IMG/VR virus record: IMGVR_UViG_2778261353_000008
DNA: 43,754 bases
Source: a virus
Lineage: Duplodnaviria > Heunggongvirae > Uroviricota > Caudoviricetes
Direction: 5' to 3' (one strand)
Part shown: positions 1 through 43,754 of the stretch, one piece after another
Numbering within the stretch: position 1 is the stretch's first letter
Layout of the letters: every line of letters begins with the position of its first letter
Made by a program: the position numbers and the translations under genes
Notes under the pieces: model-generated
What the model was told of the DNA's origin: nothing
Databases searched by the model: none
Seen by the model: the letters and a program-made list of their open reading frames with translations, nothing else

Positions 1-1164
1 TTACGCCTTCTTTATATCCTCCATAATTCCAGAGTGGGACATATTTGGGACATTATCACCAAAAATGTCGTCTATTTTCCTCGCATGCTCTGTCAAATGA
101 TTAGGCGCAAGGTGAGCATACCTACGAACCATTTCTATGGACTCCCATCCGCCCATTTCCTGAAGCACTGATAATGGGACGCCTGACTGAATCAGCCAGC
201 TTGCCCAGGTGTGTCTGAGGTCATGGAAACGGAAATCTTCAATTCCTGCACGACGACAAGCTGATAGCCATGATGTCTTGCTGTCGATGCGCATCTTCCT
301 GACCGCAGGCGTTGATGTTCCATCTGCTCGCTTAGCCGCCTTGGTATGTACAAACACCCATTTGTGATGCTTGCCTATTTGATCACGCAACACTTTACAG
401 GCGGTATCGTTCAGCGCCACACCAATGGCGCGGTTTGATTTGCTCTCTTCTGGATTCACCCAGGCAACTCGTCGCTGCATGTCGATTTGTTGCCATTCCA
501 GATTTATGATGTTCGACTTTCTCAGACCAGTTGCCAGCGCAAACTTGACGACAGATTTCAGTGGTTCGGGGCACTCATCAATAAGGCGTTTTGCTTCCTC
601 CTTTTCCAGCCATCTGACTCGCTTGTTTCTGACCGCTGGTATCTTGATGACAGGCGCTTTTTCCAGCCACTTCCAGTCGCGTTCTGCAGCACGGAGAATG
701 GCCTTTATCATGGCAAGATGCTTTGCCTTTGTCTGAGTTGATACTGGCTTTGGTTCATAAACAGGCAGTTCTTTACCTTTCCTGATGGCGGCCTGAACTT
801 TCTGTTTCCATATTTCTTTCGTCTTTCTGTTATGCATTCTGCTTACAGCAGAGTAAATCTTTGCCTCCGAGATATCTTTAAGCCTTATACCCTCAAAATG
901 TTCAAGCCAGAACTCAATCCGGCTTTTATCTGAATCGAGAGATTTTTTATCAGCTTTTTCCTCAAGCCATCTTAGGCAGGCCTCTTCAAAAGTGACATCA
1001 GGTAAATCCCCTAGCTTTTCTACTCGCCAGAGTTCTGCTTTTCGCTTGTCGTGCAACTCCTGAGCTTGCCGCTTGTCCTTTGTGCCAAGAGATTCCTTAA
1101 TTCGTTTCCCGCCCGGGAGCGAATACGAGGCATACCATATTTCATTTCTGCGGAAGAGTGACAT
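1..1164 (-). CDS. int: Phage integrase, tyrosine recombinase (P22/lambdoid Int-like)
   Basis: 387-aa ORF; N-terminus [35 protein letters not shown] resembles P22-type Int; C-terminal catalytic region with R..HDLRHT..RRYAHL; first gene of the prophage arm, overlapped by xis. Confidence 0.93.
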
Positions 1165-1391
1165 TTTCTTTCCTCTGTTATGCCATCACCCGCGCTCACC
1201 TGGACAGTATGCAGCGGAGACTGAAGCGCCGCAATGCAGGCTTGCCGTGTTGTGAGGTAAGGAGATTTTGGCTTGGTTGGATCTTTACGTGTTGCCTGTA
1301 GGCGGCCTGTTCGTATCCAGTTGGTGGCGGTTGGTCTGGATATCTTAAGAAACTGACAGGCCTCATCGAGTGTGAGGCTGTATGATTCCAT
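1020..1391 (-). CDS. xis: Excisionase (P22 Xis-like)
   Basis: ORF 1020..1421 trimmed to internal Met ([38 protein letters not shown]...), which matches my recollection of P22 Xis; overlaps int start as in lambdoid phages. Confidence 0.8.
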
Positions 1392-1641
1392 GGTTACCTC
1401 TGCTTTTTGAACGCATGTCACGTAACTTCTTAATGTGTTCTGCCGTTTCGATCTCTTCTGCTATCCGATCTGCATCAGCTTTATTCACAGGTTCAAAGTC
1501 ATGATTAAAGCGGAACATGCTGGCGATACATGTTCTGCCTTTTCGGATGTAGTGAACTTTGTTGTGGGTAGAACGCAGGATTTTGCAGGGAGTGCCGTGG
1601 TGGTCGACGTACCAGGTGTTAGGAAAAATGATTCTGAACAT
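1363..1641 (-). CDS. Hypothetical early-left protein (92 aa)
   Basis: ORF with GAGGTG RBS 6-7 nt upstream of ATG; same strand and operon as xis; no family recognised. Confidence 0.5.
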   Translation of the reverse strand: MFRIIFPNTWYVDHHGTPCKILRSTHNKVHYIRKGRTCIASMFRFNHDFEPVNKADADRIAEEIETAEHIKKLRDMRSKSRGNHGIIQPHTR

Positions 1642-1688
1642 TTTTACACCTCAGTTGGACGATGTTGAAATTTGCTGCTTTGAGGCCA

Positions 1689-1907
1689 TCACAGTCCCCA
1701 TTGTTTGTTCTTAAGTTCGATCTCCTCCTGGCAACTTGCACAAGTCCGACAACCCTGAACAGCCAGGCGTCTTCGCTCATCTATCGGATCGCCACACTCA
1801 CAACAATGAGTTGCGGATACAGTCTGGTAGTTCTGACGACGCATTTTTATTGCTGTATTGCGCTGTAATTCTTCGATTTCTGATGCTGAATCAATGATGT
1901 CTGCCAT
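1689..1907 (-). CDS. TraR/DksA-family C4 zinc-finger protein (lambda Orf73-like)
   Basis: 72 aa with CxxC...CxxC (CCECGDPIDERRRLAVQGCRTCASC); this DNA stretch is nearly identical to the lambda sequence I recall between xis and exo. Confidence 0.8.
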   Translation of the reverse strand: MADIIDSASEIEELQRNTAIKMRRQNYQTVSATHCCECGDPIDERRRLAVQGCRTCASCQEEIELKNKQWGL

Positions 1908-2005
1908 CTTCCATTAATCCCTGAATTGTTGGTTAATACGCTTGAGGATGAATGCGAACAATAAAAAAGGAGCCTGTAGCTCCCTGATGATTTTGCTTTT
2001 CATGT

Positions 2006-2221
2006 TCACCGTTCCTTAAAGACGCCGTTTAACATGCCGATCGCCAGGCTTAAATGAGTCGGTGTGAATCCCATCAGCGTTACCGTTTCGCGGTGCTTCT
2101 TAAGTACGCTACGGCAAATGTCATCGACGTTTTTATCCGGAAACTGCTGTCTGGCTTTTTTGATTTCAGAATTAGCCTGACGGGCAATGCTGCGAAGGGC
2201 GTTTTCCTGCTGAGGTGTCAT
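2006..2221 (-). CDS. Lambda orf63-like small protein
   Basis: ORF 2006..2320 trimmed to internal Met MTPQQENALRSIARQANSEIKKARQQ...; DNA nearly identical to the lambda b-region sequence I recall. Confidence 0.6.
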   Translation of the reverse strand: MTPQQENALRSIARQANSEIKKARQQFPDKNVDDICRSVLKKHRETVTLMGFTPTHLSLAIGMLNGVFKER

Positions 2222-2301
2222 TGAACAAGTCCCATGTCGGCAAGCATAAGCACACAGAATATGAAGCCTGCTGCCAGAAAAATGCATTCCGTGGTTGTCA
2301 T
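2218..2301 (-). CDS. 27-aa hydrophobic peptide (MTTTECIFLAAGFIFCVLMLADMGLVQ), conserved with lambda
   Basis: Hand-translated; start overlaps methyltransferase stop (ATGA) and stop overlaps the orf63-like start (ATGA); below the 60-aa cut-off of the ORF track. Confidence 0.35.
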   Translation of the reverse strand: MTTTECIFLAAGFIFCVLMLADMGLVQ

Positions 2302-2855
2302 GCAGCTTCCCGACGGGCAAGAATCCTTGAGCCGAACGCCATCAACTCTCCACGATCAACGGTCGTAAAGTGGCAGTGTGTACGGGGGTATGGGTGCCAG
2401 ATAATGAGCATCGAGCCTTTATTATTTCCACTGACGGGTTTCTCAGTGAGTGGGTTAATAAATGCCAGTCGTCCTGCCGTGATGAATCTGACCTCACTGG
2501 CGGTTTGTATCGCTTCATGAAACCATCCGACAGATGTGTCAGCAGGCAATAACATTACACATCCCACACTACTGAATTTGTTTTCAGTGGCTGCCTTTTT
2601 CACAAAAGGGGAAATATTGCTGTATGGTGGATTCAACCAGACATAACCAGAGGCATATCCCATTGCTTCAGGCCATGAAGTGGTTAATGTGTTCTGCTCC
2701 TGTGAGATAAAAAGCCGACATAGTCGGTTTTTTTCGCTGGCGGCAGCATCAAGTTGAAAAACGAACTCTGCATTAAGCGCAGCAAAAATCTCTGGTGGTG
2801 TGCGCCAGCTGTCGCGATGTTCGGCAGGAGTATTGCTTCCGGTGAAATCAGTCAT
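2298..2855 (-). CDS. Phage DNA N6-adenine methyltransferase (Dam family), copy 1
   Basis: 185 aa; WRTPPEIF motif and NPPYS (DPPY-type catalytic motif), GNNKGSMLIIW; lies where lambda carries orf61 in the early-left operon. Confidence 0.8.
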   Translation of the reverse strand: MTDFTGSNTPAEHRDSWRTPPEIFAALNAEFVFQLDAAASEKNRLCRLFISQEQNTLTTSWPEAMGYASGYVWLNPPYSNISPFVKKAATENKFSSVGCVMLLPADTSVGWFHEAIQTASEVRFITAGRLAFINPLTEKPVSGNNKGSMLIIWHPYPRTHCHFTTVDRGELMAFGSRILARREAA

Positions 2856-3015
2856 ACAGCCCCCGTTTATTATTTATCGCCTCAGCCAGCCGCTGTGCTT
2901 TCAGTGGATTTCTGATAACAGAAAGGCCGGGAAATACCCAGCCTCGCTTTGTAACGGAGTAGATGAAAGTGATCGCGCCTACCCGGATATTATCGTGAGG
3001 ATGCTTCATCGCCAT
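2848..3015 (-). CDS. Lambda orf60a-like small protein (55 aa)
   Basis: Hand-translated [55 protein letters not shown]; matches the lambda orf60a N-terminus as I recall it but ends earlier where the methyltransferase begins. Confidence 0.4.
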
Positions 3016-3686
3016 TGCTCCCCAAATACAAAACCAATTTCAGCCAGTGCCACGTCCATTTTTTCGATGAACTCCGGCACCATCTCGTCAAAATTCGCCA
3101 TGTACTTTTCATTCCGCTCAATCACGACATAATGCAGGCCTTCACGCTTCATACGCGGGTCATAGTTGGCAAAGTACCAGGCATCTTTTCGCGTCACCCA
3201 CATGCTGTACTGCACCTGGGCCATGTAAGCCGATTTTATGGCCTCGAAACCACCGAGCCGGAACTTCATGAAATCCCGGGAGGTAAACGGGCATTTCAGT
3301 TCAAGGCCGTTGCCGTCACTGCATAAACCATCGGGAGAGCAGGCGGTGCGCATACTTTCGTCGCGATAGATGATCGGGGATTCAGTAACATTCACGCCGG
3401 AAGTGAATTCAAACAGGGTTCTGGCGTCGTTCTCGTACTGTTTTCCCCAGGCCAGCGCCTTAGCATTAACTTCCGGAGCCACACCGGTGCAAACCTCAGC
3501 CAGCAGGGTGTGGAAGTAGGACATTTTCATGTCAGGCCACTTTTTTCCGGAGCGGGGTTTTGCTATCACATTGTGAACTTCTGAAGCGGTGATGACGCCG
3601 AGCCGTAATTTGTGCCACGCATCATCCCCCTGTTCGACAGCTCTCACGTCGATTCCGGTACGCTGCAGGATAATGTCCGGTGTCAT
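3006..3686 (-). CDS. exo: Lambda exonuclease (Red alpha)
   Basis: 226 aa, essentially identical to lambda Exo ([43 protein letters not shown]...). Confidence 0.97.
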
Positions 3687-4468
3687 GCAGCCACCTTCTG
3701 CTCAGTGGCTTTCTGTTTCAGGAATCCAAGAGCTTTCACTGCTTCGGCCTGTGTCAGTTCTGACGATGCGCGAATGTCGCGGCGAAATATCTGGGAACAG
3801 AGCGGCAATAAGTCGTCATCCCATGTTTTATCCAGGGCAATCAGCAGAGTGTTAATCTCCTGCATGGTTTCATCGTTAACCGGAGTGATGTCGCGTTCCG
3901 GCTGACGTTCTGCAGTGTATGCGGTATTTTCGACAATGCGCTCGGCTTCATCCTTGTCATAGATACCAGCAAATCCGAAGGCCAGACGGGCACACTGAAT
4001 CATGGCTTTATGTCGTAACATCCGTTTGGGATGCGACTGCCACGGTCCGGTGATTTCTCTGCCTTCGCGGGTTTTGAATGGTTCGCGGCGGCATTCATCC
4101 ATCCACTCGGTAACGCAGATCGGATGATTGCGGTCCTTGCGGTAAATCCGGCATGTGCAGGATTCATTGTCCTGCTCAAAGTCCATACCATCAAACTGCT
4201 GGTTTTCATTGATGATGCGGGACCAGCCATCAACGCCCACCACCGGAACGATGCCATTCTGCTTATCAGGAAAGGCGTAAATTTCTTTCGTCCATGGATT
4301 AAGGCCGTACTGGTTGGCAACGATCAGTAATGCGATGAACTGCGCATCGCTGGCATCACCTTTAAATGCCGTCTGGCGAAGAGTGGTGATCAGTTCCTGT
4401 GGGTCGACAGAATCCATGCCGACACGTTCAGCCAGCTTCCCAGCCAGCGTTGCGAGTGCTGTACTCAT
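3683..4468 (-). CDS. bet: Recombination protein Bet (Red beta)
   Basis: 261 aa, matches lambda Bet ([59 protein letters not shown]...). Confidence 0.97.
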
Positions 4469-4473
4469 CCGTT

Positions 4474-4890
4474 TTATACCTCTGAATCAATATCAACCTG
4501 GTGGTGAGCAATGGTTTCAACCATGTACCGGATGTGTTCTGCCATGCGCTCCTGAAACTCAACATCGTCATCAAACGCACGGGTAATGGCTTTTTTGCTG
4601 GCCCCGTGGCGTTGTAAATGATCGATGCAGAGTGATTCAAACAGGTGCTGGGGCAGACCTTTTTCCATGTCGTCTGCCAGTTCTGCCTCTTTCTCTTCAC
4701 GGGCGATCTGCTGGTAGTGACGCGTCCAGCTCTGAGCCTCAAGACGATCCTGAATGTAATAAGCGTTCATGGCTGAACTCCTGAAATAGCTGTGAAAATA
4801 TCGCCCGCGAAATGCCGGGCTGATTAGGAAAACAGGAAAGGGGGTTAGTGAATGCTTTTGCTTGATCTCAGTTTCAGTATTAATATCCAT
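4474..4890 (-). CDS. gam: Host nuclease inhibitor Gam
   Basis: 138 aa, matches lambda Gam long form ([55 protein letters not shown]...). Confidence 0.96.
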
Positions 4891-4988
4891 TTTTTATAAG
4901 CGTCGACGGCCTCACGAAACATCTTTTCATCGCCAATAAAAGTGGCGATAGTGAATTTAGTCTGGATAGCCATAAGTGTTTGATCCAT
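4845..4988 (-). CDS. kil: Kil (FtsZ inhibitor), 47 aa
   Basis: ORF 4845..5114 trimmed to internal Met [47 protein letters not shown], matching lambda Kil. Confidence 0.85.
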
Positions 4989-5121
4989 TTTTTGGGACTC
5001 CTGGCTGATTAAGTATGTCGATAAGGCGTTTCCATCCGTCACGTAATTTACGGGTGATTCGTTCAAGTAAAGATTCGGAAGGGCAGCCAGCAACAGGCCA
5101 CCCTGCAATGGCATATTGCAT
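4957..5121 (-). CDS. cIII: CIII (FtsH inhibitor stabilising CII), 54 aa
   Basis: Hand-translated from reverse complement: [54 protein letters not shown]; overlaps kil as in lambda; absent from ORF track (<60 aa). Confidence 0.88.
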   Translation of the reverse strand: MQYAIAGWPVAGCPSESLLERITRKLRDGWKRLIDILNQPGVPKNGSNTYGYPD

Positions 5122-5193
5122 GGTGTGCTCCTTATTTATACATAACGAAAAACGCCTCGAGTGAAGCGTTATTGGTATGCGGTAACGCCGCGC

Positions 5194-5562
5194 TCAGGCG
5201 GCTTTGATAGTCATATCATCTGAATCAAATATTCCTGATGTATCGATATCGGTAATTCTTATTCCTTCGCTACCATCCATTGGAGGCCATCCTTCCTGAC
5301 CATTTCCATCATTCCAGTCGAACTCACACACAACACCATATGCATTTAAGTCGCTTGAAATTGCTATAAGCAGAGCATGTTGCGCCAGCATGATTAATAC
5401 AGCATTTAATACAGAGCCGTGTTTATTGAGTCGGTATTCAGAGTCTGACCAGAAATTATTAATCTGGTGAAGTTTTTCCTCTGTCATTACGTCATGGTCG
5501 ATTTCAATTTCTATTGATGCTTTCCAGTCGTAATCAATGATGTATTTTTTGATGTTTGACAT
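5194..5562 (-). CDS. ea10: Ea10-like early protein (122 aa)
   Basis: Length and position (between cIII and ral) match lambda ea10; flanking DNA matches lambda sequence I recall. Confidence 0.8.
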   Translation of the reverse strand: MSNIKKYIIDYDWKASIEIEIDHDVMTEEKLHQINNFWSDSEYRLNKHGSVLNAVLIMLAQHALLIAISSDLNAYGVVCEFDWNDGNGQEGWPPMDGSEGIRITDIDTSGIFDSDDMTIKAA

Positions 5563-5724
5563 CTGTTCATATCCTCATAGATAAAAAATCGCCCTCACAC
5601 TGGAGGGCAAAGAAGATTTCCAATAATCAGAACAAGTCGGCTCCTGTTTAGTTACGAGCGACATTGCTCCGTGTATTCACTCGTTGGAATGAATACACAG
5701 TGCAGTGTTTATTCTGTTGTTAGT

Positions 5725-5753
5725 GCCAAAAATAAAGGCCGACTATGCGGCCT
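5725..5753 (-). terminator. Putative rho-independent terminator downstream of the membrane-protein cassette
   Basis: Minus-strand RNA would form AGGCCG/CGGCCT stem (6 bp, 6-nt loop) followed by UUAUUUUUGG; sits immediately 3' of ORF 5758..6207. Confidence 0.5.
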
Positions 5754-5757
5754 GAAA

Positions 5758-6207
5758 TTACTTAACCAATGATGCTGCATATTCGATAAGGTAAAGCTTT
5801 GGAGCCAGCAAAATTTTTAACCATGTCATATTGGTTACTGCACTAATAATAAAAATCCCCCACAGAGCCAAAACTCCAACTAATGGCATGATAAGAAGAT
5901 TAATATCACCTTTGCTATCCCAAACCATTGTCGGCCTGTATTTGGGATTTCCCTTCTCCCATGAATATCCTTCATCACTGATTTTACCTGTCTCAACTCT
6001 TCGACACTGCTTCTTCATAAACCAGAAAACCAGTGGGATTGTTAGAATGGCTATTAATGTTTTAATCAGACTGTCAACCATATTCCATAGCAGCAACTGA
6101 TGAACAACATCAGGAATCTGCGCCTGGCTGAATGAAACAGCCGTGTCTATTCCATTGCTGGCTTTTTGCAGTAGTTCTACGAGAATCTTGTTTGCTTGTT
6201 CTTCCAT
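5758..6207 (-). CDS. Hypothetical integral membrane protein (149 aa), cassette inserted between ea10 and ral
   Basis: Two strongly hydrophobic segments (LIKTLIAILTIPLVFWFM and LLIMPLVGVLALWGIFIISAV); AAGGGG RBS upstream of ATG; AT-rich; absent from lambda at this junction. Confidence 0.65.
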   Translation of the reverse strand: MEEQANKILVELLQKASNGIDTAVSFSQAQIPDVVHQLLLWNMVDSLIKTLIAILTIPLVFWFMKKQCRRVETGKISDEGYSWEKGNPKYRPTMVWDSKGDINLLIMPLVGVLALWGIFIISAVTNMTWLKILLAPKLYLIEYAASLVK

Positions 6208-6266
6208 ATATCCCCTTGATTGTAATAAGCATGAAATTATTTACGGCCAAAAAATAAAGGCCACCA

Positions 6267-6467
6267 TCAGGCAGCCTTGTTGTTCTGTTTACCAAGTTCT
6301 CTGGCAATCATTGCCGTCGTTCGTATTGCCCATTTATCGACATATTTCCCATCTTCCATTACAGGAAACATTTCTTCAGACTTAACCATGCATTCCGATT
6401 GCAGCTTGCATCCATTGCATCGCTTGAATTGTCCACACCATTGATTTTTATCAATAGTCGTAGTCAT
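6267..6467 (-). CDS. ral: Restriction alleviation protein Ral
   Basis: 66 aa, matches lambda Ral (MTTTIDKNQWCGQFKRCNGCKLQSECMVK.EEMFPVMEDGKYVDKWAIRTTAMIARELGKQNNKAA). Confidence 0.95.
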   Translation of the reverse strand: MTTTIDKNQWCGQFKRCNGCKLQSECMVKSEEMFPVMEDGKYVDKWAIRTTAMIARELGKQNNKAA

Positions 6468-6595
6468 ACGGATAGTCCTGGTATTGTTCCATCACATCCT
6501 GAGGATGCTCTTCGAACTCTTCAAATTCTTCTTCCATATATCACCTCAAATAAGTGGTTTGCTGCCTAATTTTATTTTCTGGCGACCAACACAAG

Positions 6596-6868
6596 TCACC
6601 TTGCTGTCAGTTGTTTTGATTTCCTGTAGCCTGCCGCGTAAAGAGCTACATTTGGAAGACAAGTTGAGCCTTCATATTTTCTGGTCAACGTTGTCAGTGT
6701 TATTACTTCTGCTCTCATTGCTGGTTTGCGCTTGCATTGCAAGACCACTCGAGAGGGGGTTGGTCTGTGTAGCTTGTCGGAGCTAATCGCCTCCTGACTT
6801 TGCAGGTTTGCGCGACGAGCTCTACGACGAGAAGCTGAGGTGCCTTTAAATTCTGTTTTTCTGGACAT
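6596..6868 (-). CDS. N: Antitermination protein N (P22 gp24-like, non-lambda)
   Basis: ORF 6596..6952 trimmed to Met preceded by GGGAGG RBS; arginine-rich motif SASRRRARRA near N-terminus; C-terminus LPNVALYAAGYRKSKQLTAR resembles P22 gp24 C-terminus; sits between ral and pL. Confidence 0.8.
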   Translation of the reverse strand: MSRKTEFKGTSASRRRARRANLQSQEAISSDKLHRPTPSRVVLQCKRKPAMRAEVITLTTLTRKYEGSTCLPNVALYAAGYRKSKQLTAR

Positions 6869-6966
6869 AGATTCCTCCCGAATAAACTTTGGTGATGCAA
6901 TCTCGAAGCTCCTCCTGAGACGGTTGCTTCGGCATTGCATCCCACAGCTCATGTGGTTGGGTGATC

Positions 6967-7013
6967 TGGCTTTTCAGCCACGTAGTCGAGAGTTCGACGT
7001 TGTTTAAAGAGCC
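6967..7013 (-). promoter_or_regulatory. Putative nutL (boxA-like GGCUCUUUAA followed by boxB-like hairpin UGGCUGAAAAGCCA)
   Basis: Seen on reverse complement between pL candidate and N start; boxB loop GAAAA as in lambda; stem differs from nutR by compensatory changes (GGC/GCC vs CGC/GCG). Confidence 0.5.
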
Positions 7014-7051
7014 TGCCAGTCTGTTCCGTTTGGCTTCCAGCGTCCTGCTGA

Positions 7052-7087
7052 CGGTTAAATAGTACGATATGTACTTTATTGGGTCAA
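7052..7087 (-). promoter_or_regulatory. Putative pL with operator OL1
   Basis: On minus strand: -35 TTGACC, 17-nt spacer, -10 TACTAT; palindrome AGTACATATCGTACT (7061..7075) overlaps spacer and -10 and closely matches a site in the pR candidate. Confidence 0.5.
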
Positions 7088-7272
7088 TACGATTTGTTCT
7101 AAAATGGGGTGATTTTTTATAACACTTTGTATTTAATAGTGTTGTTTTTTAGCGTGGGTGTATCGCCTCGGCGATGTAAGGAGAGATCAGAATTGCGTGG
7201 TTTAGTGAGTTGTATCTATTTATTTTTCAATAAATACATTTGGTTATGTGTCTTTAGATGGGGGCGTGAGGC

Positions 7273-7300
7273 AAAGAAAACCCGGCGCTGAGGCCGGGTG
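7273..7300 (-). terminator. t_imm-like rho-independent terminator ending the cI operon
   Basis: CCCGGC..GCCGGG stem followed on the minus-strand RNA by UUUUCUUUG; surrounding ~120 nt match the lambda sequence I recall between OL and rexB. Confidence 0.6.
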
Positions 7301-7308
7301 GGGTTTTG

Positions 7309-7479
7309 TTATTGGTGCATTTGGCAGACTGTAGTATCAGGTCCATAAGCCAAAGTAAAAACAGGCTTGTTGATCAATCCGTTGTTCTTTAATGATTGAA
7401 TCATTTTACCTTGCTCGCTAACTTTTTGCTTGCTAAGTATTTCTGCCACTTGCTGTGTCAGTGATTTGTCTTTGCTCAT
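7309..7479 (-). CDS. Small ORF (56 aa) translationally coupled to the upstream peptidase-like gene
   Basis: Hand-translated MSKDKSLTQQVAEILSKQKVSEQGKMIQSLKNNGLINKPVFTLAYGPDTTVCQMHQ; its ATG directly follows the TAA of the 300-aa gene (TAAATG); ends 9 nt before the t_imm hairpin; below ORF-track cut-off. Confidence 0.45.
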   Translation of the reverse strand: MSKDKSLTQQVAEILSKQKVSEQGKMIQSLKNNGLINKPVFTLAYGPDTTVCQMHQ

Positions 7480-8382
7480 TTATGACTCACTTTGTTCTGA
7501 GAAGGGGAATGAAGACAGAACAAGAACCTGTCGATTTGTCTTATACATGTATTCATTAATGACGTTGTGCAGATTTTTTAACGCCATGCTAAAATCTTTG
7601 TCGTATGTAAAGTCTTCTACTTTAATTCTTAAGTCATTGATAAGAGTATTTATTCCTATCGTTCTTCCGTGAGAATGCCACTTTCCGTTGTCACTAAGAG
7701 CGGTAGCGATCATTTTAGCTCTCGCTTCTTTTTCCCTCTTGGAAACTAGCTTTCCTCGTTTTGTGTTACCTTGATGAACCGTCCACTCTCTGAATTTATA
7801 CTCTACAAGCCACTTCTTAAGCAAGTCTATTGATAGCTCTCTGGCTTGCTCGTATCTCCTTAAGTGCGCAAGATCTAACTGACTAAGCATCATTAGTTCA
7901 GCTTGGGTAATGGTTCCTTCTCTGGATTTAGTAATCATTTCTTCAACTTTATCAAGGTATCCCAAAGCAGGAACCCATTTACCGTCAGAGGATTGCACTT
8001 GAGGGTCAATGGGGCCTAATGAAGAAGCATAGTTCATGTAAATTTTATCTCCAGACATACACCATATTGTGCCTGCCGACATGGCCATATCTGGAATGAT
8101 AAAATATACCTCTTGATAGAAATGCCTTGTAATTTCTACCATTTTTTCCACAGACTCAACAGAGCCACCATTTGTATTGAGTATAATAACTAGAAATCTA
8201 TTGGTACGACTGTTAGCCATCTCCCCAATAGCCTCAAGTTTTGGTTGGTAAACTTCTTTTGACCATGGAAAGATACCACCGTAGTACGCTATGACGTCGC
8301 AGCTTGGGAAAAAGTTATTTTTAAATTGCTCTAACTGCCAAGAAATGTATGTTTCTAGTGTTGAATCAAGATTTTGGCTCAT
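7480..8382 (-). CDS. Clp-fold serine-peptidase-like protein (S49/SDH-family-like) in the rexAB slot
   Basis: 300 aa; motifs VIILNTNGGSVESVEKMVEI, IIPDMAMSAGT (putative Ser nucleophile), SSLGPIDPQ; immediately downstream of cI on the same strand; AT-rich; family assignment is from motif memory only. Confidence 0.6.
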   Translation of the reverse strand: MSQNLDSTLETYISWQLEQFKNNFFPSCDVIAYYGGIFPWSKEVYQPKLEAIGEMANSRTNRFLVIILNTNGGSVESVEKMVEITRHFYQEVYFIIPDMAMSAGTIWCMSGDKIYMNYASSLGPIDPQVQSSDGKWVPALGYLDKVEEMITKSREGTITQAELMMLSQLDLAHLRRYEQARELSIDLLKKWLVEYKFREWTVHQGNTKRGKLVSKREKEARAKMIATALSDNGKWHSHGRTIGINTLINDLRIKVEDFTYDKDFSMALKNLHNVINEYMYKTNRQVLVLSSFPFSEQSES

Positions 8383-8454
8383 GTGATACCTTGCTATATC
8401 AACAATTTACAATAACATGTTGCACTATCGGTTTTTTATTAATCACAATTGGAA

Positions 8455-9114
8455 TTACCCAAACGTCTCTTCAGGCCACTGACTAGCGATAACTTTCCCC
8501 ACAACGGAACAACTCTCATTGCATGGGATCATTGGGTATTGTGGGTTTAGTGGCTGTAGAAACACCTGACCGCTATCCCTGATCAGTTTCTTGAAGGTAA
8601 ATTCATCACCACCAAGTCTGGCTATGCAGAAATCGCCGGGCTCAACAGCTTGCTCAGGGTCAACCAGAATTAACATCCCGTCAGGAAAACTGGGTTTGGA
8701 ACCTGTTGGTGCGGTCATTGAGTTACCTTCAACCTCAAGCCAGAATGCAGAGTCACTGGCTTTTTTGGTTGTGCTTACCAATCTCTCCGCATCGCCTTTG
8801 GTAAAGGTTCTGAGTTCTGGAGAGAACATCCCAGCCTGAACATGAGAAAATACAGGGTACTCATATTGTTTTTTAACTGGGGCCGATGAGTATTCGCCAA
8901 CAGGTGAAAATGTCCCGTCGTGGTTGAATGATATGTTATCAATACCAAGGTATTTAAACACCAAACCAATATCACTAAGAGATGGATGACGAGATCCGCG
9001 CAACCAGTGTCCAATCCCACCCTGCGTCATACCTAGCTCTTCGGCTAACTTCTCTTGAGTTATGCCGAGCTCTTTCATTCTGGATCTAGCCAGTTCATAC
9101 CATTTCATTTTCAT
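8455..9114 (-). CDS. cI: CI-type prophage repressor (HTH-XRE N-terminus, LexA/S24-like C-terminal domain)
   Basis: ORF 8455..9156 trimmed to Met with AAGGA RBS ([37 protein letters not shown]...); C-terminal [13 protein letters not shown]...[23 protein letters not shown] resembles P22 C2 / lambda CI autocleavage domain; divergent from cro across an operator region. Confidence 0.88.
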
Positions 9115-9169
9115 GTCCTTATTATTACGCTCTGTACTGGAACCATCCATGCACAATGTGTATTTTTGC

Positions 9170-9198
9170 TTGTATTTGGAAAGTACATATTGTATTTT
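9170..9198 (+). promoter_or_regulatory. Putative pR with operator OR1
   Basis: -35 TTGTAT, 17-nt spacer, -10 TATTTT, GGAGG RBS and cro ATG ~27 nt downstream; operator AGTACATATTGTATT (9182..9196) nearly identical to the OL site. Confidence 0.5.
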
Positions 9199-9224
9199 TT
9201 ATTCGAGGTTACTATGGAGGGCAT

Positions 9225-9440
9225 ATGAGCAACCTACGAAAATATCGAGAGTCACTGAATATCTCTCAAACAACACTTGCTAAGGCAGTTGGATGCACAC
9301 AGGGAGCTATCGGACATTGGGAATCTGGTCGTCGCTTCCCAGACCTTAAAACATGCCGTGCTCTTGTTGCGTGCCTAAATAAGTTAGGCGCAAAAGTAAG
9401 TCTTGATGACGTGTTCCCGCCGGAACACAAAGCCGCTTAA
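9225..9440 (+). CDS. cro: Cro-like repressor (HTH-XRE), 71 aa
   Basis: ORF 9156..9440 trimmed to Met MSNLRKYRESLNISQTTLAKAVGCTQGAIGHWESGRRFPDLKTCRALVACLN... preceded by GGAGG; divergent from cI. Confidence 0.8.
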   Translation: MSNLRKYRESLNISQTTLAKAVGCTQGAIGHWESGRRFPDLKTCRALVACLNKLGAKVSLDDVFPPEHKAA

Positions 9441-9451
9441 TAAGCGGAGCC

Positions 9452-9497
9452 GCTCTTTGTAACAACGGACATTCGTCCTACGTCGCTGAAAAGCGAG
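9452..9497 (+). promoter_or_regulatory. Putative nutR (boxA CGCTCTTTG, boxB-like hairpin TCGCTGAAAAGCGA)
   Basis: Located between cro and cII; boxA matches the CGCTCTT(T)A consensus; boxB loop GAAAA as in lambda. Confidence 0.5.
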
Positions 9498-9581
9498 TCC
9501 CAAGATATCTGACCAACTAAGGCCATATGCGTTTCCACGCATACCTTTCAACTAACTATTCACTATTGGAAATCTTAAGAA

Positions 9582-9878
9582 ATGGAAAGAACAAGTTACA
9601 GCAAACTATCACAACGTGACGTTGATCGCGCAGAAACAGATTTACTTATCAATCTGTCAACTATTACCCAGCGCGGTCTGGCAAAGATGATTGGCTGTCA
9701 TGAATCGAAGATAAGCAGAACGGACTGGCGGTTTATTGCTTCGGTCTTGTGTGCTTTCGGAATGGCATCAGACATCAGTCCAATTAGCAGGGCTTTTAAG
9801 TATGCGCTTGATGGAATCACAAAAAAAAAATCCCCGGTGGCCGCCGGGGACTCTAAGCAAATTGATATGCAATTCTGA
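9582..9878 (+). CDS. cII: CII-like transcriptional activator
   Basis: 98 aa; HTH region (GLAKMIGCHESKISRTDWRF) and C-terminus KKKSPVAAGDSKQIDMQF parallel lambda CII (KKRPAATERSEQIQMEF). Confidence 0.75.
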   Translation: MERTSYSKLSQRDVDRAETDLLINLSTITQRGLAKMIGCHESKISRTDWRFIASVLCAFGMASDISPISRAFKYALDGITKKKSPVAAGDSKQIDMQF

Positions 9879-9910
9879 GGGAATTACTGGATCAATCCAC
9901 AGGAGTCATT

Positions 9911-10810
9911 ATGACAAATACAGCAAAAATACTCAACTTCGGCAGAGGTAACTTTTCCGGACAGGAGCGTAATGTGGCAGATCTCGATGATGGTTACGCC
10001 AGACTATCAAATATGCTGCTTGAGGCTTATTCGGGCGCAGATCTGACCAAGCGACAGTTTAAAGTGCTGCTTGCCATTCTGCGTAAAACCTATGGGTGGA
10101 ATAAACCAATGGACAGAATCACCGATTCTCAACTTAGCGAGATTACAAAGTTACCTGTCAAACGGTGCAATGAAGCCAAGTTAGAACTCGTCAGAATGAA
10201 TATTATCAAGCAGCAAGGCGGCATGTTTGGACCAAATAAAAACATCTCAGAATGGTGTATCCCTCAAAACGAGGGAAAATCCCCTAAAACGAGGGATAAA
10301 ACATCCCTCAAATTGGGGGATTGCTATCCCTCAAAACAGGGGGACACAAAAGACACTATTACAAAAGAAAAAAGAAAAGATTATTCGTCCGAGAATTCTG
10401 GCAAATCCTCTGACCAGCCAGAAAACGATCTTTCTGTGGTTAAACCGGATGCTGCAATTCAGAGCGGCAGCAAGTGGGGAACAGCAGAAGACCTGACCGC
10501 CGCAGAGTGGATGTTTGACATGGTGAAGACCATCGCGCCATCAGCCAGAAAACCGAATTTTGCTGGGTGGGCTAACGATATCCGCCTGATGCGTGAACGT
10601 GACGGACGTAACCACCGCGATATGTGTGTGCTTTTCCGCTGGGCCTGCCAGGACAACTTCTGGTCCGGTAACGTGCTGAGCCCGGCCAAACTCCGCGATA
10701 AGTGGACCCAACTCGAAATCAACCGTAACAAGCAACAGGCAGTCGTGACAGCCAGCAAACCAAAACTCGACCTGACAAACACAGACTGGATTTACGGGGT
10801 GGATCTATGA
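9911..10810 (+). CDS. O: Replication initiator O
   Basis: 299 aa, near-identical to lambda O (MTNTAKILNFGRGNF.GQERNVADLDDGYARLSNMLLEAYSGADLTKRQFKVLLAILRKTYGWNKPMDRITDSQL...). Confidence 0.97.
   Translation: MTNTAKILNFGRGNFSGQERNVADLDDGYARLSNMLLEAYSGADLTKRQFKVLLAILRKTYGWNKPMDRITDSQLSEITKLPVKRCNEAKLELVRMNIIKQQGGMFGPNKNISEWCIPQNEGKSPKTRDKTSLKLGDCYPSKQGDTKDTITKEKRKDYSSENSGKSSDQPENDLSVVKPDAAIQSGSKWGTAEDLTAAEWMFDMVKTIAPSARKPNFAGWANDIRLMRERDGRNHRDMCVLFRWACQDNFWSGNVLSPAKLRDKWTQLEINRNKQQAVVTASKPKLDLTNTDWIYGVDL
10258..10385 (+). repeat. ori-lambda: four iterons (TCCCTCAAAACGAGGGA-type) plus adjacent A/T-rich region, inside O
   Basis: Direct reading: ccctcaaaacgaggga / tcccctaaaacgaggga / tccctcaaattggggga / tccctcaaaacaggggga followed by aaaagaaaaaagaaaaga. 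Confidence 0.85.
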
Positions 10811-11508
10811 AAAACATCGCCGCACAGATGGTTAACTTTGACCGTGAGCAGATGCGTCGGATCGCCAACAACATGCCGGAACAGTACGACGAAAAGCCAC
10901 AGGTACAGCAGGTAGCGCAGATCATCAACGGTGTGTTCAGCCAGTTACTGGCAACTTTCCCGGCGAGTCTGGCTAACCGTGACCAGAACGAACTGAACGA
11001 AATCCGCCGCCAGTGGGTTCTGGCTTTCCGGGAAAACGGGATCACCACAATGGAACAGGTTAACGCAGGAATGCGCGTAGCCCGTCGGCAGAATCGACCA
11101 TTTCTGCCATCACCCGGGCAGTTTGTTGCATGGTGCCGGGAAGAAGCATCCGTTATCGCCGGACTGCCAAACGTCAGCGAGCTGGTTGATATGGTTTACG
11201 AGTATTGCCGGAAGCGAGGCCTGTATCCGGATGCGGAGTCTTATCCGTGGAAATCAAACGCGCACTACTGGCTGGTTACCAACCTGTATCAGAACATGCG
11301 GGCCAATGCGCTTACTGATGCGGAATTACGGCGCAAGGCTGCCGATGAACTGACCTGTATGACAGCGCGAATTAACCGTGGTGAGACGATACCTGAACCA
11401 GTAAAACAACTTCCTGTTATGGGCGGTAGACCTCTAAATCGTGCACAGGCTCTGGCGAAGATCGCAGAAATTAAAGCTAAGTTCGGACTGAAAGGAGCAA
11501 GTGTATGA
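10807..11508 (+). CDS. P: Replication protein P (DnaB helicase loader)
   Basis: 233 aa matching lambda P (MKNIAAQMVNFDREQMRRIANNMPEQYDEKPQVQQVAQIINGVFSQLLATFPASLANRDQNE...). Confidence 0.96.
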   Translation: MKNIAAQMVNFDREQMRRIANNMPEQYDEKPQVQQVAQIINGVFSQLLATFPASLANRDQNELNEIRRQWVLAFRENGITTMEQVNAGMRVARRQNRPFLPSPGQFVAWCREEASVIAGLPNVSELVDMVYEYCRKRGLYPDAESYPWKSNAHYWLVTNLYQNMRANALTDAELRRKAADELTCMTARINRGETIPEPVKQLPVMGGRPLNRAQALAKIAEIKAKFGLKGASV

Positions 11509-11795
11509 CGGGCAAAGAGGCAATTATTCATTACCTGGGGACGCATAATAGCTTCTGTGCGCCGGACGTTGCCGCGCTAACAGGCGCAACAGTAACCAGC
11601 ATAAATCAGGCCGCGGCTAAAATGGCACGGGCAGGTCTTCTGGTTATCGAAGGTAAGGTCTGGCGAACGGTGTATTACCGGTTTGCTACCAGGGAAGAAC
11701 GGGAAGGAAAGATGAGCACGAACCTGATTTTTAAGGAGTGTCGCCAGAGTGCCGCGATGAAACGGGTATTGGCGGTATATGGAGTTAAAAGATGA
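11505..11795 (+). CDS. ren: Ren (Rex exclusion-resistance protein)
   Basis: 96 aa matching lambda Ren (MTGKEAIIHYLGTHNSFCAPDVAALTGATVTSINQAAAKMARAGLLVIEGKVWRTVYYRFATREEREGKMST...). Confidence 0.93.
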   Translation: MTGKEAIIHYLGTHNSFCAPDVAALTGATVTSINQAAAKMARAGLLVIEGKVWRTVYYRFATREEREGKMSTNLIFKECRQSAAMKRVLAVYGVKR

Positions 11796-11820
11796 CCATC
11801 TACATTACTGAGCTAATAAC

Positions 11821-11853
11821 AGGCCTGCTGGTAATCGCAGGCCTTTTTATTTG
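11821..11853 (+). terminator. tR2-like rho-independent terminator between ren and ninB
   Basis: AGGCCTGC / GCAGGCCT stem, 8-nt loop, then TTTTTATTTG. Confidence 0.7.
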
Positions 11854-11868
11854 GGGGAGAGGGAAGTC

Positions 11869-12309
11869 ATGAAAAAACTAACCTTTGAAATTCGATCTCC
11901 AGCACATCAGCAAAACGCTATTCACGCAGTACAGCAAATCCTTCCAGACCCAACCAAACCAATCGTAGTAACCATTCAGGAACGCAACCGCAGCTTAGAC
12001 CAAAACAGGAAGCTATGGGCCTGCTTAGGTGACGTCTCTCGTCAGGTTGAATGGCATGGTCGCTGGCTGGATGCAGAAAGCTGGAAGTGTGTGTTTACCG
12101 CAGCATTAAAGCAGCAGGATGTTGTTCCTAACCTTGCCGGGAATGGCTTTGTGGTAATAGGCCAGTCAACCAGCAGGATGCGTGTAGGCGAATTTGCGGA
12201 GCTATTAGAGCTTATACAGGCATTCGGTACAGAGCGTGGCGTTAAGTGGTCAGACGAAGCGAGACTGGCTCTGGAGTGGAAAGCGAGATGGGGAGATCGG
12301 GCTGCATGA
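11869..12309 (+). CDS. ninB: NinB (Orf recombination mediator)
   Basis: ORF 11851..12309 trimmed to MKKLTFEIRSPAHQQNAIHAVQQILPDPTKPIVVTIQERNRSLDQNRKLWACLGD..., matching lambda NinB. Confidence 0.93.
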   Translation: MKKLTFEIRSPAHQQNAIHAVQQILPDPTKPIVVTIQERNRSLDQNRKLWACLGDVSRQVEWHGRWLDAESWKCVFTAALKQQDVVPNLAGNGFVVIGQSTSRMRVGEFAELLELIQAFGTERGVKWSDEARLALEWKARWGDRAA

Positions 12310-12833
12310 CTATCAAATCAAATACGCCAGCACACGACAAGGACTGCTGGCAAACGCCGCTTTGGCTTTTTGATGCACTGGATATTGAGTTTGGATTCTG
12401 GCTGGATTCGGCAGCGAGCGACAAAAATGCTCTGTGTGCTCACTGGCTAACTGAGGCCGACGACGCGCTCAATTCTGAGTGGGTAAGCCACGGTGCAATC
12501 TGGAATAACCCACCGTACAGCAATATCAGGCCGTGGGTGGAAAAAGCTGCTGAGCAGTGCATACAACAGCGACAGACGGTAGTTATGCTTGTGCCAGAGG
12601 ATATGTCAGTCGGATGGTTCAGCAAGGCTCTGGAGAGTGTCGACGAAGTTCGCATTATCACTGATGGACGGATTAATTTTATCGAACCATCGACAGGGCT
12701 GGAGAAGAAGGGAAACAGCAAAGGCTCCATGCTGCTGATTTGGCGACCGTTCATCAGTCCTCGACGGATGTTTACTACCGTATCCAAAGCGGCATTGATG
12801 GCGATCGGGCAGGGCGTCAGGAGGGCGGCATGA
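12306..12833 (+). CDS. Phage DNA N6-adenine methyltransferase (Dam family), copy 2
   Basis: ORF 12246..12833 trimmed to [25 protein letters not shown]...; NPPYS motif and [11 protein letters not shown]; start overlaps ninB stop (ATGA); occupies the lambda ninC/ninD slot. Confidence 0.8.
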
Positions 12834-13006
12834 GGCGACAGCGACGAAGTTTCACCGACATCATCTGCGAAAACTGCAAATACCTTCCAACGAAACGCTC
12901 CAGAAATAAACGCAAGCCAATCCCAAAAGAATCTGACGTAAAAACCTTCAATTACACAGCTCACCTGTGGGATATCCGGTGGCTAAGATATCGTGCGAGG
13001 AAATGA
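12830..13006 (+). CDS. ninE: NinE
   Basis: Internal Met of ORF 12740..13006: [58 protein letters not shown], matching lambda NinE; ATGA overlap with upstream gene. Confidence 0.85.
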
Positions 13007-13350
13007 CAATGGATTATTCACAGTTAAGTGATTTTGAAATTAACAGAATGGTAGGAGACATAATTTTTAAAGGCCTTTGGGCAAGTAAACCGGAAACATC
13101 AGGGAATAACACCAACAAATGGTATTACGGAAATGCTGATACAACTTTTGAGCCATTAAATCATTTGCCTGACTACTGCAATGATCCGAGCGCTTCATGG
13201 CCGATTATTGAGAAATACAGGATTTCTATCTTAGACCAGTTAACTGAATGGTGTGTGGATGCAAAAGGCGTAAGCCCAATATTTGATACCAGACCTCTCC
13301 GCGCCGCCATGATTGTCTTTCTCCTGATGCAGGAGGCCAATAATGCTTAG
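13003..13350 (+). CDS. Hypothetical nin-region protein (115 aa)
   Basis: Internal Met of ORF 12967..13350 ([26 protein letters not shown]...); ATGA overlap with ninE; family not recognised with confidence. Confidence 0.55.
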
Positions 13351-13537
13351 CCCATCTCAATCCCTTCAATACCTGAAAGGAAGCATAGAGCGGGCTTCAA
13401 TGTGCACAGAGTGGATTCTATCTAGGTTTAGCGCATACAGAAGATTGCCGGTAAAGGGCATGCCAAGCAAGTCGATGCTGCATATGCAAAAGAATGCGCG
13501 CTGGAAGGTATGGCGAGAACACAGGTTATCTGGCTGA
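13343..13537 (+). CDS. NinF-like small protein (N-terminus matches lambda NinF, remainder divergent)
   Basis: First 10 residues [10 protein letters not shown] equal lambda NinF; downstream sequence lacks the Cys pairs I recall in lambda NinF. Confidence 0.45.
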
Positions 13538-13556
13538 AAGAGGGGGTTATTAAGGC

Positions 13557-13919
13557 GTGAATACCTACAGCATCACATTACCCTGGCCTCCGAGCAATAA
13601 TCGCTATTACCGCCATAATCGCGGGCGCACGCACGTCAGCGCAGAGGGGCAGGCATACCGCGATAACGTCGCCCGAATCATTAAAAACGCAATGCTGGAT
13701 ATCGGCCTGACTATGCCTGTGAAAATCCGCATTGAGTGCCACATGCCGGATCGCCGTCGCCGTGACCTGGATAATCTGCAAAAAGCCGCTTTTGACGCAC
13801 TCACTAAAGCAGGTTTCTGGCTGGATGATGCTCAGGTCGTTGATTACCGCGTTGTGAAGATGCCTGTTACCAAAGGTGGGAGGCTGGAACTGACCATCAC
13901 CGAAATGGGGAATGAATGA
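13557..13919 (+). CDS. rusA: RusA-family Holliday junction resolvase
   Basis: 120 aa, GTG start; RusA-like sequence ([31 protein letters not shown]...[18 protein letters not shown]...[12 protein letters not shown]); occupies the slot of lambda ninG. Confidence 0.85.
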
Positions 13920-14056
13920 TGTTTGAGTTTAATATGGCAGAACTTCTTCGCCACCGCTGGGGGCGTCTGCGCTTATATCGTTTCCCCGGTTCTGTTTTGA
14001 CCGATTACCGAATACTGAAGAATTACGCCAAAACACTGACAGGAGCAGGAGTATGA
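13916..14056 (+). CDS. YlcG-like 46-aa protein
   Basis: Hand-translated [46 protein letters not shown]; start overlaps rusA stop; same size and rusA-to-Q position as DLP12 ylcG. Confidence 0.45.
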
Positions 14057-14141
14057 AGTCAGAGATAACAATCAACTAATACTGTTTTGTTGATTTTTGC
14101 TTGTAATTGGCGTTCTGGTCTGAGTTTTGTGGAGTAAGTTG

Positions 14142-14519
14142 ATGCGTGATATTCAGATGGTTCTTGAGCGTTGGGGAGCGTGGGCGGCTAATAATCATGA
14201 AGATGTGACCTGGTCGTCCATTGCCGCCGGTTTTAAGGGATTAATTCCTTCAAAAGTAAAATCTCGCCCACAATGTTGTGACGATGACGCGATGATCATT
14301 TGCGGGTGCATGGCCCGTCTGAAAAAGAACAACAGCGATTTGCATGATTTATTGGTGGACTATTATGTCGGCGGCATGACTTTTATGGCGCTTGCACGTA
14401 AGCATGGGCGATCTGATTGTTGGGTTGGCAGGATGCTTCAGAAAGCTGAGGGCGTAGTGGAGGGTATGCTGATGGTGTTGGATCTCCGATTGGAGATGGA
14501 TGCTGATTGTTCGAAATAA
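14142..14519 (+). CDS. Q: Late-gene antiterminator Q (non-lambda Q family, DLP12/phage-21-like size)
   Basis: ORF 14127..14519 trimmed to ATG after GGAG RBS ([31 protein letters not shown]...); 125 aa; positioned just upstream of a terminator and the lysis region. Confidence 0.75.
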
Positions 14520-14619
14520 TTAAAGGAAAAGTTGCTGTCTGATTGTCATTAGTCTAACATTTTAAATGTTGGAATCGCAACGTAGTTATTATCATATAAC
14601 AGCTTGTTTCCTGATTTAG

Positions 14620-14648
14620 CCAGCCTCCCCAAAGGCTGGTCTTTTTCT
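14620..14648 (+). terminator. tR'-like rho-independent terminator downstream of Q
   Basis: CCAGCCT / AGGCTGG stem with CCCCAA loop followed by TCTTTTTCT. Confidence 0.6.
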
Positions 14649-14674
14649 AATAAGTATTATTTCGGGTAGGGATT

Positions 14675-15199
14675 TTATTGTTTAACCCATAATAATTCAT
14701 TGACATTGAATCCCAACTTTTGAGCGGTTCGCACATAGTCTGCTTTTACTTTATCTGGAATAGTTGGGGTCCTTGCCAGAATCCATAGGTATTCTCTGTT
14801 CGGACCACTGACAAGAGCATACTTATACTCATCATCCAGTTTGATTACATTATAGCCACCATAGAAGGGGCCAAAAAACGAAACCTTCAATGCTGCAGTT
14901 TTAGTATCTCCAGTAAAGTATGCTTTACCTTCGCTCTCGCTCCATTTATTTTTCGTTGGATCGTATCCACGGTTAAGTACACGAATCCCTCCGTCGTTCC
15001 GTTTTCCATAAGTAGCGCTGACCTGTTCCAGACCACGTTCGAACCGGTTCTCGAGGCGAGCTATTTCATACCATTTTCCGAGGTAGCGGTTGGCGTCAAA
15101 ATTTGTAATCGGCTGCACACCTTTAGGTGGTGTCGGGGCCTTACATGCTATAAGAGTGAAAGAGAGTGCAATGCCAGTCAACACAGGCCATAACTTCAT
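14675..15199 (-). CDS. blc: Blc-like bacterial lipocalin (outer-membrane lipoprotein)
   Basis: 174 aa; lipoprotein signal with lipobox LIAC; strong similarity to E. coli Blc as I recall it (NFDANRYLGKWYEIARLENRFERGLEQVSATY...YFTG...AALKVSFFGPFYGGYNVI...YLWILARTP). Confidence 0.85.
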   Translation of the reverse strand: MKLWPVLTGIALSFTLIACKAPTPPKGVQPITNFDANRYLGKWYEIARLENRFERGLEQVSATYGKRNDGGIRVLNRGYDPTKNKWSESEGKAYFTGDTKTAALKVSFFGPFYGGYNVIKLDDEYKYALVSGPNREYLWILARTPTIPDKVKADYVRTAQKLGFNVNELLWVKQ

Positions 15200-15391
15200 A
15201 ATAAATCCTGTACTTTTGATAGTTGAGAGTAAGTATGAAAGATAGATGATTACGACCGATCACTTAAAGAACTTTCATACTATATTAGGAATAGTCCATA
15301 ACAGAAAAATTGTCAGTGATGACGCCAGAAAGGCAATTTATTCCGTGCACTACACAGTTTATGTGTTAATGAATTAGTCAAGGGGGAGAAT

Positions 15392-16351
15392 ATGATAAAA
15401 AAACCTGTGATTGGAATCAGCGGTTGTTTGGCCGGTTCTGCTGTTCGTTTTGATGGTGGTCACAAAAGAGCTGACTTTTTAATGGACAAATTAGTGGAAT
15501 GGGTAACATTCAGACCAGTATGTCCGGAAATGGCTATAGGGCTGCCAGTTCCGCGTCCTGCTCTACGTCTTGTGCGCTCGATGCAAGGAAATATACGGAT
15601 GTGTTTCAGCCACGACCAGAATGAGGATGTGACAGAGAGAATGACAGAGTTTAGTCGTTCTTATATGGACAAATTAAAGGATGTATCGGGGTTTGTGGTT
15701 TGTGCTAAATCTCCCAGCTGTGGCATGGAGCGCGTGCGTGTCTATGATGAAAATGGTAATCGAGGTCGTAAAGATGGAGTGGGACTATTTACGAGCACTT
15801 TGATGGAAAAGTTTTCCTGGCTACCGGTTGAAGAGGATGGGCGATTACATGATCCAGTGCTTCGTGAGAATTTTGTTGAAAGAGTTTTTGCTTTGCATGA
15901 GCTCAATCACCTTTACAAGGAGAAATTATCAAGAAGAGAGTTATTAGCTTTTCATAGTCGTTATAAGCTTCAGTTGTTGGCGCATAGTCAGGCAGGCTAT
16001 AAAGATATGGGACCATTTGTGGCTGCAATACACGAGTGGGCGGACCTTGAATCATACTTTGAGGTGTATCGTGATAAGCTGATGGCGATTCTCAGAAAAC
16101 CTGCATCACGTAAAAATCACACGAATGTGCTGATGCATATACAGGGGTATTTTAGTAACTACTTAAGTACACGCCAGCGTAAAGAGTTGAGCGAGGTTAT
16201 ACTTAACTATCGTTCTGGCACATTACCTCTTCTTGCGCCGTTGACTCTGCTGAAGCATTATCTGGGTGAGTATCCTAATGATTACTTGCTTACACAGAAT
16301 TACTTCGATCCCTATCCGGACGAACTGGCTCTAAGACTGATGGTAAATTAA
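15392..16351 (+). CDS. DUF523/DUF1722 fusion protein (TudS-like N-terminal domain, YbgA-like C-terminal domain)
   Basis: 319 aa; N-terminal Cys in IGISGCLAG, PVCPE, AKSPSCGME consistent with Fe-S-binding DUF523/TudS-type proteins; C-terminal half YbgA-like; assignment from motif memory. Confidence 0.6.
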   Translation: MIKKPVIGISGCLAGSAVRFDGGHKRADFLMDKLVEWVTFRPVCPEMAIGLPVPRPALRLVRSMQGNIRMCFSHDQNEDVTERMTEFSRSYMDKLKDVSGFVVCAKSPSCGMERVRVYDENGNRGRKDGVGLFTSTLMEKFSWLPVEEDGRLHDPVLRENFVERVFALHELNHLYKEKLSRRELLAFHSRYKLQLLAHSQAGYKDMGPFVAAIHEWADLESYFEVYRDKLMAILRKPASRKNHTNVLMHIQGYFSNYLSTRQRKELSEVILNYRSGTLPLLAPLTLLKHYLGEYPNDYLLTQNYFDPYPDELALRLMVN

Positions 16352-16702
16352 TTGTATGCGATATCATCCAAAAGGATGAGTTCCTGCATGCAGGATATTT
16401 ACAATCGTAAAAACTACACTATGATACCCAGAGTGTCAGTTTGTATAAAAACTCTGTTTACGCTGAAGAAACAATTGAGATGCAACTTAAAGTTGGTAAA
16501 CATGCCAGTCAAAATATATAATATTATGATTCCACGCAGCTATATATAATATAACAGATTGGTTTAATAATTTGTCTTTGTGAGTTAAATACATAATTTT
16601 ATACTTGTGATGCAATGAAATTTTCCTTATTGTTGAACTGGCGAATATTGATTTTCCACCTATACTTACCTGGTGTAACCCCAATGATATCAGGTGGATA
16701 AT

Positions 16703-17434
16703 ATGCCATACATATGTTCTATCATTTTGGTGTTGAACTCGTTTGATGTCCGAATTGGTAAAGAAGATATTTTGTTTAAAAAAGGAAGTGCTGTTCTCAT
16801 TGATTACAATTTAAAAGATTTTTTTTCATCAAATATAGATCATGTAATGATCGTAGATGTTGAAGAGAAAACAGTTAATGATTTCTTTAAAAGCAACACA
16901 CTCTCACCTTTTTCTGTAAGAAGGTTTTATCCGGCATACTTGATGGTGGAATGTGAAGATTTTTCATTGTTAAAGAACTTGATTGCATGCTTGAATTGTG
17001 ATGGCAGAACTGTGGATTTTGTTAGAAATCAAATATCACTTGCATGTCTTGCTATCTTATCTTCAGAGAAAATAGTGCAAAGTTTTTTATTTGGATGTCT
17101 TAATAGTTTAGGAAGTAAAGTTAAGGCTATTATTCACACGGATATATCTGCAGCATGGAGACTTTGTGATATATCTTCAAGACTGTATCTGAGTGAAAGT
17201 CTGTTAAAAAGAAAATTAAAGCACGAAGGCTTATCATTTAGTAAGTTAATTCTTGAAGAGCGAATGGTGATGGCGGAAAGGTTATTAAGCTACAATTTAT
17301 ATTCTGTTGGAAAAGTTGCTGAGATATGCGGTTATGAAAACACGTCATATTTTGTAAGTGTTTTCAGAAGGTATTTTGGTGTTCCTCCCCATCAATATTC
17401 ATCAAGATTTTTTTTAGAAAAAGACATGATGTAA
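16703..17434 (+). CDS. AraC-family transcriptional regulator (AppY-like)
   Basis: ORF 16694..17434 trimmed to first ATG; C-terminal AraC HTH (LSESLLKRKLKHEGLSFSKLILEERMVMAERLL...VAEICGYENTSYFVSVFRRYFGVPPHQY); N-terminus MPYICSIILVLNSFD resembles DLP12 AppY; AT-rich gene. Confidence 0.8.
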   Translation: MPYICSIILVLNSFDVRIGKEDILFKKGSAVLIDYNLKDFFSSNIDHVMIVDVEEKTVNDFFKSNTLSPFSVRRFYPAYLMVECEDFSLLKNLIACLNCDGRTVDFVRNQISLACLAILSSEKIVQSFLFGCLNSLGSKVKAIIHTDISAAWRLCDISSRLYLSESLLKRKLKHEGLSFSKLILEERMVMAERLLSYNLYSVGKVAEICGYENTSYFVSVFRRYFGVPPHQYSSRFFLEKDMM

Positions 17435-17621
17435 CGTGATGCGTTTTAATGATTTTGTAATTTTCGTATTTGATAATTGTATGATGCTTTCAGCTACGCC
17501 AGAATAATCGCGGCGTTTTTCTTTTTGAATAGATGTTCAAGCCTTACGCTAATGTAACTTCTATACCTTTCCTCTTCGTTCCGAACCGTGTACACCATCC
17601 GTTATTTGCGGAGGTGAGGCT

Positions 17622-17837
17622 ATGAAATCCATGGATAAGTTAACAACGGGTGTCGCCTATGGCACCTCAGCAGGTAGTGCCGGTTACTGGTTTTTACAGC
17701 TGCTCGATAAAGTCACGCCCTCACAGTGGGCAGCAATAGGTGTGCTGGGTAGCCTGGTATTTGGCCTGCTGACGTACCTGACAAACCTTTATTTCAAGAT
17801 TAAAGAAGATAAGCGCAAGGCTGCGAGAGGTGAATAA
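17622..17837 (+). CDS. S: Holin, class II pinholin (phage 21 S21-like), dual-start motif
   Basis: 71 aa [45 protein letters not shown]... closely matches S21. Confidence 0.9.
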
Positions 17838-18334
17838 TGCCTCCATCATTACGAAAAGCCGTTGCTGCTGCTATTGGTGGCGGAGCAATTGCTATAGCAT
17901 CAGTGTTAATCACTGGCCCAAGTGGTAACGATGGTCTGGAAGGTGTCAGCTACATACCATACAAAGATATCGTTGGCGTATGGACTGTATGTCACGGGCA
18001 TACAGGAAAAGACATCATTCCCGGTAAAACGTATACCGAAGCAGAATGCAAAGCCCTCCTGAATAAAGACCTTGCCACGGTAGCCAGACAAATTAACCCG
18101 TACATCAAAGTCGATATACCGGAAACAACGCGCGGCGCTCTTTACTCGTTCGTCTATAACGTGGGCGCAGGCAATTTCAGAACATCTACTCTTCTTCGCA
18201 AAATAAACCAGGGCGATATCAAGGGCGCATGTGACCAGCTACGTCGCTGGGCATACGCTGGCGGTAAGCAATGGAAAGGCCTGATGACTCGTCGTGAGAT
18301 TGAGCGTGAGGTCTGTTTGTGGGGGCAACAATGA
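17837..18334 (+). CDS. R: SAR endolysin (lysozyme, R21-like)
   Basis: 165 aa; N-terminal signal-anchor-release segment ([20 protein letters not shown]) followed by lysozyme domain; ATG overlaps holin stop. Confidence 0.9.
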
Positions 18335-18792
18335 GCAGGGTAACCGCGATTATCTCCGCTCTGGTTATCTGCATCATCGTCTGCCTGTCATGGGCTGTTA
18401 ATCATTACCGTGATAACGCCATTACCTACAAAGCCCAGCGCGACAAAAATGCCAGAGAACTGAAGCTGGCGAACGCGGCAATTACTGGCATGCAGATGCG
18501 TCAGCGTGATGTTGCTGCGCTCGATGCAAAATACACGAAGGAGTTAGCTGATGCGAAAGCTGAAAATGATGCTCTGCGTGATGATGTTGCCGCTGGTCGT
18601 CGTCGGTTGCACATCAAAGCAGTCTGTCAGTCAGTGCGTGAAGCCACCACCGCCTCCGGCGTGGATAATGCAGCCTCCCCCCGACTGGCAGACACCGCTG
18701 AACGGGATTATTTCACCCTCAGAGAGAGGCTGATCACTATGCAAAAACAACTGGAAGGAACCCAGAAGTATATTAATGAGCAGTGCAGATAG
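18331..18792 (+). CDS. Rz: Rz i-spanin
   Basis: Internal Met of ORF 18319..18792 ([50 protein letters not shown]...); 153 aa; ATGA overlap with R. Confidence 0.9.
18551..18733 (+). CDS. Rz1: Rz1 o-spanin lipoprotein, embedded in Rz in +1 frame
   Basis: 60 aa, lipobox VVGC, proline-rich ([15 protein letters not shown]). Confidence 0.88.
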
Positions 18793-18823
18793 AGCTGCCC
18801 ATATCGATGGGCAACTCATGCAA

Positions 18824-19117
18824 TTATTGTGAGCAATACACACGCGCTTCCAGCGGAGTATAAATGCCTAAAGTAATAAAACCGAGAAATCCATTTACGA
18901 ATGTTTGCTGGGTTTCTGTTTTAACAACATTTTCTGCGCCGCCACAAATTTTGGCTGCATCAACAGTTTTCTCCTGTCCAATTCCCGAAACGAAGAAATG
19001 ATGGGTGATGGTTTCCTTTGGTGTTACTGCTGTCGGTTTGTTTCCAACAGTAAACGTCTGTTGAGCACATCCTGTAATAAGCATTGCCAGAGCGGCAGAA
19101 AACAACATTTTTTTCAT
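18824..19117 (-). CDS. bor: Bor lipoprotein (Iss-like serum-resistance factor)
   Basis: ORF 18824..19165 trimmed to MKKMLFSAALAMLITGCAQQTFTVGNKPTAVTPKETITHHFFVSGIGQEKTVDAAKICGGAENVVKTETQQTFVNG..., 97 aa, matching lambda Bor. Confidence 0.9.
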   Translation of the reverse strand: MKKMLFSAALAMLITGCAQQTFTVGNKPTAVTPKETITHHFFVSGIGQEKTVDAAKICGGAENVVKTETQQTFVNGFLGFITLGIYTPLEARVYCSQ

Positions 19118-19478
19118 CTTATTATCCTGCATTGTTAAAAACGGCAGAATCCTATGTGACAACAATTAAACGATAGTTAAATGGATTGATGAAAATTAAA
19201 ACTATATAGGTGGATGCTCAGCCTATTGGAGGAGGGGGGGGCACTCAGAATCCTGTGGAATGAAATAAACCGCTCTATCTGTCCATTACCCTTTTAGCTG
19301 CGCTGTATCGTCGCCGTATTCCCGCATTAACCATGACCGTAGCCCGACGGGGAATTCCTTCTGCGTGAGTGTGCGGGAATAATCAAAAACGATGCACACC
19401 GGGTTTTACTGTGCTGACAGACGCAGGGTTACCCTCATAGTCGCTTTTCCGGTGCGATGGTGGAAGAAACCGGGATGT

Positions 19479-19673
19479 TCATCCATCATCACTTTGGATT
19501 GATGTATATGCTCTCTTTTCTGACGTTAGTCTCCGACGGCAGGCTTCAATGACCCAGGCTGAGAAATTCCCAGACCCTTTTTGCTCAAGAGCGATGTTAA
19601 TTTGTTCAATCATTTGGTTAGGAAAGCGGATGTTGCGGGTTGTTGTTCTGCGGGTTCTGTTCTTCGTTGACAT
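19479..19673 (-). CDS. Conserved lambda right-end small ORF (64 aa), function unknown
   Basis: DNA nearly identical to the right end of lambda as I recall it; protein MSTKNRTRRTTTRNIRFPNQMIEQINIALEQKGSGNFSAWVIEACRRRL... Confidence 0.45.
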   Translation of the reverse strand: MSTKNRTRRTTTRNIRFPNQMIEQINIALEQKGSGNFSAWVIEACRRRLTSEKRAYTSIQSDDG

Positions 19674-19871
19674 GAGGTTGCCCCGTATTCAGTGTCGCTG
19701 ATTTGTATTGTCTGAAGTTGTTTTTACGTTAAGTTGATGCAGATCAATTAATACGATACCTGCGTCATAATTGATTATTTGACGTGGTTTGATGGCGTAG
19801 ATGCACGTTGTGACATGTAGATGATAATTATTATCATTTTGCGGGTCCTTTCCGGCGATCCGACAGGTTAC

Positions 19872-19884
19872 GGGGCGGCGACCT
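19872..19884. other. cos: cosN cohesive-end site (GGGCGGCGACCT)
   Basis: Exact lambda cos sequence ...ccgacaggttacg|gggcggcgacctcgcgggttttcgc read directly, ~180 nt upstream of Nu1; position +/-1. Confidence 0.85.
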
Positions 19885-20061
19885 CGCGGGTTTTCGCTAT
19901 TTATGAAAATTTTCCGGTTTAAGGCGTTTCCGTTCTTCTTCGTCATAACTTAATGTTTTTATTTAAAATACCCTCTGAAAAGAAAGGAAACGACAGGTGC
20001 TGAAAGCGAGCTTTTTGGCCTCTGTCGTTTCCTTTCTCTGTTTTTGTCCGTGGAATGAACA

Positions 20062-20581
20062 ATGGAAGTCAACAAAAAGCAGCTGGCTGACATTTTCGGT
20101 GCGAGTATCCGTACCATTCAGAACTGGCAGGAACAGGGAATGCCCGTTCTGCGAGGCGGTGGCAAGGGTAATGAGGTGCTTTATGACTCTGCCGCCGTCA
20201 TAAAATGGTATGCCGAAAGGGATGCTGAAATTGAGAACGAAAAGCTGCGCCGGGAGGTTGAAGAACTGCGGCAGGCCAGCGAGGCAGATCTCCAGCCAGG
20301 AACTATTGAGTACGAACGCCATCGACTTACGCGTGCGCAGGCCGACGCACAGGAACTGAAGAATGCCAGAGACTCCGCTGAAGTGGTGGAAACCGCATTC
20401 TGTACTTTCGTGTTGTCGCGGATCGCAGGTGAAATTGCCAGTATTCTCGACGGGCTCCCCCTGTCGGTGCAGCGGCGTTTTCCGGAACTGGAAAACCGAC
20501 ATGTTGATTTCCTGAAACGGGATATCATCAAAGCCATGAACAAAGCAGCCGCGCTGGATGAACTGATACCGGGGTTGCTGA

Positions 20582-20607
<26 letters not shown>
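20062..20607 (+). CDS. nu1: Terminase small subunit Nu1
   Basis: 181 aa identical in length and sequence to lambda Nu1 (MEVNKKQLADIFGASIRTIQNWQEQGMPVLRGGGKGNEVLYDSAAVIKWYAERDAE...). Confidence 0.97.
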
Positions 20608-24288
<3,681 letters not shown>

Positions 24289-24308
<20 letters not shown>

Positions 24309-25608
24309 TCTCCCGCATATTGCCAGCATGGCTTTTAATGAGCCGCTGATGCTTGAACCCGCCTATGCGCGGGTTTTCTTTTGTGCGCTTGCAGACCAGC
24401 TTGGGATCAGCCGCCTGACGGATGCAGTATCCGGCGACAGCCTGACTGCCGGAGAGGCACCCGCGGCGCTGGCGTTATCCGGTGATGATGACGGACCACG
24501 ACAGGCCCGCAGTTATCAGGTCATGAACGGCATCGCCGTGCTGCCGGTGTCCGGCACGCTGGTCAGCCGGACGCGGGCGCTGCAGCCGTATTCGGGGATG
24601 ACCGGTTACAACGGCATTATCGCCCGTCTGCAACAGGCTGCCAGTGACCCGATGGTGGACGGCATTCTGCTGGATATGGACACGCCCGGCGGAATGGTGG
24701 CAGGGGCATTTGACTGCGCTGACATCATCGCCCGTGTGCGAGACATAAAACCGGTATGGGCGCTGGCCAATGACATGAACTGCAGCGCAGGTCAGCTGCT
24801 TGCCAGTGCCGCCTCCCGGCGTCTGGTCACGCAGACCGCCCGGACAGGCTCCATCGGCGTCATGATGGCTCACAGTAATTACGGTGCTGCGCTGGAGAAA
24901 CAGGGTGTGGAAATCACGCTGATTTACAGCGGCAGCCATAAGGTGGATGGCAACCCCTACAGCCATCTACCGGATGATGTCCGGGAAACACTGCAGTCCC
25001 GGATGGATGCAACCCGCCGGATGTTTGCACAGAAAGTGTCGGCATATACCGGCCTGTCCGTGCAGGCTGTGCTGGATACCGAGGCTGCAGTGTACAGCGG
25101 TCAGGAGGCCATTGATGCCGGACTGGCTGATGAACTTGTTAACAGTACCGATGCGATCACCGTTATGCGTGATGCACTGGATGCACGTAAATCCCGTCTC
25201 TCAGGAGGGCGAATGACCAAAGAGACTCAATCAACAACTGTTTCAGCCACTGCTTCGCAGGCTGACGTTACTGACGTGGTGCCAGCGACGGAGGGCGAGA
25301 ACGCCAGCGCGGCGCAGCCGGACGTGAACGCGCAGATCACCGCAGCGGTTGCGGCAGAAAACAGCCGCATTATGGGGATCCTCAACTGTGAGGAGGCTCA
25401 CGGACGCGAAGAACAGGCACGCGTGCTGGCAGAAACCCCCGGTATGACCGTGAAAACGGCCCGCCGCATTCTGGCCGCAGCACCACAGAGTGCACAGGCG
25501 CGCAGTGACACTGCGCTGGATCGTCTGATGCAGGGGGCACCGGCACCGCTGGCTGCAGGTAACCCGGCATCTGATGCCGTTAACGATTTGCTGAACACAC
25601 CAGTGTAA
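24289..25608 (+). CDS. C: Prohead protease C (S49-type, GTG start)
   Basis: ORF 24154..25608 trimmed to the lambda GTG start (V)TAELRNLPHIASMAFNEPLML...; matches lambda gpC. Confidence 0.92.
25003..25608 (+). CDS. nu3: Scaffolding protein Nu3 (in-frame internal start within C)
   Basis: Internal Met at codon 239 of C (MDATRRMFAQKV...) corresponds to the lambda Nu3 start by co-linearity. Confidence 0.75.
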   Translation: MDATRRMFAQKVSAYTGLSVQAVLDTEAAVYSGQEAIDAGLADELVNSTDAITVMRDALDARKSRLSGGRMTKETQSTTVSATASQADVTDVVPATEGENASAAQPDVNAQITAAVAAENSRIMGILNCEEAHGREEQARVLAETPGMTVKTARRILAAAPQSAQARSDTALDRLMQGAPAPLAAGNPASDAVNDLLNTPV

Positions 25609-25617
25609 GGGATGTTT

Positions 25618-25950
25618 ATGACGAGCAAAGAAACCTTTACCCATTACCAGCCGCTGGGCAACAGTGACCCGGCTCATACCGCAACCGCGCCCGGCGGATT
25701 GAGTGCGAAAGCGCCTGCAATGACCCCGCTGATGCTGGACACCTCCACCCGTAAGCTGGTTGCGTGGGATGGCACCACCGACGGTGCTGCCGTTGGCATT
25801 CTTGCGGTTGCTGCTGACCAGACCAGCACCACACTGACGTTCTACAAGTCCGGCACGTTCCGTTATGAGGATGTGCTCTGGCCGGAGGCTGCCAGCGACG
25901 AGACGAAAAAACGGACCGCGTTTGCCGGAACGGCAATCAGCATCGTTTAA
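25618..25950 (+). CDS. D: Head decoration protein D
   Basis: [43 protein letters not shown]... matches lambda gpD. Confidence 0.96.
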
Positions 25951-26005
25951 CTTTACCCTTCATCACTAAAGGCCGCCTGTGCGGCTTTTTTTACGGGATT
26001 TTTTT

Positions 26006-27031
26006 ATGTCGATGTACACAACCGCCCAACTGCTGGCGGCAAATGAGCAGAAATTTAAGTTTGATCCGCTGTTTCTGCGTCTCTTTTTCCGTGAGAGCTA
26101 TCCCTTCACCACGGAGAAAGTCTATCTCTCACAAATTCCGGGACTGGTAAACATGGCGCTGTACGTTTCGCCGATTGTTTCCGGTGAGGTTATCCGTTCC
26201 CGTGGCGGCTCCACCTCTGAATTTACGCCGGGATATGTCAAGCCGAAGCATGAAGTGAATCCGCAGATGACCCTGCGTCGCCTGCCGGATGAAGATCCGC
26301 AGAATCTGGCGGACCCGGCTTACCGCCGCCGTCGCATCATCATGCAGAACATGCGTGACGAAGAGCTGGCCATTGCTCAGGTCGAAGAGATGCAGGCAGT
26401 TTCTGCCGTGCTCAAGGGCAAATACACCATGGCCGGTGAAGCCTTCGATCCGGTTGAGGTGGATATGGGCCGCAGTGAGGAGAATAACATCACGCAGTCC
26501 GGCGGCACGGAGTGGAGCAAGCGTGACAAGTCCACGTATGACCCGACCGACGATATCGAAGCCTACGCGCTGAACGCCAGCGGTGTGGTGAATATCATCG
26601 TGTTCGATCCGAAAGGCTGGGCGCTGTTCCGTTCCTTCAAAGCCGTCAAGGAGAAGCTGGATACCCGTCGCGGCTCTCATTCCGAGCTGGAGACAGCGGT
26701 AAAAGACCTGGGCAAAGCGGTGTCCTATAAGGGAATGTATGGCGATGTGGCCATCGTCGTGTATTCCGGACAGTACGTGGAAAACGGCGTCAAAAAGAAC
26801 TTCCTGCCGGACAACACGATGGTGCTGGGGAACACTCAGGCACGCGGTCTGCGCACCTATGGCTGCATTCAGGATGCGGACGCACAGCGCGAAGGCATTA
26901 ACGCCTCTGCCCGTTACCCGAAAAACTGGGTGACCACCGGCGATCCGGCGCGTGAGTTCACCATGATTCAGTCAGCACCGCTGATGCTGCTGGCTGACCC
27001 TGATGAGTTCGTGTCCGTACAACTGGCGTAA
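26006..27031 (+). CDS. E: Major capsid protein E
   Basis: MSMYTTAQLLAANEQKFKFDPLFLRLFFRESYPFTTEKVYLSQIPGLVNMALYVSPIVSG... matches lambda gpE. Confidence 0.97.
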   Translation: MSMYTTAQLLAANEQKFKFDPLFLRLFFRESYPFTTEKVYLSQIPGLVNMALYVSPIVSGEVIRSRGGSTSEFTPGYVKPKHEVNPQMTLRRLPDEDPQNLADPAYRRRRIIMQNMRDEELAIAQVEEMQAVSAVLKGKYTMAGEAFDPVEVDMGRSEENNITQSGGTEWSKRDKSTYDPTDDIEAYALNASGVVNIIVFDPKGWALFRSFKAVKEKLDTRRGSHSELETAVKDLGKAVSYKGMYGDVAIVVYSGQYVENGVKKNFLPDNTMVLGNTQARGLRTYGCIQDADAQREGINASARYPKNWVTTGDPAREFTMIQSAPLMLLADPDEFVSVQLA

Positions 27032-27072
27032 TCATGGCCCTTCGGGGCCATTGTTTCTCTGTGGAGGAGTCC

Positions 27073-27471
27073 ATGACGAAAGATGAACTGATTGCCCGTC
27101 TCCGCTCGCTGGGTGAACAACTGAACCGTGATGTCAGCCTGACGGGGACGAAAGAAGAACTGGCGCTCCGTGTGGCAGAGCTGGAAGAGGAGCTTGATGA
27201 CACGGATGAAACTGCCGGTCAGGACACCCCTCTCAGCCGGGAAAATGTGCTGACCGGACATGAAAATGAGGTGGGATCAGCGCAGCCGGATACCGTGATT
27301 CTGGATACGTCTGAACTGGTCACGGTCGTGGCACTGGTGAAGCTGCATACTGATGCACTTCACGCCACGCGGGATGAACCTGTGGCATTTGTGCTGCCGG
27401 GAACGGCGTTTCGTGTCTCTGCCGGTGTGGCAGCCGAAATGACAGAGCGCGGCCTGGCCAGAATGCAATAA
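27073..27471 (+). CDS. FI: DNA packaging protein FI
   Basis: MTKDELIARLRSLGEQLNRDVSLTGTKEELALRVAELEEELDD... matches lambda gpFI. Confidence 0.93.
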   Translation: MTKDELIARLRSLGEQLNRDVSLTGTKEELALRVAELEEELDDTDETAGQDTPLSRENVLTGHENEVGSAQPDTVILDTSELVTVVALVKLHTDALHATRDEPVAFVLPGTAFRVSAGVAAEMTERGLARMQ

Positions 27472-27482
27472 CGGGAGGCGCT

Positions 27483-27836
27483 GTGGCTGATTTCGATAAC
27501 CTGTTCGATGCTGCCATTGCCCGCGCCGATGAAACGATACGCGGGTACATGGGAACGTCAGCCACCATGACATCCGGTGAGCAGTCCGGTGCGGTGATAC
27601 GTGGTGTTTTTGATGACCCTGAAAATATCAGCTATGCCGGACAGGGCGTGCGCGTTGAAGGCTCCAGCCCGTCCCTGTTTGTCCGGACTGATGATGTGCG
27701 GCAGCTGCGGCGCGGCGACACGCTGACCATCGGTGAGGAAAACTTCTGGATAGACCGGATTTCGCCGGATGATGGCGGAAGTTGTCATCTCTGGCTTGGA
27801 CGGGGCGTACCGCCTGCCGTTAACCGTCGCCGCTGA
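27483..27836 (+). CDS. FII: Head-tail connector FII
   Basis: 117 aa matching lambda gpFII. Confidence 0.93.
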   Translation: MADFDNLFDAAIARADETIRGYMGTSATMTSGEQSGAVIRGVFDDPENISYAGQGVRVEGSSPSLFVRTDDVRQLRRGDTLTIGEENFWIDRISPDDGGSCHLWLGRGVPPAVNRRR

Positions 27837-27847
27837 AAGGGGGATGT

Positions 27848-28426
27848 ATGGCCATAAAAGGTCTTGAGCAGGCCGTTGAAAACCTCAGCCGTATCAGCAA
27901 AACGGCGGTGCCCGGTGCCGCCGCAATGGCCATTAACCGCGTTGCTTCATCCGCGATATCGCAGTCTGCGTCACAGGTTGCCCGTGAGACAAAGGTACGC
28001 CGGAAACTGGTAAAGGAAAGGGCCAGGCTGAAAAGGGCCACGGTCAAAAATCCGCAGGCCAGAATCAAGGTTAACCGGGGGGATTTGCCCGTAATAAAGC
28101 TGGGTAACGCGCGGATTGTCCTGTCCCGACGCAGGCGTCGTAAAAAGGGGCAGCGTTCAGCCCTGAAAGGTGGCGGCAGCGTGCTTGTGGTGGGAAACCG
28201 TCGTATTCCCGGCGCGTTTATTCAGCAACTGAAAAATGGCCGCTGGCATGTCATGCAGCGTGTGGCCGGGAAAAACCGTTACCCCATTGATGTGGTGAAA
28301 ATCCCGATGGCGGTGCCGCTGACCACGGCGTTTAAACAGAATATTGAGCGGATACGGCGTGAGCGTCTTCCGAAAGAGCTGGGCTATGCGCTGCAGCATC
28401 AACTGAGAATGGTAATAAAGCGATGA
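27848..28426 (+). CDS. Z: Tail completion protein Z
   Basis: 192 aa matching lambda gpZ. Confidence 0.93.
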   Translation: MAIKGLEQAVENLSRISKTAVPGAAAMAINRVASSAISQSASQVARETKVRRKLVKERARLKRATVKNPQARIKVNRGDLPVIKLGNARIVLSRRRRRKKGQRSALKGGGSVLVVGNRRIPGAFIQQLKNGRWHVMQRVAGKNRYPIDVVKIPMAVPLTTAFKQNIERIRRERLPKELGYALQHQLRMVIKR

Positions 28427-28818
28427 AACATACTGAACTCCGAGCAGCCGTACTGGATGCACTGGAGAAGCATGACACCGGGGCGACGCTTTTTGATGGT
28501 CGCCCCGCTGTTTTTGATGAGGCGGATTTTCCGGCAATTGCCGTTTATCTCACCGGCGCTGAATACACGGGCGAAGAGCTGGACAGCGATACCTGGCAGG
28601 CGGAGCTGCATATCGAAATTTTCCTGCCTGCTCAGGTGCCGGATTCAGAGCTGGATTCGTGGATGGAGTCCCGGATTTATCCGGTGATGAGCGATATCCC
28701 GGCACTGTCAGATTTGATCACCAGTATGGTGGCCAGTGGCTATGACTACCGGCGCGACGATGATGCAGGCCTGTGGAGTTCAGCCGATCTGACTTATGTC
28801 ATTACCTATGAAATGTGA
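28423..28818 (+). CDS. U: Tail terminator protein U
   Basis: 131 aa matching lambda gpU. Confidence 0.93.
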
Positions 28819-28825
28819 GGACGCT

Positions 28826-29566
28826 ATGCCTGTACCAAATCCTACAATGCCGGTGAAAGGTGCCGGGACCACCCTGTGGGTTTATAAGGGGAGCGGTGAC
28901 CCTTATGCGAATCCGCTTTCAGACGTTGACTGGTCGCGTCTGGCAAAAGTTAAAGACCTGACGCCCGGCGAACTGACCGCTGAGTCCTATGACGACAGCT
29001 ATCTCGATGATGAAGATGCAGACTGGACTGCGACCGGGCAGGGGCAGAAATCTGCCGGAGATACCAGCTTCACGCTGGCGTGGATGCCCGGAGAGCAGGG
29101 GCAGCAGGCGCTGCTGGCGTGGTTTAATGAAGGCGATACCCGTGCCTATAAAATCCGCTTCCCGAACGGCACGGTCGATGTGTTCCGTGGCAGGGTCAGC
29201 AGTATCGGTAAGGCGGTGACGGCGAAGGAAGTGATCACCCGCACGGTGAAAGTCACCAATGTGGGACGTCCGTCGATGGCAGAAGATCGCAGCACGGTAA
29301 CAGCGGCCACCGGCATGACGGTAACGCCAGCCAGTGCTTCCGTAGTGAAAGGGCAGAGCACCACGCTGACCGTGGCATTCCAGCCGGAGGGCGTAACCGA
29401 CAAGAGCTTTCGTGCGGTGTCTGCGGATAAAACAAAAGCCACCGTGTCGGTCAGTGGTATGACCATCACCGTGAACGGCGTTGCTGCAGGCAAGGTCAAC
29501 ATTCCGGTTGTATCCGGTAATGGTGAGTTTGCTGCGGTTGCAGAAATTACCGTCACCGCCAGTTAA
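28826..29566 (+). CDS. V: Major tail protein V
   Basis: ORF trimmed to [45 protein letters not shown]..., matching lambda gpV. Confidence 0.96.
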
Positions 29567-29581
29567 TCCGGAGAGTCAGAG

Positions 29582-30004
29582 ATGTTCCTGAAAACCGAAT
29601 CATTTGAACATAACGGTGTGACCGTCACGCTTTCTGAACTGTCAGCCCTGCAGCGTATTGAGCATCTCGCCCTGATGAAACGGCAGGCAGAACAGGCGGA
29701 GTCAGACAGCAACCGGAAGTTTACTGTGGAAGACGCCATCAGAACCGGCGCGTTTCTGGTGGCGATGTCCCTGTGGCATAACCATCCGCAGAAGACGCAG
29801 ATGCCGTCCATGAATGAAGCCGTTAAACAGATTGAGCAGGAAGTGCTTACCACCTGGCCCACGGAGGCAATTTCTCATGCTGAAAACGTGGTGTACCGGC
29901 TGTCCGGTATGTATGAGTTTGTTGTGAATAATACCCCTGAACAGACAGAGGACGCCGGGCCTGCAGAGCCTGTTTCTGCGGGAAAGTGTTCGACGGTGAG
30001 CTGA
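29582..30004 (+). CDS. G: Tail assembly chaperone G
   Basis: 140 aa matching lambda gpG. Confidence 0.93.
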   Translation: MFLKTESFEHNGVTVTLSELSALQRIEHLALMKRQAEQAESDSNRKFTVEDAIRTGAFLVAMSLWHNHPQKTQMPSMNEAVKQIEQEVLTTWPTEAISHAENVVYRLSGMYEFVVNNTPEQTEDAGPAEPVSAGKCSTVS

Positions 30005-30420
30005 GTTTTGCCCTGAAACTGGCGCGTGAGATGGGGCGACCCGACTGGCGTGCCATGCTTGCCGGGATGTCATCCACGGAGTATGCCGACTGGCACCGCT
30101 TTTACAGTACCCATTATTTTCATGATGTTCTGCTGGATATGCACTTTTCCGGGCTGACGTACACCGTGCTCAGCCTGTTTTTCAGCGATCCGGATATGCA
30201 TCCGCTGGATTTCAGTCTGCTTAACCGGCGCGAGGCTGACGAAGAGCCTGAAGATGATGTGCTGATGCAGAAAGCGGCAGGGCTTGCCGGAGGTGTCCGC
30301 TTTGGCCCGGACGGGAATGAAGTTATCCCCGCTTCCCCGGATGTGGCGGACATGACGGAGGATGACGTAATGCTGATGACAGTATCAGAAGGGATCGCAG
30401 GAGGAGTCCGGTATGGCTGA
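29582..30420 (+). CDS. T: Tail assembly chaperone G-T (frameshift fusion product; T frame 29986..30420)
   Basis: Co-linear with lambda G/T; T-frame translation matches lambda gpT. Confidence 0.85.
29980..29986 (+). other. Programmed -1 frameshift slippery site GGGAAAG (G to G-T fusion)
   Basis: Heptamer read directly near the 3' end of G; the T reading frame (29986..30420) continues in the -1 frame exactly as in lambda. Confidence 0.8.
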
Positions 30421-32974
30421 ACCGGTAGGCGATCTGGTCGTTGATTTAAGTCTGGATGCGGCCAGATTTGACGAGCAGATGGCCAGAGTCAGGCATCATT
30501 TTTCCGGTACGGAAACTGATGCGAAAAAAACAGCGGCAGTCGTTGAACAGTCGCTGAGCCGACAGGCGCTGGCTGCACAGAAAGCGGGGATTTCCGTCGG
30601 GCAGTATAAAGCCGCCATGCGTATGCTGCCTGCACAGTTCACCGACGTGGCCACGCAGCTTGCAGGCGGGCAAAGCCCGTGGCTGATCCTGCTGCAACAG
30701 GGTGGTCAGGTTAAGGACTCCTTCGGCGGGATGATCCCCATGTTCCGGGGGCTTGCCGGTGCGATCACCCTGCCGATGGTCGGGGCCACCTCGCTGGCGG
30801 TGGCGACCGGTGCGCTGGCGTATGCCTGGTATCAGGGTAACTCAACCCTGTCCGATTTCAACAAAACGCTGGTCCTTTCCGGTAATCAGTCGGGTCTGAC
30901 GGCAGATCGTATGCTGGTCCTGTCCAGAGCCGGGCAGGCGGCAGGGCTGACGTTTAACCAGACCAGCGAGTCACTCAGTGCACTGGTTAAGGCGGGGGTA
31001 AGCGGTGAGGCTCAGATTGCGTCCATCAGCCAGAGTGTGGCGCGTTTCTCTTCTGCATCCGGTGTGGAGGTGGACAAGGTCGCTGAAGCCTTCGGGAAGC
31101 TGACCACTGACCCGACGTCGGGGCTGACGGCGATGGCGCGCCAGTTCCATAACGTGACGGCGGAGCAGATTGCGTATGTTGCTCAGTTGCAGCGTTCCGG
31201 CGATGAAGCCGGGGCATTGCAGGCGGCGAACGAAGCCGCAACGAAAGGGTTTGATGACCAGACCCGCCGCCTGAAAGAGAACATGGGCACGCTGGAGACC
31301 TGGGCAGACAGGACAGCGCGGGCATTCAAATCCATGTGGGATGCGGTGCTGGATATTGGTCGTCCTGATACCGCGCAGGAGATGCTGATTAAGGCAGAGG
31401 CTGCGTTTAAGAAAGCAGACGACATCTGGAATCTGCGCAAGGATGATTATTTTGTTAACGATGAAGCGCGGGCGCGTTACTGGGATGATCGTGAAAAGGC
31501 CCGTCTTGCGCTTGAAGCCGCCCGAAAGAAGGCTGAGCAGCAGACTCAACAGGACAAAAATGCGCAGCAGCAGAGCGATACCGAAGCGTCACGGCTGAAA
31601 TATACCGAAGAGGCGCAGAAGGCTTACGAACGGCTGCAGACGCCGCTGGAGAAATATACCGCCCGTCAGGAAGAACTGAACAAGGCACTGAAAGACGGGA
31701 AAATCCTGCAGGCGGATTACAACACGCTGATGGCGGCGGCGAAAAAGGATTATGAAGCGACGCTGAAAAAGCCGAAACAGTCCGGCGTGAAGGTGTCTGC
31801 GGGCGATCGTCAGGAAGACAGTGCTCATGCTGCCCTGCTGACGCTTCAGGCAGAACTCCGGACGCTGGAGAAGCATGCCGGAGCGAATGAGAAAATCAGC
31901 CAGCAGCGCCGGGATTTGTGGAAGGCGGAGAGTCAGTTCGCGGTACTGGAGGAGGCGGCGCAACGTCGCCAGCTGTCTGCACAGGAGAAATCCCTGCTGG
32001 CGCATAAAGATGAGACGCTGGAGTACAAACGCCAGCTGGCTGCACTTGGCGACAAGGTTACGTATCAGGAGCGCCTGAACGCGCTGGCGCAGCAGGCGGA
32101 TAAATTCGCACAGCAGCAACGGGCAAAACGGGCCGCCATTGATGCGAAAAGCCGGGGGCTGACTGACCGGCAGGCAGAACGGGAAGCCACGGAACAGCGC
32201 CTGAAGGAACAGTATGGCGATAATCCGCTGGCGCTGAATAACGTCATGTCAGAGCAGAAAAAGACCTGGGCGGCTGAAGACCAGCTTCGCGGGAGCTGGA
32301 TGGCAGGCCTGAAGTCCGGCTGGAGTGAGTGGGAAGAGAGCGCCACGGACAGTATGTCGCAGGTTAAAAGTGCAGCCACGCAGACCTTTGATGGTATTGC
32401 ACAGAATATGGCGGCGATGCTGACCGGCAGTGAGCAGAACTGGCGCAGCTTCACCCGTTCCGTGCTGTCCATGATGACAGAAATTCTGCTTAAGCAGGCA
32501 ATGGTGGGGATTGTCGGGAGTATCGGCAGCGCCATTGGCGGTGCTGCCAGTGGTGGAGCATCCGCGTCAGGCGGTACAGCCATTCAGGCCGCTGCGGCGA
32601 AATTCCATTTTGCGACCGGGGGATTTACGGGAACCGGCGGCAAATATGAGCCAGCGGGGATTGTTCACCGTGGTGAATTTGTCTTCACGAAGGAGGCAAC
32701 CAGCCGGATTGGTGTCGGCAACCTGTACCGCCTGATGCGCGGCTATGCCACCGGCGGTTATGTCGGTACACCGGGCAGCATGGCAGACAGCCGGTCGCAG
32801 GCGTCCGGGACGTTTGAGCAGAATAACCATGTGGTGATTAACAACGACGGCACGAACGGGCAGATAGGTCCGGCTGCTCTGAAGGCGGTGTATGACATGG
32901 CCCGCAAGGGTGCCCGTGATGAAATTCAGACACAGATGCGTGATGGTGGCCTGTTCTCCGGAGGTGGACGATGA
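30413..32974 (+). CDS. H: Tape measure protein H
   Basis: 853 aa matching lambda gpH. Confidence 0.96.
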   Translation: MAEPVGDLVVDLSLDAARFDEQMARVRHHFSGTETDAKKTAAVVEQSLSRQALAAQKAGISVGQYKAAMRMLPAQFTDVATQLAGGQSPWLILLQQGGQVKDSFGGMIPMFRGLAGAITLPMVGATSLAVATGALAYAWYQGNSTLSDFNKTLVLSGNQSGLTADRMLVLSRAGQAAGLTFNQTSESLSALVKAGVSGEAQIASISQSVARFSSASGVEVDKVAEAFGKLTTDPTSGLTAMARQFHNVTAEQIAYVAQLQRSGDEAGALQAANEAATKGFDDQTRRLKENMGTLETWADRTARAFKSMWDAVLDIGRPDTAQEMLIKAEAAFKKADDIWNLRKDDYFVNDEARARYWDDREKARLALEAARKKAEQQTQQDKNAQQQSDTEASRLKYTEEAQKAYERLQTPLEKYTARQEELNKALKDGKILQADYNTLMAAAKKDYEATLKKPKQSGVKVSAGDRQEDSAHAALLTLQAELRTLEKHAGANEKISQQRRDLWKAESQFAVLEEAAQRRQLSAQEKSLLAHKDETLEYKRQLAALGDKVTYQERLNALAQQADKFAQQQRAKRAAIDAKSRGLTDRQAEREATEQRLKEQYGDNPLALNNVMSEQKKTWAAEDQLRGSWMAGLKSGWSEWEESATDSMSQVKSAATQTFDGIAQNMAAMLTGSEQNWRSFTRSVLSMMTEILLKQAMVGIVGSIGSAIGGAASGGASASGGTAIQAAAAKFHFATGGFTGTGGKYEPAGIVHRGEFVFTKEATSRIGVGNLYRLMRGYATGGYVGTPGSMADSRSQASGTFEQNNHVVINNDGTNGQIGPAALKAVYDMARKGARDEIQTQMRDGGLFSGGGR

Positions 32975-33300
32975 AGACCTTCCGCTGGAAAGTGAAACCC
33001 GGTATGGATGTGGCTTCGGTCCCTTCTGTAAGAAAGGTGCGCTTTGGTGATGGCTATTCCCAGCGAGCGCCTGCCGGGATGAATGCCAACCTGAAAACGT
33101 ACAGCGTGACGCTTTCTGTCCCCCGTGAGGAGGCCACGGTACTGGAGTCGTTTCTGGAAGAGCACGGGGGCTGGAAATCCTTTCTGTGGACGCCGCCTTA
33201 TGAGTGGCGGCAGATAAAGGTGACCTGCGCAAAATGGTCGTCGCGGGTCAGTATGCTGCGTGTTGAGTTCAGCGCAGAGTTTGAACAGGTGGTGAACTGA
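32971..33300 (+). CDS. M: Minor tail protein M
   Basis: 109 aa matching lambda gpM. Confidence 0.93.
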   Translation: MKTFRWKVKPGMDVASVPSVRKVRFGDGYSQRAPAGMNANLKTYSVTLSVPREEATVLESFLEEHGGWKSFLWTPPYEWRQIKVTCAKWSSRVSMLRVEFSAEFEQVVN

Positions 33301-33998
33301 TGCAGGATATCCGACAGGAAACACTGAATGAATGCACCCGTGCGGAGCAGTCGGCCAGCGTGGTGCTCTGGGAAATCGACCTGACAGAGGTCGGTGGAGA
33401 ACGTTATTTTTTCTGTAATGAGCAGAACGAAAAAGGTGAGCCGGTCACCTGGCAGGGGCGACAGTATCAGCCGTATCCCATTCAGGGGAGCGGTTTTGAA
33501 CTGAATGGCAAAGGCACCAGTACGCGCCCCACGCTGACGGTTTCTAACCTGTACGGTATGGTCACCGGGATGGCGGAAGATATGCAGAGTCTGGTCGGCG
33601 GAACGGTGGTCCGGCGTAAGGTTTACGCCCGTTTTCTGGATGCGGTGAACTTCGTCAACGGAAACAGTTATGCCGATCCGGAGCAGGAGGTGATCAGCCG
33701 CTGGCGCATTGAGCAGTGCAGCGAACTGAGCGCGGTGAGTGCCTCCTTTGTACTGTCCACGCCGACGGAAACGGATGGCGCTGTTTTTCCGGGACGTATC
33801 ATGCTGGCCAACACCTGCACCTGGACCTATCGCGGTGACGAGTGCGGTTATAGCGGTCCGGCTGTCGCGGATGAATATGACCAGCCAACGTCCGATATCA
33901 CGAAGGATAAATGCAGCAAATGCCTGAGCGGTTGTAAGTTCCGCAATAACGTCGGCAACTTTGGCGGCTTCCTTTCCATTAACAAACTTTCGCAGTAA
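33300..33998 (+). CDS. L: Minor tail protein L
   Basis: 232 aa matching lambda gpL. Confidence 0.95.
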   Translation: MQDIRQETLNECTRAEQSASVVLWEIDLTEVGGERYFFCNEQNEKGEPVTWQGRQYQPYPIQGSGFELNGKGTSTRPTLTVSNLYGMVTGMAEDMQSLVGGTVVRRKVYARFLDAVNFVNGNSYADPEQEVISRWRIEQCSELSAVSASFVLSTPTETDGAVFPGRIMLANTCTWTYRGDECGYSGPAVADEYDQPTSDITKDKCSKCLSGCKFRNNVGNFGGFLSINKLSQ

Positions 33999-34003
33999 AT
34001 CCC

Positions 34004-34747
34004 ATGACACAGACAGAATCAGCGATTCTGGCGCACGCCCGGCGATGTGCGCCAGCGGAGTCGTGCGGCTTCGTGGTAAGCACGCCGGAGGGGGAAAGAT
34101 ATTTTCCCTGCGTGAATATCTCCGGTGAGCCGGAGGCGTATTTCCGTATGTCGCCGGAAGACTGGCTGCAGGCAGAAATGCAGGGTGAGATTGTGGCGCT
34201 GGTCCACAGCCACCCCGGTGGTCTGCCCTGGCTGAGTGAGGCCGACCGGCGGCTGCAGGTGCAGAGTGATTTGCCGTGGTGGCTGGTCTGCCGGGGGACG
34301 ATTCATAAGTTCCGCTGTGTGCCGCATCTCACCGGGCGGCGCTTTGAGCACGGTGTGACGGACTGTTACACACTGTTCCGGGATGCTTATCATCTGGCGG
34401 GGATTGAGATGCCGGACTTTCATCGTGAGGATGACTGGTGGCGTAACGGCCAGAATCTCTATCTGGATAATCTGGAGGCCACAGGGCTGTATCAGGTGCC
34501 GTTGTCATCAGCACAACCGGGCGATGTGCTGCTGTGCTGTTTTGGTTCATCGGTGCCGAATCATGCCGCCATTTACTGTGGTGATGGCGAGCTGCTGCAC
34601 CATATTCCTGAACAACTGAGCAAACGAGAGAGGTATACCGACAAATGGCAGCGACGCACACACTCCCTCTGGCGTCACCGGGCATGGCGCGCATCTGCCT
34701 TTACGGGGATTTACAACGATTTGGCCGCCGCATCGACCTTCGTGTGA
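34004..34747 (+). CDS. K: Tail assembly protein K (JAB/MPN plus NlpC/P60-like)
   Basis: HSHPGG JAMM-like motif; matches lambda gpK; start taken from the long ORF (the classical lambda annotation starts later in the same frame). Confidence 0.85.
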   Translation: MTQTESAILAHARRCAPAESCGFVVSTPEGERYFPCVNISGEPEAYFRMSPEDWLQAEMQGEIVALVHSHPGGLPWLSEADRRLQVQSDLPWWLVCRGTIHKFRCVPHLTGRRFEHGVTDCYTLFRDAYHLAGIEMPDFHREDDWWRNGQNLYLDNLEATGLYQVPLSSAQPGDVLLCCFGSSVPNHAAIYCGDGELLHHIPEQLSKRERYTDKWQRRTHSLWRHRAWRASAFTGIYNDLAAASTFV

Positions 34748-35316
34748 AAACGGGGGCTGAAGCCATCCGCGCACTGGCCACACAGCTCCCGGCGTTTCGT
34801 CAGAAACTGAGCGACGGCTGGTATCAGGTACGGATTGCCGGGCAGGATGTCAGCACGTCCGGATTAACGGCGCAGTTACATGAGACTCTGCCTGATGGCG
34901 CTGTGATTCATATTGTTCCCAGAGTCGCCGGGGCCAAGTCAGGTGGCGTATTCCAGATTGTCCTGGGGGCTGCCGCCATTGCCGGATCATTCTTTACCGC
35001 CGGGGCCACCCTTGCAGCATGGGGGGCAGCCATTGGGGCCGGTGGTATGACCGGCATCCTGTTTTCTCTCGGTGCCAGTATGGTGCTCGGTGGTGTGGCG
35101 CAGATGCTGGCACCGAAAGCCAGAACTCCCCGTACACAGACAACGGATAACGGCAAACAGAACACCTATTTCTCCTCACTGGATAACATGGTTGCCCAGG
35201 GCAATGTTCTGCCGGTTCTGTACGGTGAAATGCGCGTGGGGTCGCGGGTGGTCTCTCAGGAGATCAGCACGGCAGACGAAGGGGACGGTGGTCAGGTTGT
35301 GGTGATTGGTCGCTGA
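34645..35316 (+). CDS. I: Tail assembly protein I
   Basis: 223 aa matching lambda gpI. Confidence 0.93.
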   Translation: MAATHTLPLASPGMARICLYGDLQRFGRRIDLRVKTGAEAIRALATQLPAFRQKLSDGWYQVRIAGQDVSTSGLTAQLHETLPDGAVIHIVPRVAGAKSGGVFQIVLGAAAIAGSFFTAGATLAAWGAAIGAGGMTGILFSLGASMVLGGVAQMLAPKARTPRTQTTDNGKQNTYFSSLDNMVAQGNVLPVLYGEMRVGSRVVSQEISTADEGDGGQVVVIGR

Positions 35317-35375
35317 TGAAAAACGTTTATGTGAAACCGCCTCCGGGCGGTTTTGTCGTTTATGGAGCGTGAGGA

Positions 35376-38300
35376 ATGGGTAAAGGCAGCAGTAAGGGGC
35401 ATACTCCGCGCGAAGCGAAGGACAACCTGAAGTCCACGCAGTTGCTGAGTGTGATCGATGCCATCAGCGAAGGGCCGGTTGAAGGTCCGGTGGATGGATT
35501 AAAAAGCGTGCTGCTGAACAGTACGCCAGTGCTGGACAGTGAGGGGAATACCAATATCTCCGGCGTCACGGTGGTGTTCCGGGCCGGTGAGCAGGAGCAG
35601 ACACCGCCGGAGGGATTTGAATCCTCCGGCTCCGAGACGGTGCTGGGTACGGAAGTGAAATACGACACGCCGATCACCCGGACCATCACGTCGGCAAACA
35701 TTGACCGACTGCGTTTTACCTTCGGCGTGCAGGCACTGGTGGAAACCACCTCAAAGGGGGACAGGAATCCGTCGGAAGTCCGCCTGCTGGTTCAGATCCA
35801 GCGTAATGGTGGCTGGGTGACGGAAAAAGACATCACCATTAAGGGCAAAACCACCTCGCAGTATCTGGCCTCGGTGGTGGTGGGTAACCTGCCGCCGCGC
35901 CCGTTCAATATCCGGATGCGCAGGATGACGCCGGACAGCACCACAGACCAGCTGCAGAACAAAACGCTCTGGTCGTCATACACCGAAATCATCGATGTGA
36001 AACAGGGCTACCCGAACACGGCACTGGTCGGCGTGCAGGTGGATTCGGAGCAGTTCGGCAGCCAGCAGGTGAGCCGTAATTATCATCTGCGCGGGCGCAT
36101 TCTGCAGGTGCCGTCGAGCTATAACCCGCAGACGCGGCAATACAGCGGTATCTGGGACGGAACGTTTAAGCCGGCATACAGCAACAACATGGCCTGGTGT
36201 CTGTGGGATATGCTGACCCATCCGCGCTACGGCATGGGGAAACGTCTTGGTGCGGCGGATGTGGACAAATGGGCGCTGTATGTCATCGGCCAGCATTGCG
36301 ATCAGTCGGTGCCGGACGGTTTTGGCGGCACGGAGCCGCGCATCACCTGTAATGCGTACCTGACCACACAGCGCAAGGCGTGGGATGTGCTCAGTGATTT
36401 CTGCTCTGCGATGCGCTGTATGCCGGTATGGAACGGGCAGACGCTGACGTTCGTGCAGGACCGACCGTCGGATAAGGTGTGGACCTATAACCGCAGTAAT
36501 GTGGTGATGCCGGATGATGGTGCGCCGTTCCGCTACAGCTTCAGCGCCCTGAAGGACCGCCATAATGCCGTTGAGGTGAACTGGATTGACCCGAATAACG
36601 GCTGGGAGACGGCGACAGAGCTTGTGGAGGACACGCAGGCCATTGCCCGTTACGGTCGTAACGTCACGAAGATGGATGCTTTTGGCTGTACCAGCCGGGG
36701 GCAGGCACACCGCGCCGGGCTGTGGCTGATTAAAACAGAACTGCTGGAAACGCAGACCGTGGACTTCAGCGTGGGTGCCGAAGGGCTTCGCCATGTACCG
36801 GGCGATGTCATTGAAATCTGCGATGATGACTATGCCGGTATCCGCACCGGCGGGCGCGTGCTGGCGGTAAACAGCCAGACCCGGACGCTGACGCTCGACC
36901 GTGAAATCACGCTGCCATCTTCCGGCACCACGCTGATAAGCCTGGTTGACGGGCAGGGGAGTCCGGTCAGCGTGGAGGTTCAGTCCGTCACCGACGGCGT
37001 GAAGGTGAAAGTGAGCCGTGTTCCTGACGGCGTTGCTGAATACAGCGTATGGGGGCTGAAGCTGCCGACGCTGCGCCAGCGCCTGTTCCGCTGCGTGAGT
37101 ATCCGTGAGAACGACGACGGCACGTATGCCATCACCGCCGTGCAGCATGTACCGGAAAAAGAGGCCATCGTGGATAACGGGGCGCACTTTGACGGCGACC
37201 AGAGCGGCACGGTAAATGGTGTCACGCCGCCAGCGGTGCAGCACCTGACCGCAGAAGTCACCGCAGACAGCGGGGAATACCAGGTGCTGGCCCGCTGGGA
37301 CACGCCGAAGGTGGTGAAGGGCGTGAGCTTCCTGCTTCGCCTGACCGTGGCAGCGGATGACGGCCGTGAGCGGCTGGTCAGCACGGCCCGGACGACGGAA
37401 ACCACTTACCGCTTCACACAACTGGCTCTGGGGAACTACAGGCTGACAGTCCGGGCAGTAAATGCGTGGGGGCAGCAGGGCGATCCGGCGTCGGTATCGT
37501 TCCGGATTGCCGCACCGGCAGCGCCGTCGCGGATTGAGCTGACGCCGGGCTATTTTCAGATAACCGCCACGCCGCATCTTGCGGTTTATGACCCGACGGT
37601 ACAGTTTGAGTTCTGGTTCTCGGAAAAACGGATTGCGGATATCAGGCAGGTTGAAACCAGCGCGCGTTATCTTGGTACGGCACTGTACTGGATAGCCGCC
37701 AGTATCAATATCAAACCGGGCCATGATTATTATTTTTACGTTCGCAGTGTGAACACCGTTGGCAAATCGGCATTCGTGGAGGCTGTCGGTCAGCCGAGTG
37801 ATGATGCATCAGGCTATCTGGATTTTTTCAAAGGAGAAATCGGGAAAACACATCTGGCCCAGGAGCTGTGGACGCAGATTGATAACGGTCAGCTTGCGCC
37901 GGACCTGGCTGAAATCAGGACGTCCATTACGAATGTCAGCAATGAAATCACGCAGACCGTCAATAAAAAACTGGAAAATCAGAGTGCGGCAATCCAGCAG
38001 ATACAGAAAGTTCAGGTTGATACAAATAATAACCTGAACAGCATGTGGGCCGTGAAACTGCAGCAGATGCAGGACGGACGCCTTTATATTGCGGGTATCG
38101 GTGCCGGTATTGAGAATACGCCAGCAGGAATGCAGAGTCAGGTGCTGCTGGCGGCAGACAGGATTGCGATGATTAATCCTGCGAATGGCAACACAAAGCC
38201 GATGTTTGTTGGTCAGGGCGATCAGATATTTATGAATGAAGTGTTCCTGAAATATCTGACGGCTCCCACCATTACCAGCGGCGGTAATCCTCCGGCATTT

Positions 38301-38855
38301 TCCCTGACACCGGACGGGCGGCTGACGGCGAAAAATGCCGATATCAGCGGTAACGTGAATGCGAACTCCGGGACGCTCAACAACGTCACGATTAACGAGA
38401 ACTGTCGGGTTCTGGGAAAATTGTCCGCGAACCAGATTGAAGGCGATCTCGTTAAAACAGTGGGCAAAGCTTTCCCCCGGGACTCCCGTGCACCGGAGCG
38501 GTGGCCATCAGGAACCATTACCGTCAGGGTTTATGACGATCAGCCGTTTGACCGGCAGATTGTTATTCCGGCGGTGGCATTCAGCGGCGCTAAACATGAG
38601 AAAGAGCATACTGATATTTACTCCTCATGCCGTCTGATAGTGCGGAAAAACGGTGCTGAAATTTATAACCGTACCGCGCTGGATAATACGCTGATTTACA
38701 GTGGTGTTATTGATATGCCTGCCGGTCACGGTCACATGACACTGGAGTTTTCGGTGTCAGCATGGCTGGTAAATAACTGGTATCCCACAGCAAGTATCAG
38801 CGATTTGCTGGTTGTGGTGATGAAGAAAGCCACTGCAGGCATCACGATTAGCTGA
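35376..38855 (+). CDS. J: Tail tip / host-specificity protein J; N-terminal ~800 aa lambda-like, C-terminal receptor-binding region divergent
   Basis: 1159 aa (lambda J is 1132 aa); lambda-like up to about ...[21 protein letters not shown], then diverges apart from a conserved [20 protein letters not shown] block. Confidence 0.92.
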
Positions 38856-38874
38856 ATTTTATAACCCAGATACG

Positions 38875-38898
38875 GGCGCCAGAAATGGCGCCTTTTTT
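38875..38898 (+). terminator. Rho-independent terminator between J and lom
   Basis: GGCGCC-AGAAAT-GGCGCC hairpin followed by TTTTTT. Confidence 0.6.
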
Positions 38899-38922
38899 AT
38901 TGCAGAAAAGCGAGAGGTAATT

Positions 38923-39522
38923 ATGCGTAAATTATGTGCTGTTATTTTGTCCGCAGTAGTCTGGCAGGTCGCCGCTGCTACGCCAGCGAGTGCAGCAGAA
39001 CATCAGTCCACGCTGAGCGCGGGGTATCTCCATGCCTCGACGAACGTTCCCGGTAGTGATGATCTGAACGGGATTAACGTGAAATACCGTTATGAGTTTA
39101 CGGACGCGCTGGGGCTGGTGACGTCATTCAGCTATGCAGGAGACAAGAATCGCCAGCTGACCCGTTACAGCGATACCCGCTGGCATGAAGATTCCGTTCG
39201 TAACCGCTGGTTCAGCGTAATGGCGGGGCCGTCTGTGCGCGTGAATGAATGGTTCAGCGCGTATGCGATGGCGGGTGTAGCTTACAGCCGTGTGTCGACT
39301 TTCTCCGGGGATTATCTTCGCGTAACTGACAACAAGGGGAAAAAGCACGATGTGCTGACCGGAAGTGATGACGGTCGCCACAGCAACACGTCTCTGGCGT
39401 GGGGGGCTGGCGTGCAGTTTAACCCGACCGAATCCGTGGCCATTGATATTGCTTATGAAGGCTCCGGCAGTGGTGACTGGCGCACTGACGGTTTCATCGT
39501 GGGTGTCGGTTATAAATTCTGA
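38923..39522 (+). CDS. lom: Lom/Ail-family outer membrane protein
   Basis: 199 aa with signal peptide and C-terminal beta-barrel ending ...GSGSGDWRTDGFIVGVGYKF as in lambda Lom; same position as lambda lom but divergent sequence. Confidence 0.85.
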   Translation: MRKLCAVILSAVVWQVAAATPASAAEHQSTLSAGYLHASTNVPGSDDLNGINVKYRYEFTDALGLVTSFSYAGDKNRQLTRYSDTRWHEDSVRNRWFSVMAGPSVRVNEWFSAYAMAGVAYSRVSTFSGDYLRVTDNKGKKHDVLTGSDDGRHSNTSLAWGAGVQFNPTESVAIDIAYEGSGSGDWRTDGFIVGVGYKF

Positions 39523-39550
39523 TTAGCCAGGTAACACAGTGTTATGACAG

Positions 39551-39576
39551 CCCGCCGGTTCAGGCGGGCTTTTTTG
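39551..39576 (+). terminator. Rho-independent terminator after lom
   Basis: GCCCGCC-GGTTCA-GGCGGGC hairpin followed by TTTTTT. Confidence 0.7.
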
Positions 39577-39580
39577 TGGG

Positions 39581-42500
39581 GTGAATATGGCAGTAAAGAT
39601 TTCAGGTGTACTGAAAGACGGTGCAGGTAAACCGGTACAGAACTGTACAATCCAGCTGAAAGCAAAACGTAACAGCACCACGGTGGTGGTGAACACGGTG
39701 GCCTCAGAAAATCCGGATGAAGCCGGGCGTTACAGCATGGACGTTGAGTACGGTCAGTACAGCGTTATTCTGTTGGTGGAAGGATTCCCGCCGTCACATG
39801 CCGGGACCATCACCGTGTATGAAGATTCCCGACCCGGTACGCTGAATGATTTTCTCGGTGCCATGACGGAGGATGATGCCCGTCCGGAGGCTCTGCGCCG
39901 TTTTGAACTGATGGTGGAAGAGGTGGCGCGTAACGCGTCCGCGGTGGCACAGAACACGGCAGCCGCGAAGAAATCAGCCAGCGATGCCAGCACATCAGCC
40001 CGTGAGGCGGCAACCCATGCGACTGATGCTGCAGATTCAGCACGTGCAGCCAGCACGTCAGCCGGACAGGCCGCTTCGTCGGCTCAGTCAGCGTCTTCCA
40101 GCGCAGGAACGGCATCAACAAAGGCCACTGAAGCCTCAAAAAGTGCTGCCGCTGCAGAGTCCTCAAAAAGCGCGGCGGCTACCAGTGCCGGTGCGGCGAA
40201 AACGTCAGAAACGAATGCGGCAGCGTCACAACAATCAGCAGCCACTTCTGCATCCACCGCGACCACGAAAGCGTCAGAAGCTGCCACCTCAGCCCGGGAT
40301 GCGTCGGCCTCAAAAGAGGCAGCGAAATCATCAGAAACGAACGCATCATCAAGTGCCAGTAGTGCAGCTTCCTCGGCAACGGCGGCAGGAAATTCCGCGA
40401 AGGCCGCAAAAACGTCTGAGACGAATGCAGATAACAGCGCACAGGCGGCAGCAGACTCACAAACTGCATCAGCAAACTCCGCGACAGCAGCCAAAAAATC
40501 AGAAACCAACGCGAAAAATAGCGAGGCAGCAGCAAAGAGCAGCGAAACCAACGCTAAAGCCAGCGAAACTAATGCTAAATCCAGTGAAACAAACGCGGCG
40601 AAATCTGCGGCGGACGCACTTAATTATCGCAACCAGGCGCAAGTAATTGTTGGCGATAATATCGGTCTTGGTGAAGTTGCCATGACCTGCACTGATATCT
40701 CTGTTGAGCCATCAGGTTATATTGGATTTGTCAGGATTTACATCTCAGCGAAAGGTTATCCATCAGTAGCGTCTAGTGCCGGTGATAATCTTATTTCTGG
40801 TTATATAGTTAGATCAGAAGTGTCAACAAAAAGATATTCCGGTCTATTTGTTGGTTCAGATACAAAATCATTGTATTCGTACATTTACAGCCAAAGTTCT
40901 GGCCCGCAATGGATACGTCATACCCGCAGAGATGAATTAAGCCGCTTTGGTCAAAATGAATCAACAACTCGTATGTATGGTCCAACTGGTGATCGTTTCT
41001 TTGAAATCCATACTAACGGGAGTTGGGGAGTTTATGATTCTTCTTCTGGACAATGGTCTCCGTTAGGTTTAGCCCAGGGCGGTACTGGTGGAAGAACTAT
41101 CGAGCAAGCACGTGCGAACTTGCGGGTAATGTATGAGCAAAAAGCTGGCCTTGCTAATACTGACCTAAACACCCTTACCGGTGAATATTCTGGTTTCTAT
41201 CAACAACCAACGAGCGCTTACGCAACAGAAGAATTAAATTACCCAATCGGTCTGGCGGGCGCTTTAATAGTGCTCCAAACGAGAGCCAACACTGCTTCTT
41301 CCTGCGTTCAGGTGTACTACCCTTATAATAATCCGGGAATTACTTATAGACGAATATATGAAGGAGGAAGCGGTACCTGGTCTGAATGGAAGAGAGATGT
41401 ATCAACAGAAAGGGTTGAAGAGGGAAAAGAAACAACTTACGTATATTCTACGTATTCTTCAGGCGCACCACGCTTACAGGTTTCCAAATCTGGTTTGTGG
41501 GGTTGTCATAATGGCACTGGCTGGTTGCCATTAGCTGTTGGGCAAGGAGGTACAGGTGCGACAACAGTAGAAGATGCGCGAAACAACTTAAGTCTTGGCG
41601 AAAGTAGCGCAGTTAAATTTAAAAACCTTACTTTAACCGAAGCGCTCGACACGACATTAGGACTGCTTACAAAAACAGGACGAGACTGGAACACGCAGCA
41701 TACTGATAACATTAATAAATTTATACCAATTGCAGGCAGTACAAACGGCCCGGCAGGTTCTATGGTTCTTGGCGGCATTCATGTTCAATTTAGTAAAAAT
41801 TATGCTGTGCAGTTCGGAGGCCGCAATTCCGGTTTTTGGGGAAGAACAATTGAAAATGGAACGACGCAGGAATGGAAGAAATTACTAACAGTAGACGATC
41901 TCAATTCATCTACCGATCTTGCTGTCAGGTCATTAACCACATCTAACCCGGTAAAATCTGGCGGAGGGCGAATTGATGTCCTTGGAAGCACGTCAGACTA
42001 TAGCAAAATGGATTGCTTTGTACGTGGGTTTGATAGCACCGGTAATTCTCTCGCGTGGGCGTTGGGTTCATCAGTCGGCGTAAGTAAGATGCTGTCGCTA
42101 AAAAATTTCTTTAGCGGAGCTGAGATACTGTTAAATGGTAATGACGGCGCGGTTCAACTCAAAACAGGTGCTGTTAACGGGGCTAAAGCGCAGGCGCTCA
42201 CTATCAACAAGGATGAGGTTAACTCAACTGTTGATTTAACTCTTACAAAACAAACAGGGACTGGAAATCGTTTTGTTTTACAGAACTTAGGTAATACAGA
42301 ACTATCATTTGCCGCAAAAGTATGGGGATCAAGTGATCGACAAAACGTTTTTGAGGTTGGAACGTCTGCTGCGTATCTGTTTTATGCGCAAAAAACGTCA
42401 GCAGGCCAGTTGTTTGATGTAAATGGCGCTATTAATTGCACAACGCTGAATCAGTCATCAGACCGCGACCTTAAAGACGATATTCTCGTTATCAGCGACG

Positions 42501-42892
42501 CGACGAAAGCAATCCGTAAAATGAACGGATACACCTACACGCTCAGGGAAAACGGGATGCCTTATGCTGGCATTATTGCACAGGAAGTAATGGAGGCGAT
42601 ACCAGAAGCTGTGGGATCGTTTACTCATTACGGTGAAGAGTTGCAGGGACCAACGGTTGACGGCAATGAATTACGTGAAGAAACACGTTATCTGAATGTT
42701 GACTACGCCGCCGTGACGGGGTTACTTGTTCAGGTCGCCCGTGAAACAGATGGTCGCGTTACCGCGCTGGAAGAGGAAAACATAACGCTACGTAAAAATC
42801 TGGCAACAGCAGGCACCCGGATCAGCACTCTGGAAAATCAGGTAAGCGAACTGGTTGCACTTGTCGGGCAGTTAACAGGAAGCGAACATTGA
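39581..42892 (+). CDS. stf: Side tail fibre with lambda-Stf-like N-terminus, Ala/Ser-rich repeat shaft and C-terminal intramolecular chaperone (peptidase S74-like) domain
   Basis: 1103 aa; N-terminal ~200 aa match lambda Stf; C-terminus contains ...NQSSDRDLKDDI... followed by NGYTYTLRENGMPYAGIIAQEV...YLNVDYAAVTGLLVQ, typical of self-cleaving IMC domains (endosialidase / T5 pb1 type). Confidence 0.85.
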   Translation: MNMAVKISGVLKDGAGKPVQNCTIQLKAKRNSTTVVVNTVASENPDEAGRYSMDVEYGQYSVILLVEGFPPSHAGTITVYEDSRPGTLNDFLGAMTEDDARPEALRRFELMVEEVARNASAVAQNTAAAKKSASDASTSAREAATHATDAADSARAASTSAGQAASSAQSASSSAGTASTKATEASKSAAAAESSKSAAATSAGAAKTSETNAAASQQSAATSASTATTKASEAATSARDASASKEAAKSSETNASSSASSAASSATAAGNSAKAAKTSETNADNSAQAAADSQTASANSATAAKKSETNAKNSEAAAKSSETNAKASETNAKSSETNAAKSAADALNYRNQAQVIVGDNIGLGEVAMTCTDISVEPSGYIGFVRIYISAKGYPSVASSAGDNLISGYIVRSEVSTKRYSGLFVGSDTKSLYSYIYSQSSGPQWIRHTRRDELSRFGQNESTTRMYGPTGDRFFEIHTNGSWGVYDSSSGQWSPLGLAQGGTGGRTIEQARANLRVMYEQKAGLANTDLNTLTGEYSGFYQQPTSAYATEELNYPIGLAGALIVLQTRANTASSCVQVYYPYNNPGITYRRIYEGGSGTWSEWKRDVSTERVEEGKETTYVYSTYSSGAPRLQVSKSGLWGCHNGTGWLPLAVGQGGTGATTVEDARNNLSLGESSAVKFKNLTLTEALDTTLGLLTKTGRDWNTQHTDNINKFIPIAGSTNGPAGSMVLGGIHVQFSKNYAVQFGGRNSGFWGRTIENGTTQEWKKLLTVDDLNSSTDLAVRSLTTSNPVKSGGGRIDVLGSTSDYSKMDCFVRGFDSTGNSLAWALGSSVGVSKMLSLKNFFSGAEILLNGNDGAVQLKTGAVNGAKAQALTINKDEVNSTVDLTLTKQTGTGNRFVLQNLGNTELSFAAKVWGSSDRQNVFEVGTSAAYLFYAQKTSAGQLFDVNGAINCTTLNQSSDRDLKDDILVISDATKAIRKMNGYTYTLRENGMPYAGIIAQEVMEAIPEAVGSFTHYGEELQGPTVDGNELREETRYLNVDYAAVTGLLVQVARETDGRVTALEEENITLRKNLATAGTRISTLENQVSELVALVGQLTGSEH
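40195..40600 (+). repeat. Tandem degenerate repeats encoding K(S/T)SETNA units in the stf shaft
   Basis: Repeated ...aaa(a/t)c(a/g)tc(a/t)ga(a/g)ac(g/c)aa(c/t)gc... units read directly; the same repeat class is present in lambda Stf. Confidence 0.7.
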
Positions 42893-42943
42893 TATCCTTC
42901 AAGCCCTGAAGGAGGCTGTTCCTGGTACGTTCAGACTGTTGTT

Positions 42944-43066
42944 GAGCTGGAAATCGCAACGGAGGAAGAAACTTCGTTGCTGGAAGTCTGGAAAAAGTAT
43001 CGGGTGTTGCTGAACCGTGTTAATACATCAGTAGTACCGGATATTGAATGGCCAGCACTGCCGTAG
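42944..43066 (+). pseudogene. tfa: 3' remnant of tail fibre assembly gene tfa
   Basis: Frame continuing after the stf stop encodes ...[40 protein letters not shown], matching the lambda Tfa C-terminus; no start codon or N-terminal portion present. Confidence 0.7.
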
Positions 43067-43163
43067 GGTAAAACATATAAATTCTATAATTAGATGTATC
43101 TTTCCATTTACGGCAAGGAAGGGGGCTTGGAAGACGTAAAGCATCTCACACCGAGATTATTTT

Positions 43164-43754
43164 TTATATGTCAGGTGTCTGAAGTTTTGCTTTGGCTCTT
43201 AAAATGGTTTGCCGCGAGGTTTTGAATTCCCGGGCAATGGCACTTATACTTACACCTGACTTAATTCGTTCGAATACCACCTGTTTCTGTTCTTCATTTA
43301 ACACAGGTGGTCGACCAAAACGTTTCCCTGCGCCGCGGGCTCTTACTATCCCGGAATGAGTGCGTTCAAGTAAAAGGTCTCGTTCAAATTCAGCGACTGC
43401 TGAAATTACTTGCATCATCATTTTTCCTGTTGGACTGGTCAGGTCAATGCCACCCAATGCTAAGCAATGCACTCTGATACCTGTTTCGGTCAGTTGTTCC
43501 ACTGTTTTCCTGATATCCATTGCATTACAACCAAGGCGATCCAGTTTTGTCACAATCAATTGATCACCACATTTCAGGCGAGCAAGCAACCGGTTAAAAC
43601 CAGGACGCTCACTGGTTGCTGCTGAGCCGCTAATGTGTTCTTCGATTATTTGCTGAGGTTTGATTTTAAAACCTGCACTTTCGATTTCCCGGCGTTGATT
43701 TTCGGTGGTCTGATCCAGCGTTGATATCCGACAGTAAGCAAAAATTCGAGACAT
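43164..43754 (-). CDS. pin: Serine recombinase / DNA invertase (Pin/Hin/Gin family)
   Basis: 196 aa; N-terminal resolvase catalytic domain ([17 protein letters not shown], catalytic Ser) and C-terminal HTH; start codon is the last 3 nt of the window; typical position next to tail-fibre genes. Confidence 0.88.

Follow-up and report, generated by a model that had tools for sequence, protein, structure and literature searches.

Small adenine methyltransferases of the phage 'Dam' family (Pfam PF05869) are encoded by phages of different types. M.Phi93DAM of the lactococcal phage Phi93 is GATC-specific, as demonstrated by SMRT sequencing and by DpnI/DpnII digestion after heterologous expression (PMC4190342). 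The DNA of phage T1 is methylated at GATC (PMC11447400). M.EcoVT2Dam of VT2-Sakai is listed as a GATC enzyme (PMC6602927); it is also listed as a Dam-like phage enzyme, and the HP1 Dam is listed as Dam-like as well (PMC7556043). The role of phage Dam enzymes has been described as still poorly understood (PMC7556043). Prophage methyltransferases are reported to be silent in lysogens (PMC4659465; PMC5778455).

Here we analyse a prophage that carries two members of this family, MT1 and MT2. The window, i.e., the whole stretch of DNA that was analysed, comprises 43,754 nucleotides (IMG/VR record IMGVR_UViG_2778261353_000008). The best explanation of the pair, to which we assign a probability of roughly 0.6, is that MT1 and MT2 are two isofunctional GATC methyltransferases from old lineages which were joined by module shuffling. 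The result would be a mosaic redundancy that supplies Dam activity in the delayed-early phase.

Two methyltransferase genes in opposite early operons

The first 14 kb of the window are 100% identical to the chromosome of the bovine E. coli UTAK-3 and of its sibling UTAK-18. A tRNA-Arg gene, fimZ and the integrase gene intD adjoin the prophage, and this is the DLP12 attachment site (argU). The remaining window carries lambda-type lysis, head and tail genes. Sequence and gene content identify the window as a lambdoid prophage of the DLP12 type, located at argU. The features which matter for the following are collected in Table 1.

Table 1. Features around the two methyltransferase genes; positions are those of the window.
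Feature	Position	Strand	Remarks
Intrinsic-terminator-like hairpin with T-run, after the orf61 homologue	1967..1985	-	consensus match only
lambda orf61 homologue, kept downstream of MT1	2006..2287	-	
MT1, phage N6-adenine methyltransferase (PF05869/TIGR01712), 185 aa, WP_000129285.1	2298..2855	-	lambda orf63 slot, pL operon
orf60a homologue (DUF1317; Pfam E 5e-32)	2848..3015	-	stop overlaps the MT1 ATG (ATGACTGA)
exo (Red recombination)	3006..3686	-	upstream of MT1, common leftward transcript
bet (Red recombination)	3683..4468	-	upstream of MT1, common leftward transcript
Probable N antiterminator, intact, arginine-rich motif (GTSASRRRARRANLQ)	6596..6868	-	motif only; required for transcription to read through to MT1 and MT2
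tR2-like intrinsic terminator between ren and ninB	11821..11844	+	8-bp GC-rich stem and T-run; consensus match only
ninB (Orf recombination mediator)	11869..12309	+	stop overlaps the MT2 ATG
MT2, phage N6-adenine methyltransferase (PF05869/TIGR01712), 175 aa, WP_000153280.1	12306..12833	+	ninC/ninD slot, pR operon
ninE	12830..13006	+	start overlaps the MT2 stop

Both proteins match PF05869 far above the cut-off of 28.1 bits (MT1, E 2.3e-56, 190.5 bits; MT2, E 6.4e-65, 218.4 bits), and in both the match spans profile positions 1-168 of 169. The NCBIfam equivalog TIGR01712 'phage_N6A_met' is matched with 165.6 bits by MT1 and 265.9 bits by MT2 (cut-off 97.05); PHROG 111 and the PADLOC models for orphan methyltransferases match both proteins as well. 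Both are already RefSeq entries named 'phage N-6-adenine-methyltransferase', and the family name is correct. They share the blocks W(R/Q)TP, NPPYSNI and GN(N/S)KGSML(I/L)IW, of which the second contains the catalytic motif IV, NPPYS, and their small size lies within the range of the family (about 140-240 aa). The canonical Dam domain PF02086 was not found in either protein in Pfam at E <= 0.01, nor was an MT-A70 match, the motif being NPPY and not DPPW. A sequence search of the PDB with MT1 and MT2 gave nothing significant.

When aligned against each other, MT1 and MT2 are 47% identical over 178 columns (BLASTP, E 2e-55), or 49% identical in a multi-enzyme alignment. At the DNA level a comparison of the two genes finds no similarity, the longest common word being 11 nt. 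Because they are unrelated at the DNA level, the two genes are old paralogues or alleles and did not arise by a recent duplication. The lack of nucleotide similarity also rules out a recent duplication, be it tandem or inverted, and recombination of one copy with the other.

A preliminary description had recognized two divergent ORFs of one phage adenine-methyltransferase family, with a common architecture and placed in opposite early operons of one lambdoid prophage. Our analysis bears this out: MT1 is oriented leftward (pL) and MT2 rightward (pR), each in a lambda slot for accessory genes. The second copy was rightly said to replace ninC/ninD of the pR operon. In lambda the order is ninB - ninC - ninD - ninE, and MT2 sits between ninB and ninE and overlaps both. 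The slot of MT1 has to be corrected. It had been taken for that of orf61, yet an orf61 homologue is still present; the lambda order here is exo - orf60a - orf63 - orf61, and the slot is that of orf63 (DUF1382).

The boundaries of the exchange are sharp. Alignments of the window to phage 2G7b and to VT2-Sakai run up to 2301-2303 and resume from 2853. Therefore, as read from the alignments, the coding body of MT1 is a precise cassette with boundaries exactly at the start and stop codons. It takes the place of about 185 bp coding for the orf63 homologue, and the homologues of orf61 and orf60a are retained. Among the best 60 complete E. coli genomes matching positions 2298-12833, all matches except those of UTAK-3 and UTAK-18 begin at or just past the ATG of MT1. 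The MT1 start is the first start codon downstream of an upstream stop. The mechanical ORF of MT2 reaches back to a GTG at 12246; we place the start at the ATG at 12306 because the TIGR01712 profile begins at its residue 2 and because this ATG overlaps the ninB stop.

Both genes are orphans. MT1 has the DUF1317 protein and the orf61 homologue as neighbours, MT2 has NinB and NinE, and neither has a restriction endonuclease gene adjacent to it. The overlap of the orf60a stop with the MT1 ATG suggests that MT1 is translationally coupled as the last member of the gam-bet-exo-orf60a string. Since a tR2-like terminator precedes ninB, expression of MT2 would depend on N antitermination. We infer that MT1 and MT2 are N-dependent delayed-early genes on opposite arms, each behind terminators. 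Promoters and terminators were called by consensus match only. On the respective coding strand the promoter scan gave no site upstream of MT1 or MT2. An independent 'moron' with its own promoter was considered and dropped, because the scan gave no excess over shuffled sequence. The preliminary description had also suggested a different timing of the two enzymes. No large difference is expected because both genes follow terminators in N-dependent delayed-early transcripts.

The state of the prophage deserves attention. RefSeq annotates as pseudogenes a frameshifted nohD (small terminase), a frameshifted cII, a lom with an internal stop, and a xis, a DUF1364 gene and a tail-fibre assembly gene that are each partial. 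Because of the several pseudogenes the UTAK-3 element may be defective, or the assembly may contain indel errors, and expression of MT1 and MT2 in UTAK-3 is possibly moot. One could go further and regard both genes as passengers of a decaying prophage, intact only through recent acquisition and devoid of a function in this strain. The pseudogenes and partial genes would agree with this, as would the DLP12 remnant of E. coli B / BL21, in which the MT1 gene has decayed. Against it, neither ORF is shortened and each is identical to a widespread allele, selection on the MT1 clade is strongly purifying (see below), and some of the frameshifts could be assembly errors. Further, such a reading covers this copy alone and not what the genes do. 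We consider it very improbable.

Target and activity of the two enzymes

MT2 is identical in 175 of 175 residues to orf32 of VT2-Sakai, the sole methyltransferase annotated in that phage. Going by this annotation orf32 should be M.EcoVT2Dam, and MT2, being identical to it, would methylate GATC.

For MT1 the argument is comparative. T1 gene ST20 (E 1.7e-70), HP1 Dam (E 7e-75) and M.Phi93DAM (E 6e-34) all match PF05869. The identity of MT1 to MT2, HP1 Dam, T1 Dam and M.Phi93DAM is 49, 40, 46 and 39%, respectively, and those four are 34-37% identical among themselves. In this set of five enzymes MT1 is, in terms of aligned sequence, the most central member and not an outlier. It keeps 23 of the 23 columns which are invariant in the other four enzymes; for MT2 the corresponding figure is 23 of 25. 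Because MT1 retains every invariant column and is central among GATC enzymes, GATC is the parsimonious assignment, and with its GATC-methylating relatives as a guide the specificity of MT1 is most probably GATC. The identity of 47% between MT1 and MT2 is, by itself, low enough for a changed or relaxed target of MT1.

The preliminary description had proposed different target specificities. This proposal now fares poorly: none of the residues invariant in four GATC enzymes is changed in MT1, and MT2 is identical to what should be the VT2-Sakai enzyme listed for GATC. In its elaborated form the proposal says that MT1 with a different or relaxed target complements the GATC enzyme MT2, such that the prophage is guarded against more restriction systems. 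The two enzymes are only 47-49% identical, and the stretch directly preceding NPPY has neither the same length nor the same sequence in the two. The MT1 clade forms a group of its own that is conserved across Enterobacteriaceae and keeps a fixed position, and phage adenine methyltransferases of relaxed specificity are known in other families (PMC3299994; PMC5778455). All this would be compatible with a complementary pair. The four GATC enzymes, however, are only 34-37% identical mutually, and MT1 has all residues that remain invariant among them; indeed, MT1 is closer to each GATC enzyme than MT2 is. Non-specific enzymes known so far are of the alpha and beta classes and carry DPPY and FxGxG, two motifs that are absent from the MT1 and MT2 sequences. 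A complementary pair therefore appears unlikely, and the distribution of the two genes, discussed below, is a further point against it.

Neither enzyme looks inactive, another outcome which the preliminary description had envisaged. The family invariants are kept, and dN/dS values argue for selection on the MT1 protein. In comparisons of MT1 with homologues of 70-84% identity dN is 0.10-0.22 and dS is saturated; dN/dS is <=0.06 where it is computable. Because of this strong purifying selection one can conclude that the MT1 clade encodes a functional protein. MT1 and MT2, as members of the small phage 'Dam' family (HP1/T1/VT2 type, NPPY), would then be active N6-adenine DNA methyltransferases that depend on SAM and have a single domain.

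An AlphaFold2 model of MT1, computed from 35 sequences (both window proteins and homologue matches), has a pLDDT of 87.7 and a pTM of 0.85. It consists of one Rossmann-type domain and has no separate target-recognition domain. Among solved folds the best match is the catalytic domain of PCIF1/CAPAM, a cap-specific RNA adenosine methyltransferase (E 5e-5, TM 0.55). Weaker matches are the tRNA methyltransferase TrmM, followed by MmeI, KsgA and E. coli Dam. The E. coli Dam structures give weak partial matches (E >= 0.014, TM about 0.3), and those of METTL3-14 are marginal (E > 0.1).

The ranking of PCIF1/CAPAM and TrmM ahead of DNA methyltransferases raises the question whether MT1 acts on RNA instead of DNA, possibly with a partner protein. 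There is a precedent, a prophage 'DNA adenine methyltransferase' which prefers 16S rRNA in complex with its partner PNB-2 (PMC10810198), and the small DUF1317 protein to which MT1 is coupled could be seen as such a partner. The precedent, however, belongs to another family, MT-A70 with DPPW, and the fold matches are weak, at 12-19% identity. DUF1317 also occurs in lambda and in VT2-Sakai without any methyltransferase beside it, and members of PF05869 methylate GATC in DNA in vivo. An RNA target of MT1 is hardly to be expected. For the MT1-like genes of mEp021 and of Erwinia phages, a literature search turned up no functional data.

Distribution of the two lineages and origin of the pair

MT1 DNA is present in 312 of 5426 complete E. 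coli genomes (about 6%), in 244 at full length and always on the chromosome; the 312 include E. coli B / BL21(DE3), where the gene is a pseudogene in the DLP12 remnant. MT2 is found in 1566 of the 5426 genomes at 2193 places, often in multiple copies per genome. The MT1 clade (65-100% identity) extends across Klebsiella, Enterobacter, Citrobacter and other Enterobacteriaceae. In every sampled genome and listed phage, MT2 is located in the interval from ninB to ninE. The MT1 clade, for its part, holds to a position and a sequence of its own in several genera, and a distinct role could be the reason.

The two genes are almost never found together. A tblastn search with MT1 in 50,697 phage records matched 1812 places in 1811 records, i.e., a single record contains two family members. 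PhiR30_1, the only phage with an identical MT1, has no second family copy. We collected 90 MT1-bearing loci from NCBI, ENA and IMG/VR, 59 of them with all 10 kb of flank present on the relevant side; MT2 is also present at only two of these 59 (L011 and L065). Among the best 60 genome matches only UTAK-3 and UTAK-18 carry both genes. These figures rest on samples and are not a census of the 5426 genomes. As a rough background, the 2193 places of MT2 may be set against about 11,700 places which match the 14-kb early region, a rate several-fold above 2 in 59. We claim no p-value for the co-occurrence, since the samples depend on one another and the comparison is confounded by linkage to the replication module. 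Most MT1 prophages have an immunity-replication module of the YdaS/YdaT type and a post-P region without Dam. L011 has a different, lambda-type immunity region; hence the combination of MT1 and MT2 arose, or was reshuffled, more than once.

The small phage Dam family thus comprises two positionally fixed and nearly mutually exclusive lambdoid lineages, which occupy the end of the Red operon and the nin region, respectively. A pair selected for complementary functions is predicted to co-occur, contrary to what is seen. The near-absence of co-occurrence therefore fits interchangeable alleles better than a complementary pair.

The favoured reading, two isofunctional GATC enzymes united by module shuffling, can be spelled out as follows. 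The MT1 lineage would have its home where the Red (gam-bet-exo) part of the pL operon ends, and the MT2 lineage in the ninB-ninE interval of the pR operon. Through modular recombination a left arm of the DLP12 type would have been combined with a nin region of the lambda/Stx type, giving a prophage with both genes. The pair would accordingly be neither a duplication nor a selected two-enzyme system. In the lysogen both genes would be silent, and N-dependent transcription would set in after induction or infection. Host Dam is limiting, such that the DNA of a fast-replicating phage is under-methylated and exposed to methylation-sensitive GATC nucleases and to MutH. Additional Dam activity could bring such DNA to full methylation, and full methylation of GATC may then protect it from both.

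The position of MT1 invites another thought. Of 74 close relatives, 70 have an exo gene within 600 nt upstream of their MT1-type gene, and Exo or Bet homologues are likewise encoded upstream in the majority of the more distant relatives. MT1 might then be a helper of Red recombination: by over-methylating GATC during lytic growth it would blind MutH and so keep mismatch repair from cutting under-methylated phage DNA or from aborting the Bet/Exo recombination of diverged sequences. This would be compatible with GATC specificity, and MT2 beside ninB/rusA could act likewise. The presumed translational coupling of MT1 at the end of gam-bet-exo-orf60a speaks for it. So does the composition of the prophage. 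GATC is depleted to 110 observed versus 195 expected sites (observed/expected 0.56), the second strongest depletion among the 4-bp palindromes after that of CTAG. Deschavanne and Radman reportedly proposed in 1991 that mismatch repair counter-selects GATC in enterobacteriophages, and the depletion in this prophage matches their proposal. Moreover, co-expression of Dam with lambda Beta raises allelic replacement to near the levels of mismatch-repair-deficient strains (PMC4770203).

The linkage to exo may, however, be plain co-inheritance of a module, since most early genes of lambdoid phages serve recombination or replication. Family members in T1 and HP1 sit away from recombinases, and many lambdoid phages with Red, including lambda itself, have no methyltransferase in the MT1 slot. 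A role of MT1 as a helper of Red is, in our view, quite improbable. Taken more broadly, the claim that the MT1 lineage is not a redundant Dam, and is either a dedicated accessory of the Red operon which blinds mismatch repair or a non-GATC enzyme, is rather unlikely. If it were true, the rare prophages with both lineages would hold two functionally distinct methyltransferases. Should MT1 indeed differ in its target or serve recombination, it would be nature's equivalent of the engineered 'Dam plus Beta' approach, and would bear on the question why phages of dam+ hosts carry a Dam of their own. The Red-linked left-arm lineage to which this applies is found in about 6% of complete E. coli genomes and has left a remnant in BL21.

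Comparison with known systems

Canonical Dam of E. coli and T4 (alpha class, PF02086) differs from MT1 and MT2 in that an N-terminal FxGxG and a C-terminal DPPY flank a target-recognition domain; these elements are lacking in the two prophage enzymes. Two further groups were considered as relatives and dropped. Hia5 and M.EcoGI/GII are not PF05869 relatives but enzymes of the alpha and beta classes, respectively, with DPPY and FxGxG (PMC3299994; PMC5778455). They have about 280-350 aa and a central target-recognition domain, whereas MT1 and MT2 are half that size and have NPPY. M.EcoGV, called a 'Dam homolog' of Stx prophages, was dropped as an MT1-like protein since it is an MT-A70/DPPW enzyme.

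The closest likeness of MT2 is M.EcoVT2Dam, the nin-region Dam of Stx and other lambdoid phages; taken as orf32 of VT2-Sakai, it has the same sequence, position and family. The same enzyme is 49% identical to MT1, which lies in the opposite operon. T1 Dam (ST20) and HP1 Dam (orf13) share with MT1 the Pfam family, the NPPY motif and the small single-domain size; depending on the alignment MT1 is 44-46% identical to the former and 36-40% to the latter. They differ in that they come from other phage types and other genomic contexts than MT1 and MT2, and T1 Dam possesses an N-terminal extension of 45 residues and an internal insertion. M.Phi93DAM of the 936-type phage Phi93 is a PF05869 enzyme in which no motif other than NPPY can be recognised, and it gives protection against DpnII (PMC4190342). 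It has 140 aa, lacks the C-terminal part and is 39% identical to MT1, and its gene is located in the packaging module of a virulent Gram-positive phage.

DLP12 of E. coli B / BL21(DE3) has the argU/intD site and the left arm in common with the UTAK-3 prophage. Its MT1 gene is a 5'-truncated pseudogene, 98.4% identical over nucleotides 188-558. This DLP12 is heavily deleted, with the methyltransferase gene fused to a ren remnant, and has no nin-region Dam.

Stx2 prophages provide a precedent for an orphan adenine methyltransferase in each arm, as in O111 Phi14 with an M.EcoGV homologue and M.EcoVT2Dam (PMC6602927). The left-arm MT-A70 enzyme of Stx prophages (M.EcoGV / M.EcoPA8orf6770P) targets 16S rRNA together with PNB-2 (PMC10810198). 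The Stx2 pair is thus drawn from different families, MT-A70/DPPW and PF05869/NPPY, whereas in UTAK-3 both enzymes are from PF05869. The presence of two PF05869 enzymes in one prophage is unusual, but it is not conceptually new: the pairing is a rare yet ordinary product of phage module shuffling which brought together two known genes.

Relatives and fold of MT1

When the predicted structure of the 185-aa phage N6-adenine methyltransferase MT1 (AlphaFold2 model mab49c06dcf87) is compared with solved folds, the best match (E 5e-5, TM 0.55) is to PCIF1/CAPAM, cap-specific adenosine methyltransferases that act on RNA in eukaryotes; these outrank every DNA methyltransferase among the fold matches. 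The PHROG profile search shows that MT1 also matches phrog_33262, a 'phosphoadenosine phosphosulfate reductase' profile, at positions 302-415 of 495 (E 4e-7). The same annotation is attached to lambda NinC, the protein whose slot is occupied in this prophage by MT2, the second enzyme of the family. In view of these profile relations, some phages may encode NinC-like/Dam fusion proteins.

Several homologues of the MT1 clade from Enterobacter and related hosts are 253-284 aa long (P0050, P0060, P0068, P0069, P0072 and P0087), and all six also match PF00145, the C5-cytosine methyltransferase family. The extra length and the additional match suggest that these are either fusions or products of mis-called starts beside a Dcm-like fragment.

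GATC content and accessory genes

GATC is strongly depleted in the whole window, which contains 110 sites where a second-order Markov model predicts 195 (O/E 0.56); only CTAG lies lower, at an O/E of 0.41. GATC-free runs extend up to 1.98 kb, e.g., 4982..6963. Further, the pL operon carries a Ral-family antirestriction gene; thus, type I restriction alleviation and two Dam-type methyltransferases are joined in a single prophage.

The position of rexAB in lambda is taken here by a 300-aa serine proteinase and a 56-aa ORF. Neither matched any of the PADLOC defence models; the pair could constitute superinfection-exclusion or defence cargo. Another group of accessory genes has Q on one side and the genes for lysis and packaging on the other, and includes iss, the increased serum survival lipoprotein gene, a homologue of bor.

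Accessory and damaged genes of the prophage
Feature	Position in window	Strand	Location or state
Ral-family antirestriction gene	6267..6467	-	pL operon
300-aa 'SDH family Clp fold serine proteinase', then 56-aa ORF	7309..8382	-	between cI-like repressor and N
cII	about 9500-9900		frameshifted per RefSeq
Lipocalin-family protein, YbgA-family protein, HTH protein, iss	about 14100-19200		late region
nohD, small terminase gene	about 20060-20600		frameshifted per RefSeq
lom	about 38840-39440		internal stop per RefSeq

Integrity of the prophage and its relation to DLP12

The 14,000-base query (window 1-14000) pairs with 14,001 bases of the aligned database record L001. Considered jointly with the lesions in cII, nohD and lom, this length difference of one base points to a defective prophage or to homopolymer errors in the assembly.

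In E. coli B strains the cryptic prophage DLP12 harbors a 5'-truncated MT1 pseudogene, e.g., in BL21(DE3) (NZ_CP053602.1 537503-537871), which a deletion has fused to a remnant of ren, adjoining emrE. Therefore, the prophage in the window is a largely intact relative of DLP12.

Follow-up and report, generated by a model that had tools for sequence, protein, structure and literature searches.

In the window, by which we mean the whole 43,754-nt stretch of tailed-phage DNA analysed here, the gene inserted between ea10 and ral is a new allele of a catalogued, uncharacterised family, that of Sf6 gene 34 (gp34) or PHROG 3054, at a junction that the Sf6 record marks as a mosaic boundary. Our preferred reading, to which we assign a probability of roughly 0.4, is that this gene forms an accessory cassette at the mosaic junction, that its expression is N-dependent, and that it encodes a two-pass membrane protein with a role in the lytic cycle, for which superinfection exclusion is our guess. 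For the window itself the finding carries little weight, being one more allele of a catalogued accessory gene and an ordinary genome feature. The wider point is that the family is among the larger phage membrane-protein families, and has neither a curated model nor a known function.

The ea10/ral junction and its hairpins

The minus strand of the window bears a lambda-like early-left operon; the features referred to in the text are listed by window position.

4474-4890, minus strand: gam
~4845-5121, minus strand: kil and cIII
5194-5562, minus strand: ea10 (DUF2528), downstream of the cassette (ORF and lambda match)
5583-5703, minus strand: conserved intergenic boundary segment left of the cassette (tL2A hairpin and bsq4 equivalent)
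5725-5740: left copy of the junction repeat, GCCAAAAATAAAGGCC
5726-5753, minus strand: the cassette's own terminator-like site, including the left repeat copy (scan and fold)
5758-6207, minus strand: inserted ORF, 149 aa (ORF list)
6208-6247, minus strand: short leader running from the ral-end terminator to the ATG; Shine-Dalgarno sequence AAGGGGA at 6217-6211
6246-6262: right copy of the junction repeat, GCCAAAAAATAAAGGCC
6248-6278, minus strand: ral-end hairpin and T-run, including the right repeat copy (scan and fold)
6267-6467, minus strand: ral (restriction alleviation), upstream of the cassette in the pL transcript (ORF)
6596-6952, minus strand: N-like gene
6965-7087, minus strand: presumed pL and nutL-like elements (promoter scan and sequence inspection)

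Pairwise blastn revealed about 520 bp between ea10 and ral that are extra relative to lambda and to phage 2B8. Lambda 33342-34087 aligned with window 5000-5746 at 98.8% identity, and lambda 34059-34381 with window 6237-6562 at 96.9%; the two lambda alignments overlap, so that about 29 bp of lambda sequence is represented twice, to the left and to the right of some 490 bp of new DNA. The same empty site was found by blastn in 2B8, and ea10 and ral are directly adjacent in lambda, 2B8 and PhiR57_1. These comparisons agree with the initial annotation, made from the sequence alone, which had placed an insert between ea10 and ral with lambda-like DNA on both sides. It had also reported a duplicated sequence at the two junctions, and both its strings and its coordinates were correct: the 13-mer AAAAATAAAGGCC is common to the two repeats (5728-5740 and 6250-6262) and occurs twice in the 43.7-kb window, at the junctions only, with 0.01 copies expected from shuffles. 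Its description of the segment as AT-rich held as to direction, the GC content of the insert (39.4%) being lower than that of the flanks (41.8% and 45.0%), but the contrast is weak.

Close to the junctions we also noted a 15-nt imperfect direct repeat (13 of 15 positions identical; GCCTGAAATTACTTA and GCATGAAATTATTTA, window 5750-5764 and 6229-6243), one among 12 such short families reported in 1 kb. One copy lies across the stop codon of the inserted ORF and the other just past the T-run of the ral-end hairpin, upstream of the ORF. This repeat could be what is left of a former cassette end, or could be due to chance.

The junction repeat itself is accounted for by two terminator-like hairpins. 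The first, found by terminator scan and folding, begins 4 nt past the stop codon of the inserted ORF and is formed by AGGCCGCATAGTCGGCCT (5753-5736) followed by TTTATTTTTGG, its T-run being given as TTATTTTTGG (dG -9.7 kcal/mol). The second, AAGGCTGCCTGATGGTGGCCTT (6278-6257) followed by TATTTTTTGG, overlaps the ral stop codon (dG -13.9 kcal/mol). The repeat corresponds to the descending arm and T-run common to both hairpins, and the cassette is bracketed by it because each of them, at the ral end and in the cassette, closes with this sequence, GGCCTTTATTTTTGG. The left copy had been proposed to act as a terminator for the inserted gene, and it does indeed constitute the 3' arm and T-run of the hairpin at 5736-5753. 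Variants of the cassette hairpin are kept 3' of the gene in Gally, Stx2a_EH2086, HF4s and Sf6, and in Oslo and HK639 other, unrelated hairpins with a T-run occupy the same place after the gene. The sole exception among the lambdoid copies examined was PhiR46_1, which had no clear hairpin and T-run after the gene.

The ral-end hairpin also behaves as a boundary common to phages with a different upstream gene. In VT2-Sakai, H0090 is found in place of ral with the same hairpin retained (blastn boundary at 6250-6283), and in Gally, where the upstream gene is GALLYPH_31, the boundary falls at 6283. On the other side of the cassette, immediately upstream of ea10, is a third hairpin (5610-5589; dG -12.9, z -3.9), the counterpart of "tL2A" in the Sf6 record. 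When the Sf6 features are transferred via blastn, the "bsq4 boundary sequence" (113 bp) falls on window ~5591-5703.

As a separate observation, the ral-stop hairpin (6257-6278) is more stable than its counterpart at lambda 34070-34091 (-13.9 vs -6.0 kcal/mol, the lambda form having a z of +0.5). Two window substitutions fall in this hairpin, both strengthening the stem, and the stronger form is also present in 2G7b, VT2-Sakai, Sf6 and Gally.

Gally, a P22-like phage, carries the same cassette and flanks (window 5581-6283, 95.6% identity) downstream of its different gene, and so does the Stx2a phage EH2086 over window 5581-6661 (96%). The order in Sf6 is ral, gene 34, its terminator, then bsq4/tL2A. 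In 2G7b a different ORF of 65 aa lies between 5703 and 6250 and starts exactly at the bsq4 end; this ORF (1214-1411 of the compared segment) is without its own terminator. Among 5,426 complete E. coli genomes, 2,253 contained the boundary segment, 649 both flanks together, and 130 (~2%) the full insert. In the sampled rows the flank pairs mostly delimited an empty lambda-type junction with a 584-bp span, a few having spans of 647, 926 or 1,002 bp. The ea10/ral junction is thus a recurrent swap site, polymorphic for an empty state, the cassette or alternative occupants.

Strains UTAK-3 and UTAK-18, in which the prophage occupies the argU/intD site, have the insert with 100% identity. A further 100%-identical copy was found at 35914-36418 of NZ_CP130669.1 (E. 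coli SM107), a 111-kb record listed among plasmids, which might represent a phage-plasmid or else a prophage contig that was not placed.

The initial annotation had suggested insertion or exchange at a terminator-like sequence and, relative to lambda, this is borne out by the blastn boundaries and by the two hairpin sites. That the insertion is a new one at this junction is not supported: the gene is widespread there, for example as Sf6 gene 34 beside bsq4/tL2A, and occurs in virulent phages as well. We considered a target-site duplication left by a mobile element and rejected it, as the segment contains no transposase or integrase and the "repeat" consists of two terminator arms; the presence of the same cassette and flanks in unrelated lambdoid backbones also opposes it. 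That same presence fits homologous exchange. Most likely, recombination between lambdoid phages brought the cassette in by way of the conserved flanks; homologous exchange there would be the simplest history, and a transposition-like event appears less likely.

This arrangement resembles the Sf6 bsq4 boundary (linker) sequences of lambdoid mosaics, in which exchange points coincide with conserved intergenic blocks: the left flank of the cassette is the bsq4/tL2A segment, and the right flank is a hairpin common to different upstream genes. It differs from them in that two terminators sharing an arm and a T-run make the junction look like a short direct duplication. The junction cleanly illustrates that repeat-bracketed "insertions" arise, with no transposition involved, when terminators share an arm.

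Probable expression from the early-left operon

The inserted gene shares its strand with N, ral and ea10 and is co-oriented with pL. Upstream of N, a promoter scan detected a pL-like promoter, TTGACC-17-TACTAT (7087-7059), and sequence inspection revealed a boxA-like GCTCTTTAA at ~7012-7004 and boxB-like hairpins at 6998-6985 and 6979-6968. By their position and resemblance to the lambda and P22 nut sites, we infer that these are putative pL and nutL elements. A consensus scan of the minus strand from ral to the ATG, which may miss weak or non-canonical sites, found no sigma-70-like promoter; in the best candidate by eye, TTGGCC-17-TATTAC, the -10 hexamer does not end in the conserved T. Upstream identity with HF4s and Oslo was limited to about 25 nt before the ATG, Shine-Dalgarno sequence included, and no promoter-like upstream block conserved across lambdoid contexts was seen. 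In HF4s the ATG of the gene lies 8 nt past the end of N.

Because no promoter travels with the gene and pL/nut-like elements lie upstream, delayed-early, N-dependent expression from pL is the pattern we would expect. In a repressed prophage the cassette should be silent, and probably is, judging from its sequence context. Upon induction or infection, N-modified polymerase starting at pL would read through the ral-end hairpin, and the cassette would be transcribed as a delayed-early gene.

This bears on the term "moron", which had been applied to the insert. Morons in the sense of Juhala and Hendrix are defined by an extra gene, its own terminator and its own promoter active in the repressed prophage. 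The window gene is an extra gene between its neighbours and has a computationally predicted terminator of its own, but has no promoter by the scan described above. Like the morons HK97 gp15, lambda bor and lom, it combines an extra gene, its own terminator and somewhat lower GC, and its family is found at several genomic positions; the difference lies in the promoter, none of its own being detected or conserved, and in its apparent dependence on the early-left operon. With no sigma-70-like promoter, none conserved, and the HF4s gene 8 nt after N, the strict use of the term is not supported: a gene that carries no promoter of its own and should be read from pL is not an autonomous, prophage-expressed moron.

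Concerning its neighbours, ral has 97% DNA identity to lambda ral and is named "antirestriction Ral family protein" by RefSeq in the identical UTAK-3 prophage. Immediately 5' of ral in the pL transcript we noted a short, highly acidic ORF (MEEEFEEFEEHPQDVME..., 6484-6540, minus strand), which falls in a stretch matching lambda DNA.

A two-pass membrane-protein family with conserved tails

Profile comparison matched residues 1-149 of the product to positions 1-137 of the 137-position phrog_3054 profile (E=4.7e-62), and 77 of 77 diverse relatives also mapped to it. Other members are HK639_44, Phi92_gp220 and the "TMhelix containing protein" of Nahant Vibrio phages. The match of Sf6 gp34 is full-length by HMM and its position is also the same, although its TM1-loop-TM2 core (aa ~42-127) is of a different allele type from that of the window. 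The family comprises at least 1,847 clusters at 50% identity in an exhaustive representative search at E<=1e-3, and 487 at E<=1e-10. Among the best 150 matches listed, lengths ranged from 70 to 184 aa and no domain fusions were seen. Source records name members "hypothetical protein" or "Phage transmembrane protein", and the PHROG label is unknown function.

Searches with the inserted ORF gave no significant match in Pfam, NCBIfam or PADLOC (in PADLOC, 0 families at E<=1), and a Pfam scan of 31 family members was likewise without a significant match. A sub-threshold hit of 3 of these 31 members to EIID-AGA (Pfam, E=0.067) was set aside as noise from transmembrane composition. A profile search of PDB sequences returned 0 matches, and Foldseek against BFVD retrieved uncharacterised family members only. 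Functional data on the family were not found in the searchable literature.

The regions of the 149-aa product are as follows.

aa 1-41: N-tail, acidic
aa ~42-64: TM1
aa 65-102: basic loop
aa ~103-125: TM2
aa 127-149: C-tail, aromatic and amphipathic

The two transmembrane-like segments noticed in the initial annotation are borne out by hydropathy, the 19-residue Kyte-Doolittle maxima of the two hydrophobic segments being 2.0 and 2.5. Both segments are strong in all 77 members aligned (mean 19-residue values 2.3 and 2.2). In these sequences the N-tail is always 41 aa long, acidic (median 2 K/R, 5 D/E) and nearly invariant, and the C-tail, which carries the motif WLxIWxAPKxxLxEYAAxLxK, has a constant length of 23 aa; the inter-TM loop ranges from 20 to 57 aa. 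M1, P32, W41, I132, A135, P136, K137, E142 and Y143 are invariant, and the tails are nearly invariant even in N4-like Vibrio phages. K/R residues are richer on the loop-side than on the tail-side TM flanks in 74 of the 77 (mean 4.4 vs 1.3) and, by the positive-inside rule, this bias assigns the loop to the cytoplasm and the conserved tails, N- and C-terminal alike, to the periplasmic face. The predicted topology, from that rule alone, is thus a two-pass inner-membrane protein with periplasmic tails. AlphaFold2 models built from 46- and 77-sequence alignments were mostly helical and of low confidence (pLDDT 61-62).

Comparison with six relatives gave an overall dN/dS of 0.18-0.33, with values of 0.02-0.13 in the tails (except for the C-tail against Oslo, 0.24) and 0.37-0.49 in the core. 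As judged from these ratios, the inserted gene is functional and under purifying selection, with the tails as its most constrained part. The conserved tails would then be the likely functional surface, and the TM hairpin core an exchangeable anchor. Between Sf6 gene 34 and the window gene, the first 124 nt are 97% and the last 67 nt 92% identical, and the core is unalignable as DNA. At the DNA level the pair is thus an intragenic mosaic, with the conserved ends as exchange points.

Carriers of the family include temperate P22-like and lambda-like phages and HK639, as well as virulent phages, namely N4-like podoviruses of Vibrio, Salmonella and Shigella and phi92-like myoviruses (Phi92_gp220). 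Many Vibrio siphoviruses, Pseudomonas phages and a Ralstonia jumbo phage with three copies were also recovered; the protein is matched at three separate places in the genome of Ralstonia phage RsoM2USA (MG752970.1), which suggests paralogues within one genome. In lambdoid phages, N, ral or sieB lies upstream of the gene and recombination or SSB genes downstream. In virulent phages its neighbours are thymidylate synthase, dUTPase, a Pol III-like exonuclease, a DUF2800 nuclease or an AAA ATPase. PhiR46_1 has a 74%-identical copy in its late region, between Rz and Nu1 (2500-2949 of the compared segment), and two related siphophages have distant copies between head-completion and tail genes (5001-5399 and 5001-5426 of the compared segments). 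These late-operon copies indicate that the gene moved between transcription units during evolution. The neighbourhood survey across phages found no constant partner gene, and the protein therefore probably acts alone or on a host component.

Possible functions of the product

The presence of the gene in virulent phages, together with the lack of a constant neighbour, argues for an autonomous role in lytic growth. Most likely, the product would exert this role at the membrane during lytic development. Our best guess is that it blocks or modifies an inner-membrane step used by superinfecting phage DNA, following a logic like that of T4 Imm, an early-expressed small inner-membrane protein that blocks DNA entry. 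The likeness to T4 Imm is a functional analogy only (a small two-TM protein, early in the lytic cycle, virulent phages included); the window protein differs in its long conserved N- and C-tails, and neither it nor 31 relatives matched the Pfam Imm family at E<=1. Exclusion is proposed here for the lytic cycle, rather than as prophage-state immunity.

Homology provides no guide in this respect: none was found linking the Sf6 gp34/PHROG 3054 family to any function and, as no member has an assigned one, membership says nothing on mechanism. Exclusion proteins are usually narrow in specificity, and the near-invariance of the tails across differing virions and hosts would fit a conserved host target as well or better. 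Copies in the late region and in structural modules, places where prophage-expressed morons are typical, count against a view restricted to the N operon.

A counter-defence role, in which an early membrane protein neutralises a membrane-acting host or prophage defence (Rex-like or another abortive-infection effector), seems unlikely to us on balance. It would place the product in functional analogy with its neighbours Ral (anti-restriction) and Gam (anti-RecBCD), in the same part of the pL operon as Ral, Gam/Abc and P22 gene 17. The position in virulent phages, in the company of early and nucleotide-metabolism genes and thus in a setting frequent for counter-defence genes, agrees with such a role, as do the patchy occurrence and the variable core. 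However, no homology to known anti-defence proteins was found, the best-conserved portions have a predicted periplasmic location whereas most known effectors act on the cytoplasmic side, and a core dN/dS below 1 gives no arms-race signature.

We hold it quite improbable that the gene is a moron expressed in the prophage and that its membrane protein keeps superinfecting phages out of the lysogen in the manner of SieB, SieA or HK97 gp15. The product is a small two-TM protein of patchy, accessory distribution whose gene has its own terminator, and copies do occur in classical moron slots, as with Rz/Nu1 in PhiR46_1 and head-completion/tail in the two siphophages. On the other hand, the gene has no promoter-like site and no conserved upstream block, it is co-oriented with pL behind a hairpin, and the HF4s copy is fused into the N transcription unit. 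The family is also frequent among strictly virulent phages, and these form no lysogen that would need protection.

The earlier suggestion of a SieB-like protein in particular was not sustained. SieB of lambda and P22 is likewise an accessory membrane protein in the N-ral region of lambdoid pL operons, but P22 sieB is antisense to pL, with an annotated promoter, and is prophage-expressed, whereas the window gene is co-oriented with pL. None of 31 members matched the Pfam SieB family at E<=1, and no Pfam, PADLOC or NCBIfam model matched the product. Alignment of the family against P22 SieB by hhalign gave a probability of 0.1%; for P22 SieA, hhalign gave 0.2% and BLASTP an E of 0.21. Moreover, sieB and the family gene are found together in Oslo.

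A role in modulating lysis or membrane physiology, whether as a holin- or antiholin-like protein or by regulating proton-motive force or the envelope, is very unlikely. In its favour, the protein is almost wholly membrane-embedded or membrane-associated and may oligomerise, its monomer model is of low confidence despite strong conservation, and in two contexts lysis genes are only a few genes away. Against it, here and in most phages the gene is outside the lysis cassette, its expression in lambdoid phages is from the early operon, neither the protein nor 31 relatives matched a Pfam holin, and the highly charged C-terminus typical of holins is absent.

Returning to the lytic-cycle cassette that we favour, a broader and more doubtful proposal is that PHROG 3054 represents a functionally new, widespread class of phage inner-membrane effectors whose two invariant, periplasm-facing tails would engage a conserved envelope target or a component of the incoming phage. 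In such a class the TM-hairpin/loop core could be swappable, and the conserved gene ends could also serve as linkers for recombination, a use suggested by the intragenic mosaic of Sf6 and the window. The conserved tails, the variable core and the occurrence in ~2% of complete E. coli genomes and in virulent N4- and phi92-like phages make the family a reasonable screening target.

Apart from the cassette, the window contains a 300-aa ORF between the cI-like repressor and pL (7309-8382, minus strand), the slot of rexAB in lambda. No PADLOC match was obtained for this region; in the UTAK-3 prophage, which is identical, the ORF bears the RefSeq name "SDH family Clp fold serine proteinase". Directly downstream of it lies a 56-aa ORF (7309-7479), and a terminator-like hairpin is at 7280-7299. 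By its position, the ORF at the rexAB slot is a candidate prophage-expressed accessory or defence gene.

Follow-up and report, generated by a model that had tools for sequence, protein, structure and literature searches.

The interval 6596-9878 of the window, by which we mean the whole stretch of 43,754 nucleotides of phage DNA that was analysed, raises the question of which immunity is carried by a prophage whose surroundings are those of lambda. The sequence-only reading had proposed that a non-lambda early-control module (N/nutL/OL, the cI N-terminal domain/OR/cro/nutR and cII) is inserted between lambda-like exo-to-ral and O-P-ren genes. DNA comparison, which mapped the mosaic junctions with lambda, upholds this, the two flanks being 97-98% lambda, and every motif listed in that reading was found where it had been placed. 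We are confident that recombination has brought an early-control region of the VT2-Sakai type into a lambda-like prophage, and the sequence of the interval predicts a standard lambdoid switch. The module is already known as the lysis/lysogeny control region of the Stx2 phage VT2-Sakai and its family; with the VT2-Sakai operators in print since 2000, the finding holds but is an ordinary one.

The regulatory genes of the module are the following:

6596-6868, minus strand: N antiterminator, 90 amino acids, start MSRKTEFKGTSASRRRARRANL, Pfam N_peptide (PF25694, E=1e-31)
8455-9114, minus strand: cI repressor, 217-219 amino acids with a probable start at 9108 or 9114, Pfam HTH_3 and Peptidase_S24 (E=1e-28)
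9225-9440, plus strand: cro, 71 amino acids, Pfam HTH_3
9582-9878, plus strand: cII, 98 amino acids, Pfam Phage_CII (E=7e-31)

Compared with the Stx2 phages VT2-Sakai and 1717, the proteins are 98.9% (N), 99.5% (CI, against 1717 over 217 residues), 100% (Cro) and 91-94% (CII) identical, and the DNA is 94-97% identical to the VT2-Sakai group across 6532-7299 and 8455-9918. The start of N was chosen by homology with the start of H-19B N and by the Shine-Dalgarno sequence GGGAGG located 7 nt 5' of the ATG at 6868; a longer N reading frame of 118 amino acids from 6952 is probably unused.

The four genes had been described as P22-like or unrelated to lambda, which fails for cI. Over 212 residues the repressor shares 72% identity with lambda CI. 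It is a composite: the N-terminal HTH domain is of the VT2-Sa type and differs from the DNA-binding domain of lambda CI, whereas the domain for S24 autocleavage and oligomerisation at its C-terminus (8459-8865) is encoded by lambda DNA (94% identity) and, where the two proteins were aligned, has an amino acid sequence identical to that of lambda CI, which takes in the AG cleavage-site context VQAGMFSPE. N belongs to the P22/H-19B family, with 40% identity to P22 gp24 and 42% to H-19B N. Cro has no significant match to lambda Cro, which is of a different fold family, and its match to P22 Cro is marginal. Judged by local alignment with the N-terminal domain of CI, Cro is a paralogue of the HTH domain of its own repressor, the recognition-helix regions being a near match (TQGAIGHW in Cro, TQGGIGHW in CI). 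CII is of the H-19B type (94% identity to H-19B and 1717, 32% to lambda CII), and the 3' end of its gene is lambda DNA from 9817, continuing into the oop terminator (9854-9827) and O; an oop-like terminator and promoter were found in the motif scan, and TTGT-N6-TTGC on the minus strand (9614-9601) is a possible CII box. In the NCBI annotation of the near-identical copy in E. coli UTAK-3, the cI start is placed farther upstream (231 amino acids), a choice that would put OR2 and OR3 within the gene.

For the operators, the sequence-only reading had offered two near-identical 15-bp sites, one per control region, at 7061-7075 (AGTACGATATGTACT on the plus strand, reverse complement AGTACATATCGTACT) and 9182-9196 (AGTACATATTGTATT). 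The sites agree at 13 of 15 positions and are the cores of the published 17-bp OL1 and OR1 of VT2-Sa; the positions thus stand, while the number has to be raised to three operators on each side, as listed below with their ranks among 43,737 positions in the leave-one-out analysis:

7060-7076: OL1, TAGTACGATATGTACTT, exact match to published VT2-Sa OL1, rank 3
7085-7101: OL2, CAATACGATTTGTTCTA, 1 mismatch to published VT2-Sa OL2, rank 6
7118-7134: OL3, TATAACACTTTGTATTT, 2 mismatches to published VT2-Sa OL3, rank 4
9123-9139: OR3, TATTACGCTCTGTACTG, exact match to published VT2-Sa OR3, rank 8
9149-9165: OR2, ATGCACAATGTGTATTT, exact match to published VT2-Sa OR2, rank 8
9181-9197: OR1, AAGTACATATTGTATTT, exact match to published VT2-Sa OR1, rank 1

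All six published VT2-Sa operators (PMC10742460 Table S1) are present in the window, two of them altered at 1-2 positions and four exact. In a weight-matrix ranking across its 43.7 kb these sites come first to sixth, and if any one of them is left out, a matrix made from the other five still ranks it eighth or better among 43,737 positions, OR2 and OR3 being the weakest matches. With a symmetrised 15-mer allowing at most 3 mismatches, 26 matches were obtained against 11.3 +/- 3.05 in shuffled sequences, a count reached in none of 100 shuffles, and six of the 26 fall in the two control regions of ~95 bp each. In a comparison of 23 distinct variants with the same immunity, variation was found in 21 of 102 columns within the operators and in 40 of 101 columns outside them (Fisher p = 0.0036). 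The window thus has the repressor DNA-binding domain, the Cro and the OL/OR operator sequences of the VT2-Sakai-type immunity group, arranged as in the lambdoid CI/Cro switch, with divergent cI and cro around a tripartite OR and a second tripartite OL at pL.

The promoters assigned to the two control regions are:

7059-7087, minus strand: candidate pL, TTGACC (reverse complement of 7082-7087), 17 nt, TACTAT (reverse complement of 7059-7064), 9 of 12 consensus positions
9170-9198, plus strand: candidate pR, TTGTAT (9170-9175), 17 nt, TATTTT (9193-9198)
9122-9150, minus strand: predicted PRM, -35 ATGGAT (9150-9145), 17 nt, -10 TAATAA (9127-9122)

The hexamers of pL and pR, and the overlap of each spacer and -10 region with a 15-bp site, were found as originally proposed. 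OL1 overlaps the spacer and -10 hexamer of candidate pL, which was also recovered by the consensus scan, and OL2 abuts and overlaps its -35 hexamer; OR1 overlaps the spacer and -10 hexamer of candidate pR. The latter was absent from the consensus scan of the window, matching the sigma-70 consensus at 7 of 12 positions only, and the TTG of its -35 hexamer is kept in the variants compared. PRM was placed by analogy with lambda PRM, so that its predicted -35 hexamer adjoins OR2 and its -10 hexamer is covered by OR3. Lambda likewise has three 17-bp operators per side, but their sequence differs and their spacing is 24/20 bp (OL) and 24/23 bp (OR), against 25/33 and 32/26 bp here. The wide OR1-OR2 (32 bp) and OL2-OL3 (33 bp) intervals are unusual, and lambda-style OR1-OR2 cooperativity is therefore not assured.

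Promoter use, repressor binding and immunity of the module are predicted from these sequences, and so is its heteroimmunity to lambda. Since the C-terminal domain of the repressor, and the operators at some positions (xAxxAC half-sites), are shared with lambda, mixed oligomers or weak binding to operators could instead make the module cross-react with lambda, so that it would not be truly heteroimmune. Cross-immunity of VT2-Sa and lambda is attributed to Fattah et al. 2000, as cited in PMC10742460, and lambda CI binds the VT2-Sa operators with an apparent Kd of 3.7-6.4 uM, compared with 0.2-3 uM for its own sites (PMC10742460), in an assay that used lambda CI only and not the cognate repressor. 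With isolated oligonucleotides, such micromolar affinity is low and, in our judgement, may be near non-specific; moreover, the DNA-binding domains of the two repressors align weakly (local score 74 over 53 residues) and the operators differ at most positions. We regard cross-reaction as unlikely, though not negligibly so. In the predicted switch, the LexA-like CI would bind three 17-bp pseudo-palindromic operators per side (consensus tAgTAC-n5-TGTAyTt). With its VT2-Sa-type DNA-binding and lambda cleavage/oligomerisation domains, it would shut pL and pR and autoregulate PRM, whereas Cro, as a small HTH_3 paralogue with nearly the same recognition helix, would bind the same sites and lead to lytic growth; CII would activate the establishment of lysogeny.

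The second part of the predicted switch is antitermination, for which both leaders hold a boxA-like sequence followed by a hairpin, as had been claimed:

6967-7013, minus strand: nutL, boxA GGCUCUUUAAACAA (7013-7000), spacer hairpin GUCGA-acuc-UCGAC (6998-6985), CUACG linker, boxB UGGCU-GAAA-AGCCA (6980-6967)
9451-9496, plus strand: nutR, boxA CGCUCUUUGUAACAA (9451-9465), spacer hairpin GGAC-auuc-GUCC (9467-9478), UACG linker, boxB UCGCU-GAAA-AGCGA (9483-9496)

These are the only boxA and boxB combinations in the window, the GCUCUUU core lying upstream (-31, -32) of just two of its 16 boxB-format hairpins. The boxB of nutL folds with -7.1 kcal/mol (z = -3.8) and that of nutR with -6.5 kcal/mol (z = -2.9). 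A single inverted base pair (G-C versus C-G) distinguishes the two stems and keeps the pairing, as noted before; over seven nut variants the stem is 100% paired and is supported by covariation, with double changes at two of five pairs. The GAAAA loop of the sequence-only reading has to be corrected, as the hairpins are 14 nt long, with a 5-bp stem closed by U-A and a GAAA tetraloop of the GNRA type. The GNRA-like pentaloop of lambda (GAAAA/GAAGA) and P22 (GACAA) occurs in neither boxB of the window. nutL is unchanged across 88 loci with VT2-Sa-type N, and nutR across 92 loci with VT2-Sa-clade N.

The boxB hairpins of lambda, P22 and H-19B have a 5-nt loop with one extruded base. Across ~180 loci the type of N co-varies with that of the boxB loop, which is always a tetraloop (GAAA or GCAA) in the VT2-Sa N clade and a GACAA pentaloop with H-19B and P22 N; Shigella phage 75/02, from a sister clade, has GCAA at nutL. 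We tentatively suggest, with slightly less than even confidence, that N of the VT2-Sakai clade uses a genuine 4-nt GNRA tetraloop boxB at both nut sites (GAAA; GCAA in the 75/02 branch). This pairing is the one mildly new point of the analysis and, if it is true and uncharacterised, could serve as a ready-made specificity variant for testing the contribution of the extruded base, e.g., its role in NusA dependence or in telling co-resident prophages apart. The N/nut pair would work like its family, as a loop-length variant: the arginine-rich N-terminus of N, with the motif SRRRARRA, would bind boxB of nutL and nutR and, aided by boxA and the Nus factors of the host, carry RNA polymerase past downstream terminators.

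The interval between N and cI holds a lambda remnant and a cargo operon of 1.16 kb that the sequence-only reading had missed:

7181-7299, minus strand: lambda-derived segment, 90% identical to lambda 35708-35825, from downstream of rexB
7309-8382, minus strand: cargo operon of two genes in the rexAB slot
7480-8382, minus strand: SDH/ClpP-fold serine protease-like protein, 300 amino acids, Pfam SDH_protease (PF01972, E=1.6e-10)
7309-7479, minus strand: second cargo gene, 56-amino-acid protein

The lambda-derived segment contains a terminator-like hairpin (7299-7280) with a T-run, which would end the cI-cargo transcript. The cargo proteins fall into two PHROG families without an assigned function, phrog_11747 and phrog_28875, and the operon had no PADLOC match. 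Of 5,426 E. coli genomes, only 7 have it together with the module. The variety of cargo in the rexAB slot makes it a natural place to seek prophage-encoded defence genes.

The prophage could also be a decayed remnant that kept the module by descent, with a dead switch and motifs that are relics. The NCBI annotation flags cII and an N-adjacent reading frame as frameshifted in the near-identical UTAK-3, and the VT2-Sakai reference record has a split cI. Nevertheless, N, cI, cro and cII of the window are intact reading frames, 98-100% identical to those of functional Stx phages, the operators and nut sites fit the family consensus, and on either side O, P, ren and the recombination genes are likewise intact, which makes decay very improbable. 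The VT2-Sakai-type module is among the commonest immunity types in E. coli, with some match in 1,927 of 5,426 complete genomes, and matters little as a discovery; its use lies in annotation, since it assigns coordinates to the operators, promoters and nut sites of this prophage.

Among known systems, the immunity region of lambda (N-nutL-OL-rexBA-cI-OR-cro-nutR-cII) has the same gene order and logic, but its N has a different arginine-rich motif and its rexAB is replaced here by other cargo. The N-nut system is of the same N family as those of the H-19B, 933W and HK97 type. H-19B N has an identical C-terminal LPNVALYAAGYRKSKQLTAR and differs in the arginine-rich motif (RSRRRERLKAK versus ASRRRARRANL). 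Its nutR is a homologue of that in the window and shares the spacer hairpin GGACAUUCGUCC, the UACG linker and the UCGCU/AGCGA stem, but the boxA is degenerate (CGCUAUUUU versus CGCUCUUU) and the boxB loop is GACAA instead of GAAA at both nut sites. In the window, nutR together with the DNA downstream of it shares 95.6% identity with the H-19B segment spanning nutR/tR1, a region that served experimentally as an N-dependent Rho terminator (PMC3526286). VT2-Sakai (Sp5) and its relatives with this immunity, i.e., 1717, Nil2, 2851, YYZ-2008 and Stx1/Stx2-II Morioka, have the same nutL and nutR sequences; VT2-Sa differs in its HK022-like O and DnaB-like P, where the window has lambda O and P, and in carrying orf22 between N and cI in place of the SDH-like protease and 56-amino-acid protein. 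Lambda-like phages with VT2-Sakai immunity have already been sequenced, namely PhiR11_1, E212 and E. coli prophages, and Escherichia phage 2G7b has the order exo-bet-gam-kil-ea10-ral, N (98.9%), cargo, cI, cro, cII, O-P-ren; 2G7b and its fellow lambda-like carriers have other cargo between N and cI. In E. coli, UTAK-3 (99.9%), UTAK-18 and SM107 match the entire 3.3-kb interval at 99.8-99.9%.

The immunity module spanning approximately 6596-9878 is real, was mostly read correctly by the sequence-only reading, and is already known. In BLAST searches against phage records, its immunity type was that of the Stx phages 1717, Nil2, 2851, YYZ-2008, Stx1/Stx2-II Morioka and VT2-Sakai (VT2-Sa), and protein identity to VT2-Sakai/1717 reached 98.9% for N, 99.5% for cI (1717), 100% for cro and 91-94% for cII. 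Pfam assigned the ORFs to PF25694 (N), HTH_3 with Peptidase_S24 (cI), HTH_3 (cro) and PF05269 (cII). N shares 42% identity with H-19B N and 40% with P22 gp24, and aligns only weakly with lambda N; a scan of genome contigs aimed at distant N relatives gave only five loci. Protein comparison found no significant match between cro and lambda, cII shares 32% identity with its lambda counterpart, and the 72% identity of cI to lambda cI stems from a C-terminal domain that is entirely lambda's. The proposal that these proteins are P22-like or unrelated to lambda therefore holds for N, holds loosely for cro and cII, and fails for cI. The VT2-Sa-type module is widespread, with some match in 1,927 of 5,426 complete E. 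coli genomes, and lambda-type phages with the same immunity (2G7b, PhiR11_1 and E212) have already been sequenced.

The lambda backbone claimed for this phage is borne out by the mosaic map, in which the immunity module is a patchwork in its own right.

Mosaic structure relative to lambda
2853-5746, orf60a/exo to ea10: lambda, 98%
5747-6236, 149-aa ORF: non-lambda
6237-6562, ral: lambda, 97%
6563-7180, N, nutL and pL/OL: non-lambda
7181-7299, sequence following rexB, including a terminator-like hairpin: lambda, 90%
7300-8458, cargo: non-lambda
8459-8865, cI C-terminal domain: lambda, 94%
8866-9816, cI N-terminal domain, OR, cro, nutR and most of cII: non-lambda
9817-12225, oop, O, P and ren: lambda, 97.6%

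The 149-aa ORF (5758-6207, minus strand) contains hydrophobic stretches, belongs to phrog_3054 (function not known), has no Pfam match, and sits between lambda-like ea10 and ral, an interval of only about 180 bp in lambda. The sole match of an Rfam scan of 4500-12500 was the lambda cIII thermoregulator RNA element (5076-5134, minus strand; RF01804, 88.5 bits), which is consistent with a lambda-derived left arm.

The slot occupied by rexAB in lambda carries a two-gene cargo.

7309-8382, minus strand: 300-aa gene resembling serine proteases of the SDH/ClpP fold, plus a 56-aa gene

The pair is flanked by the lambda-like terminator segment on one side and the stop codon of cI on the other, and its position points to transcription together with cI in the lysogen. 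Both genes fall into PHROG families of unknown function, PADLOC matched them to no known defence family, and no close homologue was found in 50,697 phage records (best identity 26-30%). The pair occurs together with this module in only 7 of the 5,426 E. coli genomes, of which the best three match the whole interval, cargo included, at 99.8-99.9%. We regard it as a candidate for prophage defence or exclusion. Across 62 loci with the same flanking anchors, equivalent to window positions 7299 and 8459 (fetched loci L008-L087, L185, L186 and others), the slot is filled by 15 or more different cassettes (0.6-1.6 kb), and its annotated cargos in E. coli genomes include DUF1828, a BstA C-terminal domain, an NYN domain and HicA/HicB. 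The slot beside the repressor gene is thus a cargo hot spot.

Every motif listed in the sequence-only reading is present where it was placed. The OL site at 7061-7075 is AGTACGATATGTACT on the plus strand (reverse complement AGTACATATCGTACT), the OR site at 9182-9196 is AGTACATATTGTATT, and the two 15-mers agree at 13 of 15 positions. These matching sites proved to be the cores of the published OL1 and OR1 among the six 17-bp VT2-Sa operators tabulated in PMC10742460 (Table S1), which cites Fattah et al. 2000 in discussing the VT2-Sa immunity region.

Operators compared with the published VT2-Sa sites
7060-7076, OL1: identical
7085-7101, OL2: one mismatch
7118-7134, OL3: two mismatches
9123-9139, OR3: identical
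9149-9165, OR2: identical
9181-9197, OR1: identical

The six sites are supported by three independent checks. A symmetrised 15-mer derived from the OL and OR sites, with up to three mismatches allowed, had 26 matches in the window against 11.3 +/- 3.05 in shuffles, and four of the extra matches coincided exactly with OL2, OL3, OR2 and OR3, where about 0.07 would be expected by chance. With a matrix made from five of the sites, whichever they were, the sixth ranked in the top 8 of 43,737 positions, and with the full matrix the six operators were the top six of the window. In 53 loci, which gave 23 distinct homoimmune variants, OL/OR variation was concentrated in the inter-operator spacers (variable columns: 21 of 102 in operators versus 40 of 101 in other intergenic sequence; Fisher p = 0.0036). 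An alternative OR2 nearer OR1 (9157-9173 or 9161-9177) was rejected with matrix scores of at most 2.5 versus 12.0 for the published OR2. Within the lambda-derived segment, about 100 bp past OL3, lies another operator-like sequence, the seventh and a weaker one, AAATACATTTGGTTATG (7232-7248, matrix score 12.3); together with the OL3 region it makes up an imperfect inverted repeat (7119-7135/7231-7247).

Candidate pL (TTGACC-17-TACTAT, minus strand, 7087 down to 7059) was also returned by a generic promoter scan; candidate pR (TTGTAT-17-TATTTT, 9170-9198), which matches the consensus at only 7 of 12 positions, was absent from that scan's list. A pR using TACTAT at 9210-9215 was rejected, with a 14-nt spacer to the nearest TTGTAT and a transcript lacking the cro Shine-Dalgarno sequence. 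OL1 overlaps pL, and OR1 overlaps pR, at the -10 hexamer and the spacer; OL2 adjoins the pL -35 hexamer. Centre-to-centre operator spacings are 25 and 33 bp in OL and 32 and 26 bp in OR, unlike the 24/20 and 24/23 of lambda, and they therefore place the pR -35 hexamer between OR1 and OR2. The closer pair in OR is OR2-OR3, not OR1-OR2, and the spacing is asymmetric despite a repressor bearing lambda's own cooperativity domain. The predicted PRM is ATGGAT-17-TAATAA (9150-9122). As in lambda, the cI message made from it may begin close to the 9114 AUG; the better Shine-Dalgarno sequence belongs to the AUG at 9108. Predicted transcript starts are near 7052 for pL (minus strand), 9205 for pR (plus strand) and 9114 for PRM (minus strand), the last possibly giving a leaderless cI mRNA. 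The annotated start giving a 231-aa cI in E. coli UTAK-3, which has a near-identical copy, is unlikely because OR2 and OR3 would then fall inside the gene.

The module most likely works as a standard lambdoid circuit, in which CI and Cro would act on the six operators to control pL, pR and PRM. The recognition-helix region is nearly shared (TQGAIGHW in Cro, TQGGIGHW in the cI N-terminal domain), which fits both proteins reading the same sites. CI would be inactivated by RecA, since its S24 domain is identical to that of lambda, and CII would activate an establishment promoter, for which a TTGT-N6-TTGC box (9614-9601) is a candidate binding site. N, with boxB, boxA and Nus factors, would give antitermination at the terminators that follow nutL and nutR. 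From 9450 on, the DNA shares 95.6% identity with an H-19B segment including nutR/tR1, which is in experimental use as an N-suppressible Rho terminator (PMC3526286).

The DNA-binding domain and operators differ from those of lambda, and heteroimmunity to lambda, as proposed from the sequence, is the default expectation. [quoted passage not shown] 2000, and the lambda CI binding to VT2-Sa operators measured in PMC10742460 itself is micromolar. At its N-terminus the phage epsilon34 repressor is about 50% identical to the L, VT2-Sa and Nil2 repressors, and its putative operator, WTACRAWWTGTAT, is similar to the operators here (PMC2629481).

Each nut site has a boxA, a spacer hairpin and a boxB.

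Nut-site elements
7013-7000, minus strand: nutL boxA, GGCUCUUUAAACAA
6998-6985, minus strand: nutL spacer hairpin GUCGA-acuc-UCGAC, then CUACG
6980-6967, minus strand: nutL boxB, UGGCU-GAAA-AGCCA
9451-9465: nutR boxA, CGCUCUUUGUAACAA
9467-9478: nutR spacer hairpin GGAC-auuc-GUCC, then UACG
9483-9496: nutR boxB, UCGCU-GAAA-AGCGA

The two boxB stems do differ by one flipped pair, as had been claimed; the loop is GAAA, not GAAAA. The isolated hairpins have a 5-bp stem and 4-nt loop (-6.5 kcal/mol, z = -2.9 for nutR; -7.1 kcal/mol, z = -3.8 for nutL), and only these 2 of the 16 boxB-format hairpins in the whole window have an upstream GCUCUUU core, at -31 and -32. To our knowledge, no curated family covers nut sites. 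In the minimum-energy fold of 70-78-nt contexts, boxA (CGCU/GGCU...UUU) pairs with the 3' arm of boxB; this alternative was rejected at z values of only -1.45 and -0.8. Apparent covariation of boxA position 1 (G/C between nutL and nutR) with the boxB stem was likewise dismissed, as elsewhere the position is G, U or A and the arm still AGCC. A perfect 6-bp palindrome, CCGCTT-AAT-AAGCGG (9433-9447), runs across the stop codon of cro shortly before nutR boxA, and its stem is kept in all nutR-region variants listed.

Among the fetched loci, the arginine-rich motif KGT(A/S)ASRRRARRANL pairs with nutL UGGCU-GAAA-AGCCA in 88, and nutR UCGCU-GAAA-AGCGA was present in all 92 loci with a VT2-Sa-clade N where a nutR hairpin was found; the scan found none in four further such loci. 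In the branch of Shigella phage 75/02, the nutL loop is GCAA in eight loci and GAAA in one, an alternation that fits a U-A-closed GNRA tetraloop. In the seven nut variants compared, pairing of the boxB stem is 100%, and two of its five pairs show double changes. Recombination exchanges the N-nutL unit separately from the cI/cro/operator unit (L088, i.e. 75/02, 828-2574; loci L174-L181): in 75/02, N is 84% identical and the nut architecture the same, with repressor, Cro and intergenic region completely different, and some loci have identical N and different OL sequences.

The tetraloop boxB of the VT2-Sa N clade is the sole feature of the module for which we found no description in the searchable literature, which does not include H-19B and VT2-Sa papers from subscription journals. 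The arginine-rich motifs of H-19B and P22 are accompanied by GCGCU-GACAA-AGCGC in over 80 loci. Stem sequences are unrelated among the spacer hairpins of nutL, nutR and H-19B nutL, and within each type the loop alone varies. H-19B nutR, for which two hairpins are mentioned in PMC3526286, is homologous to the nutR described here and shares its spacer hairpin, linker and boxB stem, whereas its loop is GACAA instead of GAAA.

Follow-up and report, generated by a model that had tools for sequence, protein, structure and literature searches.

The two genes that follow the cI-type repressor gene in this lambdoid prophage encode a putative ClpP-fold serine peptidase and a small partner protein. Together they represent a conserved, uncharacterised, pan-bacterial two-gene module, the breadth of which had been missed by an earlier note on this DNA. 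The cassette fills the slot between cI and the antiterminator gene N, and we give an even chance to the reading that it is a lysogen-expressed anti-phage module, carried as prophage cargo in that slot, in which the partner, through its tail, gates a protease that acts as the effector. Throughout the text, the window is the whole stretch of DNA that was analyzed, 43,754 nucleotides in length (IMG/VR record IMGVR_UViG_2778261353_000008).

Organization of the Locus

The two open reading frames, the 72-nt gap that separates them from the repressor gene, and the TAAATG junction at which the ATG of the partner gene abuts the TAA of the protease gene were all found where the earlier note had placed them (Table 1). 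The 3′ end of the repressor gene, at 8455, was also as proposed, but the start differs, in that it had been put at 9114, whereas the identical gene in RefSeq, which is annotated as a 231-aa LexA family protein, starts at 9150, a minor difference. The gene has profile scores of 99.7 bits for Peptidase_S24 and 43.3 bits for HTH_3 (Pfam) and is presumed to be the upstream gene of the lysogenic transcript.

Table 1. Features of the repressor–N interval, with positions in the window.
Feature	Position	Strand	Evidence
cI-type prophage repressor (HTH_3 + Peptidase_S24)	8455..9150	-	Pfam, blastn, RefSeq
Leader, 72 nt, cI stop to protease ATG	8383..8454	-	sequence
SDH-type ClpP-fold serine peptidase (predicted), 300 aa	7480..8382	-	ORF, Pfam, AF2 model
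Partner protein, 56 aa	7309..7479	-	ORF, phrog_28875, HMM, AF2 model
Intrinsic-terminator-like hairpin, counterpart of lambda t_imm region	7273..7300	-	terminator scan, fold, lambda homology
Left flank of cassette, 119 nt	7181..7299	.	blastn, lambda annotation
Antiterminator N gene, far end of cI-N cargo slot	6599..6952	-	Pfam N_peptide, 110 bits

Similarity to lambda was detected by blastn on both flanks. Positions 8459–8865 of the window share 94% identity with lambda cI (37231–37637), covering the 3′ two-thirds of that gene, and positions 7181–7299 share 90% identity over 119 nt with lambda 35708–35825, a stretch that, according to the lambda annotation, starts at the rexB stop codon and lies directly downstream of rexB. 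As these matches abut both sides of the cassette (7300–8458), it occupies the exact place of lambda rexA-rexB, between the 3′ part of a lambda-like cI and t_imm. This agrees with what had been proposed previously, both for the rexAB slot and for the approximately 120 nt thought to resemble the lambda t_imm region.

The hairpin and U-run that had been noticed at the far end of the cassette were also recovered, as a stem-loop at 7280–7299 with seven pairs, six of which are G-C, followed on the minus strand by TTTCTTTG. The lysogenic unit thus ends in a terminator-like hairpin, which is bidirectional in form and has a folding z-score of just −1.7. At the other end, the leader carries an AAGG Shine-Dalgarno sequence approximately 7 nt 5′ of the protease ATG, and its sequence is kept among close copies of the cassette only. 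A promoter scan of 7300–9240, the leader included, returned no promoter-like sites on the minus strand, and an Rfam search of 6500–9600 returned no matches. We infer that cI and the cassette are transcribed together.

At 38.1%, the GC content of the cassette is lower than that of the window (50.7%) and of the late genes (55.6%), so the AT-richness observed previously is real, yet it is not peculiar to the cassette, because the neighboring early-left region is AT-rich too (42.3%). Elsewhere in the window, a lipocalin gene and a gene for a 2-thiouracil desulfurase/DUF1722 protein were identified as other non-phage cargo.

The cargo of the slot varies among phages that possess the same cI: lambda has rexAB, ev017 a 185-aa protein and a DUF1828 protein, and Stx2-1717 a 173-aa protein. 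The cI-N interval has been described as a mosaic hotspot that holds the abortive-infection systems rexAB and bstA, both of which use the promoter of the repressor (bioRxiv 10.1101/2020.07.13.199331).

The Predicted Protease

The 300-aa protein matches the Pfam family PF01972 (SDH_protease) over residues 64–199 with 41.0 bits, above the cut-off of 31.3, and this domain is precomputed on nearly all of its homologues, which number in the thousands. Further Pfam matches, to NfeD1b_N (28.9 bits against a cut-off of 40) and to CLP_protease, are below threshold. An AlphaFold2 model of the protease, built with 34 homologues, reached a pLDDT of 90.2 and a pTM of 0.87, and predicts a ClpP/crotonase fold with confidence. 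Similarity to Clp-fold peptidases, as had been suggested previously from three motifs, is upheld by both the profile and the model, and the motifs themselves (NTNGGSVESV, DMAMSAGT, and SLGPIDPQ) are located inside the most conserved blocks of the family.

The protein carries the RefSeq name “SDH family Clp fold serine proteinase” and belongs to PHROG 11747, a family of unknown function (E 2e-99). Against the NCBIfam equivalog NF047768 (Clp_like_SDH), however, it scores 54.5 bits, below the curated cut-off of 250, and B-type (see below) and zinc-ribbon relatives score 57–95 bits, which is likewise below the cut-off. The protein belongs to a divergent sister group outside this equivalog. No solved structure was detectable from its sequence, and its similarity to SppA is marginal (E 0.6–0.8).

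Ser102 (in MSAGT) and His238 (in WHSHGR) are invariant in the alignment of homologues, and Asp126 (in GPIDPQ) is present in 33 of the 34, the homologue P0049 having Val at this position. The equivalents of all three residues are also invariant in an alignment with three distant B-type sequences. In an alignment with Bacillus subtilis SppA, Ser102 falls on the Ser of its MAASGG motif, the residue that serves as the SppA nucleophile. The definition of PF01972 places catalytic Ser, Asp, and His in this order along the sequence. On the basis of this conservation and of the family definition, Ser102, Asp126, and His238 are candidate catalytic residues. The protease is cytoplasmic and has no membrane segment.

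The Partner Protein

The 56-aa open reading frame is a real gene that encodes a member of a real protein family (phrog_28875, E 2e-30). Given the thousands of protease homologues and the conserved family of small open reading frames, neither member of the pair can be attributed to chance. A profile search with the partner found 68 stand-alone homologues of 51–86 aa, all of which are annotated as hypothetical, with no Pfam domains and no fusions among the 68. The partner itself is a member of no Pfam family in the Pfam search; a match to Arg_repressor was below the cut-off, at chance level, and absent from relatives, and was rejected, as was a resemblance to designer PPR proteins in a profile search of the PDB, which proved to be summed repeat noise without any significant stretch.

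In the AlphaFold2 model of the partner alone (pLDDT 71), helices are predicted at residues 7–17 and 22–32, followed by an unstructured C-terminal tail. The family shares this layout: the N-terminal half is helical, and the tail that follows is conserved, reading G34-L-I-N-K-P-V-F-T-L-A-Y-G-P47 in the 56-aa protein. The tail motif differs by clade, being P-x-F-x-L-A-Y-G-P in enterics and Y-x-L-P-x-x-D-T-I-G-K/R in most other phyla. As the tail is conserved but predicted to be disordered when the protein is alone, this suggests a segment that folds on binding a partner.

Close homologues of the partner are encoded 3′ of the protease gene in another Escherichia coli prophage, in Kluyvera, and in Klebsiella. 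The open reading frame also exists in Edwardsiella, where the gene is uncalled in the annotation, and in Shewanella a homologue is located at a non-phage chromosomal site. One natural fusion (P0258) joins a protease to two copies of the tail motif; it possesses Leu in place of His238, and therefore may be catalytically dead.

Conservation and Distribution of the Pair

A survey that used one genome per species found the protease in 324 species, and the best 80 loci of this survey were examined for a downstream open reading frame. A small open reading frame of 52–91 aa was present in 79 of these 80, starting between −29 and +25 nt from the protease stop codon, with the exception of one at +127. 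The 80 loci span Proteobacteria, Bacteroidota, Acidobacteria, Planctomycetes, Gemmatimonadota, Spirochaetota, and Clostridia, with protease identities of 47–66% across distant phyla. When 96 IMG/VR contigs were joined to the genome loci, a match to the partner HMM was located directly 3′ of the protease in 142 of 168 loci, or, after clustering of the proteases at 90% identity, in 86 of 96 clusters, which bears out the coupling of the small gene that had been proposed for this phage. The remaining loci have a divergent small open reading frame instead of a match to the HMM, and a single locus (L086) has downstream sequence that is clearly without a small downstream open reading frame. The protease and partner genes are thus almost always adjacent, in many phyla.

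Within E. coli the cassette is rare, occurring in 17 of 5,426 complete genomes, and a distant blastn search of the species returned no additional genes of the A-type, the subfamily to which the protease of the cassette belongs. No close homologues of the cassette were found among 50,697 phage records. In three E. coli genomes, the partner gene is present alone beside cI, the protease gene being cleanly absent. The existence of such orphan partners without matching orphan proteases fits an asymmetry like that of toxin-antitoxin pairs.

A sister B-type subfamily shares 26–30% identity with the A-type protease and has the N-terminus MPxWxEIL. Its carriers are Porphyromonas phages, a Shewanella Mu-like phage, Gordonia phage BeeGee, and 52 IMG/VR contigs, and in an E. 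coli prophage a B-type gene is located between Q and the lysis genes. The small partner of this subfamily (56–145 aa) is encoded upstream of the protease, with a gap of −7 to +10 nt, and a subset of these partners have the C-terminal end Q-F-S-L-Y-D. No relationship was detectable between the A-type and B-type partner families (hhalign probability 0.1%).

Genomic Context

Copies in Enterobacterales and Pasteurellaceae are located directly 3′ of a prophage repressor, and the repressors differ among loci. Some are S24/HTH proteins, which represent several immunity types; a Rac-like Klebsiella prophage has a 155-aa CI that is not of the S24 type, and in another case the repressor is a 137-aa HTH protein. 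In Enterobacterales, the pair also has a terminator at its end, whereas elsewhere it is a stand-alone mobile pair. The pair follows unrelated repressors in E. coli (L002), Kluyvera (L004), Klebsiella (L005–8), and Edwardsiella (L012), and in nine further loci (L017, L023, L103, L105, L106, L115, L117, L120, and L133). In the related cassettes L002 and L100, the final 21 nt of a lambda-type cI persist 5′ of the leader, which points to an ancestral cI-cassette unit. One cassette with this remnant is that of E. coli 2015C-3121, where a gene for a small membrane protein separates cI from the pair; this shows that the cassette has been transferred through recombination within cI.

Across the 91 non-redundant loci that have an upstream neighbor, this neighbor is a Peptidase_S24 protein in 15; the other upstream neighbors are heterogeneous and often housekeeping genes. 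Approximately four fifths of the non-redundant copies have no phage repressor directly adjacent, and most copies outside Enterobacterales are found among ordinary chromosomal genes. The gene upstream runs in the same direction as the pair in 67 of 91 loci, and the gene downstream does so in 35 of 95; the pair tends to be last in its transcription unit.

Counting the two flanking genes, a PADLOC defence gene is directly adjacent in approximately 15% of loci, a rate given without a matched control. These genes comprise Type III and Type II methyltransferases, DrmD, BrxH, SngC, PD-Lambda-5_B, dGTPase, JetC, a Type I S subunit, and PDC-S03/S04/S11. A search of 169 loci for a PICI context found just four integrase-adjacent copies, all on metagenomic viral contigs, and three short IMG/VR contigs that had been considered as possible PICIs proved to be lambdoid immunity regions.

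Possible Function and Alternative Explanations

The evidence that favors a lysogen-expressed anti-phage module is the exact replacement of rexAB, the status of the cI-N interval as a cargo hotspot, the absence of a promoter-like site after cI, the terminator at the end of the unit, and the recurrence of the pair after unrelated repressors. Position and context also make a role in exclusion or abortive infection plausible. Rarity and patchiness in E. coli, together with mobility across phyla, heterogeneous neighbors, and the defence genes beside some copies, are counted in favor of an ecology like that of defence systems. The orphan partner genes, the P0258 fusion, and the listing of a two-gene HP and SDH_sah system in DefenseFinder are also counted for this reading. 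Under this anti-phage reading, transcripts that start at the promoter of the repressor would read through into the pair in the lysogen, as they do for rexAB and bstA, and the pair would shield the lysogen from other phages through abortive infection or exclusion. The protease would be the effector, and the tail of the partner might, although this is a guess, bind in or near the substrate groove of the protease, as a pseudo-substrate, an antitoxin-like gate, or a sensor. Infection would then remove or displace the partner, and the freed protease could cut an essential host or phage protein. A more specific proposal is tentative, and we lean against it: that the A-type SDH protease and its helix-plus-tail partner constitute a distinct pan-bacterial conflict module, separate from the catalogued system FS_HP_SDH_sah, in which the disordered tail gates a Ser/Asp/His protease, and which phages have repeatedly captured into the repressor operon as an abortive-infection device.

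The tight coupling of an enzyme to a small protein is also what would be expected of a toxin-antitoxin or addiction module. The protease would then be the toxin and its partner the antitoxin, and the main role of the pair would be to stabilize the prophage or another mobile element, without any direct action against phages. The orphan partner gene that persists in three genomes agrees with this, as do the mobility of the pair over phyla and contexts, the HicAB genes that adjoin it in L002, and the precedent of a serine-protease toxin in ietAS (PMC13069673). The partner, however, has no recognisable DNA-binding antitoxin domain, its sole match being the Arg_repressor one rejected above, and the slot after cI is typical of exclusion genes (bioRxiv 10.1101/2020.07.13.199331). 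Roles in addiction and defence can, moreover, coexist, and addiction without defence is considered unlikely, if still worth keeping in view. Slightly less weight is given to a processing pair, in which the protease would cleave the tail of the partner and the product would be a signal, a regulator of lysis and lysogeny, or a small effector. The tail is indeed conserved and extended, cI adjoins the pair, and ClpP-fold relatives act on co-encoded partners or tails (SppA, PDB 4kwb; 1510-N, PDB 2deo), but the partner lacks both a signal peptide and an export gene, and modification enzymes are absent nearby. Furthermore, approximately 80% of the non-redundant copies are not beside a repressor, so the function must be independent of the phage switch.

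Many homologues sit among housekeeping genes, which could instead point to a moron that benefits the host and is unrelated to phages, such as a protease that alters the stress tolerance, envelope, or virulence of the lysogen, and the lipocalin and desulfurase/DUF1722 genes provide examples of other non-phage cargo in the window. Against this, the protease is a cytoplasmic protein that comes with an obligate small partner, defence genes adjoin some copies, and the occurrence in so few E. coli genomes (17 of 5,426), combined with mobility across phyla, is more typical of conflict systems, and so a host-fitness role appears improbable. Head maturation proteases in PHROG and NCBIfam gave weak matches (E 1e-6 to 2e-5), which raise the question of an S49/ClpP-type protease that acts on the prohead or scaffold, but these fall far under the family cut-offs (Clp_rel_HeadMat, 24.6 bits against 120), and the cassette lies on the lysogenic strand, within the immunity region. 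As the phage possesses its own lambda-type gpC of the S49 family (24154–25605, Peptidase_S49 149.9 bits) and the protease family also occurs without surrounding phage genes, a function in virion morphogenesis is excluded for practical purposes.

If the cassette is a defence system, a compact protease-based module of approximately 1.1 kb joins the temperate-phage cargo that is expressed from the repressor operon, and, as a natural replacement of rexAB in a lambda-like background, it would lend itself easily to isogenic tests. A defence gene after cI and a named protein family are already known or expected, and the surprise is therefore moderate. The wider interest lies in the pan-bacterial module itself, a predicted ClpP-fold Ser/Asp/His peptidase nearly always accompanied by a partner of approximately 60 aa with a conserved tail that is disordered alone, for which the literature searched holds no published function or mechanism. 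Once the role of the tail and the substrate of the protease are known, a new regulatory logic for ClpP-fold enzymes may follow, and the same knowledge might account for the mechanism of the catalogued SDH_sah system. Should the pair prove to be a distinct gated module, it would represent a new protease-based immune mechanism and a new family of small-protein regulators.

Comparison with Known Systems

The earlier note had not recognized the pair as a described defence system. This holds for PADLOC-DB v2, in which no model family matched either protein at E values up to 1, and for the literature searched, which gave no function or mechanism for the protease-partner family and one mention, at the level of the name, of FS_HP_SDH_sah. 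It does not hold for nomenclature, as both the RefSeq name and the DefenseFinder system FS_HP_SDH_sah exist. The single-gene system Tai (tail assembly inhibition), which DefenseFinder does not recognize, was considered and is different (PMC11364771). Publications on DefensePredictor, domain-centric discovery, P2/P4 hotspots, and SatelliteFinder do not mention the family.

FS_HP_SDH_sah, a hypothetical protein with an SDH protease, reportedly comes from the PICI accessory regions described by Fillol-Salom and colleagues in Cell in 2022, and is said to have been validated experimentally as an anti-phage system. We know of no mechanism for it. The likeness to the cassette consists of two genes, a PF01972 SDH-type ClpP-fold protease and an unannotated small protein, on an enterobacterial mobile element. 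This likeness is at the level of the Pfam domain alone, in that the 300-aa protein carries the SDH_sah domain, and the two were compared by name and description. The carriers differ, being a PICI accessory region in one case and the cI-N slot of a lambdoid prophage in the other, and the order in the name, HP and then SDH, fits the B-type, with its partner upstream, better than the cassette, with its partner downstream. The cassette could nevertheless be a plain new member of FS_HP_SDH_sah, were the DefenseFinder models to match both of its genes. The name of the system and that of its gene model, SDH_sah, are given in PMC13532340.

With rexA-rexB, and with bstA of the Salmonella phage BTP1, the cassette shares the slot between cI and t_imm/N and the lysogenic strand, and with rexAB also the form of a two-gene cassette. 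In sequence and fold, however, it is unrelated to either system. Neither protein shows homology to RexA or RexB, the matches in Pfam, NCBIfam, and PHROG being to protease families or families of unknown function. RexB is reportedly an ion channel in the membrane, with RexA as its sensor inside the cell (bioRxiv 10.1101/2020.07.13.199331), whereas the candidate effector of the cassette is a soluble serine peptidase.

SppA (S49) and the NfeD protease 1510-N are membrane-associated housekeeping enzymes with a Ser-Lys dyad, unlike the protease of the cassette, which lacks a membrane segment and keeps Ser/Asp/His. According to the titles of their PDB entries, SppA was solved with its own C-termini bound in the active sites (4kwb), and 1510-N is specific for a stomatin homologue (2deo).

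A further comparison is with ietAS, which differs in its components and resembles the cassette in its proposed logic. The system combines a subtilisin-like protease, IetS, with an AAA ATPase, IetA; neither is homologous to the cassette proteins, for which the PADLOC models gave no match. The pair was first described as a plasmid-stabilizing toxin-antitoxin pair with a serine-protease toxin, and is also a defence system (PMC13069673). Features of ietAS that recur in the cassette are linkage to mobile elements and a protease effector that is restrained by its partner (PMC13069673), a restraint that for the cassette is proposed here.

Probable transfer of the cassette by recombination within cI

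The repressor of the window is a hybrid, with the C-terminal (S24) two-thirds sharing 94% DNA identity with lambda cI, and no DNA match to lambda was found for the N-terminal DNA-binding part. The phages ev017 and ev207, as well as many Stx phages, carry this cI at 96–98% identity. In the E. coli 2015C-3121-type prophage (L002) and at one further locus, L100, a lambda-type cI has left 21 nt of its 3' end (CCTGAAGAGACGTTTGGGTGA) upstream of the protease gene. The repressor of the L002 prophage is different, yet the leftover has stayed with the cassette, which indicates that the cassette was moved by recombination within cI.

The same lambdoid early region as in the window is carried by the 111-kb plasmid pSM107_MCR (a name derived from mcr), where the shared stretch extends from exo/bet to the nin genes and includes cI and the cassette, the latter being 100% identical. 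The presence of this region suggests that the plasmid is a prophage or phage-plasmid cointegrate.

Three E. coli genomes (L014, H44, and H45) possess the small partner gene straight after cI without the protease. Both the protease gene and a membrane-protein gene are absent from these loci, and the final ∼13 nt of the protease gene are still there at the junction.

Neighboring genes

The N antiterminator ORF of the window is intact (N_peptide, 110 bits); for the matching region of CE0007a, RefSeq has a hypothetical protein and a frameshifted pseudogene. The nin/Q region of the window also holds two non-phage cargo genes. In the Edwardsiella prophage L012, a 1,233-aa RVT_1 (reverse transcriptase) protein is encoded near the cassette, just past the N gene; it could be a reverse transcriptase associated with defence that shares the hotspot of the cassette. 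A HicA/HicB toxin-antitoxin pair lies directly past the cassette terminator in L002.

Coordinates of the cI, cassette-related and neighboring features
Feature	Sequence	Coordinates	Strand	Remarks
Hybrid repressor	window	8455-9150	-	
N antiterminator	window	6599-6952	-	
Lipocalin-like protein	window	14678-15199	-	Lipocalin_2, 149.7 bits
2-thiouracil desulfurase/DUF1722 protein	window	15392-16348	+	
Region with cI leftover	L002	7083-7190		
HicA/HicB pair	L002	5303-5892		
Shared early region	L003 (NZ_CP130669.1)	31446-44627		pSM107_MCR
RVT_1 protein	L012	8480-12181		
Orphan partner gene	L014	5009-5179		E. coli FHI_NMBU_10
HicAB pair	L177	1744-2406		
B-type locus	L177	2544-3771		
B-type locus	L178	2583-3840		
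B-type locus	L015	4809-5771		
B-type loci	L179-L230			
B-type locus	L231	8602-9725		

Related proteases

In the sister B-type subfamily of SDH proteases (26–30% identity, N-terminus MPxWxEIL), the small partner is encoded upstream of the protease, whereas the A-type partner is downstream. It was found in Porphyromonas phages, a Shewanella Mu-like phage, Gordonia phage BeeGee and 52 IMG/VR contigs, and one E. coli prophage carries a B-type gene with Q on one side and the lysis genes on the other. A HicAB pair is located ahead of the B-type protease in Porphyromonas phage L177.

Among the proteins P0258, P0243, P0248, P0251 and P0269, P0258 combines the protease and two partner tail motifs in one protein, with Leu at the position of the candidate catalytic residue His238. 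A more distant protease subfamily (GPIDAQ) has a C-terminal zinc-ribbon-like CxxC...CxxC extension and no separate partner.

Follow-up and report, generated by a model that had tools for sequence, protein, structure and literature searches.

The interval between the antiterminator gene Q and the holin gene S in the window (the whole stretch of 43,754 nucleotides analysed here, part of a lambda-like prophage of E. coli integrated at the argU/DLP12 site) holds three intact genes. The best explanation is that they form a moron (cargo) cassette whose products alter the physiology of the host, a reading that we regard as quite probable. The genes encode a Blc-like lipocalin, a protein assigned by its sequence to the tRNA desulfidase RudS and an AraC-family regulator. 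The cassette is probably useful to the host; it is ordinary in kind, common and partly described before. blc was already known as a lambda moron and the RudS of phage 1H12 (RudS_vir) has been characterized, while the new details are a blc–rudS pair in the chromosomes of other Enterobacterales and a T8 tract in the regulator gene that is frameshifted in many relatives. The evidence lies in the gene identities, conservation, linkage and mobility, in the activity of an ortholog of 93% identity and in the detection of the Blc protein in one strain; we infer where the promoters lie, when the genes are expressed, what the regulator acts on and whether fitness is affected.

Position and borders of the cassette

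The left flank of the cassette is formed by Q (QuuD/phage-82 type; PF06530, E = 2.5e-51; 14142..14519 on the + strand, ORF 14127/14142-14519), to which identical records give the label "antiterminator Q family protein". The right flank is formed by holin S (EssD/S21 type; PF04971, E = 2e-35; 17622..17837, + strand). With Q ending at 14519 and S starting at 17622, the gap measures 3,102 bp, which confirms the three-gene island of ∼3.1 kb proposed in a sequence-only reading, every element being at its proposed position.

The Q gene has 95% nucleotide identity to quuD of the K-12 prophage DLP12 up to 14501. Here, 18 nt short of the Q stop codon, the homology to DLP12 ends, and it is back at 17611, 11 nt before the start codon of S, such that the segment 14502-17610 is swapped. 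DLP12 carries nmpC in the same slot, oriented leftward like blc. The Q–S interval is a swappable cassette with precise borders in which other cargo can replace the present genes. The earlier view of the interval as a cargo island is supported both by this occupant of the slot in DLP12 and by the occurrence of the cassette in isolated phages.

The GC content is 38.2% for the island versus 50.7% for the window, with 32% for the AraC gene and the spacer upstream of it and 43–44% for blc and rudS. The island is thus atypical, or foreign, in composition by GC. Phage families for structure, replication or lysis have no match among the three products, and no tRNA genes were found in the island, unlike in Stx-type Q–S regions. 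At the gathering threshold the sole Rfam match in the whole window is the lambda cIII thermoregulator, at a long distance from the island, and a permissive Rfam scan of 14300-17800 returned three sub-threshold chance matches only. UTAK-3 is identical to the window over 1-17700. Overall identity was rejected (99.35% over 1-37834); the cII and nohD ORFs are intact in the window and frameshifted in UTAK-3.

Three gene products

The leftward gene (14675..15199, − strand) encodes 174 residues that match PF08212 (Lipocalin_2; E = 7e-44), the NCBIfam Blc subfamily NF007786 (316 bits against a cut-off of 267, positions 1-174 of 176) and the Blc chains in the PDB (E = 1e-68). The N-terminus, MKLWPVLTGIALSFTLIAC followed by KAP, was read directly from the sequence as a lipoprotein signal peptide with lipobox LIAC, the lipobox cysteine Cys19 and Lys rather than Asp at position +2. 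The profile matches and the lipobox bear out the Blc-like outer-membrane lipocalin that had been proposed, and the protein would be exported as a lipid-binding outer-membrane lipoprotein. Its identity to K-12 Blc (b4149) is 60%, versus 77–82% to the rudS-adjacent blc of other Enterobacterales. By these sequence comparisons the phage gene is classed as a paralog of the chromosomal blc of E. coli, and orthology with the latter (the sugE-blc-ampC locus) was rejected. In records identical to the island the CDS carries the accession WP_000780581, a protein that was quantified by proteomics in strain CCUG 70745 and rises 2–3-fold with meropenem (PMC13459554). Furthermore, among infant-gut lambda phages blc has been listed as a moron in over 50% (PMC6969025).

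rudS (15392..16351, + strand) encodes a protein of 319 residues in which an N-terminal TudS/DUF523 domain (PF04463, residues 7-149, E = 4.5e-40) is fused to a C-terminal DUF1722 domain (PF08349, residues 192-309, E = 5.8e-41), as in the RudS architecture. It is 93% identical to RudS_vir (phage 1H12 gp66), which is also 319 residues long, with 21 substitutions. Cys12, Cys44 and Cys110 are the cysteines given for RudS_vir in Table 1 of the RudS paper (PMC11417400), and Glu46, Arg55, Ser107 and Ser109 occupy the same offsets as Glu51, Arg60, Ser111 and Ser113 of RudS_KT. All cluster-binding cysteines and the catalytic Glu/Arg/Ser/Ser set are therefore present. The two Pfam matches agree with the earlier description as a 'TudS-like' protein with Cys motifs and a YbgA-like domain, which can be refined: as judged from its sequence, the protein is RudS, a [4Fe-4S] tRNA 4-thiouridine (s4U) desulfidase. 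Its cluster, held by Cys12, Cys44 and Cys110, would take sulfur off tRNA s4U and so reduce a near-UV-sensitive tRNA mark. Overexpression of RudS_vir in E. coli lowered tRNA s4U and overexpression of RudS_KT gave a smaller UVA growth delay (PMC11417400). Despite good solubility, RudS_vir was weaker on tRNA than other RudS enzymes, and it had the shortest lag on 4-thiouracil among the tested variants (PMC11417400), so that its preferred substrate in vivo may or may not be tRNA. According to the same paper (Nucleic Acids Res 2024; PMC11417400), RudS is absent from E. coli; the phage context is not addressed there.

The ORF of the AraC/XylS regulator opens at GTG 16694. ATG 16703, which follows AGGTGG, is the probable start and yields a protein of 243 residues (16703..17434, + strand). 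The C-terminal double helix-turn-helix AraC domain matches PF12833 (HTH_18, residues 161-237, E = 1e-14) and PF00165 (HTH_AraC, E = 2e-11). End-to-end identities are 54% to ECs_0287 of strain Sakai, 39% to PsrA, 34% to GadW and 32% to both AppY and YdeO, and the similarity, which extends over the full length including the N-terminal domain, assigns the protein to the GadW/YdeO/AppY/Psr/PatE clade. ECs_0287 is presumably PatE, a view based on the island to which it is assigned (OI-8 = Sp1) and on published induction in stationary phase rather than on a PatE-labelled sequence. Of the AT-rich, AppY-like AraC regulator that had been suggested, the family, the AT-richness and the clade stand, while AppY itself is more distant than the presumed PatE and PsrA. 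Orthology with AppY was rejected at 32% identity, as was orthology with YdeO, the best NCBIfam model, which at 127 bits stays below its cut-off of 348.

The DNA-binding domain is 72% identical to that of ECs_0287 and 56% identical to that of PsrA. For the N-terminal domain the values are just 40 and 27%, and the sensed signal may therefore differ. PatE and PsrB switch on gadE/hdeAB and bind the hdeA promoter (reviewed in PMC10877973). The regulator would be a PatE/Psr-like activator that probably opposes H-NS and switches on acid-resistance genes (gadE, hdeAB), common targets being an extrapolation from just 54% identity to the presumed PatE.

A T8 homopolymer at about codons 39–42 (16819..16826, + strand) is a slippage hotspot in this ORF. 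T7, T6 and T9 variants occur in 11 of the 79 scored loci, and T7/T6 copies in RefSeq complete genomes are annotated as frameshifted pseudogenes. In the window, the ORF, whose possible disruption had been raised, is intact and the T8 tract is unshifted. A sizeable share of the copies elsewhere is frameshifted, IS-disrupted or deleted, which suggests that the regulator is dispensable and perhaps costly.

Transcription signals and the timing of expression

A candidate late promoter pR' (TGGAGA-18 nt-AATAAT; 14491..14520, + strand; 9/12 in the promoter scan) has a −10 element that overlaps the Q stop codon. Its TAATTAA core does not vary among the window, DLP12, 1H12 and Sakai Sp4, sequences that otherwise diverge there. 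This conserved, tool-detected site was preferred to a pR' picked by eye (TTGCTG-17-TAACAT, 14532-14560), which has 7/12 positions and was dropped. About 100 nt after Q follows a candidate tR', an intrinsic-terminator-like hairpin with a U-run (14619..14648, + strand; ΔG = −14.2 kcal/mol, z = −3.3). It is the sole terminator match in 14000-18000, a scan that found no canonical terminator after blc, rudS or araC. Only on the + strand is the stem followed by the U-run, and phage 1H12 has the same stem sequence. Both rudS and the regulator gene lie rightward, downstream of this promoter–terminator pair, and the gene order together with the tR'-like terminator at 14619-14640 suggests that they would be expressed by read-through from pR'. 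A Q-antiterminated transcript that reaches the lysis genes would also cover these two genes and run antisense through blc. As blc opposes late transcription, like bor and nmpC, a promoter of its own would most likely supply Blc in the lysogen.

The divergent blc/rudS control region (15200..15391, 192 bp, 34% GC) holds the dyad AAATTG-N21-CAATTT (15307-15339), which is kept in all close phage-type loci, is imperfect in 1H12 and is absent from chromosomal blc–rudS loci. An MlrA/BluR operator was considered here and rejected: only the outer arms are shared, the GTACA core is missing and the spacing is off by one. The dyad is retained as a lead, its resemblance to an MlrA operator being weak. Directly after the rudS stop codon lies a stable hairpin without a U-run (16352..16395, + strand; ΔG = −20.5 kcal/mol, z = −5.0 for 16345-16405), a candidate partial terminator or RNA-stability element. 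The AT-rich spacer upstream of the regulator gene (16352..16702, 32% GC) contains promoter-like hexamers at 16398-16425 and 16493-16522 (10/12 each). Their number, 13 versus 11.5 ± 3.1 in shuffled sequence, shows no excess, and the consensus scan consequently carries no promoter claim.

The position of rudS in the late operon, just downstream of the pR'/tR'-like pair, also admits a reading to which we give a minor but real share of credence: that RudS mainly serves the lytic growth of the phage itself, and not lysogenic conversion, by erasing s4U so that translation of late proteins continues. From this position RudS would be made after induction, which is classically triggered by UV or sunlight. 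In tRNA, s4U8 is cross-linked by near-UV, with slow translation and the stringent response as the result; ppGpp inhibits lambdoid lytic development, the UVA growth delay is diminished by RudS overexpression, and plaque-forming phages keep the cassette. On the other side, the 192 bp region upstream of rudS could hold a promoter of its own, late expression may be too late, and many copies of the cassette sit in degraded prophages incapable of lytic growth, which favours a benefit to the host.

Linkage, prevalence and selection

Chromosomal homologues of rudS were found at 70–76% identity, and blc lies next to rudS, in divergent orientation, in 42 of 62 chromosomal loci. An Enterobacter cloacae example has an MlrA-like regulator gene between them. 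The blc–rudS pair is conserved in other Enterobacterales chromosomes, and the two genes were probably captured together by the phage. Their linkage in other genera hints at a functional coupling that is unexplained by 'independent morons'. As MlrB/MlrA repress orf319 (rudS) in Salmonella and the three phage genes co-occur almost one-to-one in E. coli, one may ask whether they form one stress module, in which the AraC-type protein replaces the chromosomal MerR/MlrA-type regulator and controls the divergent blc/rudS promoters. We consider this rather unlikely. The regulator gene has 32% GC versus 43–44% and diverges more steeply (two allele classes with ∼87% nucleotide identity, versus 92–95% for rudS and blc), which suggests a separate origin. 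In addition, copies in which it is inactivated and blc and rudS are intact are frequent, only short two-copy repeats at chance level are common to the two intergenic regions, and the nearest characterized relatives of the regulator act on chromosomal acid-resistance promoters.

Among 5,426 complete genomes of E. coli, about 1,000–1,100 have the cassette; at least 80% of a query consisting of the island plus about 100 bp per flank is present in 986. Counted per gene, rudS is found in 1,136 genomes (a prophage copy in 21%), blc-like in 1,135 and araC-like in 1,033. The cassette is also present in 12 isolated lambdoid phages, and 71 of 80 IMG/VR loci have the full Q-blc-rudS-araC-S block. Plasmid carriage was rejected, the four matches being mislabelled chromosomes or large fragments. 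Relative to the alleles of phage 1H12, dN/dS is 0.06 for blc, 0.11 for rudS and 0.26 for araC. All three genes are under purifying selection and these ORFs are not chance.

It is very improbable that the island is neutral hitch-hiking DNA without a current function. The frequent inactivation of the regulator and the many copies in decaying prophages would fit such a state, but purifying selection on blc and rudS is strong, full-length copies exist in more than 1,000 genomes, a RudS ortholog is enzymatically active and the Blc protein has been detected. Slightly less credible still is anti-phage defence or superinfection exclusion, with the lipoprotein masking a receptor or tRNA de-modification blocking an incoming phage, a reading that is weakly disfavoured by the results: exclusion lipoproteins are frequent in lambdoid phages, whose Q–S region and neighbourhood host such genes, and beyond this general background nothing in the cassette spoke for it, but the three proteins have zero matches at E ≤ 0.01 among 5,027 PADLOC models, the PHROG families that they match have no assigned function and close chromosomal blc–rudS homologues sit in non-phage housekeeping contexts.

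Implications and relation to known systems

In the preferred reading of a moron cassette, each of the three products is expected to change host physiology. A more far-reaching version, which we hold to be a long shot, would have sunlight or UV induce the prophage and RudS from the late operon strip s4U, cancelling the growth delay under near-UV and the stringent response, which would otherwise throttle late protein synthesis, while slippage at T8 switches a PatE-like regulator ON and OFF across lysogens. If true, about a fifth of sequenced E. coli would carry a phage-borne, heritable yet reversible stress-response module.

As roughly every fifth complete genome of E. coli has the cassette, the statement that E. 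coli lacks RudS is true for K-12 and not for the species, and tRNA s4U levels and near-UV responses may vary among strains through a prophage. In EHEC, the family of the regulator rewires both acid resistance and type III secretion. The regulator itself is found widely in strains of commensal, animal and clinical origin and, being often off at the homopolymer tract, supplies natural ON and OFF variants with which its targets could be sought. The blc–rudS linkage is a concrete example of probable phage capture of a two-gene chromosomal unit and raises the prospect of an unexplored connection in function between tRNA de-thiolation and a lipocalin of the envelope. These findings leave the accepted picture of lambdoid cargo as it was.

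A close known counterpart is the Q–S cassette of phage 1H12, with 89% DNA identity to the present one. Its RudS_vir (H3V29_gp66) shares the TudS+DUF1722 architecture, Cys12/44/110 and the place between blc and an AraC gene; the protein in the window is a different allele, and the s4U activity is known from RudS_vir. The nmpC cassette of K-12 DLP12 agrees with it in the slot, in the types of Q and holin, in the leftward orientation of an outer-membrane gene and in the exact Q/S borders, but carries other cargo, one gene versus three here. Chromosomal Blc of E. coli (b4149; PDB entries 1QWD, 2ACO and 3MBT) resembles the phage protein in fold family, length and lipoprotein signal, and the rudS-neighbouring blc paralog of Enterobacter, Leclercia, Lelliottia and Citrobacter sedlakii is closer. 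Among chromosomal counterparts of rudS, Salmonella SPI-2 has mlrB-orf319 (STM1390-STM1389), in which orf319 is homologous to rudS. Enterobacter clusters consist of blc, mlrA-like, transthyretin-like and rudS genes, with blc divergently upstream in most loci. The phage copy is without the MerR-type regulator and transthyretin-like genes of these clusters and has an AraC-type gene downstream instead. This gene is akin to those of the prophage-encoded AraC-like acid-resistance activators of EHEC O157:H7, PatE (Z0321, CP-933H/Sp1) and PsrA/PsrB (Z1789/ECs1087, Z2104). PatE and PsrA resemble the regulator in clade, length, AT-richness and prophage carriage, and PsrA in Sakai Sp4 likewise lies downstream of Q, ahead of displaced lysis genes. 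The regulator described here differs from PatE and the Psr proteins in its T8 slippage tract, and its targets are proposed by analogy with theirs.

Gene content of the Q–S interval

The Q antiterminator gene (PF06530) ends at 14519 and the gene for the S21/EssD-type holin S (PF04971) starts at 17622, leaving a gap of 3,102 bp. The three genes listed for this gap in the sequence-only reading are all located by their Pfam domains: a lipocalin gene on the minus strand (14675–15199, 174 aa, PF08212), a DUF523+DUF1722 gene on the plus strand (15392–16351, 319 aa, PF04463 and PF08349) and an AraC-family regulator gene, also on the plus strand (16703–17434, 243 aa, PF12833). The GC content of this island is 38.2%, compared with 50.7% for the window, and that of the regulator gene together with its 351-bp upstream spacer is 32%. 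A mechanical ORF call opens the AraC gene at GTG 16694; ATG 16703 has an AGGTGG Shine–Dalgarno sequence ahead of it and is also the start used in public annotation.

The lipocalin exceeds the cut-off of the NCBIfam Blc subfamily model, matches the solved Blc structures (E 1e-68) and carries a lipoprotein signal (LIAC, followed by Lys), and it shares only 60% identity with the chromosomal Blc of K-12. The 319-aa protein is identified from its sequence as RudS. It shares 93% identity with gp66 of Escherichia phage 1H12 (RudS_vir), which was synthesised and assayed in the paper defining RudS as a tRNA 4-thiouridine desulfidase and which reduced tRNA s4U in E. coli (PMC11417400). All three cluster cysteines (12, 44 and 110) are kept, and Glu46, Arg55, Ser107 and Ser109 match the catalytic Glu51, Arg60, Ser111 and Ser113 of the reference protein RudS_KT.

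The regulator aligns over its full length with the AT-rich AraC clade of E. coli. Its identity is 54% to Sakai ECs_0287, 39% to PsrA (ECs1087), 34% to GadW and 32% to both AppY and YdeO. ECs_0287 is the sole AraC-type gene in prophage Sp1 (CP-933H, OI-8), the locus of PatE, and is taken here as PatE; the DNA-binding half of the regulator is 72% identical to it and the N-terminal half only 40%. The regulator also falls below the NCBIfam equivalog cut-off for YdeO. The earlier label of an AppY-like regulator thus names the correct clade but is less precise than PatE/Psr-like, given these identities (54% and 39% against 32% for AppY), the ECs_0287 locus and the failed YdeO cut-off.

Prophage setting, borders and carriers

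The window is a lambda-like prophage with an integrase gene at its left end and, rightward, genes for Nu1/terminase and for lambda-type heads and tails. A lambda cIII thermoregulator RNA element on the minus strand (5076–5134, Rfam RF01804, 88.5 bits) confirms a lambda-type early-left region. The bovine E. coli strain UTAK-3 carries at its argU/DLP12 site a prophage identical to the window over positions 1–17700; across 1–37834 the identity is 99.35%. The cII-like (9582–9878) and Nu1/nohD-like (20062–20607) ORFs are intact in the window and flagged as frameshifted in UTAK-3, so that the prophage studied here appears more complete than its closest complete-genome match. Downstream of Rz/Rz1, a Bor-type lipoprotein gene on the minus strand (18824–19165), labelled 'increased serum survival lipoprotein Iss' in the UTAK-3 record, is a second leftward outer-membrane moron of the late region.

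Homology to DLP12, the lambdoid prophage of K-12, breaks off 18 nt short of the Q stop codon (at 14501) and restarts 11 nt ahead of the S start codon (at 17611); between the same borders DLP12 has the leftward porin gene nmpC. The cargo island proposed from the sequence is real and its outline correct, the Q–S slot being swapped relative to nmpC. The cassette is present in 12 isolated phages, at 99.2% identity in IdasGreatGrand and about 89% in 1H12 and ten relatives from infant-gut E. coli. Among 5,426 complete E. coli genomes, rudS matched 1,136, the blc-like gene 1,135 and the regulator gene 1,033, while the island with about 100 bp of each flank was at least 80% covered in 986. The full Q–blc–rudS–araC–S order is found in 71 of 80 IMG/VR loci retrieved via RudS. 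In many cases the carrier prophage is degraded, and some of these are remnants at the lambda attachment site. Between the window and 1H12 alleles, dN/dS is 0.06 for blc, 0.11 for rudS and 0.26 for araC.

E. coli was said to be without RudS (PMC11417400); this holds for K-12 and fails for the species. Mathieu et al. listed blc among the morons of over half of their lambda phages (PMC6969025), and our literature search found no description of the three genes as one unit. The common laboratory strain BL21 keeps just a 147-nt 5' fragment of rudS as a cassette remnant (match H67; NZ_CP053601.1, 1558651–1558797), annotated as a 2-thiouracil desulfurase family protein. Two short contigs (L063 and L068) of a MAG labelled Candidatus Nanosynbacter (Saccharibacteria) carry Q, blc, rudS, araC and holin genes whose proteins are 94–100% identical to those of the E. 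coli prophage cassette, which is almost certainly binning contamination of a public MAG.

Chromosomal blc–rudS loci and decay of the regulator

A scan of one genome per species shows RudS homologues of 66–76% identity across many Enterobacterales, including Citrobacter, Enterobacter, Leclercia, Lelliottia, Kluyvera, Klebsiella oxytoca and Pectobacterium. In 42 of 62 chromosomal loci (L017, L033 and 40 others among L011–L074) rudS has a blc paralog upstream in opposite orientation; such divergent loci occur in Enterobacter, Leclercia, Lelliottia, Citrobacter sedlakii and others. The majority of the paralogs share 77–82% identity with the phage lipocalin, far above E. coli's own Blc. The two genes are 187–228 bp apart in Citrobacter sedlakii and one other Citrobacter, compared with 192 bp in the phage, and 1.1–1.6 kb apart in 35 loci. 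Given this linkage, spacing and paralog identity, blc and rudS were most likely taken up by the phage as a single chromosomal unit. To judge from its GC content of 32% and its steeper divergence, the regulator gene seems to have been acquired separately. The RudS paper is silent on this conserved neighbourhood of an envelope lipocalin and a tRNA desulfidase (PMC11417400). In the one Enterobacter cloacae example examined, genes for a MerR/MlrA-like regulator and a transthyretin-like protein occupy the space between blc and rudS, an arrangement resembling Salmonella mlrB–orf319, where orf319 is repressed by MlrB and MlrA.

The regulator ORF contains a T8 homopolymer (16819–16826). Frameshift variants of it are common in relatives: among the collected loci the run is T8 in 52, T7 in eight, T6 in two and T9 in one, and in a divergent allele class it is broken by a C. 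T7 and T6 copies in complete RefSeq genomes are annotated as frameshifted pseudogenes, T7 is seen on at least two SNP backgrounds, and different holin alleles accompany the frameshifted copies. Regulator spans of 730 or 731 nt make up eight of 16 rows of the ≥99% class, sampled evenly along the match ranking. In protein database clusters, the 195-aa ORF called downstream of the frameshift has 623 members and the full-length form 1,131. Some other copies are deleted or IS-disrupted. The gene is clearly dispensable and a mutational hotspot, and the variation of the T tract may reflect ON/OFF switching or recurrent loss. Disruption of the AraC ORF, which the sequence-only reading held would count against it, does not apply here since the reading frame is intact in the window.

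Expression signals and proposed function

A promoter scan places a candidate late promoter pR' (TGGAGA-18-AATAAT) at 14491–14520, overlapping the Q stop codon; its TAATTAA core is the sole invariant block in four otherwise diverged Q-downstream regions. About 100 nt downstream, a GC-rich hairpin (14619–14640) followed by a U-run on the plus strand only is a candidate tR' and the only terminator-like site within 14000–18000. The pair fits a short pR' transcript stopped at tR'. If both assignments are right, Q-modified polymerase would reach S only after running antisense through blc and transcribing both rudS and the regulator gene in the sense direction, as we infer from the gene order and from plaque formation by phages with the same layout. 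Promoter-like hexamers in the region (13) are not in excess of shuffled sequences (11.5 ± 3.1) and give no grounds for assigning the cargo genes promoters of their own. Direct expression evidence is one item, the TMT proteomics of strain CCUG 70745, in which WP_000780581, the accession given to the blc-like CDS in island-identical records, is up 2–3-fold within 15 min after meropenem (PMC13459554).

Several local features accompany these signals. A very stable hairpin without a U-run directly 3' of the rudS stop (16352–16395; ΔG −20.5 kcal/mol, z −5) might terminate transcription in part or stabilise the mRNA. Just 5' of rudS, every close phage-type locus keeps the dyad AAATTG-N21-CAATTT (15307–15339 in the window), which has a single occurrence in the window against 0.04 expected for a pattern picked after being seen; only its outer arms are common to the MlrA operator. 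A 20-nt direct repeat of 85% identity has one copy between Q and the tR'-like hairpin (14590–14609, TATCATATAACAGCTTGTTT), the core of which, ATATAACAG, also lies 3' of quuD, the Q gene of DLP12, and a second within the AT-rich spacer ahead of the regulator gene (16545–16564, TATAATATAACAGATTGGTT). The exact 13-nt repeat GGAAAAGTTGCTG lies just past the Q stop (14525–14537) and inside the regulator ORF (17309–17321), with about 0.07 matches expected by chance per 3 kb by our own estimate.

The best-supported reading is a cargo cassette with host-acting products. The blc-like protein would be a lipid-binding outer-membrane lipoprotein produced in the lysogen, RudS would erase s4U from tRNA, and the PatE/Psr-like regulator would activate acid-resistance genes. 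The main alternative concerns timing: RudS may matter by helping lytic growth once UV has induced the prophage, and not as a trait of the lysogen; both roles could hold at once. It is possible that the three genes form a single co-regulated module, but their composition and decay patterns disfavour this. A defence role is without support, none of the three proteins matching any of 5,027 PADLOC defence models at E ≤ 0.01. The island is another copy of a widespread, partly characterised lambdoid cassette, to which the present analysis adds the probable chromosomal origin of blc–rudS, a measure of how common prophage-borne RudS is in E. coli and a slippage-prone, uncharacterised PatE-like regulator.

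Follow-up and report, generated by a model that had tools for sequence, protein, structure and literature searches.

The RudS family comprises proteins in which a TudS domain is fused to DUF1722; they are tRNA 4-thiouridine desulfidases that contain an iron-sulfur cluster (Jamontas et al., NAR 2024, PMC11417400). Overexpression of RudS lowers the 4-thiouridine (s4U) content of E. coli tRNA, and the three cluster cysteines are required; overexpression of the six orthologs assayed cut tRNA s4U by 4.7- to 26-fold, and the in vivo data for the family all come from overexpression (PMC11417400). The demonstrated reaction is the conversion of tRNA s4U to uridine; 2-thiocytidine was unaltered, 2-thiouridine was not measurable, and none of the RudS proteins supported growth on 2-thiouracil (PMC11417400). 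Neither stand-alone TudS nor YbgA affected tRNA s4U (PMC11417400). The characterised prototype is RudS_KT of Pseudomonas putida (PP_0741); its DUF1722 domain binds the tRNA anticodon arm, and the overexpressed enzyme reduces the UVA-induced growth delay of E. coli (PMC11417400). Chromosomal rudS genes are located in light-responsive operons, that of RudS_KT being a light-regulated phrB-litR-rudS operon (PMC11417400).

The same work mentions ten viral RudS sequences. One of them, RudS_vir (gp66 of Escherichia phage 1H12), was cloned and assayed among the six orthologs, and its cluster ligands are listed as Cys12, Cys44 and Cys110, the positions also listed for RudS_ST (ORF319) of Salmonella, a chromosomal Enterobacterales RudS (PMC11417400). 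At comparable protein levels, RudS_vir desulfidated tRNA less than RudS_ST did (PMC11417400). E. coli itself is said to lack RudS, which has been offered as the explanation for species differences in the UVA response (PMC11417400; also a 2026 review). No literature on phage or prophage RudS was found besides Jamontas et al. 2024.

The locus described here lies in a window of 43,754 nucleotides (the whole stretch of DNA that was analysed), which is a complete lambda-like prophage running from an integrase gene (1-1164, minus strand) to a DNA invertase gene (43164-43754, minus strand). The window encodes CI, N, O/P-type replication proteins, RusA, Q, holin/lysozyme/Rz and lambda-like head and tail proteins, and it holds no tRNA genes. 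An identical rudS is present in a lambda-like prophage adjoining ybhC in E. coli strain 361; with the integrase, CI, N, Q, lysis and head/tail genes of the window, this bears out the description of the gene as prophage-borne that had been made in a first-pass annotation of the DNA.

The rudS gene (15392-16351, plus strand) belongs to a cassette of ~3 kb, consisting of blc, rudS and a gene for an AraC-like regulator, that is inserted between Q and the holin gene. On its left is the gene for an antiterminator Q of the DLP12 QuuD type (14142-14519, plus strand; Pfam Phage_antitermQ, E 2.5e-51), and on its right the first lysis gene (17622-17837, plus strand), an ORF that is called holin/EssD in matching phages and prophages. 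Likeness to cassette-less phages ends at ~14501 and resumes at ~17591-17607, so that positions 14502-17600 are cassette-specific; the GC content of the cassette is 32-44%, against 51% for the whole window. The blc gene (14675-15199, minus strand), which is divergent from rudS, encodes a predicted outer-membrane lipocalin lipoprotein (Pfam Lipocalin_2; NCBIfam Blc, 316 bits, above the cut-off of 267). The third gene (16703-17434, plus strand; 32% GC) encodes a YdeO/GadX-like regulator of the AraC family (Pfam HTH_18/HTH_AraC), for which YdeO ranks first among the NCBIfam models with 127 bits, far under the cut-off of 348. In 12 isolated phages, as in prophages inserted at different sites, the order Q, blc, rudS, AraC-like gene, holin is kept; it is the order found in the lambda-like phage 1H12, and the cassette is always accompanied by Q and the lysis genes. 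The same slot, which directly follows Q and precedes the holin gene, holds the porin gene nmpC in DLP12, and in Stx phages it is occupied by stx. Here, in place of a porin or a toxin, the cargo comprises a predicted tRNA de-modifying enzyme, a lipocalin and a regulator.

The rudS gene is real and intact: an ATG-started, uninterrupted ORF of 319 amino acids, with a strong ribosome-binding site (AAGGGGGAG) 5 nt 5' of its start. The first-pass annotation had recognised a DUF523-type cysteine pattern fused to DUF1722 and had proposed a profile search as a check; in that search both families matched within the one ORF over their full profiles. PF04463 (‘2-thiouracil desulfurase’, once DUF523) covers amino acids 7-149 (15410-15838; profile positions 1-141 of 141, E 4.5e-40, 137.4 bits against a cut-off of 34.7), and PF08349 (DUF1722) covers amino acids 192-309 (15965-16318; profile positions 1-117 of 117, E 5.8e-41, 139.9 bits against a cut-off of 22.5). 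The GCLAG, VCPE and SPSCG motifs of the cysteine pattern are all present, as G11-C12-L13-A14-G15, V43-C44-P45-E46 and S107-P108-S109-C110-G111, and C12, C44 and C110 are predicted to be the [4Fe-4S] ligands. E46 of the CPE motif, R55 of the PRP motif and S107 and S109 of the SPSC motif are the predicted catalytic residues.

With 190.8 bits over amino acids 160-315, the NCBIfam YbgA model PRK10167 (cut-off 237) falls short, and so does the NCBIfam TudS-related model, with only 17.9 of the 130 bits required. The PHROGs family phrog_3275 covers 319 of the 319 residues and is listed as ‘unknown function’, and the PGAP label for the gene is ‘YbgA family protein’. RudS, Blc and the AraC-like protein gave zero matches to the PADLOC-DB models. 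No LexA box was found near rudS, the only CTGT-N8-ACAG in the window (at 32465, inside the tail genes) being at chance level, and an Rfam search gave no RNA element near rudS; its only match in the window, a lambda cIII thermoregulator, lies elsewhere.

The closest characterised relative is RudS_vir, which is also 319 amino acids long and is identical to the window protein at 298 positions (93%) without gaps, with the same Cys12, Cys44 and Cys110. None of the 21 amino-acid differences is catalytic, and the two genes differ by 7.8% at the nucleotide level. The window protein is a member of the already described RudS family, and the enzyme itself is not new; with the family defined and a 93%-identical phage ortholog assayed in 2024, the useful part of the present analysis is the genomic context.

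The predicted catalytic and cluster residues (C12, C44, E46, R55, S107, S109 and C110) are invariant in 88 distinct homologs, 23 from the phage clade and 65 chromosomal, as is the block of S239-R240-K241 and H243-T244-N245 in the DUF1722 domain. Across the family 130 positions are invariant, and the phage clade carries 17 clade-specific substitutions. RudS_KT shares the TudS plus DUF1722 architecture, and its C17, C49, C114, E51, R60, S111 and S113 correspond to the residues above by conserved motif and by the numbering in Table 1 of PMC11417400, as opposed to a direct alignment; its G1 loop has Y25/N26 where all enterobacterial and phage sequences have F20/D21. Among PDB sequences the sole match was the crystallised TudS 6z92, whose homologous catalytic domain aligns with amino acids 6-67, including the Cys, CPE and PRP motifs. 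Stand-alone TudS proteins (~150-170 amino acids) lack DUF1722, unlike the two-domain window protein, and act on free thiouracil and 4-thio-UMP. E. coli K-12 YbgA shares DUF1722 with amino acids 160-315 but lacks the catalytic domain that makes up the N-terminal part of the window protein. An AlphaFold2 model, built from a shallow, low-diversity input of 23 sequences at 70-76% identity, was of poor quality, with a mean pLDDT of 56 and a pTM of 0.49.

Chromosomal RudS proteins of Enterobacterales (Enterobacter, Citrobacter and Klebsiella) are 66-76% identical to the window protein and have the same length, domain order and catalytic residues, whereas the phage clade forms a long separate branch and is AT-richer (43% GC). 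On the chromosome, rudS follows genes for a MerR-family regulator and a transthyretin-like protein or ends a CFA-synthase/DUF3833 operon; the phage copy has neither arrangement and, unlike the chromosomal copies, is followed by an AraC-like gene. The feature that Enterobacter-type loci do share with the phage is the divergent blc partner. Of the 62 chromosomal loci that representative genomes of other species yielded, 36 have blc on the minus strand, divergent from merR-like, transthyretin-like and rudS genes on the plus strand, and in two Citrobacter genomes blc (minus) lies directly beside rudS (plus), as in the phage. Phage Blc is 82% identical to the Enterobacter Blc encoded beside merR-ttr-rudS and 80% identical to that of C. 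sedlakii, but only 60% identical to E. coli K-12 Blc. From these sequence comparisons the blc/rudS pair looks to have been captured from an Enterobacter/Citrobacter-type chromosomal locus, with the MerR-type regulator left behind. The genes that precede rudS in Citrobacter, an unannotated one of 175 aa and a DUF3833 gene, were also considered as relatives of phage blc and were rejected, as they showed no similarity to it; the Enterobacter-type blc is the real link. The stretch between blc and rudS in the phage could not be aligned with its Citrobacter counterparts. The neighbours of phage rudS are blc and the AraC-like gene, with no MerR-type gene at the locus, and neither a light-responsive MerR/LitR regulator nor a photolyase or photo-oxidative-stress operon was found beside it.

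The gene is widespread in E. coli, being found in 1136 of 5426 complete genomes. The first-pass annotation had called such an enzyme unusual as phage cargo, a view that does not hold given this frequency and the viral sequences already on record. Statements that E. coli lacks RudS are likewise contradicted, as ~21% of the complete genomes carry rudS on lambda-like prophages; prophage content may therefore underlie variation among strains in the tRNA s4U level, the UVA growth delay and the ppGpp burst. Purifying selection acts on the gene (dN/dS 0.11 and dS 0.29 between the window and 1H12 alleles). An intact 319-aa rudS was present in all 85 phage-clade loci, in a sample biased towards full-length matches, and blc was intact in 84 of them; the AraC-like gene was intact in 63 and frameshifted or truncated in 14, and its annotation in strains 361 and 54214 is that of a pseudogene.

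These observations make it very probable that the locus encodes an s4U eraser of the RudS family within a captured Q-to-holin cargo cassette of a lambda-like prophage, with a putative role under UVA or at induction. The first-pass annotation had suggested thiolated host tRNA (s2U or s4U) or thiolated nucleobases as substrates; tRNA s4U stands, by membership of the family (PMC11417400), and s2U and 2-thiouracil are left unsupported by the unaltered 2-thiocytidine, the unmeasurable 2-thiouridine and the failure of RudS to sustain growth on 2-thiouracil. RudS would turn s4U8/9 in host tRNA back into uridine. By analogy with TudS and RudS_KT, C12, C44 and C110 would hold the [4Fe-4S] cluster, the fourth iron of which would bind the s4U sulfur once the base has flipped out; R55, S107 and S109 would position E46, which would activate a water molecule for attack on C4, and the sulfur would exit via the cluster. 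The DUF1722 domain would grip the tRNA at the anticodon arm, as in RudS_KT.

The near-UV chromophore behind tRNA cross-linking, a stall in translation and a rise in ppGpp is s4U8. A low s4U content would therefore protect protein synthesis of the lysogen in sunlight. As rudS lies on the late-gene strand just past Q, with no terminator before the holin gene, strong transcription is also expected after prophage induction. It can be suggested, tentatively, that blc and rudS form a near-UV stress module of enterobacterial chromosomes that lost its MerR-type regulator, and that a temperate phage now sets the s4U level of host tRNA, the eraser serving to manipulate the host. If so, erasure of the s4U8 photosensor, whether in the lysogen or via Q-dependent late transcription, would remove the UVA growth delay and the stringent brake, and the sunlight response would be altered in about one-fifth of E. 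coli strains, including SOS, prophage induction and phage yield. A 1986 EMBO J paper reportedly linked the s4U-dependent growth delay to SOS expression.

The role of rudS might alternatively be mainly the phage's, a reading that is conceivable, though doubtful, and that is compatible with a benefit to the lysogen. The enzyme would then act as a late-operon helper after SOS or UV induction, its erasure of s4U sparing virion and lysis protein synthesis from UVA-triggered tRNA cross-linking, translation arrest and the stringent response; it might also reshape the tRNA pool via degradation of s4U-less tRNAs. The position of the gene favours this. A candidate late-promoter region lies at 14520-14650 (plus strand), where lambdoid architecture would place pR'/tR', and it includes a terminator-like hairpin (14619-14640) followed by a T-run; no other terminator-like site was found in 14000-17900, so that the one hairpin precedes the cassette genes and none separates them from the holin gene, and the post-Q region shows only patchy similarity to DLP12/434B. 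The constant company of Q and the lysis genes points the same way, and s4U loss is known to lower the levels of tRNA-Tyr and tRNA-Ser (PMC11417400; PMC13602947). In a separate Salmonella prophage lineage, RudS is encoded in the early-right (nin) region beside a LexA-boxed dinI, where it would also be expressed on induction.

Several features argue against a role mainly for the phage. The co-captured blc is antisense to late transcription, and its product, an outer-membrane lipoprotein, has no obvious use near lysis. The 192-nt divergent region between blc and rudS (15200-15391) has a mean column identity of 96% across four alleles, including that of 1H12, and this conservation suggests that the genes have their own promoters; probable promoters for both are predicted there, and the region holds only one sigma-70-like match, a weak one (TTGAGA-16-GATGAT at 15223-15250). 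A terminator of its own follows the Salmonella copy, like a self-contained cargo gene's, and the interval from late transcription to lysis may be too brief for a stable tRNA pool to be turned over. RudS has been gained independently by the Salmonella prophages. Co-capture of blc without the MerR-type regulator, the Q-to-holin slot and this separate acquisition provide a testable case of a tRNA eraser as either a fitness gift to the lysogen or an induction tool.

It is considerably less likely that the protein is a small-molecule enzyme like stand-alone TudS, desulfurating 4-thiouracil, 4-thiouridine or 4-thio-UMP released by tRNA/RNA turnover for salvage or detoxification. The catalytic domain is of the TudS type, and TudS enzymes recycle 4-thio-UMP (PMC10611767). 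Of the RudS proteins tested, RudS_vir moreover showed the shortest lag on 4-thiouracil, together with its lower tRNA activity relative to RudS_ST (PMC11417400). However, TudS rescued a uracil auxotroph and no RudS did, RudS_vir included, and thiouracils were not regarded as primary substrates by the authors; it was RudS_vir, not stand-alone TudS, that lowered tRNA s4U (PMC11417400). Retention of DUF1722 under purifying selection, with the invariant positions noted above, also counts against this reading.

That rudS is a functionless passenger in a hitch-hiking cassette is disfavoured by the present data and scarcely credible: public annotation assigns no function, roughly one locus in four shows decay of the adjoining AraC-like gene, and IS1 splits, or truncation shortens, a small number of E. 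coli copies, but the low dN/dS, the invariance of all catalytic residues, the intact ORF throughout the phage-clade sample (with its bias towards full-length matches), the retention of at least 80% of the gene in 1064 of the 1136 carrier genomes and the activity of the 93%-identical RudS_vir (PMC11417400) all speak against it. In 619 of these 1136 genomes the gene is at least 99% identical to the window allele, which is commoner in E. coli than that of 1H12.

The ORF at 15392-16351 (+) begins with ATG behind a strong ribosome-binding site and encodes 319 aa, as called in the first-pass annotation, which proposed a fusion of DUF523 and DUF1722 domains. An HMM search bore this out, with both Pfam domains matched over their whole profiles: PF04463 ('2-thiouracil desulfurase', formerly DUF523) at aa 7-149 (E 4.5e-40) and PF08349 (DUF1722) at aa 192-309 (E 5.8e-41). 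The three cysteine motifs noticed earlier are present as G11-C12-L13-A14-G15, V43-C44-P45-E46 and S107-P108-S109-C110-G111. Among solved structures, only that of the stand-alone desulfidase TudS (PDB 6z92) has detectable similarity in sequence; the alignment spans aa 6-67 and takes in the first two motifs together with the arginine of the PRP motif. The RudS family of tRNA 4-thiouridine (s4U) desulfidases is defined by the joining of a TudS domain to DUF1722 (Jamontas et al., Nucleic Acids Res 2024, PMC11417400), and all ligand and catalytic residues, as well as both domains, could be read directly from the window sequence.

Six RudS orthologs have been overexpressed in E. coli, lowering tRNA s4U 4.7- to 26-fold, and one of them, RudS_vir, is locus H3V29_gp66 of Escherichia phage 1H12, with ligands Cys12, Cys44 and Cys110 (PMC11417400). 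Phage 1H12 is among the DNA matches of the window, gp66 is annotated at the corresponding position, and the two proteins agree at 298 of 319 positions without gaps (93%). What the window carries is therefore an allele of an already named and assayed phage gene; the original observation is confirmed and its interpretation essentially correct, for a feature that was already known. In the same study, activity was abolished by most single mutations of the three cluster cysteines, catalysis by the Pseudomonas putida prototype RudS_KT required E51, S111, S113 and R60, its DUF1722 domain bound the anticodon region, and its overexpression reduced the UVA-induced growth delay (PMC11417400). Cluster-dependent conversion of tRNA s4U to U is a literature result for close relatives, which the window protein would share by analogy. 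The suggestion that the protein acts on thiolated substrates accordingly holds for s4U in host tRNA; its extension to s2U or 2-thiouracil is unsupported because no RudS allowed growth on 2-thiouracil and 2-thiocytidine was unaffected (PMC11417400). RudS_vir gave the shortest lag on 4-thiouracil, and its tRNA activity was present, at a lower level than that of Salmonella RudS_ST at comparable protein levels (PMC11417400); a mainly small-molecule function, like that of TudS, is considered less likely.

The window is a complete lambda-like prophage, with an integrase at its left end (1-1164, -) and, between its ends, CI, N, replication genes, RusA, Q, lysis genes and lambda-like head and tail genes. 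E. coli strain 361 has an identical rudS, within a prophage adjoining ybhC. The Q antiterminator gene (14142-14519, +) is followed by a terminator-like hairpin and T-run (14619-14650, +), the lipocalin gene blc (14675-15199, -), rudS, an AraC-family (AraC/YdeO-like) regulator gene (16703-17434, +) and the holin gene (from 17622). In phages of the same Q type without the cassette, the match stops at about 14501 and resumes at about 17591-17607; therefore about 3.1 kb is cassette-specific. Its genes have a GC content of 32-44%, against 51% for the window, and in DLP12/434B the corresponding slot is occupied by nmpC. The AraC-like gene (32% GC) has YdeO as its best NCBIfam match, at 127 bits, well short of the 348-bit cut-off. 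The 340 nt in front of it are AT-rich and contain the scan's two strongest promoter-like matches. About one cassette copy in four has this gene frameshifted, truncated or missing, with rudS and blc intact.

Outside phages, the closest proteins are the 319-aa RudS encoded on the chromosomes of Citrobacter (76%) and other Enterobacterales (66-75%), and in a neighbour-joining tree the phage clade falls outside chromosomal RudS on a long branch. No closer relative was found among species-representative genomes, except on two short contigs (L153 and L158) binned as 'Candidatus Nanosynbacter' (MAG D148_maxbin.008). On them lie Q, blc and the rudS start (99%), and rudS plus the AraC-like gene (94-99%); mis-binning of E. 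coli prophage DNA is almost certain. Two main contexts were seen at 62 chromosomal loci from representative genomes of other species. At about 15 (Citrobacter, Klebsiella, Pectobacterium and others) rudS ends an operon with SDR, amine oxidase, DUF1365, CFA synthase, DUF2878 and DUF3833 genes. At 36 (Enterobacter, Leclercia, Lelliottia and others) the order is blc (-), merR/mlrA-like (+), transthyretin-like (+) and rudS (+), and light-inducible control by MerR-family regulators at rudS loci has been suggested (PMC11417400). In Citrobacter sedlakii and Citrobacter sp. JGM124, blc (-) immediately adjoins rudS (+), which is the phage arrangement. Blc of the phage shares 82% identity with the rudS-linked Blc of Enterobacter and 80% with that of C. 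sedlakii, versus only 60% with the ampC-linked Blc of E. coli K-12. Together with the rudS-linked loci, these identities indicate that the phage blc/rudS is a captured chromosomal pair minus its MerR-type regulator; no counterpart of the AraC-like gene was found at the chromosomal loci. The blc-containing locus conserved in Enterobacter, Leclercia and Lelliottia (L111-L164, e.g. L123 1521-4460) places a lipocalin and a transthyretin/HIUase-like protein beside a tRNA s4U eraser. Two RudS copies occur in Citrobacter braakii ATCC 51113 (L101, L102), both with 76% identity to the window protein; one follows the CFA-synthase/DUF3833 operon and the other lacks the usual neighbours.

Six Salmonella prophage contigs of 38-44 kb (L094-L099, e.g. 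L095 4001-4960) encode a second RudS, which shares 74% identity with the window protein but 83-85% with chromosomal RudS. Its gene, equipped with a terminator of its own, sits in the early-right region with DUF977 on one side and a LexA-boxed dinI on the other. A RudS remnant (L006 5001-5960) adjoins ttcA beside integrase fragments in an assembly of Salmonella Derby. As the Salmonella lineage is separate from the window clade, sequence comparison indicates that temperate enterobacterial phages acquired RudS at least twice.

A 2024 paper (PMC11417400) and a 2026 review describe E. coli as without RudS. At ≥90% nucleotide identity, rudS is present in 1136 of 5426 complete E. coli genomes (21%), almost always chromosomally and in up to three copies per genome, so the statement is true of laboratory strains only. 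The full cassette occurs in 12 isolated phage genomes, and a close RudS relative is encoded on 127 IMG/VR contigs. The gene is labelled 'YbgA family protein' by PGAP and unknown function in PHROGs, and no paper on RudS in prophages was found; what remains of interest is its phage biology and the correction of the view that RudS is missing from E. coli. In E. coli YSP8-1 (NZ_CP037910.1 3125831-3127567) rudS is interrupted by an IS1, and its two parts are annotated as distinct genes, 'DUF523' and 'YbgA family'. A 403-aa RudS-GGDEF fusion from one E. coli record, on a single contig, is probably a rearrangement or assembly artefact.

The window and 1H12 alleles differ with dN 0.032 and dS 0.29 (dN/dS 0.11), which indicates purifying selection. 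C12, C44, E46, R55, S107, S109 and C110 are invariant among 23 distinct phage-clade and 65 distinct chromosomal proteins, and none of 17 substitutions peculiar to the phage clade is catalytic. At the 85 phage-clade loci retrieved, the 319-aa ORF is always intact, compared with 84 intact copies of Blc and just 63 of the AraC-like gene; the sample overstates RudS intactness because loci were picked by match quality to RudS; less biased is the retention of at least 80% of rudS in 1064 of the 1136 E. coli genomes with a match. That rudS is a functionless passenger is less likely.

Besides the post-Q hairpin, the scan from Q to holin found no terminator-like site. If the usual lambdoid arrangement applies, Q-modified late transcription would be expected to cover rudS; comparison did not pin down the position of a candidate late promoter. 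The 192-nt blc/rudS intergenic region has a mean column identity of 96% over four alleles, including that of 1H12, despite the synonymous divergence of 0.29, which suggests that promoters of blc and/or rudS are retained there; promoter matches in the region are weak. Expression in the lysogen is suggested by the antisense orientation of the co-captured blc and by the conservation of the intergenic region, and expression on induction by the Q-to-holin position and the early-right location of the Salmonella copy; these readings are not mutually exclusive. In the favoured reading of its biological role, which we infer, RudS would shield translation from near-UV cross-linking of s4U8 to C13; the lysogen would gain from this protection, and late transcription would reinforce it on induction.

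Elsewhere in the window, a 300-aa ClpP-like SDH-type serine protease homolog (7480-8382, -; PF01972, E 1.6e-10; phrog_11747, unknown function) is encoded immediately after the CI repressor gene and in the same direction, the slot that holds rexAB in lambda. It has no PADLOC match and could be a lysogen-expressed exclusion or defence gene. A Pin/Cin-type DNA invertase gene (43164-43754, -; phrog_125) at the right end adjoins a 1103-aa tail-fibre gene (39581-42892, +), and the two could form an invertible host-range switch. The sole Rfam family match is the lambda cIII thermoregulator RNA (5076-5134, -; 88.5 bits, E 2e-20). Classical lambda-type cargo is represented by Lom (38923-39522, +; Ail/Lom family, E 4e-120) and by a Bor/Iss-like lipoprotein downstream of the lysis genes (18824-19165, -).

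Follow-up and report, generated by a model that had tools for sequence, protein, structure and literature searches.

The window analysed here, the whole 43,754-nt stretch IMGVR_UViG_2778261353_000008, carries an intact gene for an AraC/XylS-family regulator, which is cargo (a 'moron') between the Q antiterminator and holin genes of an E. coli lambda-like prophage. Judged by sequence, the protein is an uncharacterised PatE-like cousin of PatE, PsrA/B and AppY, with PatE as its closest characterised relative. With moderate confidence, we favor the reading that this is a functional two-domain factor carried as Q-holin cargo, which acts as a PatE-like activator of acid resistance, is expressed from promoters of its own and is damped by H-NS/Hha. 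The features on which the analysis draws are collected in Table 1.

Table 1 Features of the regulator gene and its surroundings, with positions in the window
Feature	Position	Strand	Details
Q-type late antiterminator, left slot border	14127..14519	+	phrog_79 'anti-termination protein Q-like', E 1.3e-51
tR'-like intrinsic terminator	14619..14650	+	8-bp stem, 5 G-C pairs, then CTTTTTCTAA
Blc-like outer-membrane lipocalin, first cargo gene	14675..15199	-	Pfam Lipocalin_2, E 7e-44
YbgA-like protein, second cargo gene	15392..16351	+	DUF523/TudS 2-thiouracil desulfidase domain and DUF1722
AT-rich intergenic region	16352..16702		31.9% GC
P1, distal promoter-like site	16398..16425	+	TTTACA, 16 nt, TATGAT
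P2, proximal promoter-like site	16638..16666	+	-35 CTGGCG (16638-16643), 17-nt spacer, -10 TATACT (16661-16666), C at -13
Shine-Dalgarno AGGTGGA	16691..16697	+	5-6 nt before ATG
AraC/XylS-family regulator gene, PatE/Psr-like	16703..17434	+	243 aa, RefSeq WP_001146308.1
N-terminal domain, residues 1-135	16703..17107	+	small beta-sheet and helices in model
T8 homopolymer in regulator gene	16819..16826	+	codons 39-42; single-base deletions in some copies
C-terminal DNA-binding domain, residues 136-235	17108..17407	+	Pfam HTH_18; sequence and structure matches to PDB 3MKL
HTH1	17162-17230	+	residues 154-176
HTH2	17306-17380	+	residues 202-226
Weak terminator-like hairpin after regulator gene	17496..17526	+	ACGCC...GGCGT, then TTTTTCTTTTT; in minimum-free-energy fold
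Holin (EssD-type), right slot border	17622..17837	+	RefSeq essD

A two-domain protein of the GadW/YdeO/AppY/PatE/Psr clade

The reading frame of the regulator gene is intact, with 243 codons between the ATG at 16703 and a stop that ends at 17434. The mechanically called ORF opens at a GTG (16694), which we rejected as the start. We place the start at the ATG because the Shine-Dalgarno sequence AGGTGG lies 6 nt upstream of it, the RefSeq product has 243 aa and the resulting N-terminus, MxxxCS(V/I)I, aligns across all homologues. The CAGGTGG at the ribosome-binding site is invariant in the six aligned alleles.

The protein scores above the Pfam cut-offs for HTH_18 (PF12833; 54.9 bits versus 33.6, profile positions 2-79 of 80, residues 161-237) and for HTH_AraC (PF00165; 44.1 bits versus 26.6), and it has a C-terminal domain, roughly 100 residues long and containing two HTH motifs, of the kind typical of AraC/XylS proteins. 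It also matches phrog_1450 (E = 3.5e-107), which PHROGs lists as 'unknown function', and the RefSeq product is a 'helix-turn-helix domain-containing protein'. Our search of the literature and databases returned no paper on the protein and generic names only. An alignment of 11 clade members contains 24 invariant columns, mostly inside the two HTH motifs. These include S164, S166, L167, K169, L172, E175, R187, M188 and A191, as well as A206, C209, G210, Y211, S215, Y216, F217, F221, G226 and P229. The invariant K169 aligns with AppY K170, a DNA-contact lysine and the residue changed in the K170E mutant control of AppY (PMC10057817). The initial annotation had set a degenerate HTH domain as one outcome that would overturn it; both motifs are complete, with the HTH structural and DNA-contact residues intact.

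The AlphaFold model of the regulator has a pLDDT of 85.6. Its DNA-binding domain superimposes on the GadX domain (PDB 3MKL) with an RMSD of 1.4-1.7 Å and a TM score of 0.86-0.89, and also resembles the DNA-binding domains of MarA, SoxS and AraC. The same PDB entry is matched by sequence (E = 2.5e-20). Together with the Pfam scores, this superposition bears out the original assignment to the AraC family. Residues 1-135 are modeled as a separate domain, presumed to serve in dimerization or regulation.

We further compared the protein with characterized regulators, taking the PatE and PsrA reference sequences from Sakai. Over approximately 235 residues each, identity is 54% to PatE, 39% to PsrA, 34% to GadW, 32% to AppY and 32% to YdeO, and GadX aligns locally at 41% over 101 residues of the DNA-binding domain. 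Relatedness to PatE is highest in the DNA-binding domain (72%, against 41% for AppY) and is 40% in the N-terminal domain (54/135). The HTH1 recognition helix, SESLLKRKLKHEG, is identical to that of PatE at 12 of 13 positions and the second helix at 10 of 15, in comparison to 8/13 and 7/15 for AppY. The best NCBIfam match is YdeO (E = 7e-37), at 127.3 bits versus a cut-off of 348 for the YdeO equivalog NF007407; the GadX equivalog NF007432 scores 85.5 bits, from the DNA-binding domain only, versus a cut-off of 500. The protein is not an orthologue of AppY (b0564), given its 32% identity and a gene position between Q and holin rather than at the right end of DLP12 by ompT. For the PatE/Psr group, which has no curated model, full-length homology is closer than to the chromosomal paralogues, and the regulator shares the trait of being cargo on lambdoid prophages. 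It belongs to the narrow enterobacterial GadW/YdeO/AppY/PatE/Psr clade of AraC/XylS factors. The earlier label "AppY-like" holds at the level of this subfamily but not for closest kin, since AppY equals YdeO in identity and falls below GadW and, by a wide distance, PatE.

The cargo cassette, its distribution and its selection

The carrier is a lambdoid prophage at the argU/DLP12 site, and the initial proposal of a prophage-borne regulator was thus correct. Homology to K-12 DLP12 stops at 14501 and resumes at 17611, and the block 14502-17610 stands in place of the nmpC block of the K-12 prophage. The gene at its left border is labeled 'antiterminator Q family protein' in RefSeq. The slot contains three cargo genes, of which the regulator gene comes third, after a Blc-like lipocalin gene (316 bits versus a cut-off of 267 for the NCBIfam Blc subfamily) and a YbgA/TudS-like gene, whose product matches PF04463 (E = 4.5e-40), PF08349 (E = 5.8e-41) and, over its full length, phrog_3275. 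A PADLOC search for anti-phage defense genes gave no match for the regulator or its two neighbors.

A terminator scan of 14000-18000 found the tR'-like site as the only terminator-like site. The weak hairpin beyond the regulator gene was rejected as an intrinsic terminator: the stretch folds no better than shuffled sequences (z = +0.6), and the hairpin fails the scan because its loop is too long. From the organization of lambdoid late operons, Q-modified late transcription is expected to pass tR' into the cargo and lysis genes. Since the regulator gene lies between tR' and the lysis genes, Q-dependent read-through would also transcribe it during lytic growth.

Gene order (Q, blc(-), ybgA(+), AraC(+), holin) does not vary among those copies of the window clade (at least 85% identity) that have enough flank, and comparison with a lambda-hybrid allele (88% identity across 4 kb) shows that the whole block diverged together. 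Such linkage would fit a regulator that served the phage or its own cassette, controlling the blc-like and ybgA-like genes from their divergent promoter region at 15200-15391 or the expression of late or lysis genes, and most regulators encoded by K-12 prophages are indeed thought to act on prophage genes (PMC10057817). We nonetheless regard this role as unlikely. The 64% and 56% alleles have no cargo partner and are flanked immediately by the holin and by Q genes of other families, an arrangement that marks the regulator as an independent module; PsrA likewise occurs without blc and ybgA, PatE-type relatives sit at the opposite prophage end, and all characterized relatives have chromosomal genes as their targets.

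The integration site raises a second alternative, in which the protein would be a true AppY equivalent that drives hya, cbd/app, gadE, gadY, nhaR and RpoS stabilization and substitutes for a missing appY. The two regulators are alike in clade, extreme AT content and integration site, and AppY also activates gadE. In UTAK-18, the closest complete genome, the right end of the prophage beside ompT lacks appY and carries an alpha/beta hydrolase gene instead. Equivalence is improbable, however, in view of the low identity to AppY, both overall and in the DNA-binding domain, the recognition helices, which match PatE better than AppY, and the different position in the prophage.

The regulator is widespread, with a match in 1085 of 5426 complete E. 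coli genomes (about one in five), at two or more prophage sites and in mostly non-EHEC hosts. It is also present in isolated, active phages (IdasGreatGrand and lambda hybrids) that have kept the ability to form plaques. Outside Escherichia, a scan of species representatives, which relied on exact peptide patterns and is insensitive for that reason, returned one contig only, from a mis-binned MAG. A relative is encoded on 282 IMG/VR contigs, and among the best 80 of these 282 viral-contig copies 72 are intact and 8 are broken. With frameshifts or stops in about 10% of the phage-borne copies, the regulator gene is therefore dispensable. In each of the six broken copies that were aligned, single-base indels fall in the T8 tract or close by, at A residues (16778, 16799); these homopolymer indels may be sequencing errors. 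Insertion of IS1 as a means of activation in strain ET82 was rejected, as the element lies downstream of the regulator gene and not in the promoter region. The gene is under purifying selection: compared with the 82% allele, dN/dS is 0.26 for the whole gene and 0.15 for the part encoding the DNA-binding domain.

The AT-rich spacer and expression of the regulator gene

The initial annotation had described the gene and about 350 bp upstream as very AT-rich. Composition counts agree: the 1083 bp at 16352-17434 contain 31.9% G+C versus 50.7% window-wide (31.9% in the 351-bp intergenic part and 31.8% in the coding part, 16703-17434), and the upstream portion is the entire gap between the stop of the ybgA-like gene (16351) and the regulator gene. 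Only 0.35% of all 1083-bp segments are equally low in G+C, and every one of these overlaps this region. The two lowest non-overlapping 500-bp segments are 16397-16896 (29.4%) and 16991-17490 (31.8%), and the approximately 1.2 kb at 68% A+T around the regulator are the extreme of the window. The surroundings are less AT-rich, with 43.3% G+C in the ybgA-like gene, 43.8% in the blc-like gene and 50.1% from holin to Rz. By comparison, G+C is 31.7% in appY and 35% in patE.

The spacer diverges fast among alleles except for short conserved islands. Aligned with the 82% allele it shows 65.7% identity and 39 gap columns, compared with 87-95% identity in the flanking genes. P1, a joint best promoter match in the region (10/12 in the promoter scan), lies in a near-identical island, where the 82% allele carries a single substitution and the 85% allele two, in a spacer that is otherwise 66% identical. 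At P2, the sequence TATACTT is invariant in six of six aligned alleles, even in those at 64% and 56%, which directly follow a different Q gene. The P2 -35 element reads TTGGCA in the 56% allele; the window's own copy of P2 stays under the scan threshold (8/12), with only 3/6 in its -35 element.

Other candidate elements in the spacer were rejected. For a structured 5' leader, the fold of 16432-16720 does not improve on that of shuffled sequences (z = +0.45), and a short hairpin able to occlude the ribosome-binding site is not significant in three alleles (z -0.5 to -1.2). No Rfam family matches within 16352-16702, the sole Rfam match of the window being the lambda cIII thermoregulator at 5076-5134. 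Two small ORFs, at 16352-16549(+), which has an ATG at 16376 and is annotated in phage IdasGreatGrand, and at 16487-16684(-), were not accepted as genes: both are without a Pfam match, lose their frame in the 82% allele and diverge by indels without codon periodicity.

The region has the compositional trait of silenced DNA, an A+T content well above average across several hundred bp, and it is this content that suggests H-NS silencing of the regulator gene. We also scanned 16352-17434 for the 10-mer TCGATAAATT, which we take to be the high-affinity H-NS motif, and found no match with up to two mismatches; the motif is not enriched in the window (37 observed versus 38.8 expected). Among the relatives, expression of appY depends on H-NS among other regulators (PMC10057817), and psrA is up when the Hha-repressing sRNA HnrS is expressed (PMC13502914).

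Extreme AT content, a fast-evolving upstream region and the share of broken copies, six of them with single-base homopolymer indels, could also belong to a passenger gene that is silenced and currently does nothing in the lysogen, one that hitch-hikes in a recombination-prone slot, is fully repressed by H-NS and slowly decays. We hold this to be doubtful: the dN/dS values are low, above all in the DNA-binding domain, the promoter-like elements and ribosome-binding site are invariant down to the 56% allele, and the indels may not be real. There is also little to commend, in our judgment, a main burst of transcription from Q-dependent late read-through, by which induction or leaky Q would switch the host acid and stress program, the tR'-holin slot being the one that Shiga-toxin genes occupy in Stx phages.

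The spacer also contains a 7-nt complement to the ribosome-binding site. UCCACCU at 16654-16660, just upstream of the predicted P2 start, could pair with AGGUGGA at 16691-16697 and so block translation of read-through and P1 transcripts, sparing P2 transcripts. On this reading, which we likewise hold to be unlikely, the phage would have a means of keeping expression of the regulator in the lysogen apart from that in lytic growth.

Predicted targets and relation to known prophage regulators

To return to the reading that we favor, in the lysogen the regulator gene would be transcribed from its own promoter or promoters in the AT-rich spacer, of which the proximal TATACT promoter would be conserved clade-wide and the distal one cassette-specific, and H-NS/Hha probably bind the spacer and damp its activity. 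The protein is likely to work in the manner of PatE, PsrA/B, AppY, GadW, GadX and YdeO, and would bind AT-rich sites upstream of acid-fitness-island promoters (gadE, hdeA and neighbors) and activate them. The outcome would be raised acid resistance, with knock-on effects on traits under GadE control. Regulons commonly vary among AraC-family paralogues: AppY also controls hya and cbd/app, and PsrA acts by way of GadE to repress type III secretion.

The characterized relatives point to these targets. PatE activates gadB/C, gadE and hdeAB, and acts on hdeA from -132 to -45 (PMC10877973). PsrA and PsrB both raise the expression of GadE and YhiF, and PsrB binds the hdeA and gadE promoters (PMC10877973). 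AppY directly activates gadE, gadY, slp, hya and cbd (PMC10057817). Activation of gadE and/or hdeA and higher acid resistance are common to every characterized member of the clade (PMC10877973, PMC10057817). With the likeness of the recognition helices as indirect support for PatE/Psr-type activation, gadE/hdeA-type acid-resistance promoters are the most likely targets, as judged from sequence relatedness. The choice of targets leans on 54% identity to the nearest characterized relative, with just 40% in the N-terminal domain. By analogy with its relatives (PMC10877973, PMC10057817), the regulator may more broadly reprogram host stress and virulence genes.

AppY, PatE, PsrA and PsrB are established cases of phages wired into the acid-resistance and virulence network of the host. 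If the regulator does activate gadE or hdeA, it would commonly modify acid tolerance, in a strain-dependent manner, among commensal, livestock and ETEC-type strains, and regulators of this type would be seen to settle repeatedly in the Q-holin slot. This takes a known theme further and opens no new one, and we consider it plausible but ordinary.

The closest parallel is PatE (Z0321 / ECs_0287), from prophage CP-933H/Sp1 of E. coli O157:H7. PatE has 247 aa to the 243 of the regulator, and both are AT-rich prophage cargo with a MxxxCS(V/I)IL N-terminus. The patE gene follows the tail-fibre genes at the right end of its prophage, an arrangement also seen in phage mEp332, whereas the regulator gene lies between Q and holin. 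PsrA and PsrB (Z1789 / ECs_1087; Z2104), from effector-carrying O157:H7 prophages, belong to the same clade, with PsrA more distant than PatE. In Sakai Sp4, psrA sits just downstream of Q, a slot equivalent to that of the regulator, but linkage for the Psr genes is to tRNA genes, effector loci and pch, and for the regulator gene to the blc-like and ybgA-like genes. AppY (b0564, DLP12, K-12) shares the clade and the argU integration site of the carrier prophage; appY is at the right prophage end and the regulator gene in the Q-holin slot. GadW, GadX and YdeO are chromosomal acid-resistance regulators of the same clade, and the scores of the regulator are far under the equivalog cut-offs. The best full-length structural matches of the model are Rns, CsvR and ToxT (Foldseek E 1e-10 to 1e-6), AraC-type virulence regulators that possess a fatty-acid pocket. 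These share the two-domain layout of the regulator but only 17-21% identity, and they superimpose poorly as a whole (global TM ~0.4, RMSD ~15 Å) because the domain orientation differs.

The AT-rich block and its place in the late operon

The window carries a lambdoid prophage inserted at the DLP12 site, argU, and its first 25 kb match E. coli UTAK-18 at 99.9%. The AraC-family regulator gene (product WP_001146308.1) and the spacer preceding it have a G+C content of 31.9% (spacer 31.9%, gene 31.8%) against 50.7% for the window, confirming the AT-richness described in the initial annotation. A G+C content this low is reached in only 0.35% of 1083-bp windows, every one of them overlapping 16352-17434, and third codon positions in the gene contain 26.6% G+C. 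Since the left-hand cargo genes are intermediate (~43-44%) and the right-hand lysis genes normal (50%), the regulator gene and spacer form a separate compositional block. The frame in a mechanical ORF list opens at GTG 16694. We place the start at ATG 16703 instead, because RefSeq annotates a 243-aa product, GTG 16694 falls within the Shine-Dalgarno sequence AGGTGG, and the N-terminus MPYICSIIL aligns with the MxxxCS(V/I)IL of all homologues.

Features of the regulator region and other parts of the prophage (window coordinates)
Feature	Position	Strand	Remarks
intD integrase gene	1-1164	-	window start
lambda cIII thermoregulator RNA element	5076-5134	-	Rfam RF01804, 88.5 bits, full-length match
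Q	14127-14519	+	
tR'-like terminator	14619-14640		first element of the 3.1-kb block
blc-like lipocalin gene	14675-15199	-	antisense to the late operon
ybgA-like gene	15392-16351	+	fused DUF523 and DUF1722
Spacer	16352-16702		351-bp gap after the ybgA-like stop
P1 (distal promoter-like site)	16398-16425		TTTACA, 16 nt, TATGAT; sigma-70-like match 10/12, joint best of region
UCCACCU	16654-16660		perfect 7-nt complement of the Shine-Dalgarno sequence
P2 (proximal promoter-like site), TATACTT	16661-16667		invariant in 6/6 aligned alleles
Shine-Dalgarno AGGUGGA	16691-16697	+	
Regulator gene	16703-17434	+	243 codons, stop at 17434
A6 run	16778-16783		
T8 tract	16819-16826		
Holin gene	17622-17837	+	
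Bor/Iss-type serum-resistance lipoprotein gene	18824-19165	-	just after the lysis genes; annotated iss in UTAK-18

Homology to the K-12 DLP12 prophage breaks off within the 3' end of Q (14501) and restarts just before the holin gene (17611). Between these points the K-12 nmpC block is exchanged for a 3.1-kb block, so that the regulator is indeed prophage cargo, as had been proposed. The tR'-like site is followed by genes for a Blc-like lipocalin, a YbgA/TudS-like protein and the regulator. The lipocalin, of the outer-membrane type, belongs to the NCBIfam Blc subfamily (316 bits, cut-off 267). An identical protein, WP_000780581.1, was detected in the proteome of carbapenem-resistant E. coli and was up on meropenem (PMC13459554), so at least one cassette gene is expressed in a lysogen. 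The ybgA-like product, which matches phrog_3275 ('unknown function') over its whole length, joins a TudS-type 2-thiouracil/4-thiouridine desulfidase domain to a YbgA domain; its gene would place a thio-nucleobase desulfidase in a phage late operon.

Spread and maintenance of the regulator gene

The region was matched by megablast in 1085 of 5426 complete E. coli genomes, 592 at ≥99% and 428 at 80-90%, and a more sensitive search added ~580 genomes, many of them O157, with a PatE-type gene only. Relatives of the regulator occur on 282 IMG/VR viral contigs; among the best 80 of these, the genes run Q(+), blc(-), ybgA(+), AraC(+), holin(+) in every copy with enough flanking sequence. The block is 99.5% identical in strain AR_0085, within a degraded prophage that occupies the lambda attachment site (ybhC / ybhB-bioA), and is present in the isolated phage IdasGreatGrand (regulator protein 98.8% identical). 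A series of lambda hybrid phages carries an allele 82% identical to that of the window (alleles are named here by this identity); Lambda_2G7a (LR595865.1) and sister records LR5976xx contain this version of the entire blc-ybgA-AraC cassette between Q and holin. In these lambda-named phages the cassette looks like cargo that they gained by recombining with a resident prophage within Q and the lysis genes, which flank it. The more distant alleles (64% and 56%) occur by themselves, with the holin gene directly on one side and Q genes from two other Pfam families directly on the other. PsrA lies just after Q in Sakai Sp4, and PatE (Sp1, phage mEp332) and AppY (DLP12) occupy the right-end position after the tail-fibre genes. 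Thus, the clade uses two classic lambdoid cargo slots, and the regulator forms a module that does not depend on blc or ybgA.

Two matches call for separate comment. The sole match in a species-representative genome set, a 3.2-kb contig (JARKOR010000151.1, 99% identical) from a MAG assigned to Candidatus Nanosynbacter, is almost certainly mis-binned E. coli phage DNA. In strain ET82 (NZ_CP101005.1), an IS1A lies between the regulator and holin genes, which would sever the lysis genes from late transcription.

Relative to the 82% allele, the regulator has a dS of 0.36 and a dN of 0.093. The resulting dN/dS is 0.26 for the whole gene, falling to 0.15 over the DNA-binding domain and rising to 0.32 over the N-terminal domain. 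The gene is intact in 72 of the best 80 of the 282 IMG/VR contigs and broken in eight, six of which were aligned. Five of the six have lost one T of the T8 tract, one of them also an A of the nearby A6 run; in the sixth, two single-base indels that offset each other (one at 16799, one beside T8) lead to a stop at codon 37. These homopolymer deletions, found in about 9% of phage-borne IMG/VR copies, may reflect real slippage-prone inactivation or sequencing/assembly error.

Conserved elements upstream of the regulator

Between the window and 82% alleles, identity drops to 65.7% in the spacer, with 39 gap columns, against 87-95% in the flanking genes. Three islands are conserved, P1, P2 and the ribosome-binding site. 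P1 is held within the block TTTACAATCGTAAAAACTNCACTATGATA. The P2 TATACTT is kept even in the 64% and 56% alleles despite their quite different upstream context; 17 nt upstream of it the window has CTGGCG and the 56% allele TTGGCA. Preceded by a C at -13, TATACTT resembles a -10 region of the sigma-S type. Such a site would be consistent with the stationary-phase expression reported for patE (PMC10877973). The ribosome-binding site CAGGTGG, followed by ATG, is invariant in 6/6 alleles. A scan of the spacer against Rfam found no family and a folding test no unusually stable fold; its small ORFs were rejected as genes for want of conservation across alleles.

The Shine-Dalgarno complement UCCACCU sits just upstream of the P2 -10 element, and the 100%, 85% and 82% alleles all have the pairing. 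Transcripts from P1 or from late read-through could conceal the ribosome-binding site in this way, and P2 transcripts could not. Expression of the regulator might then follow prophage induction, with a complement placed just upstream of the predicted P2 start acting as the gate. We consider this improbable, since the 7-nt complementarity was noticed post hoc and the hairpins showed no significant gain in stability over shuffled sequences (z -0.5 to -1.2 in the three alleles).

Relationship to known regulators and proposed function

The AraC-family assignment of the initial annotation holds, with HTH_18 (54.9 bits, profile positions 2-79/80) and HTH_AraC (44.1 bits) both above Pfam cut-offs. 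Judged by these matches, the DNA-binding domain is complete, with no sign of degeneration. An AlphaFold model (pLDDT 85.6) predicts an N-terminal domain (1-135) of a small beta-sheet and helices and a C-terminal domain of seven helices; the latter can be laid over the DNA-binding domain of GadX (3MKL) at 1.4-1.7 Å, TM 0.86-0.89. Searched at full length, the model matched Rns, CsvR and ToxT. A PDB search by sequence agreed with the structural results. The best NCBIfam match was YdeO (E 7e-37, 127 bits, cut-off 348), and the GadX model scored 85.5 bits (cut-off 500), indicating that none of the named chromosomal regulators is orthologous to the window protein. Its full-length clade is narrow: in a profile-free exhaustive search of 1.84 billion cluster representatives, just 10 clusters passed E ≤ 1e-30, and 192 passed E ≤ 1e-10. 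No characterisation of the protein turned up in the literature, searched by accession and topic, database names are generic, and its PHROGs family, phrog_1450, is listed as unknown function.

We compared the regulator with K-12 AppY, EnvY, YbcM, YdeO, GadW and GadX and with O157 Sakai PatE (ECs_0287 = Z0321) and PsrA (ECs_1087 = Z1789; gene numbers from PMC10877973 and PMC13502914). Full-length identity was 54% to PatE, 39% to PsrA, 34% to GadW, 32% to AppY and YdeO, and 29% to EnvY. The proposed likeness to AppY is thus correct only at the level of the clade, and PatE is the closer relative and proper reference. The regulator gene is intact, selected and mobile, encodes an AraC-type member of the PatE/Psr/AppY/GadW/YdeO clade, and combines a late-operon cargo slot with extreme AT content.

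Acid resistance is raised by PatE, PsrB, AppY, GadX, GadW and YdeO, each of which activates gadE, hdeA or both, and the action of PsrA on type III secretion runs via GadE (PMC10877973; PMC10057817). By analogy, acid-fitness-island promoters are the most likely targets of the regulator, which would bind AT-rich sites upstream of them and switch them on. Expression of appY depends on H-NS among other regulators (PMC10057817), and psrA is up when the Hha-repressing sRNA HnrS is expressed (PMC13502914). Together with the AT composition, this suggests that in the lysogen the gene and spacer are probably damped by H-NS/Hha, with expression from P2 and/or P1 probably confined to particular conditions. 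The high-affinity H-NS 10-mer had no match in the region, with up to 2 mismatches allowed. From its position between tR' and holin, the gene would also be part of the late transcript, as Q-modified transcription past tR' would cross it en route to holin.

Prophage-borne AraC regulators are a well-known kind of element, and similar host-network integration has already been predicted for other prophage AraC/XylS members (PMC10057817); the suggested phage-to-host link is sound as a candidate. The prophage occupies the DLP12 site, as does the K-12 prophage that carries AppY. UTAK-18, the closest complete genome, has no appY at the right end of its DLP12-site prophage (NZ_CP157132.1 3455000-3472000); an alpha/beta hydrolase gene (WP_063103662.1) adjoins ompT there, the place of appY in K-12. 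Lys169 is invariant across the clade and aligns with AppY K170, whose K170E mutant served as a control (PMC10057817). The first recognition helix, SESLLKRKLKHEG, is identical at 12/13 positions in PatE and 8/13 in AppY, and identity to PatE rises to 72% within the DNA-binding domain.
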